Shown: positions 1 through 64,000 of the stretch, one piece after another
How the letters are laid out: every line of letters begins with the position of its first letter
How positions within the stretch are numbered: the stretch's first letter is position 1
NCBI GenBank assembly: GCA_947479645.1
Contig: CANKAJ010000003.1
Span: 4,127-68,126, forward strand
Source of the DNA: Betaproteobacteria bacterium
Lineage (GTDB): Bacteria; Pseudomonadota; Gammaproteobacteria; Burkholderiales; SG8-39
Length of the DNA stretch: 64,000 bases
Reading direction: 5' to 3'
Translations under genes and position numbers: made by a program
The notes under the pieces: model-generated
Database searches by the model: none
The model's input: the letters and a program-made list of their open reading frames with translations, nothing else
What the model was told of the DNA's origin: nothing

Positions 1-479
1 TGCGGATCTGTGGTCGCCAGAATGAACATGATGTGCGCAGGCGGCTCCTCCAGCGTCTTCAACATGGCATTGAAGGCGTGATTGGAGAGCTGGTGAACTT
101 CATCGATCATGTAGACCTTGTAGCGGCCCGATGAAGGCGCATAAGCTGCGCGCTCAAGCAGACCCACCATTTCGTCCACGCCCCGATACGAGGCGGCGTC
201 CATCTCGATGTAGTCGACATAGCGTCCACTGTCGATTTCGGTGCAGGCCGCACACACACCACAAGGCTTGGCGGTGATGCCGGTAACACAATTAAGCGAC
301 TTGGCAAGGATACGGGCGATGGTGGTTTTACCCACGCCACGGGTGCCGGTAAACAGATAGGCATGATGCAGACGACCGGTTTCAAGGGCATGCGTCAGCG
401 CCTTGACGGCGTGCTCCTGCCCCACCAGGGTTTCGAAAGCCCGTGGGCGCCATTTACGGGCAAGAACCTGATAACTCAT
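1..479 (-). CDS. dnaX: DNA polymerase III subunit gamma/tau, N-terminal part (runs off window start)
   Basis: Manual translation from ATG at 479: MSYQVLARKWRPRAFETLVGQEH...HHAYLFTGTRGVGKTT (Walker A), followed by the Zn-binding Cys cluster; not in the ORF track because it is truncated. Confidence 0.97.
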   Translation of the reverse strand, partial: MSYQVLARKWRPRAFETLVGQEHAVKALTHALETGRLHHAYLFTGTRGVGKTTIARILAKSLNCVTGITAKPCGVCAACTEIDSGRYVDYIEMDAASYRGVDEMVGLLERAAYAPSSGRYKVYMIDEVHQLSNHAFNAMLKTLEEPPAHIMFILATTDP

Positions 480-580
480 GCCGCGATTTTAACACTCATA
501 CCCACCCCATCTCCCGCAATGGGCAGGAGATGGGGAAGGGATATCAGGTTTGCACCGCGCAGCGGCGCTGCTACGAATGG

Positions 581-679
581 GGTGGCGAGCCTTACCCCCG
601 GCACTTGCAGTGAGTAGCTGTGGCTGCTTCCTTCCGGACCTGACCAGATTAACTACGCCGCAATGCGGGGAGGCCCGCC
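581..679 (-). ncRNA. ffs: Signal recognition particle 4.5S RNA
   Basis: Minus strand contains the SRP core TCAGGTCCGGAAGGAAGCAGC in a long hairpin; directly upstream of dnaX as in many bacteria; ends approximate. Confidence 0.95.
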
Positions 680-759
680 ATGGACGATAGACAAGAAACA
701 CGATCAATTCCTGCCTGCCTTGATTTTATCAGGCTATCGATGCGGACAAACAGGCAACT

Positions 760-3228
760 TCAAGTTTTGGTCGTTTCGGTTTCAATGCTCAACGGCGTCA
801 TGGAATCAGGCAGCACGCGTCCCATGCGGGCACGATGGCCGACATGATGGGCCAGTTTCGCTCCCGAGAGCTGCACCACTTTGGGCTTGCCGCCCCGCGC
901 CGTGCCGTTGACCGTCAGCGCATTGCCGGAGAAAACCGCCACTGCGCAGAGTTTTTCGTGCGTCTCCAGGCCCATCACAATCACGCCGCGGCCACGTGTC
1001 ATGGCCTTCATCTCGGCAATATCGAATATCAGCAGCCTGCTGCGCTCCGCCGCCGCGGCGACACGCAAGCCGCTCTTTCCCTTGTCGGCATCGTCGTAGA
1101 CCGCCGGTGGCAACGGCGTTTCTCCTTCGCCCAGGCTCATGAATTCGCGTCCAGCCTTGCGGTTGGACACCATGTCGGCGATGGAGGTCAGAAAACCGTA
1201 GCCGCCAGTTGAGGCCACCAGCACTCGGGTCTCCGGTTTGCCACCCACGCAATACATGATCTTGCCGCCGCTCTGGACTTCGACCAAAGAGGATGAGGGT
1301 GCGCCATCACCGCGGCCCGGCGGCAGTTCGCCCGCCTGTACGGTATAAGCCCGCCCCATCGAGTCGAGGAAGATCACCGGATCGACAGTGCGGCACTTGA
1401 TCAGGACCAGCAAGCCGTCGCCTTCCTTGAACGACAGTGTCGAAGCCTCCACCTCCCAACCCTGACGCGAGCGGATCCAGCCGTTGCGGGAGAAAATGAC
1501 CGTCAATGGCTCATCAACCACCGGCGTTTCAACCACTGCTTTTTCCGACTCTTCGATGACGGTACGGCGCTTGTCGCCAAAGGTCTTGATATCGGCCTCA
1601 ATCTCGCTGATAACCAGATCTTCCAGCACCTTGCGGCTGGACAGGATCTTGTCCAGCTGCTTCTCTTCCGTGCGCAACTCAGCCAGTTCCTGCTCGACCT
1701 TGATGTGCTCGAGCTTGGCCAATTGGCGCAGACGTATTTCCAGAATGTCCTCGGCCTGGCGCTCGGTCAGCTTGAAGGCCTTGATCAGGTCGGCCTTGGG
1801 GTCGTCAGCGGCACGGATGATCCTGATGACCTTGTCCACGTTGAGCAGCACCAGCAGCCGGCCTTCGAGCACATGGATGCGATCGAGCACCTTCTCCAGA
1901 CGAAAGCGGGTGCGGCGGGTCACGGTGTTGAAGCGGAATTCCAGCCATTCCGTCAGCACATCCTTCAGGTTTTTTCCGGTGGGACGCCCATCCAGTCCGA
2001 CCATGACCAGGTTGATGGAAGAGTTTGTTTCCATGCTGGTCTTGGCCAGCAGCAGATTGACAAACTCATCGACTCCCTGGCGCGACGAGCGTGGCTCGAA
2101 CACCAGTCGCACCGGATGCGTACGATCGGATTCGTCGCGCGCCTTCTCCAGCATGGACAACAGCAACTGCTTCTCGCGCTGCTGCTCTACCGACAATGAC
2201 TTCTTGCCCGACTTGGGTTGCGGATTGGTGATGGCATCAATTTCCTCGAGCACCTTGCGCGAGGAGGTGCCGGGTGGCAACTCGTACACCACCATCTGCC
2301 ACTGCCCCCGCGCCAGTCGCTCGATGGTCCAGCGCGCACGCACCCGCACCGAACCACGGCCATTGGTATAGGCCTCGCGCATCTCGGCACGCGGCGTAAT
2401 GATCTGCCCGCCGCCGGGAAAATCCGGTCCCTTGATGGACTTCATGATTCCGGCCATGCTCAATTCCGGGTCACGGATGAGCGCAATGGCGGCGTTCGCC
2501 ACTTCAGTCAGGTTGTGGCTCGGGATTTCGGTAGCCATCCCCACTGCGATGCCCGATGCGCCATTCAGCAGGGCCACCGGCAGCCGCGCCGGCAACACCT
2601 GTGGCTCCTGCAGGCTGCCGTCGTAGTTCGGCGCAAAATCGACAGTCCCGCTGTCCAGTTCTGCCAGCAGCACATCGGCAAACTTGGTCAGGCGTGCTTC
2701 CGTGTAGCGCATGGCTGCAGGATCATCGCCGTCGCGCGAACCGAAATTGCCTTCACCATCGACCAGCGGGTAACGCAACGTGAAGTTCTGCGCAATGCGC
2801 ACCAGCGCGTCGTACACCGAGGCGTCTCCGTGCGGGTGGAATTTGCCGAGCACGTCACCAACAACGCGCGCCGACTTCTTGCGCGGCGTGCCTGCCTTGC
2901 CCCCCATTTCCCACATGGCGTACAGAATGCGCGACTGCACCGGCTTCTGACCATCGGCCACGCGCGGCAGGGCACGATCCTTGACTGTTGCAATGGCATA
3001 TTGCAGATACTGCGTCGATGCATAACGCCCCAGCGGCAACACATCGCCGTACTCACCGGAGATTGGAGCAAAGCGCGAGGGCGGCTCCGCGCCCCCTGCA
3101 CCGCCTGCGCCGCCTGCCGCAGCAGGCGTATCTGCCATGGCGGCGACTACTGCCGGCTCACCGCCAGCATCGGCTTGCTGCACCGGCGCTGCTGCCACAC
3201 CTTCAAAAAGATCGTTCTGATTGCCCAT
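760..3228 (-). CDS. parC: DNA topoisomerase IV subunit A
   Basis: [29 protein letters not shown], active-site [10 protein letters not shown]; downstream of parE. Confidence 0.96.
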
Positions 3229-3308
3229 GAGTGCGGTTTTATTCTGATATCAATTGTTTTGAAAGTACTTATAAACAGTGCAGAAATCACCAAAAATGAA
3301 ATCAATCA

Positions 3309-5309
3309 TCAACTGATGTCGGCATCCACCAAATTACCGTAGGTCTCCATCCATTCGCGCCGTTGTGAGGCATTTTCCTTCGCCATCATCATCTCGAACA
3401 CGCCGGCATCGGTCTCCAGACCATCGGCTTCCACCTGCACCGGCAACATGCGACGCGTATCCGGATTCAGCGTGGTCTCCCAGAGTTGCTCGGGACTCAT
3501 CTCGCCCAGACCCTTGAAGCGACTCACGGTCCAGCTGTCATTCTTGACGCCTTCGTCGGCGAGTTTGGCCTCGATCGCGTCGAGTTCACCCTTGTCCAGT
3601 GCATAAAGCTTGCGCGCCGGCCGGCCCTTGCCGGCGCCGGGAACGTCAATGCGGAACAAGGGGGGCTGCGCCACATAAACGCGGCCGGCATCGATCAATT
3701 TGGGAAAGTGCTTGAAAAACAGCGTCAGCAACAACACCTGTATGTGCGAACCATCGACGTCAGCGTCGGCCAGAATCACGATCTTGTGATAACGCAAGCC
3801 GGACAGGTCGCCAGTACTGTCGGTGGCACCCTTGCGATGCGGATCCACGCCGATTGCCAGCGCAATCGCCTCGATTTCCTTGTTGGCATACAGGCTTTCG
3901 GGCTGATCCTGCCAGGTGTTCTTGGGCTTGCCTTTGAGCGGCAACACTGCCTGAAATTCCTTGTCGCGCGCCTGCTTGGCCGAACCGCCGGCCGAGTCGC
4001 CCTCAACGATGAACAATTCATTGCGCTCCGGGTCATCGGAGGCGCAATCGGTGAGTTTCCCCGGCAGCACCGCCACACCGGTGCTTTTGCGCCGCTCCAC
4101 CTTCTGCGCCGCGCGCGTGCGTGCCAGCGCCTGACGAATGCACAGCTCGGCGATGCGCTTGCCCTCGTCGACGTGTTGCGACAACCAAAGCTCGAAAGGA
4201 TCGCGAACCATCTGGCCGACCAACTTCACGGCATCGCGATAGATCAACTCGTTCTTCACCTGCCCCTTGAATTGCGGATCCAGCATCTTTACCGCCAGCA
4301 CATAGGAAACGCGCGACCACACATCCTCGGGCACGATCTTCAGCCCGCGCTGCCCCATTTCATGATGTTCGATGAAGTTGCGTATGGCCGCGTAAACCCC
4401 TTCGCGCAGGCCCGCGACGTGAGTGCCGCCCTGCCGGGTCGGAATCATGTTCACATAGGACTCGGCAACCACCTCGCCCTCGACGGTCCAGGCCAGCGCC
4501 CATAACGCGCCTTCGCCCTCGGAAAAGCTGTCGGACTCCGACTGCGCGCTGATATAGCGTTCGCCAAAGAAGGTGTCGGCCACCGTGCCAAGACCTTCAA
4601 TAGCTCCCTGGAAATAACCCTTGATCCCTTCCGGAAAATGCCAGGTCTGGGTTTCGATCCGCCCGGCTTTCTCTACACCCAGGGTGAAGCGAACTCCAGG
4701 CAACAACATCGCCTTGGCGCGCAACAGGGCGGCGATGTCCGATGTCACGATCTTCGCTGAATCAAAATATTTGGGATCGGGCCAGAACCGGATGGTGGTG
4801 CCGGTCTCGCGCGCCGCGACCGCCTTGACCTTCCTGAGCGCTTCCTTGACCTGACCGTTATTGTGGAACACCAGGCGATGCAATCCGCCTTCGCGCTTCA
4901 CCTCCACTTCCAGGCGGGTGGACAAGGCGTTGGGCACGCATACCCCCACACCGTGCAACCCACCGGCAATCCGATAGACCGACTCCTTGTCCGTCTTGCG
5001 GAACTTTCCGCCCGAATGCAGCGTGGTGAAGATCACCTGCACTGCGGGAATCTTCTTCTTTGGATGAATATCGACAGGAATGCCGCGACCATCGTCTTCC
5101 ACCGAAGCCGACCCATCTTCGTAAAGAATAACGGCCACATTCTTGGCAAACCCCGCCAGCCCCTCGTCCGACGCGTTATCGATGACTTCAACCAGCGCGT
5201 GGTTTGGATTGATCGGATCGGTGTACATGCCGGGCCGGTGCAGGATCGGCGACAGGTCTTCGAGGATTTCAATATCCTCTGCGTTGTAACCCCTAGATTT
5301 TGTTGCCAT
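3309..5309 (-). CDS. parE: DNA topoisomerase IV subunit B
   Basis: HRPGMY, EVIDNA, DDGRGIP, GGLHGVG, TOPRIM EGDSAGG and DADVDG, RFKGLGEM; start moved to ATG 5309 (MATKSRGY). Confidence 0.96.
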   Translation of the reverse strand: MATKSRGYNAEDIEILEDLSPILHRPGMYTDPINPNHALVEVIDNASDEGLAGFAKNVAVILYEDGSASVEDDGRGIPVDIHPKKKIPAVQVIFTTLHSGGKFRKTDKESVYRIAGGLHGVGVCVPNALSTRLEVEVKREGGLHRLVFHNNGQVKEALRKVKAVAARETGTTIRFWPDPKYFDSAKIVTSDIAALLRAKAMLLPGVRFTLGVEKAGRIETQTWHFPEGIKGYFQGAIEGLGTVADTFFGERYISAQSESDSFSEGEGALWALAWTVEGEVVAESYVNMIPTRQGGTHVAGLREGVYAAIRNFIEHHEMGQRGLKIVPEDVWSRVSYVLAVKMLDPQFKGQVKNELIYRDAVKLVGQMVRDPFELWLSQHVDEGKRIAELCIRQALARTRAAQKVERRKSTGVAVLPGKLTDCASDDPERNELFIVEGDSAGGSAKQARDKEFQAVLPLKGKPKNTWQDQPESLYANKEIEAIALAIGVDPHRKGATDSTGDLSGLRYHKIVILADADVDGSHIQVLLLTLFFKHFPKLIDAGRVYVAQPPLFRIDVPGAGKGRPARKLYALDKGELDAIEAKLADEGVKNDSWTVSRFKGLGEMSPEQLWETTLNPDTRRMLPVQVEADGLETDAGVFEMMMAKENASQRREWMETYGNLVDADIS

Positions 5310-5454
5310 TCTGAGTATTACCCCTAGTAATGGGGGCCCTGAAAAGATGCGCCATGATACCCGCGAAAGAGCGCAAATCCCAGTGCAGGCTGGATTCGAG
5401 CGTAACGGATTGATTTGAAACGGGGCGGCCAGTGGCACCCCTTCCGGCACTGAC

Positions 5455-5793
5455 CTAGCGCGTGGCGCGTTTGGCCATCAGCGCGGCGTCCTCAACCACT
5501 TTCAATGGATTCCCGCCCCAGAGCATGGCCGCATAGAACGGATCCTCAAGCTTGGCGGTTACCACTGCACGCCACTGATACTGATTGAGAACCAGCATGG
5601 AACCGGTCATACCCATGTCGCCGATGATGCTGAATGAGGCCTGCAGCACTTCCCTGATTGGCTGATGATCCCATTTCACCGGCTCCACCGAAGCGATGGA
5701 ACGGGGAGCCTCGCCGGGATACGCCGAAAACGAGCCAATACAACCGTCAATTGTCTTGAACGAACAGGCAAGTCGATTGCCGCGAGGTGTCAT
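5455..5793 (-). CDS. Hypothetical protein (112 aa)
   Basis: ATG-started ORF with protein-like composition filling the gap upstream of parE; no motif recognised. Confidence 0.6.
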   Translation of the reverse strand: MTPRGNRLACSFKTIDGCIGSFSAYPGEAPRSIASVEPVKWDHQPIREVLQASFSIIGDMGMTGSMLVLNQYQWRAVVTAKLEDPFYAAMLWGGNPLKVVEDAALMAKRATR

Positions 5794-5954
5794 GATCTTG
5801 TCCGCATCATTGAACTTTGTATTTACGCCTTCTCACCACAACAGCGCCGCGTCCGCCTATGGACAAGCACCAAAAATGCGTCTAGCGTTAAACGGCGTTA
5901 CCACCGAGCTCACTCATACAACTATAACTCAAATAACTTTCAAGCCTGAGGAGG

Positions 5955-6968
5955 ATGATCATGCGGAACTTCAAAATCGTCGCCACTTACCTCTTGATAA
6001 CACTGTCTTTGGCATGCTCTGCGCCGGCAAATGCCCAGAAGCCGAGCGGTCTCCCGAACAATTATCCAGCCAAACCGGTCAAGGTCATTATTGGCGCATC
6101 CGCCGGCGGCGGCACCGACATCCTGGGGCGCCTGGTATTCAAGCACTTGGGCGATGCCTGGAAACACACGTTCATCGTGGAAAACAAGGTTTCCGTCATG
6201 GGCAGCGCCCTGGCGCTGGATGATGTGGCGAAATCGCTGGCCGATGGTTACACCATGAACGTCGTTTCAGGCAGCACCTATGTTGGCGCAGCGGTTGTGC
6301 ACATGATCCCCAAGAACCTGCTGCAGGCGCTGGATCCGATCGCCCAGTTCACCACGCAGGCCTTTGTTCTCGCCGCCACCAAGTCGCTACCCGCGAATAC
6401 CGTACCGGAACTGGTGGCCTACGCCAGGAACAATCCGGGCAAACTCAACTACGCGTCATCCGGGCTCGGAGGCAGCGCTTTTCTTGCCGCGGAGTATTTG
6501 AAGCACGAATTTGGCGGCCTGGATATTGCCCATATACCCTACAAGGGCATCGGCCCGGCCTACATCGATCTGATCGCCGGGCGCACCCACATCGCCTTCG
6601 GCACAACGGTGTCGGCCGTACCCCATGCCCAGAAAGGCACGCTCAAGCTGCTGGCAGTCACCAGCCCCAGGCGCCTGCCCAACCTGCCTGACGTTCCGAC
6701 CATGACAGAGTACCGACCCGACTTTGAATACATGTCGTTTTTCGGCGTGGTCGGCCCCGCGGGGATACCCAAATCCGTGGTGGCCGCATTGAACAGGCAG
6801 ATCAACGATATCCTGGCCCTGCCCGAAGTTCAACGCCCATTGGAGGCCGATGGCTCAATGATCGTGCGCACCACGCCGGAGAATTTTCAGAAAGAACTGG
6901 TGCGCTTCGTCAACCAGGCCGAGAAACTGGTGCGTGAAGCCAATTTGAACTTGAAACCTGCCAGCTAG
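5955..6968 (+). CDS. Tripartite tricarboxylate transporter substrate-binding protein (Bug/TctC family)
   Basis: Signal peptide, YPAKPVKVII..AGGGTD, LNYASSG, HIPYKG motifs; GAGGAGG RBS. Confidence 0.92.
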   Translation: MIMRNFKIVATYLLITLSLACSAPANAQKPSGLPNNYPAKPVKVIIGASAGGGTDILGRLVFKHLGDAWKHTFIVENKVSVMGSALALDDVAKSLADGYTMNVVSGSTYVGAAVVHMIPKNLLQALDPIAQFTTQAFVLAATKSLPANTVPELVAYARNNPGKLNYASSGLGGSAFLAAEYLKHEFGGLDIAHIPYKGIGPAYIDLIAGRTHIAFGTTVSAVPHAQKGTLKLLAVTSPRRLPNLPDVPTMTEYRPDFEYMSFFGVVGPAGIPKSVVAALNRQINDILALPEVQRPLEADGSMIVRTTPENFQKELVRFVNQAEKLVREANLNLKPAS

Positions 6969-7177
6969 TCCCAATTGCGACCATCATCCTCTGCGAGGCG
7001 GCGCGCAACCTTGGGCTTGCCGAATCGCTGGTTCCGGCGCCAGCACCCCATGCAGTAAGAGTGGCACACAGCGTGCGCACAAATGCTCATCGTGGCATCA
7101 TACGGCCGTAATTTTTACGGCTGCGAGACGGCCTGCTCGGCTGCCTGCAAATAACATCAAAAACCCGGAGGGAAGTA

Positions 7178-8107
7178 ATGAAGATTCTATTTTTCGATGA
7201 TTACAAGCTCGGCGTAGTCAAGGGAGACAATGTCGTCGACGTAACCCAGGCAGTCAGCGATATCCCGCGCCTGGGCCCCCACGATCTCATCAATGGCCTG
7301 ATCGAAAAATTTTCCGATTACCGCACGAAACTGGAGGCAGCCGCAGCCGCTGGCACTGGTGTTCCGCTATCGAGCGTCAAGATTCGCCCGCCACTGCCCA
7401 GGCCCATCAATATTGACTGCATGGCCGTCAACTACATGGAAGATGGCACCAAGTCGGAACCCTCGCCAATCAACGCGTTTCACAAATCACCCAGTTCCAT
7501 CATCGGCGACGGCGATACCATGGTGTTCACGGACATCCCGGCCATCAGCTTTGAAGGTGAGGCGGAAATCGCCGTCGTGATTGGCAAGCGCGCCAGCAAT
7601 GTCAAGGCCGCTCAGGCCATGGACTATATTTTTGGCTACGTCAATTTCATTGATGGTTCGGCACGCGGGCTTCTGCCCTCCAACAATACCTTCTTTCAAA
7701 TGAAGTCACGCGAGACTTTCGGCCCCATCGGCCCTTATCTGGTGACTGCCGATGAAATTTCCGATCCTCACAACTTGCAAGTACGACTGTGGGTCAATGG
7801 CGGCCTGAAGCAGAACTACAACACCAGTGACATGGCCCACAATATTCCCAAGTGCATCGAATGGGTGACCTCAATTCACACCCTGCATCCGGGAGATATT
7901 CTGGCCATGGGCACCAACCATCGCGGTCTCAGCAGCTTCCACGATGGCGACAAGATCGAACTGGAGGTGGACGGACTGGGGCGCCTGCACGTCAATTGCC
8001 GTGATGAACTCAAGCGCACCTGGGCCAGGGAAACCCGGCTTGAACGCGCCCAGAAGGGATTGCCAGGCCCAAGCCAGCAATTGACTGGCAAATACGCAAA
8101 GACATAA
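7178..8107 (+). CDS. Fumarylacetoacetate (FAH) hydrolase family protein
   Basis: FEGEAEIAVVIG, FIDGSAR, KSRETFGPIGP, TLHPGDILAMGT. Confidence 0.9.
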   Translation: MKILFFDDYKLGVVKGDNVVDVTQAVSDIPRLGPHDLINGLIEKFSDYRTKLEAAAAAGTGVPLSSVKIRPPLPRPINIDCMAVNYMEDGTKSEPSPINAFHKSPSSIIGDGDTMVFTDIPAISFEGEAEIAVVIGKRASNVKAAQAMDYIFGYVNFIDGSARGLLPSNNTFFQMKSRETFGPIGPYLVTADEISDPHNLQVRLWVNGGLKQNYNTSDMAHNIPKCIEWVTSIHTLHPGDILAMGTNHRGLSSFHDGDKIELEVDGLGRLHVNCRDELKRTWARETRLERAQKGLPGPSQQLTGKYAKT

Positions 8108-8256
8108 GTAAACACTGAACAAGTCTGAACACTGGAGAAAGCGTGCACAGTGTTTACTCTTAAGCGGGGGATAGACAAGGGGGCGTCACCCCCTTGTTCA
8201 GTAATTCCGTAACGTTTATCACGATTGAAAGGATTGCCCCTCAATCGGCCTGAACA

Positions 8257-8292
8257 AACGTGCCATTTCAGATGATGCTGAAATGGCACGTT
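8257..8292. terminator. Bidirectional terminator-like hairpin between convergent genes
   Basis: Perfect 15-bp inverted repeat AACGTGCCATTTCAG-6nt-CTGAAATGGCACGTT. Confidence 0.65.
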
Positions 8293-8363
8293 GCTTTTAG
8301 CACGTCTGATTACCGCTTCAATCGGCTGGCGATTTCCGTCAGCGCTGCTGTGCGGCGAGAACC

Positions 8364-9869
8364 TCAGGCCGCCTTCGCACTTGATGGCGTTACCGAAAGC
8401 CTGTCCAGTTCGGACTTCACCTGTGCTTCGACGACACTGCCCTTGAAGAAGTCCGGATTCATCCCGCCATGCAGTTTTACAATGTTCGAAAAAGTGAATT
8501 CGCGGAAGTCCTGATCGGTCAGATGTCCCTTCTCCAGCGACTCGAACACCTCCGGCACGACCTCATCAATGTGATGCACATCCCAGTGCCCGATGTCTGA
8601 ACTGAATATTGCCTTGAGCCTTACCTTCATCCTGGGATCGAACGCAAACATGGTCGTAGGGTCATCCGCCTCGCAGCCGAAGTAGAAATTACGGCTGTAC
8701 AACTCGGCAATTTCCCGTTTGCTGCTGATCGGGCCGAGGTGACTGAAGTCATCGTAATGCTCTTTCTCCCTCTCGCTCAGATAGACCGGATCGGCGCCAT
8801 GCTTGTTCCACTCAATGCTGTTGAAAATATCGTCAATTCTTTCTTTCATGCGCGGCCCGCCGTATTGCTCGATCAACTTGCGCAATTCGGGCAGATCCAG
8901 ATTGGATGGGCGCAGATTCTTTTGCATCGCCGCCCAATTGCGCTTTTCCCAATGACCTTGCAAATCACAGCACAATGACGTTCCCCAACCCATCCCGCCC
9001 TCAAGAAATGCGAAATTCAAGGTCGGGAAGCGCTTGACGACGCCCCCCAGAAAGACCGCCTTGGCAAAGGTATGGTTGCCATTGGCAAAGTGGTCAATGT
9101 GATTGTAGACATCGTTGCTCCACGACATGCGATCCGGCCAGTCGCGACTGCCGCCATGCGCCGTCACTGCAATATTCAGGTCAACGAAGGTCTGCCACAG
9201 CGGATCGTAGTCATACTGATTATCAAGGCCCAGTGCTTCAATGTAGTACGGTGCCAGCACCTTCTTGTAATACGACGAAGCCTCCTGCGCGGCCTGATCG
9301 CTGGCGGAAGGGATGGTTCTCGGAAAGGCCCCAACGAGCATGATGGCTTTTATGCCCATCTCCTGCTTCAGGAATTTGGCCTCGGCGATCGCCTCCTCCG
9401 GCGTAATCGGCGCGATGACGCCAACCGGAGCAAAACGATCCTCGTAGCCGGCAAAATAATCGCGGGTCATGATGTTGTACGCCCGCACCACGGCCTTGCG
9501 CAGGTCTTCGCCCGGTGTGCGATGGATGTTCAAGCCGATGGACGGATACATCAAGGCAAAATCAATGCCCAGTTCATCCATGCGCTCTCTGAGCAGACTC
9601 GGCATCATGATCGTGGCGCGGTCACGCGTGTTGCTCGGACTGAGCCACCAGGCGGCGCGCCGCATCCGTTGGTGCTTGCGCTGATCATCGGTGGCCTCAT
9701 ACCAGTTGCGATGCCCCTCGGAAAACTTGGCATACCGTTCCGCCATCTTGGGGCCCGCCACCGATCGCACATAATCAATCAGTACCGGCATCGACTCTAC
9801 CCAATGCCCATCACCATCGATAATGGGATGCTTTATCTGTTGACGAATCTTTTGCGCTTCGGTTGCCAT
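8364..9869 (-). CDS. Amidohydrolase superfamily protein (Amidohydro_2-like)
   Basis: IIDGDGHWVE N-terminal metal motif, FAFLEGG, FSSDIGHWD; start at ATG 9869 with GGAGGAG RBS. Confidence 0.85.
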   Translation of the reverse strand: MATEAQKIRQQIKHPIIDGDGHWVESMPVLIDYVRSVAGPKMAERYAKFSEGHRNWYEATDDQRKHQRMRRAAWWLSPSNTRDRATIMMPSLLRERMDELGIDFALMYPSIGLNIHRTPGEDLRKAVVRAYNIMTRDYFAGYEDRFAPVGVIAPITPEEAIAEAKFLKQEMGIKAIMLVGAFPRTIPSASDQAAQEASSYYKKVLAPYYIEALGLDNQYDYDPLWQTFVDLNIAVTAHGGSRDWPDRMSWSNDVYNHIDHFANGNHTFAKAVFLGGVVKRFPTLNFAFLEGGMGWGTSLCCDLQGHWEKRNWAAMQKNLRPSNLDLPELRKLIEQYGGPRMKERIDDIFNSIEWNKHGADPVYLSEREKEHYDDFSHLGPISSKREIAELYSRNFYFGCEADDPTTMFAFDPRMKVRLKAIFSSDIGHWDVHHIDEVVPEVFESLEKGHLTDQDFREFTFSNIVKLHGGMNPDFFKGSVVEAQVKSELDRLSVTPSSAKAA

Positions 9870-10142
9870 TGCCACTCCTCCGGAATTGTTCTGCGAATTA
9901 TTGTATTTGGCTGCCGACATCTTCAATACGGCAGAATTTGCTTATTGCCAATGCTCGTCCAGGTTGCGCGCTCCCTTGCCATCGGACACAAATATCCGGA
10001 AATTGCTGTACTTTCTGGAAAATTGATGACGACCGGCACGGCTGGAAATCATGACCCCATGGGACGGACAACGTGCAGTCATGCGCCGCAAATATTAACC
10101 GAGCGGTGAATGACTGACAACGATTGACTCGATTCCACCTCC

Positions 10143-11375
10143 CTATACAACCCCTCTTGTTTTGAGCGATGCAATACGCTCAGCATCCATTCCAAGAATA
10201 CCGGCCAATACTTCCTCGGTATGCTGCCCGAGCAACGGTGGCGGTAGTTGGTAAGTGACAGGCGTGCGGGAAAAACGGATGGGATTGGCCAGCACGCGCA
10301 AGTCGGCCGCCAGCGGGTGCGGCAGTTCGACGGTAACACCGCGCTGAACCGCATGCGGTTCAGCAAATGCCTGTTCAAAATCATTGACCGGTGATGCCGG
10401 CACACTGGCGCCCTTGCACAGGGACAATACCTCGCCCGAATCGCGCGATGCCACCAGTGCCTGCAGCGCCGGTTGCAATTCGCGGATATTCTTCCTGCGC
10501 TCGCTCGCAATCCGGTAACGCGCATCTTCGGCCAGTTGCGGCGCACCGAGCGCTCCACAAAACCGCCTGAAGTGCTCGTCGGTATTGCAGGTAACGATAA
10601 TGGCCCGGTCGGCGCAATCCAGCAGCGTGCTCAACCATGCGTTGGTCAGGTGCATATTGCCCTGCCGTGGCTCAACCTTGCGCGTCACCAGATAATCCTG
10701 CGCTTTCAGCGCCATTGAGGCCATGGCAACGTCGAGCAGCGCCAGATCGATATGCTGACCCAGCCCCGATCGGGTTCGCTCCTGCAAGGCGACGACCACG
10801 GCCATGGCCGCATACAGCCCCGACATGAAATCGGCGACCTGATAGCCCACCTTCATCGGCCCCGCTCCCGGTTCGCCATCAGGTATGCCGGTAATGCCCA
10901 TGATACCGCTCTGGGCCTGAAACACTGCGTCATATCCGGGTTGCCTCGACTGAGGCCCGGTCTGTCCAAATCCGGTCAGAGAACAATAGATGAGCCGAGG
11001 GTTATCCGCCTTGAGACTTTCATAATCCAGCCCGTATTGGGCCAGCGTTCCAGGAATGAAGTTCTCCAGAAAAATATCGGACTTCGCCACAAGGCTGCGC
11101 ACGATTTCCTGGCCTTCCTTCATGGAAAAATCGACGGTCACCGATTTTTTGTTGCGGTTGGCCGCCATATAGCCTGCTCGGTTTGAGTCGCGATCCGGCC
11201 CCGGCTCGCCAGGAAGATAGGCACCGCTTGCGCGAGATTGATCGCCCTCTCCAGTCCTCTCGATCTTGATGACCTCGGCACCGAAATCCCCCAGAGCCTG
11301 CCCGGCCAGCGGAAGTGCCAGCACACGCGCGAGTTCCACTACGCGCACACCTTCCAGGCATGTTGTGCTCGACAT
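10143..11375 (-). CDS. Family III (CaiB/BaiF) CoA transferase
   Basis: GAEVIKIE, NRNKKSV, ENF.PG, catalytic Asp in VADFMSG, PPLLGQHT; start MSSTTC at 11375. Confidence 0.92.
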   Translation of the reverse strand: MSSTTCLEGVRVVELARVLALPLAGQALGDFGAEVIKIERTGEGDQSRASGAYLPGEPGPDRDSNRAGYMAANRNKKSVTVDFSMKEGQEIVRSLVAKSDIFLENFIPGTLAQYGLDYESLKADNPRLIYCSLTGFGQTGPQSRQPGYDAVFQAQSGIMGITGIPDGEPGAGPMKVGYQVADFMSGLYAAMAVVVALQERTRSGLGQHIDLALLDVAMASMALKAQDYLVTRKVEPRQGNMHLTNAWLSTLLDCADRAIIVTCNTDEHFRRFCGALGAPQLAEDARYRIASERRKNIRELQPALQALVASRDSGEVLSLCKGASVPASPVNDFEQAFAEPHAVQRGVTVELPHPLAADLRVLANPIRFSRTPVTYQLPPPLLGQHTEEVLAGILGMDAERIASLKTRGVV

Positions 11376-11614
11376 CGAATATCCTTTTCTTGATTTTTTA
11401 CAGGGAATAAAAAAGGCTGCTCGCTCAAATCTGGAAGTTCGATACGCTTTCGGATGCCAGTGAATTCTTTGTCTGGAAAAAGTCTTCCAGAATTGAATTT
11501 CTCGGAATTTCCAGGAAAACCCTGAATGGATCTCGAGTCTTGAGAAAGCATACCCAGCGCTTCCACCAAAATGGAGAATATGCATGGGGACGTGCCCCCT
11601 GGTTCAGTAATTCT

Positions 11615-12628
11615 CTAGGCTTGGCTGTCCAGTCCGAACTCCTGCGCCAGCAGTTCGTATGAACGATGACGCGCAGCGGGTTCGTAGGTCCAGGTTACGA
11701 TCACCAATTCGTCCAGATTGAGGCGCTCGGCCAACTCCCTCAATTTTGCTGAGACTTGCCCGGAAGACCCGACAATGGCCCGCTTATTGAGCTTTCCGAT
11801 AATGACCTGCTCTTGCGGCGTTCGGATGCTCGCAGCCGCCTCGTCAGGACTCACCAGTGGATCACGTAACCCCTTCTCAAAACCAAGGCGCCAGTGCTCG
11901 CGCGTCTTGAACAGATGCCTTGCCTGCGCTTCTGAATCAGCAGCCAGCGCCCAAACACAAATCGTTGCAATGGGCTCAGGATAACGAGGACTCGGACGGT
12001 AATTGCGCCGATAAAGATCCAAGGCCTGCTCAACGCCCTTGCCCTCGCTGAAGAAGTAGGCAAATGCATAAGGCAAACCGAAATACGCCGCGAGGTGCGC
12101 GCCGTAATCGGAGCTGCCAAGGATCCACATTTGCGGGCTGGTTGGACCTTGCGGATGCGCGCCAATGCGCTGGAACGGATGACCTTCGGGAAGCGGTGTT
12201 CCGGACACCCAGTCTTGCAGATCGCGTATTTGACGCGGAAACTCTTCGAGCACATTGCCTGGATTGGAATTCAACGCATAGGCAGTCAATTGGTCGGAAC
12301 CCGGTGCACGCCCGATACCAAGATCAATGCGCCCAGGCGCGATCCCTTCCAACACACGAAACTGCTCTGCCACTTTCAATGCGGAATAATGCGGAAGCAT
12401 GACACCCGCGCTACCGACGCGAATACGCTGCGTGGTGGCAGCGATGGCTGCCATGAGTATTTCAGGAGCCGAGCCGACAATACTGCCGCTATTGTGATGT
12501 TCGGATACCCAGAATCGGTTGTACCCCAACGCATCGCAGTGGCGGGCGAGTGCGAGGGTTTCCCTGATGGCGGCCTGCTGACCGCGCCCCTTTGACGCTG
12601 TGGATTGATCGAGAACTGACAACCTCAT
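11615..12628 (-). CDS. LLM-class (luciferase-like) flavin-dependent oxidoreductase
   Basis: MRLSVLDQS, RFWVSEHH, IRVGSAGVMLPHYSALKVAEQF, GRIDLGIGRAPG. Confidence 0.92.
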   Translation of the reverse strand: MRLSVLDQSTASKGRGQQAAIRETLALARHCDALGYNRFWVSEHHNSGSIVGSAPEILMAAIAATTQRIRVGSAGVMLPHYSALKVAEQFRVLEGIAPGRIDLGIGRAPGSDQLTAYALNSNPGNVLEEFPRQIRDLQDWVSGTPLPEGHPFQRIGAHPQGPTSPQMWILGSSDYGAHLAAYFGLPYAFAYFFSEGKGVEQALDLYRRNYRPSPRYPEPIATICVWALAADSEAQARHLFKTREHWRLGFEKGLRDPLVSPDEAAASIRTPQEQVIIGKLNKRAIVGSSGQVSAKLRELAERLNLDELVIVTWTYEPAARHRSYELLAQEFGLDSQA

Positions 12629-12858
12629 AGCCGATTCCTGGCTCGCGCTTCTTGGATGGAGGCCCCGTCAGGCGGGTACGCAAGGGCACCGGAGGCATTC
12701 GGGGCAGATTACCAAGCGGGTAAGCACGTTGTGCTTGCCGAACCAGTCACTCGTTCAGAACAACCGGCAGAAAAACCGGCCGCCCGCCAGGGATTGCGAT
12801 GCCCAGGGAATTGCGATGCAATGGGCGGTGAATCCGCCCATCTTCATACAAAACCAGC

Positions 12859-13128
12859 CTAGTTATCCGCCTTGTTCATGGCCTTGGTTTCTGCCTTGGA
12901 CTTTCTGCCCGGACTGGCAGGAGGGATATAGCCAGAAACCCGGCACAGCCAACCTTCGCTCGCCTTGCCGCCCTCAAACCGGGTCAACCTGCACATAATG
13001 ACATCACCGCTGGCAGCCAAGCCGGAAACGCCCAGACGTACTTTTTCCAGGGAAATTCCCGTTGCTTTCGCGATATCCGAGTCAAGACGTTCGCCGTGTG
13101 CTTTCAGATACTTCAGGATTTCATGCAC
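12859..13128 (-). CDS. Small winged-helix DNA-binding protein
   Basis: GTG start with GGAG RBS; ILKYLK..GERLDSDIAKATGISLEKVR..L HTH pattern, basic tail. Confidence 0.75.
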   Translation of the reverse strand: MHEILKYLKAHGERLDSDIAKATGISLEKVRLGVSGLAASGDVIMCRLTRFEGGKASEGWLCRVSGYIPPASPGRKSKAETKAMNKADN

Positions 13129-13523
13129 CTTGATTACTCCTTCAAAAATAAGCCGCCTTGCGACTCCAAGGCTTGGGTTTCCGGTACCACTCTCGTCAAT
13201 TTGACGTGGATAAAGCCAAGCGTGAACTTGCGTCAGAGGCAGGATTCCTTATCCACAAGATCCTGCCTGAAGCGGCCAGATGTACCGCTCACTGCATTCA
13301 TTTTGTCCGGCAATCGCCAAATTGAGACCGGCAGGATACGGGGAAGTTCGCGTCCCCGATACCCCAAAAATCAAACAATCGTAAGAAAAGTCGGCCAATT
13401 CGAGGGAACCTGCGGACGGCATTGAACAGCAGATTCATTCAAATACTTGAAAAATACCCATCAAGTATTTGATATAAAAGCACATATACCACTTCAACCG
13501 GAAGAAAAACTATCCAGAATTTC

Positions 13524-13613
13524 TGGCGGAGAGGGAGGGATTCGAACCCTCGACAGAGTTGCCCCTGTGCCACCTTTCCAGGGTGGTGACTTAAACCGCT
13601 CATCCACCTCTCC
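13524..13613 (-). tRNA. tRNA-Ser (anticodon GGA)
   Basis: GGAGAGG...anticodon arm CCACC-CTGGAAA-GGTGG, long variable arm, GGTTCGAATCC T-loop, 3' CCA. Confidence 0.97.
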
Positions 13614-13738
13614 GAAACTCATCCGTCAGCCGCCAAATACTTGTGCTATCGGGGCCAAAAAGCGCAGTTCCCGGACATACGGAACCGCGGAGCATAAACC
13701 AGACGCGAACTATGGGCAACTCCGCGTTTGTATCGGAC

Positions 13739-15709
13739 CTAGCTGGTTTCCTTCAACTGATCCAGAATCGCCGGGTTTTCCAGAGTGGAAACGTCCTGGG
13801 TAATGGCCTCGCCTTTGGCGATGGAGCGAAGCAAGCGTCGCATAATCTTGCCGGAGCGGGTCTTCGGCAGGTTTTCACCAAAACGGATGTCCTTGGGCCT
13901 GGCAATCGGGCCAATTTCCTTGGCCACCCAGTCACGCAACTCCTGCGCCACTTTTTTGGCTTCATCGCCGTAAGGTCGCGCTCCCTTGAGCACCACGAAT
14001 GCGCAAACCGCCTCTCCGGTCAGATCATCGGGACGCCCTACGACGGCTGCCTCAGCCACCAGCGAAGTATGTGAAACCAGCGCCGATTCAATCTCCATCG
14101 TGCCCAACCGGTGACCAGAGACATTGAGCACATCGTCGATGCGACCCATGATGCGGAAATAGCCATCCTTGTCACGGCTTGCGCCATCGCCTGCAAGGTA
14201 ATACTTCCCCTGAAAGTCGTCAGGGTAATAACTCTTCTTGAATCGGTCCGGGTCGCCCCAGATGGTGCGGATCATGGAAGGCCAGGGTCGTTTGATGACC
14301 AGAATCCCCCCCTTGCCCTTCTCTAACTCTTGTCCCGTCTCATCAACAATGGCCGCCATGATGCCGGGTAGCGGCAACGTGCATGATCCCGGTTTTGTCG
14401 CCGTAACGCCGGGCAGTGGTGTAATCAGGTGCCCTCCGGTCTCGGTCTGCCACCACGTATCAACAATGGGGCAACGCTCGCCACCCACCGTGCGGTGATA
14501 CCACATCCATGCCTCAGGATTGATTGGCTCCCCCACTGTCCCGAGGATGCGCAGCGACTTGAGGTCATATTTATTCGGCAGATCGCCCCCGGCCTTGATT
14601 AGCGACCGAATAGCCGTCGGTGCGGTATAGAACACGCTCACCTTGTGATCCTGAATCATCTTCCAGAAACGGCCCGCATCCGGATAGGTCGGCACACCTT
14701 CAAAAATCACCTCAGTCGCCCCCGCGGCCAATGGACCATAGACGATATAGGTATGCCCGGTAACCCAGCCTACATCTGCCGTGCACCAGAAAATATCGTC
14801 CGGCTTGTAGTCGAACGTCCACTTCATGGTAAGGAGAGCATGCAACAGATAGCCAGCGGTGGAATGTTGCACTCCCTTGGGTTTGCCCGTCGAACCCGAG
14901 GTGTAAAGAATGAAAAGCGGGTGCTCCGCATTGACCCAGGTCGGCTCACATTCGTTTGGTTGGCCCTTTTCGGCGTCATGCCACCACGCATCCCGCGGCG
15001 ACTGCATCGGTATCGCCGAACCCGAGCGCTTGTATACGACCACCGTCCGGATGCTGTCGCAACCGCCCATCGCCAGTGCTTCATCGACGGCGGGCTTGAG
15101 CGGAATTTCCCGCCCTCCGCGAAACTGCCCATCCGCAGTAATGACTGCAATGGCGCCGGCATCGATGATGCGCTCATGCAGGCTCTTGGCGGAGAAACCG
15201 CCAAACACCACCGAATGGGTTGCAGCAATCCGTGCACATGCCTGCATCGCGACCACGGCCTCAATCGACATCGGCATGTAGATCAGCACGCGGTCACCCT
15301 TGCCAACGCCCCTGGCCTTCAGCGCATTGGCAAAGGTGCACACGCGGTGATACAGATCCTTGTACGAGATCTGTGTAATCTTGCCGTCATCGGCTTCAAA
15401 AATCAGCGCAATCTTGTCCGGCTGCGTCTTCAGATGACGATCGAGACAGTTATATGACGCATTGGTCTCGCCGTCATAGAACCACCTGAAGAAAGGTGCG
15501 TTCGATTCATCCAGCACCTTGCTGAAAGGCTTGTGCCAAAGAATATTTTCGCGCGCGAGTCGCGCCCAGAACCCCTCGAAATCGCGGTCAGCCTCGTCGC
15601 AAAGCGCCTGATAGGCAGGCATGCCCGAGATATTGGCCTGCTTGACGAACTCCGGCGAAGGTGGGAACAGCCGGTCCTCCTGCAAAACCGATTCGATGGT
15701 GGCGGACAT
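13739..15709 (-). CDS. acs: Acetyl-CoA synthetase (AMP-forming)
   Basis: [48 protein letters not shown]. Confidence 0.97.
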
Positions 15710-15830
15710 CTGTAAATCTCCTTTGGGTCTGGCGATGACTGTGCAAAAAATTACCAGGTTCGAGAGGCCATTTTCTTCTTATCCGAAATAGATAGCCGCA
15801 CGAACAATAAGCGAACAACGCGCCAACAAA

Positions 15831-16826
15831 TTATGGCGTAAGTATGGTACTCCCGGTCGTCTTGCGCGCTTCCAGATCGCGATGCGCCTGCTGCACCTGC
15901 GCCATGGGATAACGCTGGTCAATCCTGATCTTCACCTTGCCACTCCCGACAACATCGAACAGGTCATCAGTCATGACCTGTACATTTTCACGTGAAGAGA
16001 GATGCGTGAACAAGGTCTGCCGGGTCATGTACAACGACCCCTTGGCGCCCAGAATGCCAGGGGCAAACGGCGGAACCACACCCGAAGCATTGCCAAAGCT
16101 GGCCATTAACCCGAAGGGAGCAAGACAATCCAGCGACTTCGCCCAGGTGTCCTTGCCAACCGAGTCATACACCACCTTGACCCCCTTGCCACCGGTAATT
16201 TCCTTGACGCGAGCAAGGAAATCCTCATTAGAGTAGTTGATGACGTGAGCGGCGCCATGCTCGCGTGCCAGTGCACATTTGGCGTCGGACCCGGCAGTGC
16301 CAATCAACTGCAATCCCAATGCCCTGGCCCATTGGCAGGCAATCAGCCCGACGCCACCGGCCGCGGCATGAAACAGCACATGGTCACCCGCCTGCAAGCC
16401 GGCTTGAGGCAGCGTGCGTTTTAGCAGGTACTGCGCGGTGAGTCCCTTGAGCATCATTGCAGCGCCCGTCTCAAATGAAATGGCATCAGGCAGGCGGCAG
16501 ACGCACCAGGCCGGCATCACGCGCGCTTCGCTATAGCTTCCCGGCGGCAGACTGGCATAGGCGGCGCGATCCCCCGCCTTCAAGTGCGTGACGCCTTCGC
16601 CCACCGCCTCGATCACGCCGGCTCCCTCCATACCCAGTCGCAACGGCAATGGCAGTGCATAGATTCCGGTGCGCTGATAAACGTCGATGTAATTCAAGCC
16701 GATGGCGTGATGGCGGATGCGGATTTCACCCGGCCCCGGATCACCCACCATGACATCGACGAGCCTGAGTTGCTCGGGCCCGCCAATCTGATCGATCTGA
16801 ACCGCCTTAACTGAATATTGGGTCAT
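15831..16826 (-). CDS. qor: NADPH:quinone oxidoreductase (zeta-crystallin/MDR family)
   Basis: IGLNYIDVYQRTG, LFHAAAGGVG, VYDSVGKDT, AHRDLEARKTTGS; start at 16826. Confidence 0.9.
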   Translation of the reverse strand: MTQYSVKAVQIDQIGGPEQLRLVDVMVGDPGPGEIRIRHHAIGLNYIDVYQRTGIYALPLPLRLGMEGAGVIEAVGEGVTHLKAGDRAAYASLPPGSYSEARVMPAWCVCRLPDAISFETGAAMMLKGLTAQYLLKRTLPQAGLQAGDHVLFHAAAGGVGLIACQWARALGLQLIGTAGSDAKCALAREHGAAHVINYSNEDFLARVKEITGGKGVKVVYDSVGKDTWAKSLDCLAPFGLMASFGNASGVVPPFAPGILGAKGSLYMTRQTLFTHLSSRENVQVMTDDLFDVVGSGKVKIRIDQRYPMAQVQQAHRDLEARKTTGSTILTP

Positions 16827-17015
16827 GCTGATGCTCCGACATTGAATGTGAGTGGATTCTGGAACGACATCTTGCCACAAGTATATTCATGCTTTATGCC
16901 CCCTCCTTCCGGCTCGCGCTATCGGATAAACTTCGGCCTGCAAAGCAGTCCGAAAAACCAGTCCGAAAAATATTTCTCGGCTCTCAAACCTTTTTCACCC
17001 GACACAGGAATCCCC

Positions 17016-17783
17016 ATGCCCATCAACAGCCTGCCCCTCAAGGGCCAGACCGCCATCATCACCGGATCCGGACAAAATCTCGGACGCGGCATTGCCCTCA
17101 CCTTCGCCCGTGCCGGCGCCAATGTTGTGGTCAACGGCCATCGCAATCAGGCCGCCATCGAGGCAGTCGCCGCAGAAGCCGAAAAAGAAGGCGTACAGGC
17201 CCTGGCAATACTGGCCGATGTCACCAACCCGGACGAAGTACAAGGCCTGGTTGACAAGACCATGACGAAATTCGGGCGAGTGGATATCGCCGTATCCAAT
17301 GTCGGCATGCGCCTGCATCAGCCATTCCTGGATATCACCGTTGATGACTGGCACAAGGTCATGAACGCCAGCCTGAACTCGGCTTTCTACTTGGCGCGTT
17401 CCGTACTGCCGCTGATGAAGCAACAACGCCATGGCCGCATCATTCATATCTCCGGCCGCGACGGCTTCTTCACCCTGCCCAATCGCGCCCATAACGTGAC
17501 AGCCAAGGCCGGCATGCACTCGCTGGCCAAGGCCATCGCACTGGAGTTTGGTCCATTCGGAATCACCGCCAATACCGTTGCGCCCGGGCTGATGGACACG
17601 ACGCGTGACCTCACTCAATACCCTGACTGGGCACGCGTCTCGGAGCAGCGCCGCCTGCAAATCCCCATGCGCCGCTTCGGCACCGGTGAGGACATGGGCG
17701 AAGCCTGTCTGTATCTGGCCGCCGGCGGGTCCTATGTGAGCGGCCAGTTGATCCAGGTTTGTGGAGCGGAATTCCTGTACTAA
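17016..17783 (+). CDS. Short-chain dehydrogenase/reductase (SDR)
   Basis: ITGSGQNLGRG Rossmann motif, NTVAPG; the catalytic Tyr of YxxxK appears replaced (HNVTAK). Confidence 0.88.
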   Translation: MPINSLPLKGQTAIITGSGQNLGRGIALTFARAGANVVVNGHRNQAAIEAVAAEAEKEGVQALAILADVTNPDEVQGLVDKTMTKFGRVDIAVSNVGMRLHQPFLDITVDDWHKVMNASLNSAFYLARSVLPLMKQQRHGRIIHISGRDGFFTLPNRAHNVTAKAGMHSLAKAIALEFGPFGITANTVAPGLMDTTRDLTQYPDWARVSEQRRLQIPMRRFGTGEDMGEACLYLAAGGSYVSGQLIQVCGAEFLY

Positions 17784-17899
17784 TCGACGCAAAGCTGCCA
17801 ATCGCTGCCGGTCGGCCGGCAGACCATGAATACTGTCACGGGCCGCCCGCGGAAAATCGACTAAAATTCCCGCTCCCGATATCCTCCCATCAGACAAAA

Positions 17900-18433
17900 A
17901 TGAATCAACCAAAAACACCGCCTGAATTGCGCACTCTACCCCGCTGGATTTTTGCCAGCCGCTGGTTGCAGGCGCCGCTGTATATCGGCCTGATCGTCGC
18001 CCAGGCAGTCTATGTCTGGCAGTTCTGGGTGGAACTGATCCATCTCATCGGCATTACCGCAACCAAGGGCACCACCGAGTCCGAGATCATGCTGGTGGTG
18101 CTGGGTCTGATCGATGTAGTGATGATCTCGAATCTGCTGGTCATGGTTATTGTCGGCGGCTGGGAAACCTTTGTATCGCGCCTTGAACTTGACCAGCACC
18201 CTGACGAGCCGGAGTGGCTATCGCATGTCAACGCCGGCATGCTCAAGGTCAAGCTGGCCACCGCCATCATCGGCATCTCTTCCATTCATCTGCTGAAAAC
18301 CTTTATCAATGCGCCGGCCTACGATGAAAAAACCCTGATGTGGCAGACCATCATTCACTGCGCCTTTCTCTTATCTGCCCTATCCATTGCGTGGACCGAA
18401 CGCCTGACCGCAAAGCACGGAAGTGAACATTAG
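17900..18433 (+). CDS. UPF0114/YqhA-like membrane protein
   Basis: IFASRWLQAPLYIGL, IVGGWETFVSRL, LKVKLA..IIGISSIHLL. Confidence 0.88.
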   Translation: MNQPKTPPELRTLPRWIFASRWLQAPLYIGLIVAQAVYVWQFWVELIHLIGITATKGTTESEIMLVVLGLIDVVMISNLLVMVIVGGWETFVSRLELDQHPDEPEWLSHVNAGMLKVKLATAIIGISSIHLLKTFINAPAYDEKTLMWQTIIHCAFLLSALSIAWTERLTAKHGSEH

Positions 18434-18481
18434 CCTGATCTGCCCGGCGCTCGCAGCGCCGAAAACTGAAAAGAGAAGACC

Positions 18482-20008
18482 ATGACCGTCATCAAACAGG
18501 AAGACCTGACCCAGAGCGTAGCTGATGCCTTGCAATACATCAGCTACTATCATCCGAAGGATTTCATCCAGCATCTGGCGCGCGCCTATGAGCGCGAGCA
18601 ATCGCCCGCCGCCAAGGATGCCATCGCCCAGATCCTGACCAACTCGCGCATGTGCGCCGAGGGCCGTCGGCCACTGTGCCAGGACACCGGTATCGTCAAT
18701 GTCTTTCTGAAAATCGGCATGGACGTGCGCTGGGAGGGGTTTTCCGGATCAATAGCCGACGCCATCAACGCCGGTGTGCGACGTGCCTATACCCACCCGG
18801 ACAATCCGCTGCGCGCCTCAATACTGTCCGACCCGATCTTTACGCGCAAGGACACCAAGGACAACACCCCAGCAGTGATCCACACCGAGGTTGTCCCTGG
18901 CAATACGGTGGAAGTAACCGTTGCCGCAAAAGGCGGCGGCTCGGAAAACAAATCGAAACTGGCCATGCTCAACCCGTCGGATTCCATCATTGACTGGGTA
19001 TTGAAGACGGTACCCACAATGGGTGCCGGCTGGTGCCCGCCAGGAATGCTGGGCATCGGCGTGGGTGGCACCGCCGAGAAGGCCGTACTGATGGCCAAGG
19101 AGTCCCTGATGGCGCCGCTGGACATGCATGAACTGCTCGCCCGCGGCCCACAATCGAAGATCGAGGAACTGCGCATCGAACTCTTTACCAAGGTGAATGC
19201 ACTCGGCATCGGCGCGCAGGGTCTGGGCGGTCTTTCCACGGTGCTTGACGTCAAGATTCTGGACTATCCGACGCATGCCGCATCAAAACCGATTGCCATG
19301 ATTCCGAACTGCGCCGCGACACGCCACGTGCACTTTGTGCTGGATGGCTCGGGCGTCGCGGAGTTCGACCCGCCTTCACTGGAAGACTGGCCCAAGGTTG
19401 GCTGGACCGCTGCGCCGACGTCCAAGCGCGTCAATCTTGATACGCTGACCCCGGCCGAGGTGGCTGCCTGGAAGCCGGGTGAGATCCTGTTGCTCAACGG
19501 CAAGATGCTGACCGGCCGCGATGCCGCCCACAAGCGCATTGAAGGCATGCTTGAAAAAGGCGAGAAGCTGCCGGTGGACTTTACCAACCGGGTGATCTAC
19601 TACGTCGGTCCGGTTGATCCGGTACGCGATGAAGTCGTCGGCCCTGCCGGCCCCACCACTTCCACGCGCATGGACAAATTCACAGACATGATGCTGGCCA
19701 AAACCGGATTGATCGCGATGATCGGCAAGGCTGAGCGCGGTCCGGTTGCCATCGAAGCGATCAGCAGGAACAAGGCTGCCTATCTGATGGCGGTGGGCGG
19801 AGCCGCTTACCTGGTTGCCAAGGCCATCCGCAAGCAGAAAACGCTGGCCTTTGCCGATCTGGGCATGGAGGCGATTTACGAGTTCGAAGTCAAGGATATG
19901 CCGGTCACAGTCGCAGTGGACTCCCAGGGAACGTCGGTGCATAACACCGGTCCTGCCGAATGGAAAAAGAAAATCCGCGAGTTCAAGATCCCGGTTGCTG
20001 TCGCCTAG
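18482..20008 (+). CDS. fumA: Fumarate hydratase class I (Fe-S)
   Basis: PLCQDTG, AKGGGSENK, GAGWCPPG, GRDAAHKR, GPTTSTRMD, MIGKAERG. Confidence 0.93.
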   Translation: MTVIKQEDLTQSVADALQYISYYHPKDFIQHLARAYEREQSPAAKDAIAQILTNSRMCAEGRRPLCQDTGIVNVFLKIGMDVRWEGFSGSIADAINAGVRRAYTHPDNPLRASILSDPIFTRKDTKDNTPAVIHTEVVPGNTVEVTVAAKGGGSENKSKLAMLNPSDSIIDWVLKTVPTMGAGWCPPGMLGIGVGGTAEKAVLMAKESLMAPLDMHELLARGPQSKIEELRIELFTKVNALGIGAQGLGGLSTVLDVKILDYPTHAASKPIAMIPNCAATRHVHFVLDGSGVAEFDPPSLEDWPKVGWTAAPTSKRVNLDTLTPAEVAAWKPGEILLLNGKMLTGRDAAHKRIEGMLEKGEKLPVDFTNRVIYYVGPVDPVRDEVVGPAGPTTSTRMDKFTDMMLAKTGLIAMIGKAERGPVAIEAISRNKAAYLMAVGGAAYLVAKAIRKQKTLAFADLGMEAIYEFEVKDMPVTVAVDSQGTSVHNTGPAEWKKKIREFKIPVAVA

Positions 20009-20034
20009 CGACACATTCCGCCGCAGGATTGCCC

Positions 20035-20793
20035 ATGCCCGCTTTCATGTCACCGGGAAAGCTGCGGGCCTTCCTGATTCATCTTGGCCTCAGCGCCGGC
20101 ATTGTCGGCGTGGTCGCCATCCTGATGCTGTCGATCTGGTACCCGCAACCCTGGTTCCAGCACGATGGCGGTTGGACGGTGTTCCAGCTGATCATGGCGG
20201 TCGACGTGGTGTTGGGTCCCTTGCTGACCTTGATTGTTTTCAGACGCGGCAAGCCCGAACTGGCGCGCGACCTGACCATCATTGCCACCATACAACTGGG
20301 CGCCCTCGCCTTTGGCGTCACCACGATGATGCAGCATCGACCGGCCTTCATCGTCTATGCTGAACAAAATTTCTTTGCCGTGACCTGGCATCAGGTAAAG
20401 CACGGTACCCGGGACATCGACCGCCTGAGCCAGCTGAGCCAGTCAACTCCGATACGGCAATTGAAGCTCGTCTACCTGCAATTGCCCGCAGATCCGGAGC
20501 AGCGCGACGCACTTCGGCGTGAACAGAATAATAATGGACCGCTCATCGTCAGCCGCGGCGACTATTTCCAGGAATTGACGCCTAAATACTGGGAAGAGAT
20601 CCTTGGCCACGGATCGAGCGTGACTGAAATTGCCCGCAATGACCCGGACATTCAGGCAGCGCTGGAAAAGTTTCGCCAGCGCCACCCCGAACCGCTGGAA
20701 ACATTTGCGTTCCTGCCCGTGGTCTGTCGCAACGATGTGGTGATGCTGGTTTTCGATCGCAAGACAAAAGCGCTCATTGATTGGCTGGAATGA
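20035..20793 (+). CDS. TfpX/TfpZ (FimB)-like type IV pilin accessory membrane protein
   Basis: AFLIHLGLS..WYP.PWF..DGG, VDVVLGPLLTLIVF..GK..L..DL..I..IQLGAL.FG pattern. Confidence 0.75.
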   Translation: MPAFMSPGKLRAFLIHLGLSAGIVGVVAILMLSIWYPQPWFQHDGGWTVFQLIMAVDVVLGPLLTLIVFRRGKPELARDLTIIATIQLGALAFGVTTMMQHRPAFIVYAEQNFFAVTWHQVKHGTRDIDRLSQLSQSTPIRQLKLVYLQLPADPEQRDALRREQNNNGPLIVSRGDYFQELTPKYWEEILGHGSSVTEIARNDPDIQAALEKFRQRHPEPLETFAFLPVVCRNDVVMLVFDRKTKALIDWLE

Positions 20794-20816
20794 GCACGCG
20801 CCATACCTGAGTGAGA

Positions 20817-21776
20817 TTAATCCTCCGCCGTGGCACCCGATGCCTTGACGACCTCCGCCCAGGTGCTGACTTCAGCACGCAGAATCCTGGCAAACTCCTC
20901 AGGCTTGTTAGCCAGTGGTTCCGCGCCCAGATCGATCAGCCGCTTCTTGATTTCCGGGTCATGAGCGACACGGGCAATCTGCTCGGCCAGACGGTTGACG
21001 ATCGGTCGCGGAGTCGCTGCCGGAGCCAATACTCCGTACCAGACATCGACTTCCATATTGACACCCGATTCCTTCATCGTCGGAACATCCGGCATGAGTT
21101 CGCTGCGCTTGGCACCGGTCAGTGCCAGCGCACGCAGTCGCCCCGCCTTTACGTGTGAGGAAATGGCCGGAATATTGGCAAAGCTCAACTGCACCTCGGC
21201 GGCCACCAGCGCCGTCAACGAGGGCGCGCTACCCTTATAAGGTATGTGGGTCAGACTGGTCTTGGTCAGCGTCTTCAGCAATTCACCGGCCAGATGCTGG
21301 GTGGTGCCACTGCCGGCTGAAGAATAATTGAGCTGGCCGGGCTGTGAACGCGCCAGTTCGAGAAATTCCGCCACGTTCCTTGCCGGAACCTTGGCATTCA
21401 CGACCATGACGTTGGGGCTGGTTGAAAAAATGGTCACGGCTGTAAAGTCGCGCAAAGTATCGAATCCGACCTTTTTGTACAGCGACATGTTGATGGCGAC
21501 GGCTGCCGTGTTCATCAATAGCGTATAGCCGTCAGGGGCGGCCTTGGCCACCAGTTCGTTGGCGATATTGGTGCCGGCACCGGGTCGGTTCTCCACCAGC
21601 ACCTGCTGGCCCAGAAATTCGGACAGTTTGGGAGCCATCAAACGCGCATTGATGTCCACACCACCACCCGGCGTGAAACCAAGAATGATGCGCACCGGCT
21701 TGGTTGGGTAGGCCTGCGCCAGCGCGGTGATCGGCGCCATCAGGGTCAGCAGCAAAGCCAGTCGTCTAATGTGCAT
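20817..21776 (-). CDS. Bug/TctC family substrate-binding protein
   Basis: YPTKPVRII.GFTPGGGVD, ENRPGAG, PDGYTLL, LNYSSAGSG, HIPYKG; start MHIRRL at 21776. Confidence 0.92.
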   Translation of the reverse strand: MHIRRLALLLTLMAPITALAQAYPTKPVRIILGFTPGGGVDINARLMAPKLSEFLGQQVLVENRPGAGTNIANELVAKAAPDGYTLLMNTAAVAINMSLYKKVGFDTLRDFTAVTIFSTSPNVMVVNAKVPARNVAEFLELARSQPGQLNYSSAGSGTTQHLAGELLKTLTKTSLTHIPYKGSAPSLTALVAAEVQLSFANIPAISSHVKAGRLRALALTGAKRSELMPDVPTMKESGVNMEVDVWYGVLAPAATPRPIVNRLAEQIARVAHDPEIKKRLIDLGAEPLANKPEEFARILRAEVSTWAEVVKASGATAED

Positions 21777-21790
21777 GTTGTTATTCCCAA

Positions 21791-22801
21791 TCAGAATATG
21801 AGGAAGCTGAGCCAATAGGCCACCGCCGCAACAAAGGCACTGGCAGGAATGGTGAATATCCAGGCCCAAACGATATTTCCGGCGACACCCCAGCGCACCG
21901 CGCTGGCGCGTCGCGTAGCACCCACGCCAACAATGGCCCCGGTGATGGTATGCGTTGTCGACACCGGAATTCCCAATGCCGTGGCGAGAAACAGTGTAAT
22001 CGCGCCACCGGTCTCGGCGCAAAAACCGCCGACCGGCTTCAGCTTGGTGATTTTCTGTCCCATGGTCTTGACGATGCGCCAGCCCCCGAACATCGTGCCC
22101 GCGGCAATCGCGATGTAGCAGGAGATGATTGTCCACAGTGGCGGCGATGTATCTGACGGAGCAACGTAGCCTGTTGCAATGAGCAACATCCAGATGATGC
22201 CGATGGTCTTTTGGGCATCATTCCCTCCATGACCAAGACTGTAGGCCCCGGCTGAAACCAGCTGAAGCCGCCGAAACCAGCGATCGACACGAGATGGTGT
22301 GGCGCGGCGAAACAACCATGAAACCAATACCACCATCATTGATCCGAGCAGAAACCCGAGCAATGGCGACACAAAAATAAATGCCACTGTCTTGAGTATG
22401 CCGCCGGCATTCAGCGCGCTGGCACCCGCTTTGGCCACCACAGCACCGACAATGCCGCCAATCAGCGCATGCGACGAACTGCTCGGTATGCCGTAGTACC
22501 AGGTCAACACGTTCCAGGTTATCGCCCCCACCAGGGCACCGAACACCACGTGCGGACCGACCACTGCAGGATCCACGATGCCCTTGCCGACAGTCGCCGC
22601 CACGCTCAGGTGAAAAATGAATATGGCAATGAAATTAAAACAGGCCGCAAACAGTACCGCCGTCCCGGGCTTGAGCACCCCGGTGGATACGACTGTTGCG
22701 ATGGAATTGGCCGCATCATGAAAGCCATTCATGAAATCAAAGACCAGTGCAACCGCCACCAGCAGAATAACCACCCACAGCGTCGCTTGAATCGACTCCA
22801 C
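21791..22801 (-). CDS. pit: Inorganic phosphate transporter (PiT family)
   Basis: NGFHDAANSIAT, PSSSSHALIGG, HGGNDAQK, PVSTTH. Confidence 0.94.
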   Translation of the reverse strand: MESIQATLWVVILLVAVALVFDFMNGFHDAANSIATVVSTGVLKPGTAVLFAACFNFIAIFIFHLSVAATVGKGIVDPAVVGPHVVFGALVGAITWNVLTWYYGIPSSSSHALIGGIVGAVVAKAGASALNAGGILKTVAFIFVSPLLGFLLGSMMVVLVSWLFRRATPSRVDRWFRRLQLVSAGAYSLGHGGNDAQKTIGIIWMLLIATGYVAPSDTSPPLWTIISCYIAIAAGTMFGGWRIVKTMGQKITKLKPVGGFCAETGGAITLFLATALGIPVSTTHTITGAIVGVGATRRASAVRWGVAGNIVWAWIFTIPASAFVAAVAYWLSFLIF

Positions 22802-22809
22802 CGTTCGCC

Positions 22810-23457
22810 TCAGGAATTCTCGAGGACAATGCCCTCGATCAGATTGGCAACGTCCTCACAGCGATCGGTAATGGTCTCGAGCAGTTCGTATATTGCCTTG
22901 AGCTTGATCACTTCGCGCACATCGGGCTCTTCTCGAAACAACTTGCCCATGGCCGAGCGAAGCACGCGGTCGGCATCCGACTCGAGTTGATCAATCTCCT
23001 CGCAGGTCTTGAGCGCCGCTTCGGCGGTGGCGGGCTTTGCCACATCGCCAATCAACGACACCGCATGCCGCAAACGCTGACAGCACTTCAAACTGAGTTC
23101 GGTCAGTCGCACGATTTCATTGGTCATGCTGCGCATGTCATACAGGATGATGGTCTCGGCAGAGTCCTGGATCAGGTCAGCCACATCGTCCATGGTGTTG
23201 ATCAGCGAATGAATCTGCTCGCGATCGATGGGCGTGATGAAGGTCTTGTGCAGGGTGCGGTTGACTTCGTGGGTAATGCGATCAGCCGCATGCTCGGCAT
23301 CGTCAACTGCCCGCGCATGTTGTTCCCGCAAATGCGGCGTGCCGTAATTGTCCACCAGCTGCGACAATGCGACAGCCGACTTGACGATGCAATCAGCGTG
23401 CTGATTGAACATCTGAAAAAAATTGCCGTCTTGCGGCAGCAGTTTCGCAAAGATCAT
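22810..23457 (-). CDS. DUF47 (PhoU-like) phosphate transport regulator
   Basis: EHAADRI, LHKTFITPIDREQI, LESDAD, LETITDRCEDVA; upstream of pit. Confidence 0.92.
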   Translation of the reverse strand: MIFAKLLPQDGNFFQMFNQHADCIVKSAVALSQLVDNYGTPHLREQHARAVDDAEHAADRITHEVNRTLHKTFITPIDREQIHSLINTMDDVADLIQDSAETIILYDMRSMTNEIVRLTELSLKCCQRLRHAVSLIGDVAKPATAEAALKTCEEIDQLESDADRVLRSAMGKLFREEPDVREVIKLKAIYELLETITDRCEDVANLIEGIVLENS

Positions 23458-23632
23458 TGTAATTCCTTTGAACTCATCGCCTGGGGCAGCAGCCACGGCG
23501 CTTTGAGCTGATGATTTATTCTTGTTTGGAGTCTACACGCGCAGCGCATTTTCGGCTTGGCGAATGACCGGAATTGCTCTCGTCCATGCTGGACATGAAC
23601 AGCTTCGAGGCGCAATCTGTTATTTTCCGCTC

Positions 23633-24886
23633 ATGCTTGAAAAGAAACGCCGATTCTACTTTTTTTCGCCGCTCCGCAACCGCGCCGCGGCCATGCCTTT
23701 TATCATGCTCACCGCGCTGATCGACATGATCTCGATCGGGCTGATCATTCCGGTACTGCCGGCGCTGGTGGGCAGTTTCACCTCAGCGCCGGCAGACCAG
23801 GCTTTCTGGTATGGCGTGGTGACCTTTGCCTTCGGTTTTGCCAATTTCTTTGCCAGCCCGGTCCTGGGAGCGCTGTCGGACAGTCGGGGCCGTCGTCCGG
23901 TGCTGCTGCTCGGCTTCTTCGGTCTGGCATTGACCTTCTTCGGCACTGCGCTGGCCACCGCACTATGGATGTTGATCGCCGTTCGGCTGATCAGCGGCGC
24001 CATGCAGTCCAATCTGACCATCGCCAATGCCTATGTCGCCGACTTTACGCCGCCCGAGGATCGTGCCAGGCGTTTTGGCATGCTGGGGGCGATGTTCGGC
24101 GTGGGCTTCATCCTGGGCCCGGTCATGGGCGGCGTGCTGGGGGCTATCAATCTGCACCTGCCCTTTTATGTCGCCGGCTGCCTTGCCATGGTCAACCTGG
24201 CCTACGGCTACCTGGTGCTACCCGAATCGCTGCCCGTCGAACGCAGAAACCGCTTCGACTGGAAAGCTGCCACGCCCGTCAATGCACTGCGCGCACTGGC
24301 GCAACTAAAGAATGCCGGACGCCTGGCCGCCGTGGTGACCTGCAGCGGACTTGCCCAATTCCTGCTGTATACCTGCTGGGTGCTTTATACGACCTTCAAG
24401 TTCGGCTGGGGACCGCTGGAGAACGGCTGGTCGCTGGCAGCGATCGGCATTGTCTCGGCAATCGTGCAGGGCCTGTTGCTGGAACGCCTGCTCAAGCACT
24501 TCACCCCTCGCAGACTCGCCACACTCGGACTGGCCTCAACGACAGTCGCCTATGTATTGTGGGGCGCGGCCAGCGAGAGCTGGATGATGTTCGCCATTAT
24601 CTTCTTCAACCTGCTGGGCACCACCGTTTCGGCATCCATTCAAAGCATCATCTCCGGCTCCGCGGATGAGCACAATCAGGGCAGGATACTGGGCGCAGTC
24701 AACGGACTGAACAGCCTGATGGCGGTCATTGCACCAGCGCTCGGTGCACCGCTGCTGATGATGATCTCGACCCTGGACAAGGGAGACTGGCGTATCGGCA
24801 TGCCGTTCTACGTCTGTGCCCTGCTGCAGGGAGCAGCGCTCCTGCTCGCCGTCTGGCATTTTCGACGCGAGCGCATGGCGAACTGA
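23633..24886 (+). CDS. MFS transporter, TCR/Tet (DHA1) family
   Basis: [28 protein letters not shown] (motif A), [10 protein letters not shown]; start uncertain (23633 or later). Confidence 0.88.
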
Positions 24887-24992
24887 GGTTTCATCCCCGG
24901 TCCAATTCCTCACAGACATGTCATTTTGTCAATAATTTCAATGATGAATGCGATTTGCACACACATCCCTGACAGGCTATATTGCGCCACAT

Positions 24993-25499
24993 ATGAATTT
25001 CAAATATCTCCTGATCGGCGCTATCTTTGCCTGCGTAATGGCTGCGCAGGCTGCATTCGCCGACGAGTCCTCCACGCAGGCGGGTGACAGCGATTCAGCA
25101 TTGTTTCGCTATCGCGATGGCGCCCAGAAGATCATTGACCAGGCGCTGGATCTGGTCGGCATTCGCTATCGCCGTGGTGGCGACACCCCGCAGAGCGGCT
25201 TCGACTGTTCGGGCTTTGTGGATCATGTTTTCCAGGAAACGCTGGGACTGATCCTGCCCCGCAGTTCACGCGAACTCAGCAAGACCGGCACCGAGGTATC
25301 CAGGGATGAACTGAAGCCGGGCGACCTGGTATTTTTCCGGACGATCAGAAACGCCATTTCGCACGTAGGCATTTACGTCGGCGATCACCGCTTCGTGCAT
25401 GCGCCACGACCCGGGCAATCAGTCGGTATCACTGACCTGCGCGAGCAGTATTGGGCCAAGCGCTATTCTGGCGCCCGCCGCGTCGAGCAGCAGCAATAA
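24993..25499 (+). CDS. NlpC/P60 (C40) peptidoglycan endopeptidase
   Basis: Signal peptide, GFDCSGF, LKPGDLVFF, SHVGIYVG, FVHA. Confidence 0.93.
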   Translation: MNFKYLLIGAIFACVMAAQAAFADESSTQAGDSDSALFRYRDGAQKIIDQALDLVGIRYRRGGDTPQSGFDCSGFVDHVFQETLGLILPRSSRELSKTGTEVSRDELKPGDLVFFRTIRNAISHVGIYVGDHRFVHAPRPGQSVGITDLREQYWAKRYSGARRVEQQQ

Positions 25500-25618
25500 C
25501 CACTCGCAACGCGAGTATCACTGGCGCCCCGTCAGAAGCATCAACGACGAGGCATGGCATGCTGGCAGGATCAGCTTGCCATGCACCGAATTGAATTGAT
25601 CCGGCGACATCGACCGAA

Positions 25619-26515
25619 GTGCCCACCACTCTCCCCCTGCGTCATTTCATACTTGCCGTTGTCGTAGTTGCCGTCTGGGGCACCAACTTTGTCGTGATCA
25701 AGGTCGCGCTGGGACACCTGCCACCATTTCTGTTCGCGGCGCTGCGCTTCACACTGGCCCTGCTGCCTGCAGCCTTGTTCCTGAGACCGCCGCCGGTACC
25801 ATGGCGAAACATGGCGACCTATGGGGTGCTCATCGGCGTAGGGCAGTTTGGTGTCATGTATTACGCCATGCAGAGCGATATCACGCCGGGCATGGCATCC
25901 CTGGTCGTGCAGACCCAGGCATTCTTCACCATCGGCCTCGCCATGACACTTGCACACGAGCGCTTGCGGGGCTTTCAATGCATGGCCCTGCTGCTCGCCG
26001 CTGGCGGCCTGGGTGTCATTCTCTCGCACAGCGATGGCAGCACCACCGGGCTGGGACTGACTCTCATTCTGATCGCAGCGCTGTCTTGGGGCGGTGGCAA
26101 CATCGCATCCAAGCAAGCCGGTTCGATCAACATGCTGGCCTACGTCGTGTGGTCAAGCCTCTTTGCTGTGCCACCGCTACTGGCCCTGTCGCTACTTTTC
26201 GAAGGCCCGGATGCCATCGCGAACGGCGTGCTGAATGCGAACTTCGCCACCTGGCTGGCGGTCGCATGGCAGGCCTGGGGCAACACCCTGTTTGGTTATG
26301 GCGCCTGGGCATGGCTGCTCGCACGCCATCCCGCCGTGACCATTGCACCCATTGCGCTGCTGGTGCCGCTGTTCGGCATGGCGGCTTCGGCACTCTGGTT
26401 GGGTGAACCGCTGCCGGCGTGGAAGTTGAGTGCGGCCGGACTGGTCATGGCGGGACTGGCGGTGAATCTGCTTTGGCCGCTATGGCCAAGCCGCGGTGAA
26501 CGCAAATTGCGCTGA
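25619..26515 (+). CDS. eamA: EamA/DMT family exporter
   Basis: VWGTNFVVIK, GMASLVVQTQAFFT, LLVPLFG, about 10 TM segments. Confidence 0.85.
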   Translation: MPTTLPLRHFILAVVVVAVWGTNFVVIKVALGHLPPFLFAALRFTLALLPAALFLRPPPVPWRNMATYGVLIGVGQFGVMYYAMQSDITPGMASLVVQTQAFFTIGLAMTLAHERLRGFQCMALLLAAGGLGVILSHSDGSTTGLGLTLILIAALSWGGGNIASKQAGSINMLAYVVWSSLFAVPPLLALSLLFEGPDAIANGVLNANFATWLAVAWQAWGNTLFGYGAWAWLLARHPAVTIAPIALLVPLFGMAASALWLGEPLPAWKLSAAGLVMAGLAVNLLWPLWPSRGERKLR

Positions 26516-26552
26516 CTTTGCACTGCCAGAACGACAATGCCAGTGCAGACGA

Positions 26553-27785
26553 CTAATTTGTCGCCCGCGGCTCCCGCAATACTTTCAAGATCAGCACGGC
26601 CAGCCCAAAGAAAAACAATCCCAGTCCGAGGTGGCCGAACTGGAACGACGTTGCCGCAAACAACGCCGCCAAGGCAGGCCCTGCCATGAACCCCAGCGCC
26701 TGCGCCGCGCTGGCCAGACCAAAGGCGGTCCCGCGCCGTGAAGCCGTCACGTTGAATGCAATCAACGTGTTGGTGGTCGGCGTCATGGCCGACTGGAGCA
26801 TGGACAGCAGTGCAAATACGAATACATACACCGCCGTGGTCGTGCTGAAGGCAAGCAGCACATAGGTCACTCCGCTAAGTACACTGAAGGCGGCCATGGC
26901 CGAACGCAGTTGCCCCATCCGGAAATATTTCGTCGACAGCAGGAACACACCGACAACACTGGTCACCCCACCCAGCGTGAATGCAATGCCGGTCATGCTG
27001 GTGACATCCGCTCCCGTCATGCTCTTCAACTCGATAGGCACGGCCACGCGGATCAGATTGGATGTTGAAAAAAGCACGAAGTACAGGAAGATGGCCATGC
27101 ATAGCTGGAAGCTCAGATGAAACGGTTCCAGTTCCGTCGCCTTTGGCCTGCCATCCTTCTTGATCGTCAGTCGCACCTTGTCGTCCGGCACAAAGAAAAT
27201 GACCGTCGTCGCCACCACCGCCATAATGACCGCCGCCATGAAGATCCCCCCCCGATAGCCCAGCCAGACGGCCAGCAAAGCGCCAACGCCAGGACCCACG
27301 GTCTGCCCCAGATACTGCGCGCTGGTCACCAGATTCAGACTACGCTTGAGCTGTGAATCCGGGACCGTGACGCTGGTCAGCGCCACCGCGGCCGGATTGA
27401 ACCCCGAAAACACACCCACCACACCGAACACGATCACCAGTTGCCATGGCGTCACGATGAAGCTGAGCAGCACGTTGGTCAGGGCGGTGCCGTATAAAGC
27501 CCGCAGGAACATCAGCCTGCGTCCCATTCGGTCCGACAGCATGCCCCACAGCGGTCCGGTCACCAGCCTGGCAATGCCCTGCACAGTGAAGGCCATGGCA
27601 ACCCAGTAAAGCGCATCGGCCTCGTCCGTTGCACCGACCTCCAGTGCGAACAGGGGCAGGAATGGAAACCACATGTTGTTGGCAAAGGTGGCAATACCCG
27701 TTGCCAGCGTGATGCTGATAGTGGCTTTGCCGTAGCCGCGCTTTTCGTCGATCGCTTCCTGCGAGCGCGCGTCGGGCTGACTCAT
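26553..27785 (-). CDS. MFS transporter
   Basis: PFLPLF, WGMLSDRMGRR motif A, RRGTAFG; about 12 hydrophobic segments. Confidence 0.88.
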   Translation of the reverse strand: MSQPDARSQEAIDEKRGYGKATISITLATGIATFANNMWFPFLPLFALEVGATDEADALYWVAMAFTVQGIARLVTGPLWGMLSDRMGRRLMFLRALYGTALTNVLLSFIVTPWQLVIVFGVVGVFSGFNPAAVALTSVTVPDSQLKRSLNLVTSAQYLGQTVGPGVGALLAVWLGYRGGIFMAAVIMAVVATTVIFFVPDDKVRLTIKKDGRPKATELEPFHLSFQLCMAIFLYFVLFSTSNLIRVAVPIELKSMTGADVTSMTGIAFTLGGVTSVVGVFLLSTKYFRMGQLRSAMAAFSVLSGVTYVLLAFSTTTAVYVFVFALLSMLQSAMTPTTNTLIAFNVTASRRGTAFGLASAAQALGFMAGPALAALFAATSFQFGHLGLGLFFFGLAVLILKVLREPRATN

Positions 27786-27788
27786 CGC

Positions 27789-28724
27789 TCAGGAACCCGC
27801 ACCGAGCAAGGCCAGCGTGAACGGAATAGTCAGTGAAGAAACGGCCGTGGACAACACCAGGCTGGATGCAATGGGGCCTTCCAGTGTCTGAAAATGACGT
27901 GCCATCATGTACACGTTCGCCCCGGTAGGCAGCGCCGCAATCACCACCACCACCTGGGTCTGCAGCGGCGGCAGATCGAGCAGACGCGCCAGCAGATAGA
28001 CGACGAAGGGCTGCACCACCAGCTTCACGACACACAGCACTGCGGATTCACGCCACCCTTCACGCAAGGCATAGAAGGCCAGTCCCATACCGAGCGCGAT
28101 CAGTGCCAGCGGTGCCGCCGCCTGCGCCACCAGGCCCAGGGTCTGATCCACAACGCCGGGCAGCTCAATGCCGGTAAAACCGAATGCCGTGCCGCCCATG
28201 ATGCTTCCCACCAACGGATTGAGTATCACGTCCTTTGCCGTCTTCGCCACCGCCGACCAGGTGGGGGCACTGTTTCTCGCCCACTCCACCGAGATGGTTA
28301 CCAGCGTCCACAGCAGGAAAGCGTTGAATACCACCAGCAGCGAGACCGCCGGCAGCGCCCCATCACCCAGCGTCAACCTCGACAGCGGCACACCCAGCAT
28401 GACGACATTGGAAAACACGCCGCCCAGTCCGAATATCGACTGCGACACGCCATCCATGCGAAACAGCAAACGCCCCAGCACGCGACCGATCAGGAAGACC
28501 AGCAGGCAACTGCCGAAAAAGGCGATCAGCAATCGCCAGTCCGGCGGCGGCAGTTTGGAAACGCCGCTCATCATGCGAAACAACAACGCCGGAATGGCCA
28601 CCGTGAACACAAAGCGCGTCAGCGTGTCGGAGACTTCCTTTTTCCATCCGCCCCAGCGCCCGAGCGAATAGCCGAGCATCACCAGCAGGAACAGGGGGGC
28701 CGTCAGCAGGATCAGATGTTGCAT
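27789..28724 (-). CDS. AEC (auxin efflux carrier-like) family transporter
   Basis: FVFTVAIPALLF, FSNVVMLGVP, AAAPLALIALG, ALPTGANVY. Confidence 0.88.
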   Translation of the reverse strand: MQHLILLTAPLFLLVMLGYSLGRWGGWKKEVSDTLTRFVFTVAIPALLFRMMSGVSKLPPPDWRLLIAFFGSCLLVFLIGRVLGRLLFRMDGVSQSIFGLGGVFSNVVMLGVPLSRLTLGDGALPAVSLLVVFNAFLLWTLVTISVEWARNSAPTWSAVAKTAKDVILNPLVGSIMGGTAFGFTGIELPGVVDQTLGLVAQAAAPLALIALGMGLAFYALREGWRESAVLCVVKLVVQPFVVYLLARLLDLPPLQTQVVVVIAALPTGANVYMMARHFQTLEGPIASSLVLSTAVSSLTIPFTLALLGAGS

Positions 28725-28984
28725 TCAGAATCGCTTGAATATCGATTATTTAAAGCAAAAATCGTAATAATTATTATCAATAGCAGAGTTCGAAATCGAC
28801 GCTGTCATGGCATTCATGATTTGGCCATTGCGAATTCCCCTGCTCATCAAGGACCGGCCGGAATCGATATTTTTCTGGTGAGTGCGGGCAAAGATAACAT
28901 GGGGCGATCGCAAAGCCTAACGACCGACCTACCGACTGGCCAATGCCCTTGGTCCTTACAAATCATTACAAGTTCTCCGGCTGC

Positions 28985-29001
28985 CTTAATACCGCCTTAA
29001 G
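28985..29001 (+). promoter_or_regulatory. PmrA/QseB-type direct repeat upstream of the shp operon
   Basis: CTTAA-TACCGC-CTTAAG matches the CTTAA-N6-CTTAA box of PmrA/QseB-family regulators; such a regulator is encoded at 30834. Confidence 0.65.
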
Positions 29002-29043
29002 CTTCAGGCCTCACCATGCAACCGTCATTCAAAAACGGGACTC

Positions 29044-29454
29044 ATGATGAGAACAAGACTTTTGCTTGCCGGGGCACTGCTCTTGGCGATCTCCGTCGCC
29101 ACGGCAGCATCACCTGCCGATATCCAGAATGCCTATGGGACGGCCGCCCGCCAGGCCAATCCGGGCTTTACCGGCTTCTCGGCATCGCGTGGCGAACAAT
29201 TCTTCAAGACCACCCATGGCGCCGAATGGAGTTGCTCGACCTGTCACGGCGACGCGCCCATTGCGCCCGGCAAACACGCCAAGACCGGCAAGTCCATCAC
29301 TGCGCTGGCGCCATCGGCCGATCCGCAACGCTTCAGCGACGCGGCGAGAGTCGAAAAATGGTTTCGCCGCAATTGCAACGATGTTGCCGGACGAGAATGC
29401 ACCGTCGTCGAAAAGGGCGATGTGATGGCCTTCCTGATGCGCTTCGGAAAATAG
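29044..29454 (+). CDS. shp: Sphaeroides heme protein (SHP, DUF1924) monoheme cytochrome c
   Basis: Signal peptide, CSTCH heme motif, GKHAKTGK.I..LAP, KWFRRNCNDV.GREC disulfide motif. Confidence 0.9.
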   Translation: MMRTRLLLAGALLLAISVATAASPADIQNAYGTAARQANPGFTGFSASRGEQFFKTTHGAEWSCSTCHGDAPIAPGKHAKTGKSITALAPSADPQRFSDAARVEKWFRRNCNDVAGRECTVVEKGDVMAFLMRFGK

Positions 29455-29463
29455 GAGACTGAC

Positions 29464-29904
29464 ATGCGCAAGCACCTCATCGCCGCAAGCCTGGCACTGC
29501 TCGCGACACTGCCTGCATTCGCCGGAGAGCACGTGTACGACATCACCGGCAAGACCTATCAATCCGAATGCGCCAGTTGCCACATCGCCTACCCGCCGCA
29601 ACTATTGCCGGCGGAATCCTGGCGCAAGCTGATGGCAGGACTGGCCAAACACTTTGGCACCGATGCCTCGGTGGACGACAGGATCGCCACGGAACTGACT
29701 CGCTTCCTGGAACAGAATGCCGGGGGACGGCGCAACGCTGCAGACCCCGCTGCCGCTGCTGCACCCCCGCGCATCAGCACGACACCATGGTTCATCCGTG
29801 AACACCGCAAGATAGCCACCAGCCAGTGGCAAAGCAAGACCATTGGCAGCGCGGCCAATTGCAGCGCCTGCCATAGCCGCGCCGACAACGGCGATTATTC
29901 CTAG
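29464..29904 (+). CDS. dhc: Diheme cytochrome c (DHC); may lack its last 8 codons
   Basis: ECASCH.AYPPQLLP..SW..LM..L..HFG.DAS and NCSACH; TAG at 29902 followed by in-frame RSLRIPR-TGA. Confidence 0.9.
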   Translation: MRKHLIAASLALLATLPAFAGEHVYDITGKTYQSECASCHIAYPPQLLPAESWRKLMAGLAKHFGTDASVDDRIATELTRFLEQNAGGRRNAADPAAAAAPPRISTTPWFIREHRKIATSQWQSKTIGSAANCSACHSRADNGDYS

Positions 29905-29935
29905 CGCTCACTGCGCATTCCACGCTGAGGTCGTC

Positions 29936-30652
29936 ATGAACAATCAACGCATACTCGTTTGGGACCTGCCGGTCCGTCTGTTTCACTGGCTGCTGGTAGC
30001 CGCTTTCGCCGGCGCCTGGCTGACCGCGGAATCGGAGCGCTGGCGCGACGTGCATGTGCTGCTCGGTTACACGACGCTGGCACTGGTGGCGTTTCGCCTG
30101 CTGTGGGGCTTTGCCGGCAGCCGCTATGCCCGCTTCGGCTCATTTGCAGCGGGCCCGTCACGCGTAGGTCGATACCTGGCATCGCTGCTGCGTCCGGCAC
30201 CGGAGCGCCACATCGGGCACAATCCTGCCGGTGGCTGGGCCATTTTCCTGCTACTGGCATTGACCCTGTTGACCGCTTTAACCGGCTACATGAACTATCA
30301 GGATATCGGTGGACGCTTGTTTGAGGACTTGCATGAAGGCGCTGCGACAGCCATGCTGGTGGTGGCCGGCGTGCATGTGGCCGGCGTCATTTTCAGCAGT
30401 TTTTTGCATCGCGAGAACCTGGTGAAATCCATGCTTACCGGCATGAAAGAGGGCCAGCCCGCACAGGGCATCGGCAAGCCACGCCGTATTGTCGCAGCAA
30501 CACTGCTGCTGGCCCTTGCGGGACTGTGGACAATGTTGCTGCAAGGTAACCTGCCATCGCTGTACGATCCAGCACCAACCGTCCAGGCCTCAGCAGGCCA
30601 GGCAGCAGCAGGCCACGCCGGACAGTCCCGTCATCATCATGATGACGACTAG
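29936..30652 (+). CDS. Cytochrome b/b6 domain membrane protein of the SHP-DHC operon
   Basis: VWDLPVRLFHW, H.LLGY, RYARF, GHNPAG, H..GV, ENLV.SM.TG. Confidence 0.92.
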   Translation: MNNQRILVWDLPVRLFHWLLVAAFAGAWLTAESERWRDVHVLLGYTTLALVAFRLLWGFAGSRYARFGSFAAGPSRVGRYLASLLRPAPERHIGHNPAGGWAIFLLLALTLLTALTGYMNYQDIGGRLFEDLHEGAATAMLVVAGVHVAGVIFSSFLHRENLVKSMLTGMKEGQPAQGIGKPRRIVAATLLLALAGLWTMLLQGNLPSLYDPAPTVQASAGQAAAGHAGQSRHHHDDD

Positions 30653-30807
30653 CAGTTTGTTGAATTTATCCGTAATACGCTCAGTTCTTGTCATCCTGAG
30701 CGTAGCGAAGGATCTGCTGTTGCTTATGATTCAACCACTTGAAAAAGCAGATTCTTCGTCGCTATGCTCCTCAGAATGACATTTCAGCGAATATCAACAA
30801 ACTGCTA
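30650..30807. mobile_element. MITE-like element: 14-bp terminal inverted repeats enclosing a REP-like hairpin
   Basis: TAGCAGTTTGTTGA (30650-30663) and TCAACAAACTGCTA (30794-30807); internal GTCATCCTGAG...GGATCT...AGATTC...CTCAGAATGAC palindrome at 30689-30781. Confidence 0.7.
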
Positions 30808-30833
30808 AAGAGATAGTCAGCTGAGCCCCCCCA

Positions 30834-31502
30834 ATGCGCATACTGGTCGTTGAAGATGATTTGATGCTGGGACGGGGCATTCAGGCCGGGCTCGGCGAAC
30901 TCGGATTCGCCGCCGACTGGGTGCACGACGGCCTGCAAGCGCAAGCGGCAATAAGCACAACGGCATTTGCCGCTGTGGTGCTCGACCTCGGTCTGCCCCG
31001 CCTGTCCGGACTCGACCTGCTCAAGCGCCTGCGGGCCAAGGGCGATCGCACGCCGGTGCTGATCCTGACTGCGCAGGATGCGATGGAGCAGCGCATCAGC
31101 GGTCTGGACAGCGGCGCCGACGATTACATGGTCAAGCCCTTCGACCTCAATGAACTGGCTGCCCGTTTGCGTGCATTGATCCGGCGCGCCCATGGCCAGG
31201 CTGATCCCCTGCTCAGCATCGCCGGCATCCAGCTTGACCCGGCTACCCACGCGGTCCGCTATCAGGGCCACCCGGTTGAGCTATCCGGACGCGAGTTTGA
31301 TGTACTGCGCGAATTGATGCTGGCGGCAGGACGGGTTTTGTCGCGCGACCAGCTTGTGGAACGCGTGTATTCCTCCGGCGAAGCGGTCGAGAGCAACGCC
31401 ATTGAAGTTCATATTCATCACCTGCGCCGCAAGCTCGCCCCCGAGCTCATACGCACTCTTCGCGGCGTCGGTTACCTGCTGCCGCGCGACACGCATGCCT
31501 GA
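30834..31502 (+). CDS. OmpR-family response regulator (QseB/PmrA-like)
   Basis: MRILVVEDD, VLDLGLP, GADDYMVKPF, SNAIEVHIHHLRRKL..ELIRTLRGVGY. Confidence 0.93.
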   Translation: MRILVVEDDLMLGRGIQAGLGELGFAADWVHDGLQAQAAISTTAFAAVVLDLGLPRLSGLDLLKRLRAKGDRTPVLILTAQDAMEQRISGLDSGADDYMVKPFDLNELAARLRALIRRAHGQADPLLSIAGIQLDPATHAVRYQGHPVELSGREFDVLRELMLAAGRVLSRDQLVERVYSSGEAVESNAIEVHIHHLRRKLAPELIRTLRGVGYLLPRDTHA

Positions 31503-32976
31503 GACGCGCCCGCCATCGCTGCGAAGCCGGCTGCTGGCATTGCTGCTCGGCGTGACTGCCATCGGCTGGCTGGCCATGGGCGCCATCGGGATCATGGATG
31601 TGCGTCACGAGGCGCGTGAAATACTGGATGGCCATCTGGCACAGACCGCTGCGCTGCTGCTCGCGCAGCGGGGCGACGAGCTGGACGAAATCGACACCGA
31701 GCATGCTCCTTCGCTGCACCGCTACAGTCTCAAGGTGGCATTTCAGGTGTGGGAGCGCGGCAGGGCGCTGCGACTGCATTCGACCAATGCGCCGGACGTA
31801 CACCTGTCAACGCTGCAGCAGGGATACAGCGACGTCACGCATGCGGGTGTGGACTGGCGCGTGTTCAGCGCCTGGGATGCCCATCATGAAATACTGGTGC
31901 AGGTTGCCGAGCGCCAGGAATCGCGCGATGAAATCGCCACTGCGCTGGCGAAGAGCCTGGGACTTTGGCTGCTGGCGGTGCTGGTCTTTATCGGTATCGC
32001 GACCTGGCTGGCGGTCACGCACGGGCTGCGACCGCTGGGCGCATTGCAACGCGAACTGTCCACTCGCGATCCCGCGCGCCTGGCGCCGCTGCCACTGCAG
32101 GGCGTTCCTGCTGAAACGCTGCCACTGGTCACCGAAATAAACCGCCTGTTCGCGCGCATTGATACGATGATCGAACGTGAGCGCCGCTTTACCGCTGACG
32201 CAGCCCACGAATTGCGCACACCGCTGGCGGTATTGCGCACCCAGGCGCAGGTTGCGCTGGCCGCGCGCGGCGAATCAGTCAGACAGGAGGCGCTGGCGGC
32301 GCTGATCGGCGGCACCGATCGCGCCACGCGACTGATCGAACAAATGCTCATGCTGGCACGCATCGAATCGGGCCACCGCGAGGCTCCGCAGTTGCCTGTC
32401 GAGCTGCGCGAAATTGTGCGCGCCGAAGCGGCCGCGATCGCCCCCCGTGCAATCGAAAAAGGCCTCGACCTGGAAATTGCCGGCGACAGCACCATTGTCA
32501 TTCCGGGGCAGCCGGAACTGCTCTCGATTCTGGCGCGCAACCTGCTGGACAATGCCGTGCGCTACTCGCCCCCCGGCGGAAACATTGGCGTCAGCGTGAC
32601 GAATGAGAACGGAACCGGGCAATTGCGCGTGACAAATGTCGGAGCAGCGGTCGGATCAGCGGTCGGAGCAGCGGTCGGAGCAGCGGTCGGAGCAGCGGTC
32701 GGGTCAGCGGTCGGGTCAGCGGCCGGGTCAGCGGCCGGCTCAGTAGCCGGCCCAGCGCTGACTGCGGAAGAATTGGCACGCCTGGGCGAGCGCTTCCACC
32801 GCATCCCGGGCAGCGGCGAATCAGGCAGCGGCCTGGGACTGTCCATCGTGCAGCGCATCGCCGAGTTGCATGGTGCCACCATTCAATTCAACGCCACGGC
32901 TGGCGGTGGACTTGCCGTGACAGTCAGCTTCCCCAAGTTGGGGACCAAACCGCAGCAGCAGACATCACTGATTTGA
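31495..32976 (+). CDS. Sensor histidine kinase (QseC/PmrB-like)
   Basis: 2 TM, WRVF periplasmic motif, RFTADAAHELRTPL, NLLDNAVRY, GSGLGLSIV; overlaps the response-regulator stop. Confidence 0.92.
   Translation: MPETRPPSLRSRLLALLLGVTAIGWLAMGAIGIMDVRHEAREILDGHLAQTAALLLAQRGDELDEIDTEHAPSLHRYSLKVAFQVWERGRALRLHSTNAPDVHLSTLQQGYSDVTHAGVDWRVFSAWDAHHEILVQVAERQESRDEIATALAKSLGLWLLAVLVFIGIATWLAVTHGLRPLGALQRELSTRDPARLAPLPLQGVPAETLPLVTEINRLFARIDTMIERERRFTADAAHELRTPLAVLRTQAQVALAARGESVRQEALAALIGGTDRATRLIEQMLMLARIESGHREAPQLPVELREIVRAEAAAIAPRAIEKGLDLEIAGDSTIVIPGQPELLSILARNLLDNAVRYSPPGGNIGVSVTNENGTGQLRVTNVGAAVGSAVGAAVGAAVGAAVGSAVGSAAGSAAGSVAGPALTAEELARLGERFHRIPGSGESGSGLGLSIVQRIAELHGATIQFNATAGGGLAVTVSFPKLGTKPQQQTSLI
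32638..32757 (+). repeat. In-frame 12-bp tandem repeat (10 imperfect units) inside the kinase ATPase domain
   Basis: Unit GTCGG(AG/AT/GT)CAGCG encoding VGAA/VGSA/AGSA. Confidence 0.95.
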
Positions 32977-32978
32977 AT

Positions 32979-33395
32979 TCAGCCTGGCGCCGATACCGTG
33001 GGTTTCAGGTCGAGCCGGCGGGCAACCTTTGAAAACTGCCTATCGAAAGTTGCCAGGCCAGTGCATAGGCCGGATTGGGCCAGATGCAGTGCGTCGGAGA
33101 AATCCAGCCCTCGGCGATACCAGGCGATGGCCTGGCTGACCGCGCCGACGCGATCGACGGTCAGATTCTCGACGGATAGCATGTCCTCAAACAAGGCCGC
33201 AATTTCATCAGGCGGCATGCCATAGGCACCCCGCAGCACCCATTCAAGTTCCTCTATCACGGTAATCGGCACAAAGAGCTGACGGCCGGACGACAACAAG
33301 GCCTGGGCGCGCTTTGTTTGCAACTTTGTCGCGGCATCGGCATCGCTCTCGGCCGCAATGGCGCGAACAAGAACATTGGTGTCCAGGGAGATCAT
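32979..33395 (-). CDS. vapC: VapC-family PIN toxin
   Basis: ISLDTNVLVR, ELEWVL, DFSDALHL, LATFDR. Confidence 0.9.
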   Translation of the reverse strand: MISLDTNVLVRAIAAESDADAATKLQTKRAQALLSSGRQLFVPITVIEELEWVLRGAYGMPPDEIAALFEDMLSVENLTVDRVGAVSQAIAWYRRGLDFSDALHLAQSGLCTGLATFDRQFSKVARRLDLKPTVSAPG

Positions 33396-33649
33396 GTCTT
33401 GCCTTGCCGCTTCGCCACCGACAGGCCCTGCAACGCTTCAACTGCAAGCGGTTTGCCGCGGTGAACCATCCGGTCGAACAGCACGGACGCGGGTTTCTTT
33501 GCTCCGGCGCTGTCGGGGCGCACCAGAATGCCATCGCCATTCGGCGCCAACTCGACGCGAACGCGGGCGCCCGGCGCAAGAGCAACCTGCCGGCAAAGCG
33601 CGGCGGGCAATACCACTTGCCGTTTACCCGAAAGAATCATGGTACTCAT
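33392..33649 (-). CDS. vapB: AbrB/MazE-type antitoxin
   Basis: LSGKRQVVLPAAL...L.PG..V swapped-hairpin pattern; ATGA overlap with vapC. Confidence 0.85.
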   Translation of the reverse strand: MSTMILSGKRQVVLPAALCRQVALAPGARVRVELAPNGDGILVRPDSAGAKKPASVLFDRMVHRGKPLAVEALQGLSVAKRQGKT

Positions 33650-33968
33650 AATCGCCTCCAGAGGATATACGCTTGGCAGTTTAGGCTATTTGCCATTACC
33701 GTTCAACCGCGTTGAACGCGGTGAATCGTGTCTCACACTCACTCATCAGCGAACTCGCGACGCGGATTTGCATGCGAATTTGCATGCATCATGCCCATCA
33801 AAATCTGTGTGGAAAAGGCCCTGTTTATGACCGTTTATGACCGGTCACACCCGCCATTTCTTGATCCACCTCAAGTTGCTTGCAAATTGGCGCCACAAAG
33901 GTGCTTGCCAGCCTGCGCATTGTGTGCAAACGAGCATGAACTATGTGCATCCAACTCGATGCACTTCC

Positions 33969-35087
33969 ATGACTGCCAACACCACCGCCACCATCCTGAT
34001 CATCGATGATGCTCCGGAAAACCTGCACGTGCTGGGCGAACTACTGAGACCGCTTTACCGCGTGCTCGCGGCCACCTCCGGCGAAGCCGGCTTGCGTGTG
34101 GCGGGTGGAAAACCCAAACCTGACCTGATTCTGCTCGATGTCATGATGCCGGGAATGGACGGTTATGCAGTGCTGGCGCGTCTGCGCGAGAACCCGGCCA
34201 CCCGCGATATCCCGGTGGTGTTCCTCACCGCGCTGTCCTCCCCGCAGGATGAAGAGCGCGGGCTGAAACTCGGCGCGGCCGACTACATCACCAAGCCCAT
34301 CCAGCCCGCCATCGTCAATGCGCGTGTGCGCACGCAACTCCAAGCAAAGCAATCGCGCGACTGGATGGCAGACCAGAACGCGGCGCTCGAGGCCGAAGTG
34401 GCGCGGCGCATGTCCGAAAATGATCTGACCCAGCAAGTCGGCATTCGCGCGCTGGCGCACCTGGCCGAACTGCGCGACCCGGAGACCGGAAACCATATTT
34501 TGCGCACGTCGGGTTACGTGCGGCTGCTGGCGACTGGTTTGCAACATCATCCAAAATTTTCAGCCGCGCTCAGCAAGCGCCAGATCGACCTGCTGGCCCG
34601 CTCAGCACCGCTGCATGACATCGGCAAGGTCGGCATTCCCGATCACATCCTGCTCAAGCCTGGCAAACTGACGCCGGACGAATGGGCCGTCATGCAGACG
34701 CACGCCAAACTGGGCAGCGACGCCATTGAGCAGGCCGAGCACGACATCGAGATACCGCTGGCGTTCCTGACCGTTGCCAAGGAAATTGCCCACTGGCATC
34801 ACGAAAAATGGGACGGCAGCGGCTACCCCGACGGCCTCGCTGGCGAAGCCATTCCGCTGTCGGCACGCCTGATGGCCGTGGCCGACGTGTTCGATGCGCT
34901 GATTTCATCGCGTGTCTACAAACCGCCGATGAGCTTTGCAGAAGCCCGCGCCATCATCGCTGCCGGGCGCGGCAAGCATTTTGATCCGGACATGATTGAT
35001 GCCTTCCTGGCCGGATTCGACGATTTTGCAGCCATTGCCGAGCGCTTTCGGGACGAGAGCAGCGGGACCAGGCCGGCAAGTAATTGA
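33969..35087 (+). CDS. REC + HD-GYP response regulator (RpfG-like c-di-GMP phosphodiesterase)
   Basis: ILIIDD, LILLDVMMP, RDPETGNH, LHDIGKVGIP, HHEKWDGSGYP; start MTANTT at 33969. Confidence 0.93.
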   Translation: MTANTTATILIIDDAPENLHVLGELLRPLYRVLAATSGEAGLRVAGGKPKPDLILLDVMMPGMDGYAVLARLRENPATRDIPVVFLTALSSPQDEERGLKLGAADYITKPIQPAIVNARVRTQLQAKQSRDWMADQNAALEAEVARRMSENDLTQQVGIRALAHLAELRDPETGNHILRTSGYVRLLATGLQHHPKFSAALSKRQIDLLARSAPLHDIGKVGIPDHILLKPGKLTPDEWAVMQTHAKLGSDAIEQAEHDIEIPLAFLTVAKEIAHWHHEKWDGSGYPDGLAGEAIPLSARLMAVADVFDALISSRVYKPPMSFAEARAIIAAGRGKHFDPDMIDAFLAGFDDFAAIAERFRDESSGTRPASN

Positions 35088-35120
35088 CGCGCCTGGCCAG
35101 ATTGAAAATCGCACAAGACC

Positions 35121-36842
35121 ATGGCCCCGATTACAAAATCGAAGTCTGCGAATTCCCGCACCCTCGCGCAGGAATTGCGCCGCCTCATCCTGCTGTCGGC
35201 GCTGCCCCTGACGCTGATCATCGCCACGCAAAGCTTTTGGGTTTATCACACCGCAATCGAACAGGCGCAGGAATTTCTGCGCGATTACGCCGTCGATATT
35301 GAAAACGACGCAACGCGGTTTTTCGGGGATACCGCGCGCGGACTGAATATGATCGCCGGGCGTCCCGCTGTGATCAGGATGGACCCGGCGCATTGCGACC
35401 CGGGCTTGGGCGATCTGATTGCAATCCGGACGCGCTACGCCAATACCAACGTCACGGATCGCAACGGCTGGGTCATCTGCGGCGCGACGCCGCCGACCGG
35501 CGGCCCGCGTTCGATCAATGTCTCGGAGCGTGACTGGTTCCAGGCCGCCATGGCGGGACAACCGTTTGCGCTCGGCGCAGCGCGCAAGGGGCCGATTTTC
35601 GGTCGCTGGGTCATCACCGCCGCGGCGCCGGTAAAAACAGGCAGTGGCAACATCGTCGGGGTGGTTTCAGTTGCCATTGATCTGGAGAAATGGTTTGAGT
35701 CGACTGATCAGCCGACACTGGCGCCTGCCACGATTCAGGGCATCATCGACCAGACCGGCATGGTGATCATGCGAACGCCGGAGCCTGAAAAATGGGTGGG
35801 CACCGCCAATCCCGATCGGCAGTTGCTCGACAGGATGATCAGCGTTCGCAACGGGACCTTCAACGCGAAAGGCAGGCAAGGATTCGAGCGCATCTGGTCG
35901 GTCAAATCGATCCCGAATACGAACTGGATCGCATTTGCCGGCGTTAGCGCCAATCTCGCCCTCGCGACGCCGACCCGTTACGCGGCGCTTGCGGCAATCG
36001 CTCTCGCGATCATTCTGCTCACAGTCATTTTCCTGTCCATTCTCTCTTTGCGCAGGATTTCCTCATCCATCGCCGCGCTTGCCACGACTTCCCAGAAAGT
36101 CACCTCCGGGGACCGCAGCGCCCGTGCCGCAATCAGCGGGCCCCATGAAATAACCACCGTCGCGCGGCAATTCAACCGCATGCTGGATGCGCTCGAACAG
36201 AATGAGCAGGCCCTGCGCGAGAGCGAGTCCCGCTGGAAATTCGCCATCGAAGGATCAGGCGACGGCCTGTGGGACTGGAACGTGGCGGAAAGCACGGTAT
36301 TTTTCAGCGAGCGCTGGAAGGAAATGCTCGGCTATTCCGAAGACGAAGTCGGCAATGGGCTGGAGGAATGGGAGATGCGCATCCACCCTGATGACAAGCC
36401 ACTCACCCTCGTCACGGTGCAGGCCCATCTCGAGGGCAGGACGCCGATGTACAACAGTGAACACCGCGTCCGCTGCAAGGATGGCAGTTACAAATGGATA
36501 CTCGACCGCGGCATGATTATCAGCCGCAACGAAGACGGAAAACCCTTGCGCATGATCGGTACGCACGCCGATATCACCGCAAAAAGACTGACCATAGAGG
36601 CACTGCAACGGCAAGGCCAGCAACTGCTGCAACGCAATGAAGATCTCGACCACTTCAACCGTGTCATGGTCGGTCGTGAGCTGGACATGATTGATCTGAA
36701 GCGGCAGGTGAATGCGCTGTCGCTCGAACTCGGGCGCGCGGCGCCGTTCAACCTGGACTTCTCCGACCCACCGCCATCCCCGCCCGCCCCGACCTGCGAG
36801 GTGAAGGATGCAAGCCCGCTCGCCGCGGGAGCGCCGCGATGA
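35121..36842 (+). CDS. Membrane sensor (Cache-HAMP-PAS) with no catalytic output domain; C-terminal RELxM coiled-coil tail
   Basis: 2 TM, dCache-like RDWFQAA, HAMP (EITTVARQFNRML), PAS_3 (DGLWDWN...RIHPDD...W); ends MVGRELDMIDLKRQVNAL...LG...PF. Confidence 0.85.
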   Translation: MAPITKSKSANSRTLAQELRRLILLSALPLTLIIATQSFWVYHTAIEQAQEFLRDYAVDIENDATRFFGDTARGLNMIAGRPAVIRMDPAHCDPGLGDLIAIRTRYANTNVTDRNGWVICGATPPTGGPRSINVSERDWFQAAMAGQPFALGAARKGPIFGRWVITAAAPVKTGSGNIVGVVSVAIDLEKWFESTDQPTLAPATIQGIIDQTGMVIMRTPEPEKWVGTANPDRQLLDRMISVRNGTFNAKGRQGFERIWSVKSIPNTNWIAFAGVSANLALATPTRYAALAAIALAIILLTVIFLSILSLRRISSSIAALATTSQKVTSGDRSARAAISGPHEITTVARQFNRMLDALEQNEQALRESESRWKFAIEGSGDGLWDWNVAESTVFFSERWKEMLGYSEDEVGNGLEEWEMRIHPDDKPLTLVTVQAHLEGRTPMYNSEHRVRCKDGSYKWILDRGMIISRNEDGKPLRMIGTHADITAKRLTIEALQRQGQQLLQRNEDLDHFNRVMVGRELDMIDLKRQVNALSLELGRAAPFNLDFSDPPPSPPAPTCEVKDASPLAAGAPR

Positions 36843-36858
36843 GCGCGCTCTGGTCGAA

Positions 36859-37080
36859 CTACCGCTGTGCGGCCCGGTCGAGTTTTGCCAGCAAGCGCAG
36901 ACCGCGTTTTGCGTCGCCGCGCGCAGCGCGAATGCGGAAGCGCGCTTCGGCGTCGAACTCGGCCAATGCGGCAATGGAGAACTCCTCGATCAGCTTGTTC
37001 ATGCTGACGCTGCGTGTCGTGGCGAGATGCTTGAGCCGCTCGTGTGTATCGTCGGGCATGCGAATGGTGAGGGTAGCCAT
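36859..37080 (-). CDS. Ribbon-helix-helix (HicB-like) antitoxin
   Basis: MATLTIRMPDDTHERLK.LA....SMNKL; immediately downstream of the PIN gene. Confidence 0.85.
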   Translation of the reverse strand: MATLTIRMPDDTHERLKHLATTRSVSMNKLIEEFSIAALAEFDAEARFRIRAARGDAKRGLRLLAKLDRAAQR

Positions 37081-37084
37081 GTTT

Positions 37085-37504
37085 TCACTCCTTGATGAAA
37101 CGCTCCGGGCGCAGGATGCGCAAATTCGGAAAGCGCAATTGCGCGCCCCCGAAATCCCGGATGTTGCGCGTAATCAGCGCGTCCGCGGCACCCGCGACCG
37201 CCAGCTCGAGCACGTGATTGTCGGTCTCGTCGGGCAGGTTCGGCCGCCACAAATAGTAGATGCGGGTCCAGCGGCAGGCGCGCAGGAATGCGTCGAGCAG
37301 CGCTTCGCGCTCGGGCGCCGACAGGACGCAGCCGCGAAACAGCTCCCGGCGCGAAAGCACGGATTCGAACTCGCTGTAAAGCGCCGTTCCCATGAGCGGT
37401 CGGTGTACGCCCGCCAGACAGCGCCGCAGCACTTCGCGGCTTGCGCCGCCAGGGCCAAGCAGCGCCGCAACGAAAACATCGGTATCGACGACAACGGTTG
37501 CCAT
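37085..37504 (-). CDS. PIN-domain toxin (toxin-first TA module)
   Basis: VVVDTDVFVAAL, YSEFE, WRPNLPDETDNHVLELAVAG.A..LITRNIRDF; start at 37504. Confidence 0.88.
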   Translation of the reverse strand: MATVVVDTDVFVAALLGPGGASREVLRRCLAGVHRPLMGTALYSEFESVLSRRELFRGCVLSAPEREALLDAFLRACRWTRIYYLWRPNLPDETDNHVLELAVAGAADALITRNIRDFGGAQLRFPNLRILRPERFIKE

Positions 37505-37511
37505 GGAAAAA

Positions 37512-37531
37512 TGATAGCACATACGCTATCA
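37512..37531. promoter_or_regulatory. Inverted repeat, likely TA autoregulatory operator
   Basis: TGATAGC-N6-GCTATCA directly upstream of the PIN start codon. Confidence 0.55.
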
Positions 37532-37566
37532 GCTTTCAGCCGCCCAGTCACACGGTGGCCCACCGC

Positions 37567-40008
37567 ATGACCCCACCACTTCTTTCCCCGGCCCTTGCGC
37601 TGCTCGCCACCCTGCTGGGGCTGTCGGCATTGCTGGGGTGGACCTTGGATATCGACGCCCTCAAGCAGGGCCTGGCCACGAGCGTCGCCATGAATCCCGC
37701 CACGGCCGTGTGCATGACGCTGCTCGGGCTTGAAGCGGTGCGCATGAATGCATGGAACGCGCATGCCGCCCTCGCCAAAGCCGGGCAACTGGTCATCCTT
37801 GTGGTGATCGCCGCCGGTCTGGGCAAGCTCTGCGATCTCATCTTCGGCACCTCCTTCGCCATCGATCAAATGCTCTTTGGCGCCGCGCTCAACGCGGAGT
37901 CGCGCTTCCCGAGCAGAATGGCGCCCAATACGGCGGCCTGCCTGGTATTGCTCGGCGTGGCCATGCAGTTCATGCGTGGCGGCACGGACAGTCGCGTGCG
38001 TAACGCACAACTGCTCGCCATGCTGGCCCTGCTGGCTGGATTGCTGGCCCTGGCCGGCAACCTGTTCAGCGTCCGGGAACTGTCCGGGCCGTTGCAGTAC
38101 ATCCCCATGGCGGTCAACACGGCGGTCGCCATCTGTTGCATTGGCGCAAGCATCCTGTCGTCCAGCCCGCGAAAAGGCCTGATGAAGTTTTTCCGGTGGG
38201 AATCGATCCAGACCCGGGTGACCGTGGCTTCAATGGCCATCTTTGTGACAGGCGTCTGGTCACTGACGCTCTATTCCAGCTCGGTGTTGCGCGATGATTT
38301 GCAGCGCCAGTTGGGCGCGCAGCAGTTTGCGACGGTTTCAGTGCTGGCCGAGGAAATCGATCAGGACATGGGCGACCGTTTCAGCGCGCTAGAAACCATC
38401 GCCGCGGAAATCACCCCGGCCATGCTGGCCAATGCGACAGTCCTGCAGCGGCTCCTGCAAAGTCGCCCCATATTTAACCGTCTTTTTAACGGCGGCGTTT
38501 TCGCCACCCGCCTCGATGGAATCTCGATCGCCGCCATGCCGCTGGAGGCACGACGGCTCAGCGTCGATTACGCGGAAAGAGATTTCATGGTCGCGGCGCT
38601 CAAGGAGGGCAAGCTGGCAGTAGGCCGGCCAACCCTCGGCAGGGTGCTGAAGGTGCCGACTTTCGGCATGGCAGTGCCCATCCGCAATCCCGAGGGCAAA
38701 ACGATCGGGGTACTGGTCGGCGCGACCGATCTCTCGCAGCCCGGCTTTCTGAATCGTATTTTCACAAAGACCTATGGCAAGACCGGCGACCTCTATCTGA
38801 TCGCGCCACAGCACCGGCTGATCGTCAACGCCACCGACAAGAGCCGTGTCATGGAGACCTTGCCCGCGGCGGGAAAGAATCCGGGCCTCGACCGCTTTAT
38901 CGGGGGTTACGACGGCTCCGATCTGTACGTCAATGCGATTGGCGTGGAAGTCCTGACGACGGCCAAGCACATGTCGGTGACCGATTGGTACCTGGCGATC
39001 GCAATGCCCACCGAAGAAGCCTTCGCCCCGATCCGCGAGCTGAATCAGCGCTACCTGCTGAGCGCGTTGCTCCTCACCGTGCTGGCGGGCGCCTTGACCT
39101 GGTGGTTGATGCGACGCCAACTCGCGCCGCTGTTCGCCACCGTGCATACGCTGGCTGGCCTGGCGGACTCAGATCGGCCGATGCCGCCCCTGCCCGTGGT
39201 AAGTCAGGATGAAATCGGCGAACTGATCGGCGCCTTCAATGGCCTGCTGGAAAAGTTGGCGCGGCGCACCGCCGATTTGGCCGAGAGTGCAGCGCGCTAT
39301 GAACGCGCCGTCAACGGCATCAACGACGGCGTCTGGGAGTGGATTCCGGCGACCGGCGAGGACTACCTGTCGCCGCGCTGGAAGGCGCTGCTCGGTTATG
39401 AAGATCATGAATTGCCCAACGTGCAGGGAACGTTCTTCCACCAGATTCATGCCGAAGACCTCGGGAAGGTGCAAGAGGCGGTTCGCGCGCATCTCGAAGA
39501 GCGCAAGCCTTTTCAGGTCGAGTTTCGCATGCGCCACAAGAGCGGCGAATACCGCTGGTTCTCCTCGCGCGGCAATACCGAGTGGGATGAACAAGGTCGG
39601 CCGTTACGCATGGCGGGGGCCATTTCCGACATCACCGAACGCAAAGAGGCCGAGGCGGCGCTGCAGGCAATCAACGCTCGGCGTGCCGCCGAACAGGCCG
39701 CCGCCCTCGAAGCCCAGCGCCAGTCGCGGCTGGCGGCGCTGAACCTGCTGGAGGACGCCCGCGCGGCCCGCGCCCAGACCGAGGCCGCGGCGGCGGCCCT
39801 GGCTAGGCGCAACGAAGAACTCAGCCGCTTCAACAGCGTGGCGGTCGACCGCGAGCTAGACATGATCGCGCTGAAAAAACAGGTCAACGCGCTGGCGCGT
39901 GAACTCGGACGAGCCGAACCGTTCAACCTGGCCTTCGCCGCCTCGCTGCCGGGCGCCGGCAGCGAGGCGACAGATTCACTTCCGCCCGCCGCAGGAAAGC
40001 AAACATGA
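37567..40008 (+). CDS. Multi-TM + Cache-HAMP-PAS sensor without output domain; carries both ALNLLED and RELxM coiled-coil motifs
   Basis: N-terminal membrane domain with repeated MxxNTA motifs, Cache, HAMP ([11 protein letters not shown]), PAS_3, then LAALNLLED and [17 protein letters not shown]; start at 37567. Confidence 0.85.
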
Positions 40009-43000
40009 GCGCGCACCCGCCCGCCGAGACCAGCGACAAGGCGACCAACACGGCCGCCCGCGCGCCGGTCGATGTGCTGCGCGTCGTGCTCGCCTACGCC
40101 ATCTTCGCCAGCCTGTGGATACTGCTTTCCGACACGGCGGTCAGCTGGCTGTTCAGCGACCCGGCCCGGATTGTCCTGGTCAGCACGATAAAGGGTTGGC
40201 TGTTCGTCGTCGTCACCTCAGTGCTGCTCTACGTTCTGATACGCCGCCTGCGTGACCAGGCCCTAGCCGGGGCGCGACAGGAACTTGCCGCACAGGCGGA
40301 GGCGGCGGGCGCCCAGCAGTTGCTGGCCGCAATCGCCGACAACTCGTCCGATGCCATCTTCGCCAAGGACCGCGAAGGCCGCTACCTGCTCGCCAATCGC
40401 TCGGTCGAACGCGTCATCGGCAAGACGGCAGCGCAGATAGTGGGTCAGGACGATTCGGCGCTCTTTCCGCTGCAGGCCGAAATGATTCGCGCCAACGACC
40501 GCCGCGTGATGGACGAGAACCGCCGCATGACCTACGAGGAAACCATCGACACTGTCGAGGGCGAGCGCACTTTCCTGGCCACCAAGGGGCCGCTGCGCGA
40601 TGCGCGGGGGCAGGTCAGCGGAATGTTCGGCATTTCCCGCGACATCACAGAACGCCACCAGGCCGCCCTCCAACTAGCCAAAAGCCAAGGGCACCTGGAG
40701 CGCCTCAGCCGGCTCTACCTCACTCTCAGCCAAAGCAACCAGGCCATCGTGCGCTGCGATAGCGAGAATGCCTTGTTCCCGCAAATCTGTCGCGAAGCGG
40801 TCAACTTTGGCGGCCTGAAAATGGCGTGGATCGGCCTGGCGGATGAAACCGGGCAAAAGGTCGTGCCTGTCGCCTCGTTTGGCGACGCCAACGACTATCT
40901 GACAAACGCCCTCATCTCGATGGATGCCGAAAATCCGCGCGGCCAGGGCCCGACAGCCACCGCAATCCGGGAAAACCAGCCTGTGTGGTGCCAGGATTTT
41001 CTTCACGACCTGCGCACCGCGCCCTGGCATGAGCGCGGCGCACGCGCCGGATGGATGGCCTCGGCAGCCTTGCCGCTGCGCCGCAAGGGCGTCGCCGTCG
41101 GCGCCTTGACCCTGTACGCGGGCGAAGCGGATTTCTTCGACGACCCGATCCAAAAGCTGCTGATTGAGATGGCCACCGATGTCAGTTTCGCCATGGACAG
41201 CTATGCCGCGGCGACTGAGCGCAAGGCGGCCGAGGCGCGTCGCCTTGAAAGCGAAGCGCTGCGCATCAGCGAACAGGCCGCCGCCCTCGAAGCGCAGCGC
41301 CGTTCAGAGCTGGCGGCGCTGAACCTGCTGGAGGACACCCGAGCAGCCCGCGCTGACGCCGAGGCGGCGGCCATGGCGCTCGCGACCAGCGAGGCGCGCA
41401 GTCGCGCCGTCACCCAGACGGCCTTCGATGCCATCGTCACTTCGGACAGCGAGGGCAATATCGCCGGCTGGAATAACGGCGCGCAGCGCATGTTCGGCTA
41501 CGCCGAGGCCCAGGTCATGGGGCAACCGATGACGCTGCTGATGCCGCAACGCTATCGCGAAGGACATCTGGCGGGAATGAATCGCCTGCGTGCCGGCGAG
41601 ACGATGCGCCACTCGGGCAAGACCATTGAATTGCATGGGCTGCGCCAGGACCGCAGCGAGTTTCCGCTCGAATTCACCCTTGCACGATGGGAGAGCGACT
41701 CGGACTGGTTCGTCACCGCCATCATGAGCGACATCAGCGAACGCAAGGCCGCCGAAGATCAGTTGCGCAAGCTGTCGCAGGCGGTGGAGCAAAGCCCGGA
41801 GAGCATCCTGATCACCGATGTCAACGCGCACATCGAATACGTCAATCAGGCCTTTGTCGATTCGACCGGCTACAGCCGCGAGGAACTGCTCGGCAAGAAC
41901 CCGCGCGTGCTGCACTCGGGCAAGACACCACCCGAGGCCTACGCGGAGATGTGGCGCGAACTGGGCAACGGCCGGCCGTGGAAGGGCCATTTGCACAACC
42001 GCAGAAAAGACGGCAGCGAATATGACGAGTTCGCCATCATCACGCCGTTGCGCGGGCCCGATGGGACGGTGACGCACTACGTGGGGGTTAAGGACGACGT
42101 CACCGAGAAGAAACGCATCGGCGAGGAACTCGACCGGTATCGTTTCCACCTTGTAGAGTTGGTGAATACGCGCACGACGGAGCTGAATTTCGCACGCCAG
42201 CAAGCTGACGCGGCCAATCTGGCCAAAAGCGCCTTTCTCGCCAACATGAGCCACGAGATCCGCACACCGATGAACGCGATCATCGGGCTCTCCCATCTGA
42301 TGCGGCGAAGCGGCGTGACGCCGGAACAGGCGCAGAGGCTGGACAAGATCGATGGCGCCGGACGACACCTGCTGTCCATCATCAATGACATCCTCGACCT
42401 GTCCAAAATCGAGGCTGACCGGCTGCAGCTGGAAAGCACTGACTTTCACCTGAGTGACATACTCGATGCCGTCGCATCCATCATCACCGAGCCGGCCCGC
42501 GACAAGGGACTGCATATCGAAGTCGACGCCGGCAGCGTGCCTCGGTGGTTGCATGGTGATCCGACGCGGGTACGCCAGGCCTTTCTCAACTATGCCGGCA
42601 ATGCGGTCAAGTTTACCGACAAGGGCACGATCAGCCTGCGTGCCAGGCTATTACGCAACGAAAGTCTGCCCGGGGCGCCGGAACACAAGGCGGGCGAATT
42701 GCTGGTGCGCTTCGAGGTCCAGGATACCGGCATCGGCATCCCCTCCGAGATGAGGGGCCGCTTGTTTCGCGCGTTCGAGCAGGGTGATGCTTCGACAGCG
42801 CGCACTTTCGGCGGCAGCGGCCTCGGGCTGGCGATCAGCCGGCGGCTGGCGCGCCTGATGGGCGGCGATGTCGGTGTCGACAGCGAACCCGGGATGGGCA
42901 GCACCTTCTGGTTCACCGCCCGACTGCAACCGGGTCTTGGCGCCCAGCCCGCTGAAACGGCGGCATCCAAGACAAAGGATGTCGAGCAGCAATTGCTTCT

Positions 43001-44096
43001 GCGCCATCGCGGCGCACGCATCCTGCTGGCGGAAGACAACCCCATCAATCGCGAGGTTGCAGGGGAACTGCTGCTCGCCGTGGGTATGGTGGTGGATACC
43101 GCGGAAGATGGGCGGCTGGCGGTGGCGATGGCACAAGCCCATCCCTACGATCTGATTCTGATGGACATTCAGATGCCGCATATGGACGGGCTGACAGCGG
43201 CCCGTGCCATCCGTACTTTACCGGGCTGGGAGAGTCGACCAATACTGGCATTGACCGCCGATGCTTTCGAAGAGGATCGCAGCGCCAGCGCGGCTGCAGG
43301 CATGAATGACTTCATCGTCAAGCCGGTGGACCCGGCCCTGCTCTATGCCAAGTTGCTGCAATGGCTGCCTATCAGGTCCGGCGACCACTCCGACGATGCC
43401 GCTGCAGCAATGCCTGCCCGCGTTCGAATACCGGCTACAGCGCCGGTATTCGAACGCGACCTCAAAGCAACGCTCGCCGGCCTGGCCAGCGAGTTCGACC
43501 TTGACGTGGAGCGAGGCCTGACGTTGATGGGTGGCGATGCCGTCAAGTACCTCGAACTGCTGTGCCGGTTCGCCGAGACACATGCCGATGACATGACACG
43601 GCTGGCTGCGAGCCTGGCCAAAGGCGACCAGGAAACCGCCCGACGGCTGGTGCACACCCTCAAGGGCACGGCAGGCATGTTTGGCTTTGCCAGGCTGAGG
43701 GAAAGGGTGGTGAGACTGGAAGCAACGCTGCGGGAAAATCCACCAGGCAGCCAGCGCGACGCCAGAATGCGCCCTGACATGGATGCCATCAGCCTCGATC
43801 TTGCTGCCCTGGTCGGGGCGCTGCCACCGCCCGCCGCAGTGCCTGCTGCAAAGGGCGGCGCGCCGCTGTCGCTGCAAGCCCTGCGCTCCGTGCTCGACCA
43901 GCTCGACACACTGCTGGCGCAGAGCGACACCGGCGCCATCGCGCTGTTCGAAAAAAATGCCGCCACGCTGTGCGCCAGGCTGGGCAAGCCCGGCGCGCAA
44001 CTCGCGCGCGCGATCGGGCAGTTTGAGTTCGAGGCAGCGAGGAATACATTGCGCTTGGCACGGCTGCAGCTTGCAGAACCGGAGCAGGGAAAATGA
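40005..44096 (+). CDS. Hybrid sensor histidine kinase (2TM-PAS-GAF-PAS-PAS-HisKA-HATPase-REC-Hpt)
   Basis: [45 protein letters not shown], Hpt RLVHTLKG; ATGA overlap with the upstream sensor. Confidence 0.94.
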
Positions 44097-44280
44097 TTGT
44101 TGCGTTAAGCCGTTTTACCATTCGCTGCAACGATGAGCAAAGCTACCGCCAATGGCACCGCGAACATGCCTGCCATGAGGCGCACAAGAGCATTCCCAAG
44201 GAACTCAAACTGGTACCCGGCAGCGCCGAGGTCCGGTTGCTTGAAATATTCACTGATTGACAAAGGAAAACCCTGTGAGC

Positions 44281-45341
44281 ATGGATGAATCACAGAAATT
44301 ACTGGGGCCGGACGCACTGCAGCGCTTCCACGCCATGCGCAGCGATGCGGTCAGCGCGGTGACAGCGCGCTTTTACGCCACACCGGGTTCGGCTTATGAG
44401 CGATTCGGGCCGCGCGGACGCGAGGCCTGCCAAGAGGATCTGGCATTTCATCTGGAGTTTCTGCGGCCGGCGCTGGAGTTCGGACTGCTGCAGAATATTT
44501 GATCTGGCTGGGCAGTGTGCTCGCCGCTCGCGCGGTTCCAACCGAACATCTGGCACTGTCACTGGAATGGCTGGCTGAATTTTTCGTCTCGCACATGAAT
44601 GCCGAGGATGGCGCGTTGGTCAGCGCCAGGCTGCACGCGGCGCGGATTAAATTTCTGAATGCCGGATCTACACCAGCGCAGCCTCCCGTGCCACCGGACG
44701 CCTGGCCGGAGACCGCTGAATTCGAAGCCGCATTGCTGGCGGGCAATCAGCGCGAGGCATTGTCCGTCCTCACCCGTTGCCTGGATCGCGGCCACAGCCT
44801 CGTTCAGGCCGAACTGCACATCATCCAGCCTGCGCTCTACCACATTGGAGCGCAATGGCAGGCGAACCAGGTCTCCGTGGCGCAGGAGCACATGGCGACG
44901 GCCATCGCGCAGTCGGTGATGACCGTGGGTTTGCTGCGTTCGGTGCTGCCGGCGCCGGTCAACAAACGCGTACTGCTCGCCTGTGTCGAGGGCAACAACC
45001 ACACCGTCGGCCTGCGCATGGTGGCCGATGCCTTTGAACTCGCCGGCTGGGACGTACAGTATCTCGGCGCCAATGTGCCCACGGTGGCACTGGTAAAACA
45101 GGCGGCGGAATGGAAGCCCGATCTGGTTGGATTGTCGGTTTCTTTTGCGCAGCAAATGTCGGCGGTCAGAGCAGCCATCACCCAACTTGATGAGCGCCTG
45201 GGTGATGCGCGACCGGCGGTAATGATAGGAGGCCTCGCCATCAACCGATTCAGGCCGCTGGCCGGCGTGGCGGGTGCGGATGGATACAGCGCGGATGCGC
45301 AGGCCGCGGTGGACAATGCCGGCCAGGTTGTGCGCAAGTAG
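44281..45341 (+). pseudogene. Frameshifted globin/phycobiliprotein-like + cobalamin-binding protein
   Basis: Frame 1 (44281-) ends ...REACQEDLAFHLEFLRPALEFGLLQ; frame 2 resumes at about 44493 EYLIWL... with W-x9-EH (WQANQVSVAQEH), NNHTVG, YLGANVP, LVGLSVS, MIGG. Confidence 0.8.
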
Positions 45342-46330
45342 CCCTTTCCTGATCCCGACTGAACTTGGTCCATTGCTCGCTGTCGCGGCAGCGACGCTGA
45401 GTGAAGATGGCATTCTGCTCAAAGGCAATGCCGGTTTTCTCAGACTGATCGGCACGGACAGACCGCAGCCGATCGGAACGCACGTGGCCGAACTTTTCAT
45501 TCAGCCGGATTTTGCCACTCTACTGCATGCCTGCCCTGGTACGAACGGAGAAATTCACCACGGGCTGCTGAAGCTGGGAGAATAAACTGTTATTTTCCAG
45601 TGAAGTTGATCCGGCACTACCCCTCCTTCTGTGCGGGGATGCCCGCGACTGGGCCTGGTGCTCACCAATCTGGCCGACAACGCCGTCAAATACTCCGATC
45701 ACGGTCGCATCACTTTGCGCGCGAGCCTCGCCGAGCCCGCTGCCCATGTCAAAACTAGCGTGAATGCGGAACCCCACGCCGACAGCTTGCAGGTACGCTT
45801 CGAGATCGAAGATCAGGGCATCGGCATCAGCACGGAGCACCAGGCAATCCTGTTCAATGCCTTCGAGCAAGCGGACATCTCTTCCACGCGCAAGTATGGC
45901 GGCCTCGGCCTGGGACTGGCGCTGTGCAAGCGCCTGACCGAACTGATGGGAGGCACAATCGATGTCCGCTGCATACCAGGGCAAGGCAGCACCTTCTGGA
46001 TTACGGTCCCGCTGCGGCGAGCAATGGATGCCCACTCGGCCAAAGGCGTCGCCCCTGCAGACCGCTCAAAGGAGATATCTACTCCATTTACGCCGGCCCC
46101 CTCCTGCTGACACTCCGAGTCTGGACGCGCAATCACTGAGTGCGCTGCTTGACCAGCTTGACGCGCTGTTGACGCAAGGCGATATCACCGCCATATCGCT
46201 GCTTGATGCGCATGCCGTCGCGCTGCGAGTCGCCCTCGGCACCGCTTATGGGGAACTCGCAGGCAACATCAGGCAGTATCAGTTTGAAGCAGCACAATCA
46301 GTCTTGCGGGCCACACGGTCCGGCCCATGA
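45328..46330 (+). pseudogene. Mosaic remnant: PAS-like fragment, frameshifted HATPase fragment and hybrid-kinase C-terminal fragment
   Basis: 45328-45585 PAS-like; about 45600-46030 ...LCGDA/RLGLVLTNLADNAVKY...DQGIG...GGLGLGL with no H-box; about 46090-46330 LDQLDALL.QGD..A..L resembling the tail of the 40005 kinase. Confidence 0.75.
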
Positions 46331-46492
46331 TGGTGCCAACAAACACACTTCATTTCGCAAAACCATCAGCCGCCTAAAAGGCGACATATTTGATAATAAT
46401 AATCTCATTAATACTTGTATTACATTGCAATATTATTGAATTTGATCACTTCCATTCAATTCACTGCCAACCCGGGTGGTTGATGCTTTCTT

Positions 46493-47797
46493 TCAGATGG
46501 TCTTCCGATTGCCTTGGACTAACAGCGGGAAGAAGCTCCGGTCTGCAGAAAAAAGATGGTGCGCAACAACATCATTGGCCAGAAACTCAATGAGACCGCC
46601 CAGCGTTCCCTTGCCGGCAGTCGCATCCGCCTTCAACTCGTATGCTCGTTTCAGCAGGGCAGCATGCGCGCGCTTGTGCGCCCCCAGATGGACATAATGG
46701 TGCTGCTCCAGCAGCGCTTCCTCGTGAGTGAAGTGATGCACGATGTGGGTAATCAGCCGATCCAGCGCGGCATCGAATACGTCGGGGGAAGCTTCCTTGT
46801 TGAAGGATGCGGCCATGAGCGCATTGGCCAGATTAAAAAGCTCACGATGCTGTCCGTCGATGGTCGGCTCGCCGCATTCGTAGGCTTCGGTCCACACCAG
46901 ATGCAGCGCGGAAGCACCACTGGCCGCCGCCCACCTGTCGGAACTGCCCCTGCGATCGACGCGGATGCAGTTGCGTCCGCTTTCCTTGGCCGAATACAAG
47001 GCCGCGTCAACCCTGGAAAACCATTCCTGCACACTTTCGCTTCCCACATGTTCGGCCACGCCCAGGCTGATGGTGACCTGACCGACCGTCGCAAAGGAGT
47101 GCCGCTCAACCTTTGCTCTCAAGGCATCGGCCATGAGAGCCGCATGCCGGTAGCCCGTGGCCGCGGTAAGCACGACAAATTCTTCACCTCCCCATCTGAA
47201 CAAGGTATCCGCGCTACGGATGGACTCCTTGACGAAATTGACCATCTCGACCAATACCGAGTCACCGACCTGATGGCCAAAGCGATCATTGACTCGTTTG
47301 AAATGATCAATATCGATCAGCACCAGAGACAAGGGCTGCCTGAACCGCAGGCTGCGGCTGAGTTCGGACTCCACCATTCGATCCAGATGCGCCCGGTTCC
47401 AGGCCCCGGTCAATTGGTCGGTGGCGCTGAGTTTTTCCAGTTCAAGAATTCGCTGGTAAAGATGTTCAACGTCGGCGCCCCGGGCAACGCCGGGAAACTC
47501 ATTAATGACCAGCAGCACGCCATTGTGCAGCCGGGAAGAATGCGCCCGCGCCTCGCATTCGTGTCCATTGCGGTCCACAAGTCGCAGCACGTACTCCTTG
47601 TCTGCAGCGTGCTCCATCACCGAGCGCAGAAAATCGTGAGTAAGGCTACCCACCTCACAATAGCGATTGAATTGGTCGTTCGAGATCTCGATACGACCGT
47701 TCGCATCAAGCAGTGCCAAGGGGAGAGGAAAGTCCCGGACAAGTTCCTGCACATCGGGATTGGGTCCAGTGGAAGCACCAGTCCTATTCATTTCCAT
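46493..47797 (-). CDS. Diguanylate cyclase with C-terminal bacteriohemerythrin domain
   Basis: DIDHFKRVND.FGH, RSAD I-site, GGEEF; hemerythrin IDGQH, HFTHEE, HKRAH, HLFSAD. Confidence 0.92.
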   Translation of the reverse strand: MEMNRTGASTGPNPDVQELVRDFPLPLALLDANGRIEISNDQFNRYCEVGSLTHDFLRSVMEHAADKEYVLRLVDRNGHECEARAHSSRLHNGVLLVINEFPGVARGADVEHLYQRILELEKLSATDQLTGAWNRAHLDRMVESELSRSLRFRQPLSLVLIDIDHFKRVNDRFGHQVGDSVLVEMVNFVKESIRSADTLFRWGGEEFVVLTAATGYRHAALMADALRAKVERHSFATVGQVTISLGVAEHVGSESVQEWFSRVDAALYSAKESGRNCIRVDRRGSSDRWAAASGASALHLVWTEAYECGEPTIDGQHRELFNLANALMAASFNKEASPDVFDAALDRLITHIVHHFTHEEALLEQHHYVHLGAHKRAHAALLKRAYELKADATAGKGTLGGLIEFLANDVVAHHLFSADRSFFPLLVQGNRKTI

Positions 47798-47842
47798 CCG
47801 AAGTTCTCTCTGTGCTCTGAAGCCCCAAAACCCGAGTCTGGC

Positions 47843-48871
47843 TCAGCCCAATTTATGCAGACCAACCCGCTGTTCGATGGCACGCCGCCCGGCTGGCGTG
47901 GTCATCAGAACCAGCGTATTACCCCCAGCCACCGCAAAGTGTTCCTCCGGATTGAACACCCACTCGCCACCGGCCTTCACTGCCATCAGCACGTAGTCGC
48001 GACTTTTTGGCACCAGCCTCGCCAGGGTCTCGCCTGCGAATTCTTCCGGCACTTCGACCTCCTCAACGCGCAAGCCACGGTCCGTACGCAGCATTTCGTC
48101 AAGAAAGCTCACCACCTGCGGACGGATCATGGATGAGGCGATGCGCATGCCTCCGGTAAAGTCAGGCGACACAATGGCATCCGCGCCGACTCTGCGAATC
48201 TTTTCGATGTAATTCACCTCGTGGCAGCGGGCCACGATGCGGGCAGCCCCATTGAGTTGCTTGGCCGACAGGGTGATGACCAGATTCTTGGCGTCATCCC
48301 CCGTGACGGCAAACACACCGGCTGCGCGCTGAATGCCAGCCTGCTCGAGCAACTCGTCCTCGCTGGCATCACCATGCAGGAAGGAGGTGTCCGGAAAACG
48401 CTCCCGATAGGCGTCAATATGCGCCTGATTGGTGTCAATGACGATGTAGTGACGCCCGGTCAGCGCCAATTCATGCGCGACGTTGCTGCCCACCCGGCCG
48501 ATGCCGCACACAATGTAATGCTGCTTCAGTTCCGACATGCGCTTGAGCATCTTCTGCCTCCTCAGTATCAAATTGAGCTCACCTGCAACCAGGGACGTGG
48601 TCATTTTCGCCATCATGTAATACACGATGGCCATGCCAGTCGCGGCAATGAACACCGTAAACAACCGCCCCACCTCACTATGAGTCAGATCGACGATCTC
48701 ACCATAGCCGATGGTCGCGACCGTAATAAAGGTCATGTAAAAGCAGTCCACCATCGAGTACTGCGGTCCACCGATAATCCGATAGCCGATGGTTCCAACG
48801 ACATGGACGAGCACCAGCGCCGCCAGTGGCCCGGCGAAGGTGGCATAGAAGGACTTGATCAGCGAGTTCAT
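47843..48871 (-). CDS. Potassium channel protein with RCK (TrkA-N/C) domains
   Basis: Selectivity filter TVATIGYGE, HYIVCGIGRVG, GDAS, GADAIVSP. Confidence 0.92.
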   Translation of the reverse strand: MNSLIKSFYATFAGPLAALVLVHVVGTIGYRIIGGPQYSMVDCFYMTFITVATIGYGEIVDLTHSEVGRLFTVFIAATGMAIVYYMMAKMTTSLVAGELNLILRRQKMLKRMSELKQHYIVCGIGRVGSNVAHELALTGRHYIVIDTNQAHIDAYRERFPDTSFLHGDASEDELLEQAGIQRAAGVFAVTGDDAKNLVITLSAKQLNGAARIVARCHEVNYIEKIRRVGADAIVSPDFTGGMRIASSMIRPQVVSFLDEMLRTDRGLRVEEVEVPEEFAGETLARLVPKSRDYVLMAVKAGGEWVFNPEEHFAVAGGNTLVLMTTPAGRRAIEQRVGLHKLG

Positions 48872-48938
48872 TTGCAATAACTGGGTTTATCTCACGCGAC
48901 CCGACATCCTAAGCTTACGAATAGGCTTCCAGCAAGCA

Positions 48939-48952
48939 TTGATCCGAATCAA
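48939..48952. promoter_or_regulatory. FNR/ANR consensus box
   Basis: TTGAT-CCGA-ATCAA, perfect match; minus-strand TAAGCT (-10-like) at 48917-48912. Confidence 0.75.
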
Positions 48953-49083
48953 AATAACTGCTCAGTGGCATGGCGGGGCATCAAGACGTGTATTTGGCGA
49001 TTGACTGCAACGTCCGGCAGCGTAGATACTTCGCGCCTGTTGTCGATATTTATGGCCCATTATTTCAATACTGGAAAATTGGC

Positions 49084-50067
49084 ATGTTCATACATAAACA
49101 CAGCCGCAGAAACATGCTTTCCCTGCTTATTGCCGCCCTGCCAGTCCTGATTCCGAGGCCAGCGGTCGCACAAGCCTTTCCGGGAAAGGCCATTCACGCG
49201 ATCATTCCATTCTCTGCCGGTGGCGCTGTCGATGTGCCTGCACGCGTACTCGGCCCCAAGCTCCAGGAAATCTGGGGCCGTCCCTTCGTCATGGACAATC
49301 GGCCTGGCGCGGGAGGAACCATCGGCGCCGCGGAAGTGGCTCGCTCGGCACCCGATGGGCATACTCTGCTGTTCGTGTCCAACACGCATCTGATCAGCGC
49401 CAGTCTCTACCCCAACCTGCCTTATGACGGCGTGCGTGACTTCACGCCCATCATCGAAATGGGATCAGCACCCAATGTGGTGGTGGTCAACCCGGCGCTC
49501 GGACCACGCACGCTGGTGGAACTGTTTGCACTCGCCAAGACCCGGCCCGGCCAGATCAGCTATGCCTCCTCCGGCAACGGCAGCACCCAGCATCTGCTGG
49601 GGGCGCACCTGTGGTCATTGGGCGGAGTAAGCCTGCTGCACGTGCCCTACAAGGGCAGCGGCCCTGCCACTCAGGATTTGCTGGGTGGACGCGTGGATGC
49701 CAGCGTGCCGGGCGTCAACAACGTGTTGCAGCACATCAAGAGCGGAAAACTGCGTGCGCTGGCAGTGACCGGGGCAAATAGATCACGCGACCTGCCGGAT
49801 GTGCCGTCGGTCGCGGAGACCTTTCCGGGATACGAGGGTTCGCTGTGGATGGGTTTGCTGGGTCCGGCCAACATGCCGCGTGAACTGGTGACCCGCATAC
49901 ACAGGGATGTTTCCACCGCGCTGGCGTCCGAGGACGTCAAGCGCGGCATCAATGGAGCGGGCTTCGACATCGAAATCCGCTCTCCGGAGCAGTTCAGCAA
50001 GCTGTTGCTCAGTGAGCAGCAGCGCTGGTCCAAAGTCATTAAAGAAACAGGAGCGAAGGTTGACTGA
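49084..50067 (+). CDS. Bug/TctC family substrate-binding protein
   Basis: IIPFSAGGAVD, DNRPGAGG, PDGHTLL, SYASSGNG, HVPYKG; start uncertain. Confidence 0.9.
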   Translation: MFIHKHSRRNMLSLLIAALPVLIPRPAVAQAFPGKAIHAIIPFSAGGAVDVPARVLGPKLQEIWGRPFVMDNRPGAGGTIGAAEVARSAPDGHTLLFVSNTHLISASLYPNLPYDGVRDFTPIIEMGSAPNVVVVNPALGPRTLVELFALAKTRPGQISYASSGNGSTQHLLGAHLWSLGGVSLLHVPYKGSGPATQDLLGGRVDASVPGVNNVLQHIKSGKLRALAVTGANRSRDLPDVPSVAETFPGYEGSLWMGLLGPANMPRELVTRIHRDVSTALASEDVKRGINGAGFDIEIRSPEQFSKLLLSEQQRWSKVIKETGAKVD

Positions 50068-50995
50068 TAATCTGAATACTGTAGTTGGCATATCGGAAGT
50101 ACGCGGCACCGAACATTGGACCAAGAAGGGTGATGTCCGCCTGTTCATGTGGCACAAGGTCGCCGTTGCGCCCGCCCAGGTGCGTGGCACCATACTGTTC
50201 GTGCATGGCTCGTCCATGGCCTCACAGCCCACTTTTGATCTGAAGGTGCCCGGGCGTGACGACGCATCCGTCATGGACTGGTTCGCACAGCGCGGATTTG
50301 AGTGCTGGTGCGTGGATATGGAAGGCTACGGCCGCTCGGACAAGACCAGACCGATCAACAGCGACATTGCCAACGGCGCCGATGATCTGGCGGCAGCGAG
50401 CGAGTACATCCTGAAACTCAATGGCGGCAAGGCACTGCTCGTCTATGGCATCTCATCAGGAGCCCTGCGCGCGGCAGCATTCGCAGCGCAGCATCCGGAC
50501 AGGGTCAAGCGCATTGCGCTGGACGCATTTGTCTGGACCGGCGAAGGCAGCCCGACGCTGGCCGATCGAAAGAAGAAATTGCCCGATTTCATCGCAAAGA
50601 ATCGCCGTCCAATCGACCGCGCTTTCGTGCAGTCGATCTTCGAGCGCGATCACCCCGGCTGCGCCGAGGAGGAAGTGATCGAAGCCTTCGCCCAGGCGAT
50701 CCTGGCGCTGGACGACTCCATGCCCACAGGCACATATGTGGACATGTGCTCGAGGCTGCCATTGATGCAACCTGAACAACTCACCATGTCGGTCATGATC
50801 ATGCGCGGCCAATGGGATGGCATTGCCAGTTTTGATGACCTGATCGAGTTCTTCCGGCGCTTACCCAACCCGGACAAGCAGTTCTCGGTCATGCCTGGCA
50901 TTTCACACGCGAGCTTTCAGCAAAAAAATTACCTGCTGGTGTATGACTTGCTGTACGCCTATTTCACGCGAGCCGACCCGGTCTATCTGGGCTGA
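50060..50995 (+). CDS. Alpha/beta-fold hydrolase
   Basis: ILFVHGS, DMEGYGRSD, nucleophile elbow GISSG, MRGQWDG, ISH; TTG start overlapping the upstream stop. Confidence 0.85.
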   Translation: MTDNLNTVVGISEVRGTEHWTKKGDVRLFMWHKVAVAPAQVRGTILFVHGSSMASQPTFDLKVPGRDDASVMDWFAQRGFECWCVDMEGYGRSDKTRPINSDIANGADDLAAASEYILKLNGGKALLVYGISSGALRAAAFAAQHPDRVKRIALDAFVWTGEGSPTLADRKKKLPDFIAKNRRPIDRAFVQSIFERDHPGCAEEEVIEAFAQAILALDDSMPTGTYVDMCSRLPLMQPEQLTMSVMIMRGQWDGIASFDDLIEFFRRLPNPDKQFSVMPGISHASFQQKNYLLVYDLLYAYFTRADPVYLG

Positions 50996-51345
50996 GCGCT
51001 AATACCACAAAGGTACGCAACAGAAATGCTTACCTTTGTGCGGTTGCGAACATATCGCACCCGCCTTCAGGCCTATGCTCGTTTCATGTGGTCCAACCGC
51101 TATTGGTGAAAACCATGAAACGCACCGCAAGCCGCAGCACCAAATCAGTCAAGTTGCCTGTCACCTGGCGCGCGCAGGTTGATTGCATCATTCACTCGAT
51201 GCCATTTGAAGCCAGTTGAAGTCACCGCCATAGAGAAGCTCATCAGAATGGCCGGCCCCCTCTGGTTCTTCACCTGCCTCATTGTTTGCCATGGCGACGC
51301 CTGACAAAAGCATTGCAAGTACTACCAGAACAGGCTCTTTGTCAT

Positions 51346-52584
51346 CTATGCGACCAAGCGCAATGCGCCCTTTTCAACCAATTGCGAAACAACATCCTCG
51401 GCGAATCCGGCGTCACGTGCGATTTCGGCGGTGTGCTCGCCCAACCGGGGAGCAACACCTTGGATCTGCGGCTTAAGCCGTGAAAATCGCACAGGAAACC
51501 CGCGCACTCTCTGACTGCTGCCGTCACGTCCCGGCACGTCCTGCACAATACCCAGCGCAACGGTTTGCGCATGCGCAACCGTCTCGTCAGCACGCATGTA
51601 GCGAGCGGCATTGCCCGTATGCTTGCGGATAATATCGACCAGGGTATCAGCCGAGAATCGGGCAAACTCCTTTTCATAGACCTGCCGCAACGCATTTACA
51701 TCCGTACCGTGGCCGGTCGAATTGCGCCCCCGGTGATCGAAGCGCTTGTCCTGCAGAAGATGTTCCGCGCCGATTTCCTTGACGAACTCCACCCAGCCGG
51801 GCCGCCCTTCAGCGCCCACCGATCCGCCAAAAGAAAAAAAGATGGGCTCGTCCCTGGTTTTCCAACCTCGCTCGGGAGGGAAATTGGCCCCACCGACACG
51901 TGGCCCCGCATAGACATCCGGATCGCATTGCGCAGCGATGTGAATGCTCTTCATGGACAATAGTGAATTCAGCAGCGAAAGGTCAACGCGCTGTCCCTTG
52001 CCGGTGCGTCCGCGCGCGAAAATGGCGGCCAATACCGCCTGGACAGCGAACATGCCAGTCCCGGTCGATGCCACGTCGGCGCCAAGGCGGCGCGCCGGCT
52101 GCCCATGCGTGCCGAGGTATCGTGTATATCCCGCCATGGCCTGTGATGTGAGCTCCGAGCCTTGGTAGTTTCTTATCGGACCATGGCGACCCAGTGGAGA
52201 AATATGCACTCGCACCAGGCGTGGATTTGGCAAATAGGCGTCTTCGCAAAGATCCTCAAGACCCAGCGCGCGCAGTTCCTCATCGCTACGATCGGTGATC
52301 AGAACATCAGCCTTGTGCAACAGCGCGTCGAACAATGCGCGCGCCGACGCAGGATTGGGTCCAAGTGCCAGCGAGCGCTTTCCGCGATTCAGATGAAAGA
52401 AAGACGCGCTGTCGCCACCGCTTTCCCCGTTATTGTCAGGCATGGCCGGGGCGGCGCCTCGCAGCCAGTCTCCTTCGGCGCCTTCGATTTTGATGACACT
52501 GGCCCCCAGTTCAACCAGTCGCGCGCCTGCCATCGGACCAGCAATACCTTGCGCGAATTCGATGATCTGCAGCCCCTTGCTCAC
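51346..52584 (-). CDS. Family III CoA transferase-like subunit lacking the canonical catalytic Asp
   Basis: LGASVIKIE, LNRGKRSL, G.GQRVDLSLL, APRLGEHT; VASTGTG where xxDxxxG is expected; GTG start overlapping the upstream stop. Confidence 0.85.
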   Translation of the reverse strand: MSKGLQIIEFAQGIAGPMAGARLVELGASVIKIEGAEGDWLRGAAPAMPDNNGESGGDSASFFHLNRGKRSLALGPNPASARALFDALLHKADVLITDRSDEELRALGLEDLCEDAYLPNPRLVRVHISPLGRHGPIRNYQGSELTSQAMAGYTRYLGTHGQPARRLGADVASTGTGMFAVQAVLAAIFARGRTGKGQRVDLSLLNSLLSMKSIHIAAQCDPDVYAGPRVGGANFPPERGWKTRDEPIFFSFGGSVGAEGRPGWVEFVKEIGAEHLLQDKRFDHRGRNSTGHGTDVNALRQVYEKEFARFSADTLVDIIRKHTGNAARYMRADETVAHAQTVALGIVQDVPGRDGSSQRVRGFPVRFSRLKPQIQGVAPRLGEHTAEIARDAGFAEDVVSQLVEKGALRLVA

Positions 52585-53765
52585 TTTGCCTCCTCCACCG
52601 TGGCCTGCAAGCCATGCAACTCTTCCAGCACTTCCTGTGTGTGTTCTCCTGATTGCGGCGGCGCCTGCACGCTGCAGGGGGTCTCCGAAAAATGCCAGGG
52701 CAGCCCCCCCACGAAAAACTCGCCCCACAATGGCGTATCAAACCGGGCGATCATGTCGTTGGCCAGTATTTGCGCGTGATGGCGATAGGTTTCAAAATGA
52801 TGCGCCATACTGCTCGGCACACCGTGACGCTGCAGAACCCGCAGCCACCAGAAGGCCGGTCGTGAGCGTATGACTGGCACAATCAAGGCACTCAAAGCCT
52901 GTCGATGCGACACCCGCTTGCGGTTATCGGCAAAACGCGGATCAGCAAGCCAATCAGGCTTTTCCAATGCAGCACAGAATCCCTTCCATTGCGATTCATT
53001 GTGCACAGTGATAAAGATTTCACGATCCTGTCCCAGATAGGCGCCATCTGGCACAAAGGCCGCAGACTCACTTCCCCGCGGCGACGGCACGAGCCCGGTA
53101 CCCAGCAATTCGGCATAACGCGTGTACTGGACTTCAAGTGCTGCCTCCAGCATGGAGACTTCAACTTTTTGGCCCTCTCCGCATACTTCGCGGTCCAGCA
53201 GCGCAGCCAGGATCCCCTCGGTGGCAACGGCCGCAGTGGCCAGGTCGATAAATCCGGTGAATCGGAGGGCTTCCACACCCTCTTGCGGAACGCCATTGGA
53301 GCGCGCGAAGCCGGAGAAAGCCTGCATGATCGGGTCGGCGCAGCCTGCGGTGGACAATGGCCCGGTTTCACCGAATCCGCAAATCGCGCAATAGATCAAG
53401 CGCGGATTGCGTGCCTTCACTGATTCGTAATCAAGCTTGAGGCGCTCGATCACACCACCGCGAAAATTCTGCACGAACACATCGCAAGTGGCCATGAGAT
53501 CAAGCGCATCACGGCGCCCTTGCTCGGTCTTGAAATCGAGCACGATGTCCTTCTTGTTGACGTTCATCGAGACATAGTTGGTACCCATGCCCCGTTGCGT
53601 CGGCATGACCCAGCGGGTGCCATCACCCGCCGGTGGTTCGACCTTGATGACCTCGGCGCCCAGCATACCAAGCAGCGCACCGGTCCACGGGCCTGCCGCC
53701 ATGATGCTGACATCCATTACACGCAGCCCCGTCAGCGGCCCTTGCTGTTTTACTTGCATTTCCAC
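52581..53765 (-). CDS. Family III CoA transferase
   Basis: PLTGLRVMD, LGAEVIKVEPPAGD, NVNKKDI, NFRGG, FIDLAT, GQKVEVSML. Confidence 0.9.
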   Translation of the reverse strand: MEMQVKQQGPLTGLRVMDVSIMAAGPWTGALLGMLGAEVIKVEPPAGDGTRWVMPTQRGMGTNYVSMNVNKKDIVLDFKTEQGRRDALDLMATCDVFVQNFRGGVIERLKLDYESVKARNPRLIYCAICGFGETGPLSTAGCADPIMQAFSGFARSNGVPQEGVEALRFTGFIDLATAAVATEGILAALLDREVCGEGQKVEVSMLEAALEVQYTRYAELLGTGLVPSPRGSESAAFVPDGAYLGQDREIFITVHNESQWKGFCAALEKPDWLADPRFADNRKRVSHRQALSALIVPVIRSRPAFWWLRVLQRHGVPSSMAHHFETYRHHAQILANDMIARFDTPLWGEFFVGGLPWHFSETPCSVQAPPQSGEHTQEVLEELHGLQATVEEAK

Positions 53766-53775
53766 CCTCTCCCGC

Positions 53776-54801
53776 CTACAAGGCCTTCAATGAATCGACC
53801 ACCTTGCGCTCGATCACGATACCTTCCTTGAGGCGACGCTCCCGTTCGCGATAAGCCCGCTCTGACGGGATGCGAATCTCGTCAACGCCCGGCTGGCGTG
53901 GTGTCGCCTTGACCTTGCGCACCAGTTCGGACATCTGCTTTTCAAATTCGCCCCCGGGCAGCATGATCGACGGATTGACCGCCCAGAACAGGAATCCGTA
54001 ATCCTGCACATCACCCCGCGTCAACGCAGCACCCGCGAGCAGCCCCAGCGCCTGGATCGCAAAGGACAAGCCGAAACCCTTGTAACCGCCAAATGTGCCG
54101 ACGCCCCCCTTGATGACCGCAGCCGCATCACGCGTCGGGCGCCCATCCTCATCGAAACCCACGCCCTCGGGCAAAGGCTCTCCGATATGGGCGTGCAACA
54201 ACACATCCCCCCACATCAGCGAGGCAGTCCCCATGTCGATGATCACCGGCCCATCCTGCGATGGAAATCCAAAGCAGATCGGATTGGTCCCCAATGCCGG
54301 GCGCTTGCCGCCCAGCGGCAGCACCCGCGGCACCGCACTGGCCACATGCATGGCTACATAGCCCGCTTTGACAATCTTCTCGACAAAATAGGCATTGCGG
54401 CCACTGTAATAGCTGTTATAGGCACCCACCGATGCCATGCCGGATGTACGCACCTTGTCGATGGTGATCTCGGCCGCCCTATAGGCTGCGATATAACCAA
54501 CATTGTTACCGCCATCGATCAGCGCGGACCCCGGCGTTTCATTGACAACGTGTACGGGCGTACGTGTCTTGCTCGTCTTGTCGTCCCCGGCAATGGCCAG
54601 TATGCGCGGCAGGCCGGCAAACTTGTATCCGCACAATGCATTGTCAACCAACTGATCAACGATGATGCGTGCATCCTCGCCGCTGTAGCCTACGCGCTGC
54701 AGCGCTGCCTCGCCAAGCTGGGCGGCTTCGGCCGCGCTGAGTCGCACGGTGTCCGGGCCATCGGCATCCAGCATGCCCTGAGTTGCATTCGGATTTTGCA
54801 C
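53776..54801 (-). CDS. Ldh_2 (malate/L-lactate dehydrogenase, AllD/DpkA-like) family oxidoreductase, atypical active site
   Basis: IDGGNNVG, LGTNPICFGFP, IDMGTA, GGYKGFGL, IRIPSER. Confidence 0.88.
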   Translation of the reverse strand: MQNPNATQGMLDADGPDTVRLSAAEAAQLGEAALQRVGYSGEDARIIVDQLVDNALCGYKFAGLPRILAIAGDDKTSKTRTPVHVVNETPGSALIDGGNNVGYIAAYRAAEITIDKVRTSGMASVGAYNSYYSGRNAYFVEKIVKAGYVAMHVASAVPRVLPLGGKRPALGTNPICFGFPSQDGPVIIDMGTASLMWGDVLLHAHIGEPLPEGVGFDEDGRPTRDAAAVIKGGVGTFGGYKGFGLSFAIQALGLLAGAALTRGDVQDYGFLFWAVNPSIMLPGGEFEKQMSELVRKVKATPRQPGVDEIRIPSERAYRERERRLKEGIVIERKVVDSLKAL

Positions 54802-54848
54802 AGACTGTCCTCATAAGTAGTTTCAAAATGAACACCCGGTAATAATTA

Positions 54849-54929
54849 TGTCATTCCGAGCGCAGCGAGGAATCTGCTGTTAATTCAAACCATAAAGCAG
54901 ATTCCTCACCCTTCGGGTTCGGAATGACA
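54849..54929. repeat. REP/MITE-like palindrome related to the 30689-30781 element
   Basis: TGTCATTCCGAGCGCAGCGAGGAATCTGCT...AGCAGATTCCTC...TTCGGAATGACA. Confidence 0.8.
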
Positions 54930-54949
54930 AATATCTTTGATTCCGGTTC

Positions 54950-55390
54950 TTATTTTTTGCCCGGCCGGAATTGCACCAGGGTGATGTCGGAAGTAATGTC
55001 TTCGAATACCGCTTCAACCGGCATGCCGATCTTGATGTCCTTGACAGCGCAGTCCAGGAAGTTCGTCGTCAGTCGCGGCCCCTCCTCCAGTTGAATCTGC
55101 ACAACCGCATACGGAACCTTGCTCTCAAACCATTTGGTCCAGGGCTTGTGGAATACGACGTAATTATGCAATGTGCCTCGACCGCTCATGCGGTCCCACT
55201 TGAATGACATCGAAAAGCAATGCGGGCAGGCGGGGCCGATCGGATACCAGGATTTCGCACACGAGTTGCAACGTTGCAAAATGATTTCGTGCTTGCGCGC
55301 CCCCTCCCAGAAGGGAAGTTCTTCCGGGTAGATGACAGGGAGGTATCGGCCGGTCTTCTCTTCGACCACTTTGTAGGATGGTTCCATCAC
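54950..55390 (-). CDS. Zn-ribbon/OB-fold (DUF35, ChsH2-like) acyl-CoA-binding protein
   Basis: PFWEG, LQRCNSC, ACPHC, VPY.V..IQLEEGPRL.TN, IGMPVEAVFE. Confidence 0.92.
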   Translation of the reverse strand: MMEPSYKVVEEKTGRYLPVIYPEELPFWEGARKHEIILQRCNSCAKSWYPIGPACPHCFSMSFKWDRMSGRGTLHNYVVFHKPWTKWFESKVPYAVVQIQLEEGPRLTTNFLDCAVKDIKIGMPVEAVFEDITSDITLVQFRPGKK

Positions 55391-56551
55391 TTATCTCCTG
55401 AAAATCACGGTTTCGCCAAGGAAGCTGCCGTACTGGCACACCTCGGCATCCTTCACCTGCCTGGGTCCGCACTCATGCCGCAATTGCCTGATTGCTTCAA
55501 TGAAAAGGTTCCACCCGACGACATGCCCCTCTGACAGCAGCCCACCGGAAGTATTGATGGGCAGTTCTCCGCCAAGCTCGATGCGTCCATCCTTGATGAA
55601 GTCCTTGGCCTCGCCTGGACCGCAGAAACCAAAGCGCTCAAGACCAAACAGAACCAATGGCGAAAATGCGTCGTAGGTAATCAGGAAGTCGATGTCCTTC
55701 TGAGTCACGCCCGCCATCTGGTAGGCATACAGATCCTCTTTCTGGGGCCTGTAGTTGAATACTTCCTGCTGCGCAACACCCAGACCAGGCAGGGTCAGAT
55801 TGTGGAATTGCGGACCGGCATGCACGCCTTGCATCCCCGAGATATAGACCGGCGGCTTCTTGCAATCCCTGGCCCGTTCGGCCGACGTAATAATCAGGCA
55901 CGCTCCGCCATCATTGTTCTGGCAGCAATCGAAAAGTCGCAGCGGCTCAACGATCCAGCGCGAATTCAGGTAATCCTCGCGCGTCATCGGACTGGTGCGA
56001 CAGGCCAGCGGATTGAGTTGGGCGTGCTTGCGGAAAGCCATCGCAATCGGCGCGAGATCATCGCCACTACCTCCATACATGTGGAAATAGCGCTGGGCAG
56101 CAATGGCTGCCCCAAACACCGGCCCCATCGCACCATAAGCCGGCGACTCGCCATGGGGTCCCAACCCCTGACGCCACATTTCAGTGTCCGCAAGCTGCCC
56201 GAAAGCCCTGCGCCTGCGGCCATGTACGATAGCCACGGCCTTTGCCATGCCGCTGGCTACCACCATGGCTGCCTGCTGCAGCATGGGCGCAATAAAGCGG
56301 CCATGACTCCAGCCCTGGTAGGCATAGCGCACGTCTGTGCCCACTGCTTCCAGAAAACGGTCGTAATCGTTGCCAAACGACAACTGAATCAAGCCGTCAA
56401 CGTCCTTGCGCTCCAGACCTGCATCTTCCAGCGCCAGATCGTAGGCTTCCACAGACAGCGCCAGCGCGCTCTTGTCCTGAAAGTTTCCGAGTGTCAGACC
56501 AACTCCGCAAACGGCCGTCTTATCGCGCATTGCCTGCGCCACTTGAGTCAT
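55391..56551 (-). CDS. Thiolase-like protein (SCP-x/Ltp2 type)
   Basis: HAQLNPLA, EPLRLFDCC..NDGG, YDAFS, LPINTSGGLLSEGH; no N-terminal catalytic Cys seen. Confidence 0.88.
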   Translation of the reverse strand: MTQVAQAMRDKTAVCGVGLTLGNFQDKSALALSVEAYDLALEDAGLERKDVDGLIQLSFGNDYDRFLEAVGTDVRYAYQGWSHGRFIAPMLQQAAMVVASGMAKAVAIVHGRRRRAFGQLADTEMWRQGLGPHGESPAYGAMGPVFGAAIAAQRYFHMYGGSGDDLAPIAMAFRKHAQLNPLACRTSPMTREDYLNSRWIVEPLRLFDCCQNNDGGACLIITSAERARDCKKPPVYISGMQGVHAGPQFHNLTLPGLGVAQQEVFNYRPQKEDLYAYQMAGVTQKDIDFLITYDAFSPLVLFGLERFGFCGPGEAKDFIKDGRIELGGELPINTSGGLLSEGHVVGWNLFIEAIRQLRHECGPRQVKDAEVCQYGSFLGETVIFRR

Positions 56552-56575
56552 GTTTCTCTTCCTTCCTGGTTGGAT

Positions 56576-57655
56576 TCAAATAACGATACAAGATTCTGCG
56601 GGCAGCCAGACACGTACGCGGTCTCCTGGAACCGGGAGACCAGGGCGTGCCGGCACTTCCGAAATCAAGATGCAGTTTTCCGAAATTCGGAGCGAATAAC
56701 GAACGCGGTCGCCGAGAAAATCGGCCTCGTCAACAGTACCTTCAAAAACATTGTCCGGGGCACGATCGTCTGCAGTCAGAAGGTGGACCTGATGGTGCCG
56801 GATGATCAGGTTGCGCTGTTTGCCGGAGGCGCCATCCCCAATTTCGGTAACCCGCAATCCCATTCCGCCGGCCAAGCGAAGCATGCCTGAAGCGTCCGTC
56901 AATTCAACCTGCAGCACATTGGCCTGACCAACAAACTCGGCCACAAACAAATGGGTTGGCCGGTCATACAGTTCGCGAGGCGTGCCTTCCTGAATGATTT
57001 CTCCATGATTCATCACACAGACACGGTCGGACAACACCATCGCTTCGATCTGGTCATGAGTCACATAGACGGCCGTTACATTGAGCTCGTTGTGAATACG
57101 GCGAAGCAGGATGCGCATGGAATCGCGCAGGCGGGCATCCAGATTGGACAGGGGTTCGTCATAAAGAATAACGTCAGGATCAGCCACCAGAGCGCGTGCC
57201 AGCGCCACGCGCTGCTGCTGCCCACCCGAGAGCTGGGCGGGATAGCGCTCTGCATAGGCACTTACCGGCAGTTCCACCAGTTCCATCATGCGCTCCACCC
57301 GCTTGCGCTCATCAGTTCCACCAATATTCTTGATCTTCAGCGGGAACGCGATATTTTCATACACCGTCTTGTGCGGCCAGACCGCGTAGCTCTGGAACAC
57401 CATGCCCATGTTGCGCTTGTAAGCAGGAACCGGTTTGCCTTTTCCGCTGACCGGGCGCCCCTGGATCTCGATCACCCCTTCATCGGGCACCTCCAGTCCG
57501 GCAATCATGCGCAATGTCGTGGTCTTTCCGGATCCACTGGGACCGAGCAAGGTTACGAATTCGCCTTTCTCAACGGTGAGATTGATGCCCTTGACTGCGG
57601 CAACCTCTCCGTAACGTTTCCACAGGTTGGTCAGCCTGATTCCTTCTGATGCCAT
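56576..57655 (-). CDS. ABC transporter ATP-binding protein (FbpC/PotA-like)
   Basis: GPSGSGKT, LSGGQQQRV, YDEPLSNLD, YVTHDQ, C-terminal TOBE domain. Confidence 0.94.
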   Translation of the reverse strand: MASEGIRLTNLWKRYGEVAAVKGINLTVEKGEFVTLLGPSGSGKTTTLRMIAGLEVPDEGVIEIQGRPVSGKGKPVPAYKRNMGMVFQSYAVWPHKTVYENIAFPLKIKNIGGTDERKRVERMMELVELPVSAYAERYPAQLSGGQQQRVALARALVADPDVILYDEPLSNLDARLRDSMRILLRRIHNELNVTAVYVTHDQIEAMVLSDRVCVMNHGEIIQEGTPRELYDRPTHLFVAEFVGQANVLQVELTDASGMLRLAGGMGLRVTEIGDGASGKQRNLIIRHHQVHLLTADDRAPDNVFEGTVDEADFLGDRVRYSLRISENCILISEVPARPGLPVPGDRVRVWLPAESCIVI

Positions 57656-57667
57656 GTATTCTTCCCG

Positions 57668-59389
57668 TCAGTCGTGTGATCGAGTTCGGACGTCGGCCCC
57701 GAAGACCCATCGGAATACCACCACGATGGCACCCACGATCAGCAGTTGGACAATGGCCAATGCGCTGGCTATGCCATAGGATCCGTCAATCAGATAGGAC
57801 CAGGTCAGTATCGGCAATGTCACCGACTTGACCCCGTAAAGAATGACCGACGTGCTGATCTCCCGCATCACGATCATGAATATCAGCAGCCATGTCGAGG
57901 CCAGCACCGGTTTCAGCAAGGGCATGTTGACGAACATGAAAGTGCGCAGCGGCGAAGCCCCTGACACGGTTGCCGCCTCCTCGAGGCTACGGTCAATCTG
58001 CGACAGGCCCGAACTGGTCGTTCTGACGCCATACACGAGATAGCGAATCACAAAAGCCAGCATCAGAATCCAGACGGTCAGATACAGCGGCGTTCCAACA
58101 TAAGCCCACAGCATACCGACACCAAATACGGTACCAGGAATTCCAATGGGCATCGCAATCAGATAGTCCGCAAACGCCAGTGGACCACTCTTGCGCCTGA
58201 CCATGCGATAGGCCAGCAGCAATCCGAGCACGGCGCAAATGGTGGCGGCTCCTGTTGCCAGATAGACTGAATTGCGCAAACCCAGCATCATGTCTTCGGC
58301 TACAAACAGTTGCTGAAAATTCTGCAATCCAAGCTGCGCGATCGTCAGTCCGGTGGTGCGAACCGGGATGAGCGCGCGTAACAACACCGCCCCCAGCGGC
58401 ACGGCAACCCCGACAATGAATACGGCCGCGCAAACCGCAAACACGACCGGACGCAGCGGCCCAAGACGGGTGACGGCCGGCTTGTAGCCTCGCGCAGTCA
58501 CCGTGACAAACCGCTCCGAACTGCGGGTCATGCGCCGGTACCAGTACAGGCCTATCGCCGAAATGATCAACAGCAGTGTTCCTGCCGCAGCAGCACCCGG
58601 CAGATCTGAGGGATACGCATTGGTTCTCTGATAGATCGCATAGGCGAGCGTGTCATAACGAATGTGCGACCCCAGAAAGCCTGGTATCGCAAACTGCTCA
58701 AGAGCAAGCGTAAAAATAAACAGCCCGGCGGCGCCAATGCTGCCCACCATGATCGGCACGGTAATGCGCATCAGTCGCTGCCACAGATTGGCACCCGACA
58801 TTTCAGCAGCCTCTTCCAGCGCCGGATCCATGGCCCTGAATGTGCCAACATTCAGGATGAATGCGTACGGAATGAAGTAAAACACCATCACGGCAATGAT
58901 CCCGCCGTATGAGTAGATGTTTATGATCGGTTCAACCGCACCGGTCAGCGCCTGCCACCACACATTGAGCAATCCGGCCCGCGGATCAGCCAGAACCGAC
59001 CAACCGATTACACCGACCAGCGGCGAATAGAGCATGGGAAGGAGGAACAGCATTTCAAACGTCCGCTTCCCGTACACGTCGGTGCGTGTCACCGCCCAGG
59101 CCAGAAACACACCCAATCCACAGGCAATGATCATGACCGGCACCGCCAGGCTGATCGAATTGATGGTCGCCGACTGCGTCCATCCGTTATCGAACAGTCC
59201 GGCATAAACCGACTGAAGATTATCGAGCGTCCAGGTTGCTCTGCGTGAACCGGGACTGTGCGTGCGCAAGGCGCCATACAACAAGGCACCCAGCGGCGTC
59301 AGAACAAGGCCGGCGACGACTGCAAGCAGCCCCCATGACCATACGCGCGCACTCGTCGAGGTCGGCGCCGCCAATGTGGATGTACTCAC
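57668..59389 (-). CDS. ABC transporter permease with two fused domains (FbpB-like)
   Basis: Two EAA loops (LEEAAEMSGA, LEEAATVSGA). Confidence 0.93.
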   Translation of the reverse strand: MSTSTLAAPTSTSARVWSWGLLAVVAGLVLTPLGALLYGALRTHSPGSRRATWTLDNLQSVYAGLFDNGWTQSATINSISLAVPVMIIACGLGVFLAWAVTRTDVYGKRTFEMLFLLPMLYSPLVGVIGWSVLADPRAGLLNVWWQALTGAVEPIINIYSYGGIIAVMVFYFIPYAFILNVGTFRAMDPALEEAAEMSGANLWQRLMRITVPIMVGSIGAAGLFIFTLALEQFAIPGFLGSHIRYDTLAYAIYQRTNAYPSDLPGAAAAGTLLLIISAIGLYWYRRMTRSSERFVTVTARGYKPAVTRLGPLRPVVFAVCAAVFIVGVAVPLGAVLLRALIPVRTTGLTIAQLGLQNFQQLFVAEDMMLGLRNSVYLATGAATICAVLGLLLAYRMVRRKSGPLAFADYLIAMPIGIPGTVFGVGMLWAYVGTPLYLTVWILMLAFVIRYLVYGVRTTSSGLSQIDRSLEEAATVSGASPLRTFMFVNMPLLKPVLASTWLLIFMIVMREISTSVILYGVKSVTLPILTWSYLIDGSYGIASALAIVQLLIVGAIVVVFRWVFGADVRTRSHD

Positions 59390-59419
59390 CTTTTAATACT
59401 TAAGCCGTCAGACTTCTGG

Positions 59420-60556
59420 TCAACGTTTCCAGCCGAGGATTCGTCTCATCTCCGGCATCAACTTCTCGTAGTTCTTGTCCCAGTCATCCATATCCGGAAT
59501 CCAGCGCGCTTTCGCCGGGTAAGGCTGCCACCAACTGGTCTGCTTGAGCTTTGCAATGGCCGAGCGCTGCTCGACCGCCCCCTTCAGGGTCGGTCGAGCC
59601 TGAACCGTCTCCACCGCTTTGGCGCCCTCGGGCGTAAAGAACCACGCGCTGAACAGCCGCGCAGCCGCAGGGTGCGGTGCCTGCTTGGAAATGGCCATGT
59701 AGGTGTTAGTAAATGATGGGGCGACATCCGGATAGGTCCAGGCGGTCTTGTCCCCTTTCAGAAACTCGATCATCGCCACGGAATCCCAGTTCGGGATAAA
59801 CACCGAGATGGCACCGGCAGCCAGATCCTCCCGCCCCGGCGCCGAACCGGGATACAAACGCGGGTTTTGTGCCGCCAGTTGTTCAACGAACTTGCGGCCG
59901 TATTCCGGCCTGCGATAGAACATCAGAAAAGTCGCAAACGCGACCCCGCCACCGGCCGGCTCATTAATACCGATCTTGCCCTTCAATTTGGGATTTAGCA
60001 GACCATTCCAGGTCTTGAACATTTCCTTGGCTTCTGCGTGCGGAATATGATCGGGATTGTAGGAGATGACAATGTCAGTCCACTTTGGACTGTACGCGAT
60101 GCCAGGCAGGTAGGTTCCCTTGTCCAACTTCTTGTCCAGATCGGCGAGGGTATACCTCAGGTACAAGCCCTCCTCGGCCAGGTCGCGCATGCCGGCGGGA
60201 TCGGCCGAATAATTCACGTCCATCACGTGCTGACCGGCACGCTCCTCGGTCATGAACTGCTGGGTTCCCAGAACGCCTACCTTACGATCCGATTGCACCT
60301 TGATGCCAAATCGAGCGGTAAAAGCTCGCGCAAATTCGGCCATTTCATCAACGGGTGAACTGTAGCGCACCAGCAACGTGCCTTCGCGCTTGGCTGCATC
60401 AATCAGACGCGGCGTAATTTCGACGGTTTCGACAGCTTGTGCGTGTGCGGACTGGGATTGCACGCCAAGAATACCGCCCGCGCCGGCTGCTGCAAGCGCG
60501 GTACCGGCCCGCAAAAATGAACGGCGACCGGGCAAGATGATTTTGGAATCTGACAT
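59420..60556 (-). CDS. ABC substrate-binding protein with Tat signal
   Basis: GRRSFLR twin-arginine, AAKREG.L..YS, APHPAAARLF..W. Confidence 0.88.
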   Translation of the reverse strand: MSDSKIILPGRRSFLRAGTALAAAGAGGILGVQSQSAHAQAVETVEITPRLIDAAKREGTLLVRYSSPVDEMAEFARAFTARFGIKVQSDRKVGVLGTQQFMTEERAGQHVMDVNYSADPAGMRDLAEEGLYLRYTLADLDKKLDKGTYLPGIAYSPKWTDIVISYNPDHIPHAEAKEMFKTWNGLLNPKLKGKIGINEPAGGGVAFATFLMFYRRPEYGRKFVEQLAAQNPRLYPGSAPGREDLAAGAISVFIPNWDSVAMIEFLKGDKTAWTYPDVAPSFTNTYMAISKQAPHPAAARLFSAWFFTPEGAKAVETVQARPTLKGAVEQRSAIAKLKQTSWWQPYPAKARWIPDMDDWDKNYEKLMPEMRRILGWKR

Positions 60557-60664
60557 AGCTGCTCCTCCGAGGGGGACTACGCTAGTTTAGAGTTCTTATT
60601 TTTAGACCAACGATCGTAAGCGTATCACTTTCTGACTGTCAAGCTTTCGGCTAACGTTGCCGCT

Positions 60665-62470
60665 TCATCCTGCGCGCAGCGCTTTCCATTTCTTCGGCAG
60701 TTGAATTTCCCTTGCCGTCGGATAACCATCCAGACCGTTGTGCAAGAAAATATAGGCACTGTTGCGTGCCGGGTCACCCGTCACAACGACCATGTAGTCA
60801 TCTGCCTCCCACACGATGGGAACCAGTCGCTTTGGATCATCGGACTCATGGAACACCCGCGGCAGGCGGCCCAGGCGCGCTTCGCTCGCCAGGTTCCAGG
60901 TCGGTTTTTGCGTCCAGTCGCGCAGAATGGTCTCAACCTCGCCTGCCGGCCTGCGCGCAAGGCGAAACAGCTCACGCTTGAAATCCTGCTTGGACCAGCC
61001 GCTGGCGGCCATGGTCTGCGCAAGTATCGGCGACAACATCACCAGCGGGCGCAAAGAGCCTCCGGTCGTGCCAACGGTAAAGGTGAGATGCCAGAAGTGC
61101 TGACTTGCCATCGCCGCTGCGAGATAGGGCATCATCTGTTCCGGCGTGCTGCCCGATACCGAGCCGATATGATTGCCGCCGGCAAATCGTGTAACCGTCA
61201 CCACATTGCTTCCGGCGGGAAAACCCATTTCCTCACTATTGGATTCCCAGCCGATCCTGGAGATGACATCCTCATTCTCGGCAACCACCACACGCCAGGT
61301 ATTGCCAAAAGTCGCCTTGTCATTGCGATGAGGCAGAAAGCCCGCGACATTGCGCAGATAGAGTCTCCAGAATCGGCCGATGGTTGTATTGGCCCGAAAA
61401 CCATCGCGCATGACACCTTGCGTGAAATTGAATCCGAGTTCCTTGATAATCGGCCCATTGATCAGTATCAGCGTGTCACTGCCAGGGGTGTTACCGCTAT
61501 GCTCCACTCCATAGTACGGATCTGCCATCGCTTCGATCAGTGCGACCAATATGGGCATGTACTCCGGACGACAACCGGCCATGACACCATTGACCGCCAC
61601 GCTCCAGACCGTCGCCGCTCGTCGATCAGGCAGCATCACGCCGAGCACATCTCCAGGATCGCGATCGGTATAGCGCAGGAATGCCTCTACCCGCTGGCGC
61701 GTCGGAATGTGTATGGGCAGACCGTCGGAGAGTTCGTTCCGGTAAAAGTAGTCTTCGATCTCATCGGCCGTGCCATGAACGACGATGTCACGTGCGCCAG
61801 GCTCGACATCGGCATCGGCCTGTTCAGGCTGCGTCAGCAGATTGGAGATAACCCTGTCCAGGGTGGATTCGATGATATTGCGCTTCAGCGTCTCGCTGCT
61901 CTGAACACCGGGGTGGCCAGGCACTGCGGCAACCGGAAGATTGGGCATGCCCTGCCCCATTGCAGCTGCCGAAGCCAGGCCCAGAAAGCCATCGCAAACC
62001 AGTGAAGAAGTCGGAACGCCCAGCGCTTCACACGCTGCACTGGCCCGCAACACGGCGGGCGTGCAGCTGCCTCAACAGCCCATGCCGCAAATGACGGCAT
62101 CGACCCCCAGTTCACGAAATCGTCGTGGCAGCGACGCGAGTATGGCCTTCTCATCGGAGCCCTGAATGCTGCCGAACTCGCGCCAGCTTATGAAACGCAC
62201 CCCCGGAAAGCGATCGCGCAGCCCATCTTCAAGACAGGCGAACACCTCGTCACCGCGAAACAGATAATCCCAGAGCTGGACAACAGTCTTTCCTTCAAGC
62301 GTATCCAGACGCCGTGCCAGCGGTCTGGCGGCAGTCTGGCGTGGACTGCGGGGCCAGAATGCCTCCAGTTGCTCGCCCTCTTCAGGCAACACGCTGACAC
62401 TCAGCTTGCGGCCATCGCTTTGGGCACCGCCTTGGGCAGCCTGGCTGATCTTTGTTTTTGACGCCCGCAT
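60665..62470 (-). CDS. UGSC-family selenoprotein (about 601 aa; Sec at UGA 62074-62072)
   Basis: ORFs 62072..62470 and 60665..62053 are in frame: ...DAVICGMGC-TGA-GSCTPAVLRA...; SECIS-like hairpin immediately follows. Confidence 0.88.
62034..62067 (-). promoter_or_regulatory. Bacterial SECIS-like stem-loop
   Basis: GCTGCAC-GCCCGC-[CGTGTT]-GCGGGC-CA-GTGCAGC; begins 4 nt after UGA, apical loop 17 nt after UGA with G in its second position. Confidence 0.8.
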
Positions 62471-62614
62471 CCTGCCCCCTTTTGACCGCTTCCAGTCAAA
62501 CTCAGAATGATCTTCTGCATCCTTGATGCAACAGATAAGTCAGCCTCCACATCCCGACTGATAGCTCTGATGATAACCGGGATGGCGGGTGCCGGTGGCA
62601 CGATTGCGGTAACT

Positions 62615-63859
62615 TCAATTGACTGGTTTGGCAATTTCCAACTTGATGCCACGGGCACCTGGCGCCATTGGCGACGAAACAGCCTCAAGGTCGCCTTTCT
62701 GTGGCGTCGCAAGGCCGGATTTGGAAACACGCGCCACAACCACCACGCGTGGAAATGCGGAAACTTTCAGGGTTGGCGTCATTGCCATGGAATCGTCCAG
62801 CGAAAAATCAAAAGGCAGGTCTTTGACCTGGCGACGCATCACCGCCAGCGGCATGCGTGGTCCTTCTGCCGCTCTTGCAAAAACAAACACGGAATCTTCC
62901 GGCCCCACCTTTGACCCCGCTGAAGGGGAAAGAACGACACGACCACTGAGTGAAGCTACAGGACTCGCCGATACCCCGGGACTCGCCTCAGCTTCCTTGG
63001 ACGCTGACTTGGCTGGCGGCACGCCCATGCGGCTTTCCGCTTCGGCGATACTGCTGCGGACCGAGCCGGCAAATTCCGACTCAGGAGGAACCAATGCCAG
63101 CGCGCGCTTCCAGGATTTGGCTGCGCCGCTGAAGTCATTGCGATTAAAAGCAATGGTGCCGGCAATGGAGAGCGCTTTCACGTTATCGGGATCGATGGCG
63201 AGCGCTCGCGTAATCAGTGCCGCCGGCTCGCCCTCCAGTTTTTTGCCTTGCGCCATGGCAAGCACGTCGGCAAAATCCGCCAGTAGCTGGGCATCCTTCG
63301 GCTGCAGGCTGACAGCCTTCGCATATGCCCGTGCAGCGTCGTCGTAACGACCGACTGCGGCCTTGGAGCGCCCCAGAAGAATCCAGCCATCAATATCGTC
63401 GGGCCTCTCCTTCAGTCGCTCGGCCAGCCGGTTGACCATGCCTTCGATCTGCTCGGCAGTCACCGCATGCGGACTGCCCGAATTGGCTACTGCTGCTTGA
63501 GGGGAAAACGCGTCGGGATTGCCAAGCCAGGAATACAGGCCCGCTGCGAAAAGCGGAACCGCAATGGCAACAACGATGGCTGCCCGCGCCGAGCGCGTGC
63601 GCGTCCCGATTGCTGCGTCCGCGCCATCGTCCAGGACACGTCGCTCAATCTCGCCACGCGCCATTTCCCACTGCTCGCGGGTAAGAATGCCGGCTGCAAG
63701 TTCTGCATCGAGTTCGGCCATCTGCTCGCGATAGATGCCGACATTGCTCGCCAGCATACCGGAAGAAGAAGCACCCTTGCCATCACGGGAAAGCAATGGC
63801 CACAACAACAAGGCAAGCACCAGTGCTACCAGCAAAACGGAAAAAACAACAAAGAGCAT
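62615..63859 (-). CDS. ccmI: c-type cytochrome biogenesis protein CcmI/CycH (TPR)
   Basis: IYREQMAELD, LY..LGNP, TPR repeats, VFVFARA.EGPRMPLA, LDDSMAMTP. Confidence 0.9.
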   Translation of the reverse strand: MLFVVFSVLLVALVLALLLWPLLSRDGKGASSSGMLASNVGIYREQMAELDAELAAGILTREQWEMARGEIERRVLDDGADAAIGTRTRSARAAIVVAIAVPLFAAGLYSWLGNPDAFSPQAAVANSGSPHAVTAEQIEGMVNRLAERLKERPDDIDGWILLGRSKAAVGRYDDAARAYAKAVSLQPKDAQLLADFADVLAMAQGKKLEGEPAALITRALAIDPDNVKALSIAGTIAFNRNDFSGAAKSWKRALALVPPESEFAGSVRSSIAEAESRMGVPPAKSASKEAEASPGVSASPVASLSGRVVLSPSAGSKVGPEDSVFVFARAAEGPRMPLAVMRRQVKDLPFDFSLDDSMAMTPTLKVSAFPRVVVVARVSKSGLATPQKGDLEAVSSPMAPGARGIKLEIAKPVN

Positions 63860-64000
63860 CACTCGGGTTGTACTCCAGATTCCAGAATTTTCTTGGCGCG
63901 CGCACGCTCCGCGTCATCGAGCGGCACTTCCTCGATTTGGGACGTCCGGCGTCGCCGCAGGACAACGAAAAGAAAGACGAACGCGCCGGCAAGCAATGCA
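63859..64000 (-). CDS. ccmH: CcmH/CcmL C-terminal fragment (runs off window end)
   Basis: ALLAGAFVFLFVVLRRRR...LDDAERARAKKIL, with its stop overlapping the ccmI start; consistent with ccm gene order. Confidence 0.7.
   Translation of the reverse strand, partial: ALLAGAFVFLFVVLRRRRTSQIEEVPLDDAERARAKKILESGVQPE

Follow-up and report, generated by a model that had tools for sequence, protein, structure and literature searches.

The protein at the head of the locus considered here resembles the UGSC family (seleno)proteins (PF24696, NF041046), with which it shares the U-G-S-C motif and a match to PF24696, and its close relatives carry the database name "UGSC family (seleno)protein". The locus lies within a stretch of 64,000 nucleotides from a Betaproteobacteria bacterium, which I will refer to as the window. 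The NF041046 model has 147 positions, whereas the window protein is a fusion of 601 amino acids. No function is given for the family in the available portions of two reviews (PMC13188914, PMC9312934). The accessible part of the report on the Global Ocean Sampling selenoproteome guesses at a thioredoxin-like fold and presents, in its Figure S1A, a fusion called "UGSC/Unknown_1" (PMC2398784), which is like the window protein in joining a UGSC domain to a conserved uncharacterised domain and comes from aquatic organisms; "Unknown_1" is likely the C-terminal domain (C-domain) of the window protein. That part of the report mentions neither a paralogue expansion nor a reductase partner nor split forms, all of which are seen here.

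The reductases GrdB/GrdE and PrdB/PrdA offer a likeness in manner of working: a Sec residue beside a resolving Cys, a separate substrate-binding part, and a flavoprotein of the thioredoxin reductase (TrxR) type as reductant. In grd operons, reducing power comes from such a thioredoxin-reductase-type flavoprotein. PrdB is listed as a UxxC protein in the accessible part of the ocean survey (PMC2398784, Table 2). These glycine and D-proline reductases have no sequence relationship to the UGSC protein, and no pyruvoyl-forming proprotein was identified here. Identity with component B of glycine or proline reductase was considered and rejected, PF07355 matching none of 38 members of the family and PF09338 one of 38, at an E-value of 0.16.

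For the genes that follow the UGSC gene, the closest described system is the Ltp2-ChsH2(DUF35) steroid side-chain aldolase (PDB 6ok1). The thiolase-like protein here lacks the nucleophile Cys, as Ltp2 does, and a DUF35 gene adjoins its own, but the surroundings are an ABC importer, an Ldh_2 gene and CoA-transferases, not steroid genes.

Layout of the nine-gene string and its junction

Nine co-oriented open reading frames occupy positions 51346-62470 of the minus strand, with the UGSC gene at the head, as the preliminary description had it:

60665-62470, minus strand: UGSC selenoprotein gene, long form, 601 aa (one frame given TGA read-through; Pfam match, homologue alignment, model)
60613-60642, minus strand: promoter-like site TTGACA-18-TACGAT, between the UGSC and SBP genes, which lie 108 nt apart (consensus match only, 10/12)
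59420-60556, minus strand: SBP (solute-binding protein) gene, Tat signal, SBP_bac_6 type, motif RRSFLRAG (Pfam; opens the conserved module of eight genes)
57668-59389, minus strand: fused double ABC permease, 573 aa (Pfam, NCBIfam; order conserved)
56576-57655, minus strand: ABC ATPase with TOBE_2 domain (Pfam, NCBIfam; order conserved)
55391-56551, minus strand: thiolase-like protein, Ltp2-like, without nucleophile Cys (Pfam, NCBIfam, alignment to solved structures)
54950-55390, minus strand: DUF35/OB protein, ChsH2-type zinc ribbon plus OB fold (Pfam)
53776-54801, minus strand: Ldh_2 family oxidoreductase (Pfam, NCBIfam)
52581-53765, minus strand: family III CoA-transferase 1, CoA_transf_3 (Pfam, NCBIfam)
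51346 to about 52590, minus strand: family III CoA-transferase 2, CoA_transf_3, start uncertain (Pfam; order conserved)

From the UGSC gene onward, the gaps are 108, 30, 12, 24, 0, 148 and 10 nt, followed by an overlap. The longest reading frame of the second CoA-transferase extends to 52728, and its Pfam match begins only at residue 51. DNA contigs from two other studies (X3, 3514 nt, spanning 57318-60831, and X9, spanning 60538-60755) run across the boundary of the UGSC and SBP genes, which is therefore no assembly artefact.

The last eight genes look, from their sequences, like one catabolic module, as had been proposed, and they recur in identical order on metagenome contigs L082 and L083 at 62-82% identity. 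The thiolase-like/DUF35 pair had been likened to Ltp2-type proteins, and in sequence the likeness holds: 6ok1_A is the solved structure that matches the thiolase-like protein best (E 5.8e-62), alignment to it and to the canonical thiolase 7yvy_A shows the nucleophile Cys to be absent, and the DUF35 gene abuts. Of the two catalytic tyrosines of Ltp2, Tyr294 aligns with Tyr293 of the thiolase-like protein, but Tyr344 aligns with His343. The Ldh_2 protein scores below every NCBIfam equivalog cut-off. These genes probably constitute an autonomous operon (unit B), with a promoter probably its own: the Tat-SBP ABC system would import a compound, the family III CoA-transferases would activate it, the Ldh_2 enzyme would oxidise or reduce it, and the Ltp2-like/DUF35 aldolase would cleave a C-C bond.

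Does the UGSC gene (unit A) take part? The preliminary description held that it does, and that the context gives a functional lead for its family. On that account, a selenoprotein heads one operon of nine genes, and an imported, CoA-activated compound is reduced or cleaved by the Sec protein ahead of the aldolase. The common strand, the gap of only 108 nt with no terminator-like site, and the presence of the junction in DNA of two other studies are in keeping with it, as is an Ldh_2 gene near two other UGSC copies, one on contig C23 of the same genome (2.3 kb away) and one at related locus L020 (54% identity). The closest relative in one genome of the same genus (74% identity) lies on the same strand as, and follows, another SBP_bac_6-type ABC importer, though one whose ATPase is only 37% identical, and a loose link of UGSC genes to such transporters may exist.

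The neighbourhoods speak otherwise. In none of five informative contigs does a UGSC gene lie upstream of the SBP orthologue: L082 and L083, which reach 4.7 kb and 8 kb beyond it, have no UGSC match anywhere along their length, and L081, L084 and L085, which cover 0.6-2.2 kb upstream, lack one as well. What stands upstream instead are genes for TctC proteins, an alpha/beta-hydrolase, a Mo-hydroxylase and a TetR regulator. Conversely, there are 38 UGSC places in the window's own genome, and the SBP, ATPase, thiolase-like and DUF35 genes come within 6 kb of a single one, the copy in the window; none of 20 related UGSC loci has thiolase-like or DUF35 genes or the window's SBP. Six of the 38 places have a CaiB gene within 6 kb, a number close to chance for a genome with 86 CaiB places. 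The SBP itself was not found in 30 relatives (E <= 1e-30), nor in the other 399 genomes of the class that were scored (E <= 1e-50). It was likewise not found in ten genomes of the same genus, all of which carry UGSC genes.

The string thus seems to be two units lying side by side, the UGSC gene having come to stand next to a separate operon by chance; the single operon is quite unlikely, the selenoprotein seems to have no part in the downstream pathway, and the context offers no lead to the function of its family. The preliminary description had named two findings that would tell against it, a lack of enrichment of UGSC homologues for CaiB, thiolase/DUF35 and SBP neighbours, and separate transcription of the UGSC gene. 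The first is what the counts give, at chance or zero. On the second, the gap holds a promoter-like site, one of 7 seen across the region where 5.8 are expected, but no terminator was found in it, and some read-through from the UGSC gene into the SBP gene may occur. In the one RNA run, none of the contigs crosses 60557-60664.

Selenocysteine decoding and predicted structure of the UGSC protein

The features of the UGSC gene are as follows:

62072-62074, minus strand: in-frame TGA, selenocysteine 133, motif GMGC-U-GSC (same column in 35 framed homologues; Cys forms exist)
62034-62067, minus strand: SECIS-like hairpin GCUGCAC-GCCCGC-(CGUGUU)-GCGGGC-CA-GUGCAGC, beginning 7 nt past the UGA
61838-62359, minus strand: UGSC domain, residues 38-211 (Pfam PF24696; model secondary structure; the structure comparison VIA)
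60668-61825, minus strand: C-terminal domain, residues 216-601, 386 aa (conserved; model pLDDT 94.6; without described family)

That this is a real selenocysteine gene is well supported by sequence evidence of several kinds, in agreement with the earlier reading. Among near-full-length homologues, 35 could be framed, and every one of them has a single TGA at the same motif (a count that leaves out eight more, in which merged BLAST pieces changed frame); 14 of the 150 cluster representatives listed have Cys forms, CG[SAGT]C. The genome encodes selB (393.9 bits), selD (422.6 bits) and selA (572.7 bits), all above cut-offs, and ARAGORN finds a tRNA-SeC with anticodon tca. The UGSC gene itself terminates in TGA (60665-60667), so the codon is not reassigned in this organism. 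The hairpin matches no Rfam family and is no more stable than shuffled sequence (z-score -0.79); the hairpins of the family's TGAs average -1.3 against mononucleotide shuffles and singly are not more stable than these. A hairpin follows 31 of 31 TGAs; by sequence these hairpins fall into two classes, with three compensated variants besides. The inner hairpin GCCCGC-CGUGUU-GCGGGC is found again after 11 paralogous TGAs, and the remaining paralogues have a different hairpin at the same distance. The model has low confidence for residues 1 to about 27, and the true start may therefore be further in.

The match to PF24696 reaches 95.4 bits (cut-off 25) and that to the NCBIfam equivalog NF041046 only 44.2 bits (cut-off 125), which places the protein inside the Pfam family and outside the NCBI equivalog. 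The UGSC domain is predicted to be a five-stranded Rossmann/flavodoxin-like alpha/beta fold of five beta-alpha units, with Sec between strand 3 (125-131) and helix 3 (136-149), unlike the thioredoxin-like fold guessed in the accessible part of the ocean survey (PMC2398784). VIA matches to the predicted domain score up to Z 11.2, and the top 50 are all Rossmann-like, none a thioredoxin fold.

The conserved features of the C-domain are SDGLPxxPPT, NGVMAGC (containing Cys300), Arg366 and Glu398. Its family numbers 3949 cluster representatives at E <= 0.001; Pfam models match it in none of 38 members, and it has no sequence relative in the PDB. Its fold matches are weak, no chain reaching Z 8 in VIA. 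At E <= 0.001, Foldseek finds a single family, the N-terminal/alpha domain of class I (Fe-S) fumarate hydratase, in five chains from Leishmania (E from 4.1e-4, TM 0.23-0.24), and in VIA this family scores Z 6.1 (alpha subunit of M. jannaschii fumarate hydratase, 188 residues) and Z 5.5. Together with the near invariance of Cys300, this raises the thought that Sec133, Cys136 and Cys300 bind a metal or Fe-S cluster in a hydro-lyase of that kind, rather than cycling between redox states. Sequence identity to the fumarate hydratases is at most 10%, however, the C-domain has no set of three conserved Cys, and two paralogues of the same genome (L056 and L065) have Gly in place of Cys300 despite retaining U-G-x-C. 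A dedicated disulfide-reductase partner, described below, also fits a redox pair better, and I regard the hydro-lyase as very unlikely.

Expansion of the UGSC family

The larger finding is the expansion of the family, judged from sequence to comprise about 31 Sec-encoding genes in the genome of this freshwater bacterium. Of 32 UGSC N-domain hits in the window's genome, 31 have TGA at U-G-x-C, and the remaining one is truncated where its contig stops. Twenty are fused and 12 split, each split one adjoining a C-domain gene. The paralogues have diverged (27-74% identity) and are embedded among solute-binding and catabolic genes. The family was found in all ten genomes of the same genus that were searched.

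TctC genes adjoin 20 of the 38 UGSC places, about twofold over chance (random mean 9.3, maximum 18 in 300 trials, against a background of 644 TctC places in the genome). At the related loci, members of the FAH, DHDPS, PrpD and Amidohydro_2 families are also among the neighbours.

A flavoprotein partner and the proposed redox cycle

The steady partner of UGSC relatives seems, from gene order, to be a TrxR-like enzyme. A Pyr_redox_2 protein (PF07992) is encoded directly downstream and co-oriented at 12 of the 20 related loci, in 12 assemblies. It is 309-352 aa long (309-317 in 11 of the 12), and every one has a redox CxxC (CAHC in 11, CAWC in one), as low-Mr TrxR does. Its best NCBIfam model is thioredoxin-disulfide reductase TIGR01292, at 197.6 bits against a cut-off of 343, and it is therefore not the housekeeping TrxB. 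Searching from the reductase side, all seven orthologues of at least 59% identity abut a UGSC gene, a sample that may overlap the 12. In the window's genome, the start of the reductase gene overlaps the stop of a UGSC copy by 17 nt on another contig (C13), and none stands beside the window's copy or 30 of the 31 Sec copies. I assume that this reductase serves the window protein in trans. A quick tree puts the window protein and the C13 copy into one starred clade of seven rows.

With moderate confidence, I favour two units, of which unit A encodes a Sec/Cys redox enzyme recycled by the reductase, a role suggested by the adjacency of the TrxR-like gene to UGSC relatives. The predicted Rossmann-like domain would bear Sec-x-x-Cys on a strand-turn-helix elbow, fused to the 386-aa domain for a small molecule. 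Sec133 would be the nucleophile or redox centre acting on a substrate held in the C-domain, Cys136 would resolve the intermediate to a selenenylsulfide, and the dedicated flavoprotein (CAHC, encoded beside the C13 sister copy) would re-reduce it with NAD(P)H. Substrates would probably be small carboxylates, differing by paralogue.

Two other roles were weighed. The pair might, like AhpC/AhpF or thioredoxin, be a general system for antioxidant defence or disulfide reduction and have no particular catabolic substrate, since the partner also matches the AhpF model (161.9 bits) besides thioredoxin reductase models, U-x-x-C is like redox motifs, and the ocean survey, in its accessible part, files UGSC among thiol oxidoreductase-like selenoproteins (PMC2398784). 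About 31 diverged paralogues amid solute-binding and catabolic genes are unlike a housekeeping antioxidant, though, the large conserved C-domain has no peroxiredoxin counterpart, and the N-domain's fold matches include no thioredoxin; such a role is unlikely. Alternatively, Sec might be a nucleophile without net redox change, in cis-trans isomerisation or racemisation of carboxylates, the reductase only maintaining the reduced state. Most UGSC copies do lack an adjacent reductase gene, and the substrates of the neighbouring FAH, DHDPS, PrpD and Amidohydro_2 enzymes are carboxylates that are unsaturated or substituted, but the resolving Cys136 is invariant in 38 of 38 aligned sequences and the reductase gene, being translationally coupled, points to a selenenylsulfide that turns over stoichiometrically, making this highly improbable.

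The redox enzyme of unit A allows a broader and distinctly tentative proposal, that the long-form UGSC proteins make up a hitherto undescribed class of reductases that depend on selenium, in which electrons would pass from NAD(P)H through the TrxR-like flavoprotein and the Sec/Cys pair to a substrate in the C-domain, with dozens of substrate-specific paralogues among the TctC genes of a freshwater Burkholderiales genus. What is probably an aerobic heterotroph would then have a selenoproteome among the largest recorded for bacteria, made up of a single family. In the window's genome, selB lies directly after one UGSC paralogue and selA near another.

The UGSC gene and the module beside it

The preliminary description reported nine co-oriented minus-strand genes with short or overlapping gaps, and all nine open reading frames were found where it had placed them; its gene labels agree with the Pfam and NCBIfam assignments. 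The features that matter here are the following:

60665-62470 (-): UGSC gene, long form of 601 aa, N-terminal UGSC domain and 386-aa C-domain
51346-60556 (-): the module, an operon of eight genes (Tat-SBP importer, Ltp2-like/DUF35 pair, Ldh_2, two CoA-transferases)
57318-60831: contig X3 of another study (3514 nt), spanning the UGSC-SBP junction
60538-60755: contig X9 of a further study, spanning the UGSC-SBP junction

In order, the genes are separated by 108, 30, 12, 24, 0, 148 and 10 nt, and the last two overlap; the start of the last CoA-transferase gene of the module is uncertain. Since the junction is bridged by DNA contigs from two other studies, the adjacency of the UGSC and SBP genes is real in the population and not an artefact of assembly. 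The region's best promoter-like site (TTGACA-18-TACGAT) falls in the 108-nt gap between them, upstream of a GGAGGA ribosome-binding site; no terminator-like site was found within this gap, so read-through is possible. Short contigs from one metatranscriptome fall within the SBP gene (59719-59869 and 59981-60178) and, at 61367-61614, within the UGSC gene. No contig spans the gap, a result that, with one dataset and contigs only, is silent either way on transcription.

The neighbours expected around UGSC homologues, if they belonged to one pathway with the module, are not enriched there. Of the 38 UGSC places in the genome, the one in the window alone has the genes for SBP, ATPase, thiolase-like protein and DUF35 protein less than 6 kb away. 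An Ldh_2 gene lies near one other place, and CaiB lies near 6 of the 38, which is about chance given 86 CaiB places in 5.74 Mb. None of 20 related UGSC loci (59-74% identity) has a thiolase-like, DUF35 or window-type SBP gene; CaiB occurs in seven of them and Ldh_2 in one. From the side of the module, a search with the SBP gave no hit among 30 relatives, nor among the 399 further genomes of the class that were scored, and a metagenome scan with it gave seven loci. In two of these, L082 and L083, the complete eight-gene module is arranged as in the window (62-82% identity) and the whole contig is free of UGSC matches; L081, L084 and L085 have none in the 0.6-2.2 kb available upstream; a UGSC gene thus precedes the module in 0 of 5 informative contigs (L080 and L086 were too short to be counted).

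The selenoprotein-led pathway of the preliminary description is therefore not borne out: the module occurs without the UGSC gene, UGSC genes occur without the module at 37 of 38 places, and a promoter-like site separates the two. I consider it quite likely that the UGSC gene and the module are independent of each other, and the locus is better described as one copy from a selenoenzyme family that is strongly expanded and linked to a reductase, beside an independent catabolic operon. As a caveat, in a same-genus relative the UGSC gene (74% identity) lies downstream, on the same strand, of a different SBP_bac_6/fused-permease/TOBE-ATPase importer and a TctC gene, though this ATPase and that of the module share only 37% identity. 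In a genome that has 644 TctC and 86 CaiB genes, proximity by itself says little about a common function.

As for the module itself, its thiolase-like protein is closest, among solved structures, to the Ltp2-DUF35 aldolase 6ok1 (E 5.8e-62). This protein lacks the nucleophile cysteine of thiolases; it retains Tyr293 and has His343 in place of the second Ltp2 tyrosine. The models closest to the transporter are those for 2-aminoethylphosphonate, polyamine and ferric-type systems, all matched below their cut-offs, which suggests, from sequence likeness, that the cargo may be an amine or zwitterion rather than a simple acid. Upstream of the module in L083, on the opposite strand (3423-7876), are genes for a TetR regulator, for a fused molybdenum hydroxylase of 1075 aa with an FAD domain and for its 2Fe-2S subunit; an alpha/beta-hydrolase and two TctC genes lie upstream as well. 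The regulator, hydroxylase and subunit genes, ahead of the module in metagenome relatives, could point to a substrate that is heterocyclic or aromatic.

Other features of the window were noted in passing. A GGDEF-hemerythrin protein and a TrkA-N/ion-channel protein are encoded beside the locus (46493-48877), and ccmI/cycH, of cytochrome c maturation, lies upstream of the UGSC gene (62615-63862). A 434-aa open reading frame opposite the UGSC gene (60701-62005, +) was rejected as a gene and is a shadow of the GC-rich coding region.

Selenocysteine decoding

The UGSC frame from 62470 to 60668 is open solely with read-through of the TGA at 62072-62074, giving 601 residues with the motif GMGC-U-GSC. 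One in-frame TGA in the same motif is present in 35 of 35 framed near-full-length homologues (own genome and 21 related loci), a count that leaves out eight further homologues with a frame shifted between merged BLAST pieces. Of 150 cluster representatives listed, 14 are Cys forms (CG[SAGT]C) and 56 resemble fragments, their start called after the TGA by gene callers. Reassignment of TGA was rejected, because TGA also terminates the UGSC gene. The genome contains selB (393.9 bits), selD (422.6 bits), selA (572.7 bits) and tRNA-SeC. One UGSC paralogue has selB directly downstream, and a different one is separated by selA from a second TrxR-like gene, which encodes a CADC motif; genes of the Sec machinery are thus embedded in UGSC loci (L046, L056 and L105), at these places in the source genome:

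G000:C13:8444-12050
G000:C54:2825-9360

A hairpin (62034-62067, -) begins seven bases 3' of the UGA. Taken alone it is no more stable than shuffled sequences (z -0.79), and an Rfam search for SECIS gave no match. A hairpin follows the TGA in all 31 family genes of the genome.

Hairpins 3' of the TGA in the family genes of the genome
Class 1: 11 of 31 TGAs, GCCCGC-CGUGUU-GCGGGC
Class 2: 14 of 31 TGAs, GUCGUGGA-GU(G/A)-UCCACGAC
Class 2, compensated variants: 3 of 31 TGAs
Other hairpins: 3 of 31 TGAs

The peptides beneath the two classes differ (CTPAVLRAS versus CTSWSVHDS). Since the mean z against mononucleotide shuffles is merely -1.3, the argument for the hairpin is one of position and compensation, not of folding energy.

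Structure, probable reductase partner and proposed mechanism

The full-length UGSC protein was modelled with pLDDT 87.9 and pTM 0.87, and the C-domain alone with 94.6 and 0.93. In the model, residues 55-218 form five beta-alpha units, and Sec133 lies in a strand-turn-helix elbow (G-C-U-G-S) between strand 125-131 and helix 136-149. The N-domain matches Rossmann/flavodoxin-like proteins with Z up to 11.2 (257 chains at Z >= 8), and no thioredoxin-fold protein is among its best 50 matches; the model therefore disagrees with the fold guessed in the literature.

For the C-domain, none of 38 members matched Pfam, and a profile search of PDB sequences found no relative, Hsp104 (best E 0.017) being judged a chance match. 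Foldseek gave nothing at E <= 0.001 for the whole model and, for the C-domain, weak matches to five Leishmania class I fumarate hydratase chains (E 4e-4 to 8e-4, TM 0.23-0.24). By VIA the best Z was 6.3, with eleven chains at Z >= 5 and none reaching 8; among these matches are the alpha subunit of M. jannaschii fumarate hydratase (Z 6.1 over 188 residues, rmsd 5.3) and YjgF/chorismate-mutase-like units. The ESM Atlas returned solely clusters that are unnamed or bear automatic "thioredoxin family" names. Invariant or nearly so in the 38 aligned sequences are Sec133, Gly134, Cys136, Asp249-Gly-Leu-Pro, Pro256-Thr257, Asn294, Met297-Ala-Gly-Cys300, Gly365-Arg366 and Glu398.

To describe the neighbours of UGSC relatives, 390 proteins were clustered and the cluster representatives scanned against Pfam. 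The commonest is TctC (113 proteins at 48 loci), found within 300 nt of 20 of the 38 UGSC places as against a random mean of 9.3 and a maximum of 18 in 300 trials. TctC was nonetheless rejected as a specific partner: the enrichment is real yet about twofold, and the genome is saturated with TctC, at about 644 places in 5.74 Mb (for example 48970-50067 in the window). These "Bug"-type binding proteins are extremely expanded there, and the genome also has 86 family III CoA-transferase, 21 thiolase-like and 17 DUF35 places.

One neighbour is specific: a Pyr_redox_2 protein, 309-352 aa long (309-317 aa in all but one of the 12 cases), is encoded directly downstream and co-oriented in 12 of the 20 related UGSC loci, from 12 different assemblies. 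All 12 have a CxxC (11 CAHC, 1 CAWC), and the top NCBIfam model is thioredoxin-disulfide reductase (197.6 bits, under cut-off). The source genome has one CAHC-type reductase gene, whose start overlaps by 17 nt the stop of a UGSC long form with 69% identity to the window's (contig C13). Seen from the reductase, seven of seven orthologues in relatives (>= 59% identity) abut a UGSC gene, though this sample and the 12 of 20 come from overlapping collections and are not independent; one relative has the order UGSC(69%)-reductase-UGSC(74%). In a quick maximum-likelihood tree of 35 rows with SH-aLRT support only, the window protein pairs with that of L012 (97) and shares a 7-row clade with the reductase-linked C13 copy (99). 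Often near the reductase-linked gene (L017, L018, L020, L022, L028) is a divergently oriented paralogue that consists of the C-domain alone, and after it comes an alpha-glucan-phosphorylase-family gene (TIGR02094, 475 bits); a 4HBT thioesterase is also present in some of these loci.

Decoding signals for Sec, fusion or adjacency of the UGSC domain and C-domain, and a reductase gene coupled to UGSC in a sister lineage are what the sequences show. Tentatively, and with slightly less than even confidence, I propose that Sec133 and Cys136 would act on a small molecule held by the C-domain, alternating as they do so between the selenol/thiol and the selenenylsulfide state, and that the CAHC flavoprotein would re-reduce them with NAD(P)H, possibly serving several UGSC paralogues in trans. 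That the substrates are carboxylates is more doubtful still. By analogy, the long form might work like glycine or proline reductase, although by sequence the UGSC protein falls outside those families. Sec133, Cys136 and Cys300 might instead form an Fe-S or metal site, which is improbable in view of two own-genome paralogues that lack Cys300 yet keep U-G-x-C.

Expansion of the family

An N-domain profile search found 32 UGSC domains in the genome, 31 with TGA at U-G-x-C and one truncated by a contig end. Twenty are fused to the C-domain, and the other 12 are small genes, each adjoining a separate C-domain gene; C-domain matches number 37 in all (compare 43 in a separate search). At E <= 1e-20 the window protein matches 12 of 31 genomes, its own counted: all ten same-genus genomes (1-42 matches each, one TGA in nearly all), none of eight from other genera of the family and one of 12 from other families of the order. 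In one same-genus genome, seven UGSC copies lie in about 35 kb; this island of long forms (G010:C88:16000-53500, loci L101 and L102) has TctC, Amidohydro_2, 2-hydroxyacid dehydrogenase and CoA-transferase genes interspersed among them and includes a phage-type integrase gene (L101:15838-17106). More widely, the C-domain alone matches 3949 representatives of 50%-identity clusters (E <= 0.001), and the whole window protein has more than 3996 matches in a 90%-identity collection, mostly fragments of 450-470 aa. Seven C-domain relatives of 700-1250 aa (P0190, P0191, P0210, P0230, P0241, P0266 and P0270) are matched over two or three separate stretches, which indicates that architectures with tandem duplication or other fusions exist.

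In the literature, the UGSC family and a "UGSC/Unknown_1" fusion are already in print (PMC2398784), 33 UGSC proteins from 26 organisms are listed in a survey of 2016 (PMC5029168), the function is still stated as unknown (PMC13188914, PMC9312934), and the largest selenoproteomes, of 57-63 genes, belong mainly to anaerobes (PMC13188914). A search of a limited literature collection found no account of an expansion to roughly 30 copies, of split forms, of a reductase partner or of a Rossmann-like fold. Set against published selenoproteomes, at least 31 Sec genes from a single family would be conspicuous in a lake-water betaproteobacterium. Three leads make UGSC function testable: an obligatory partner domain, fused or in an adjacent gene; a dedicated, translationally coupled thioredoxin-reductase-like partner; and a genus with about 30 Sec copies per genome.

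In three lake/freshwater metagenomes, contig word depth spikes 20- to 80-fold at 62008-62211 (UGSC motif/SECIS) and at 57112-57315 (ABC ATPase motif), consistent with numerous paralogous or related copies in these communities.
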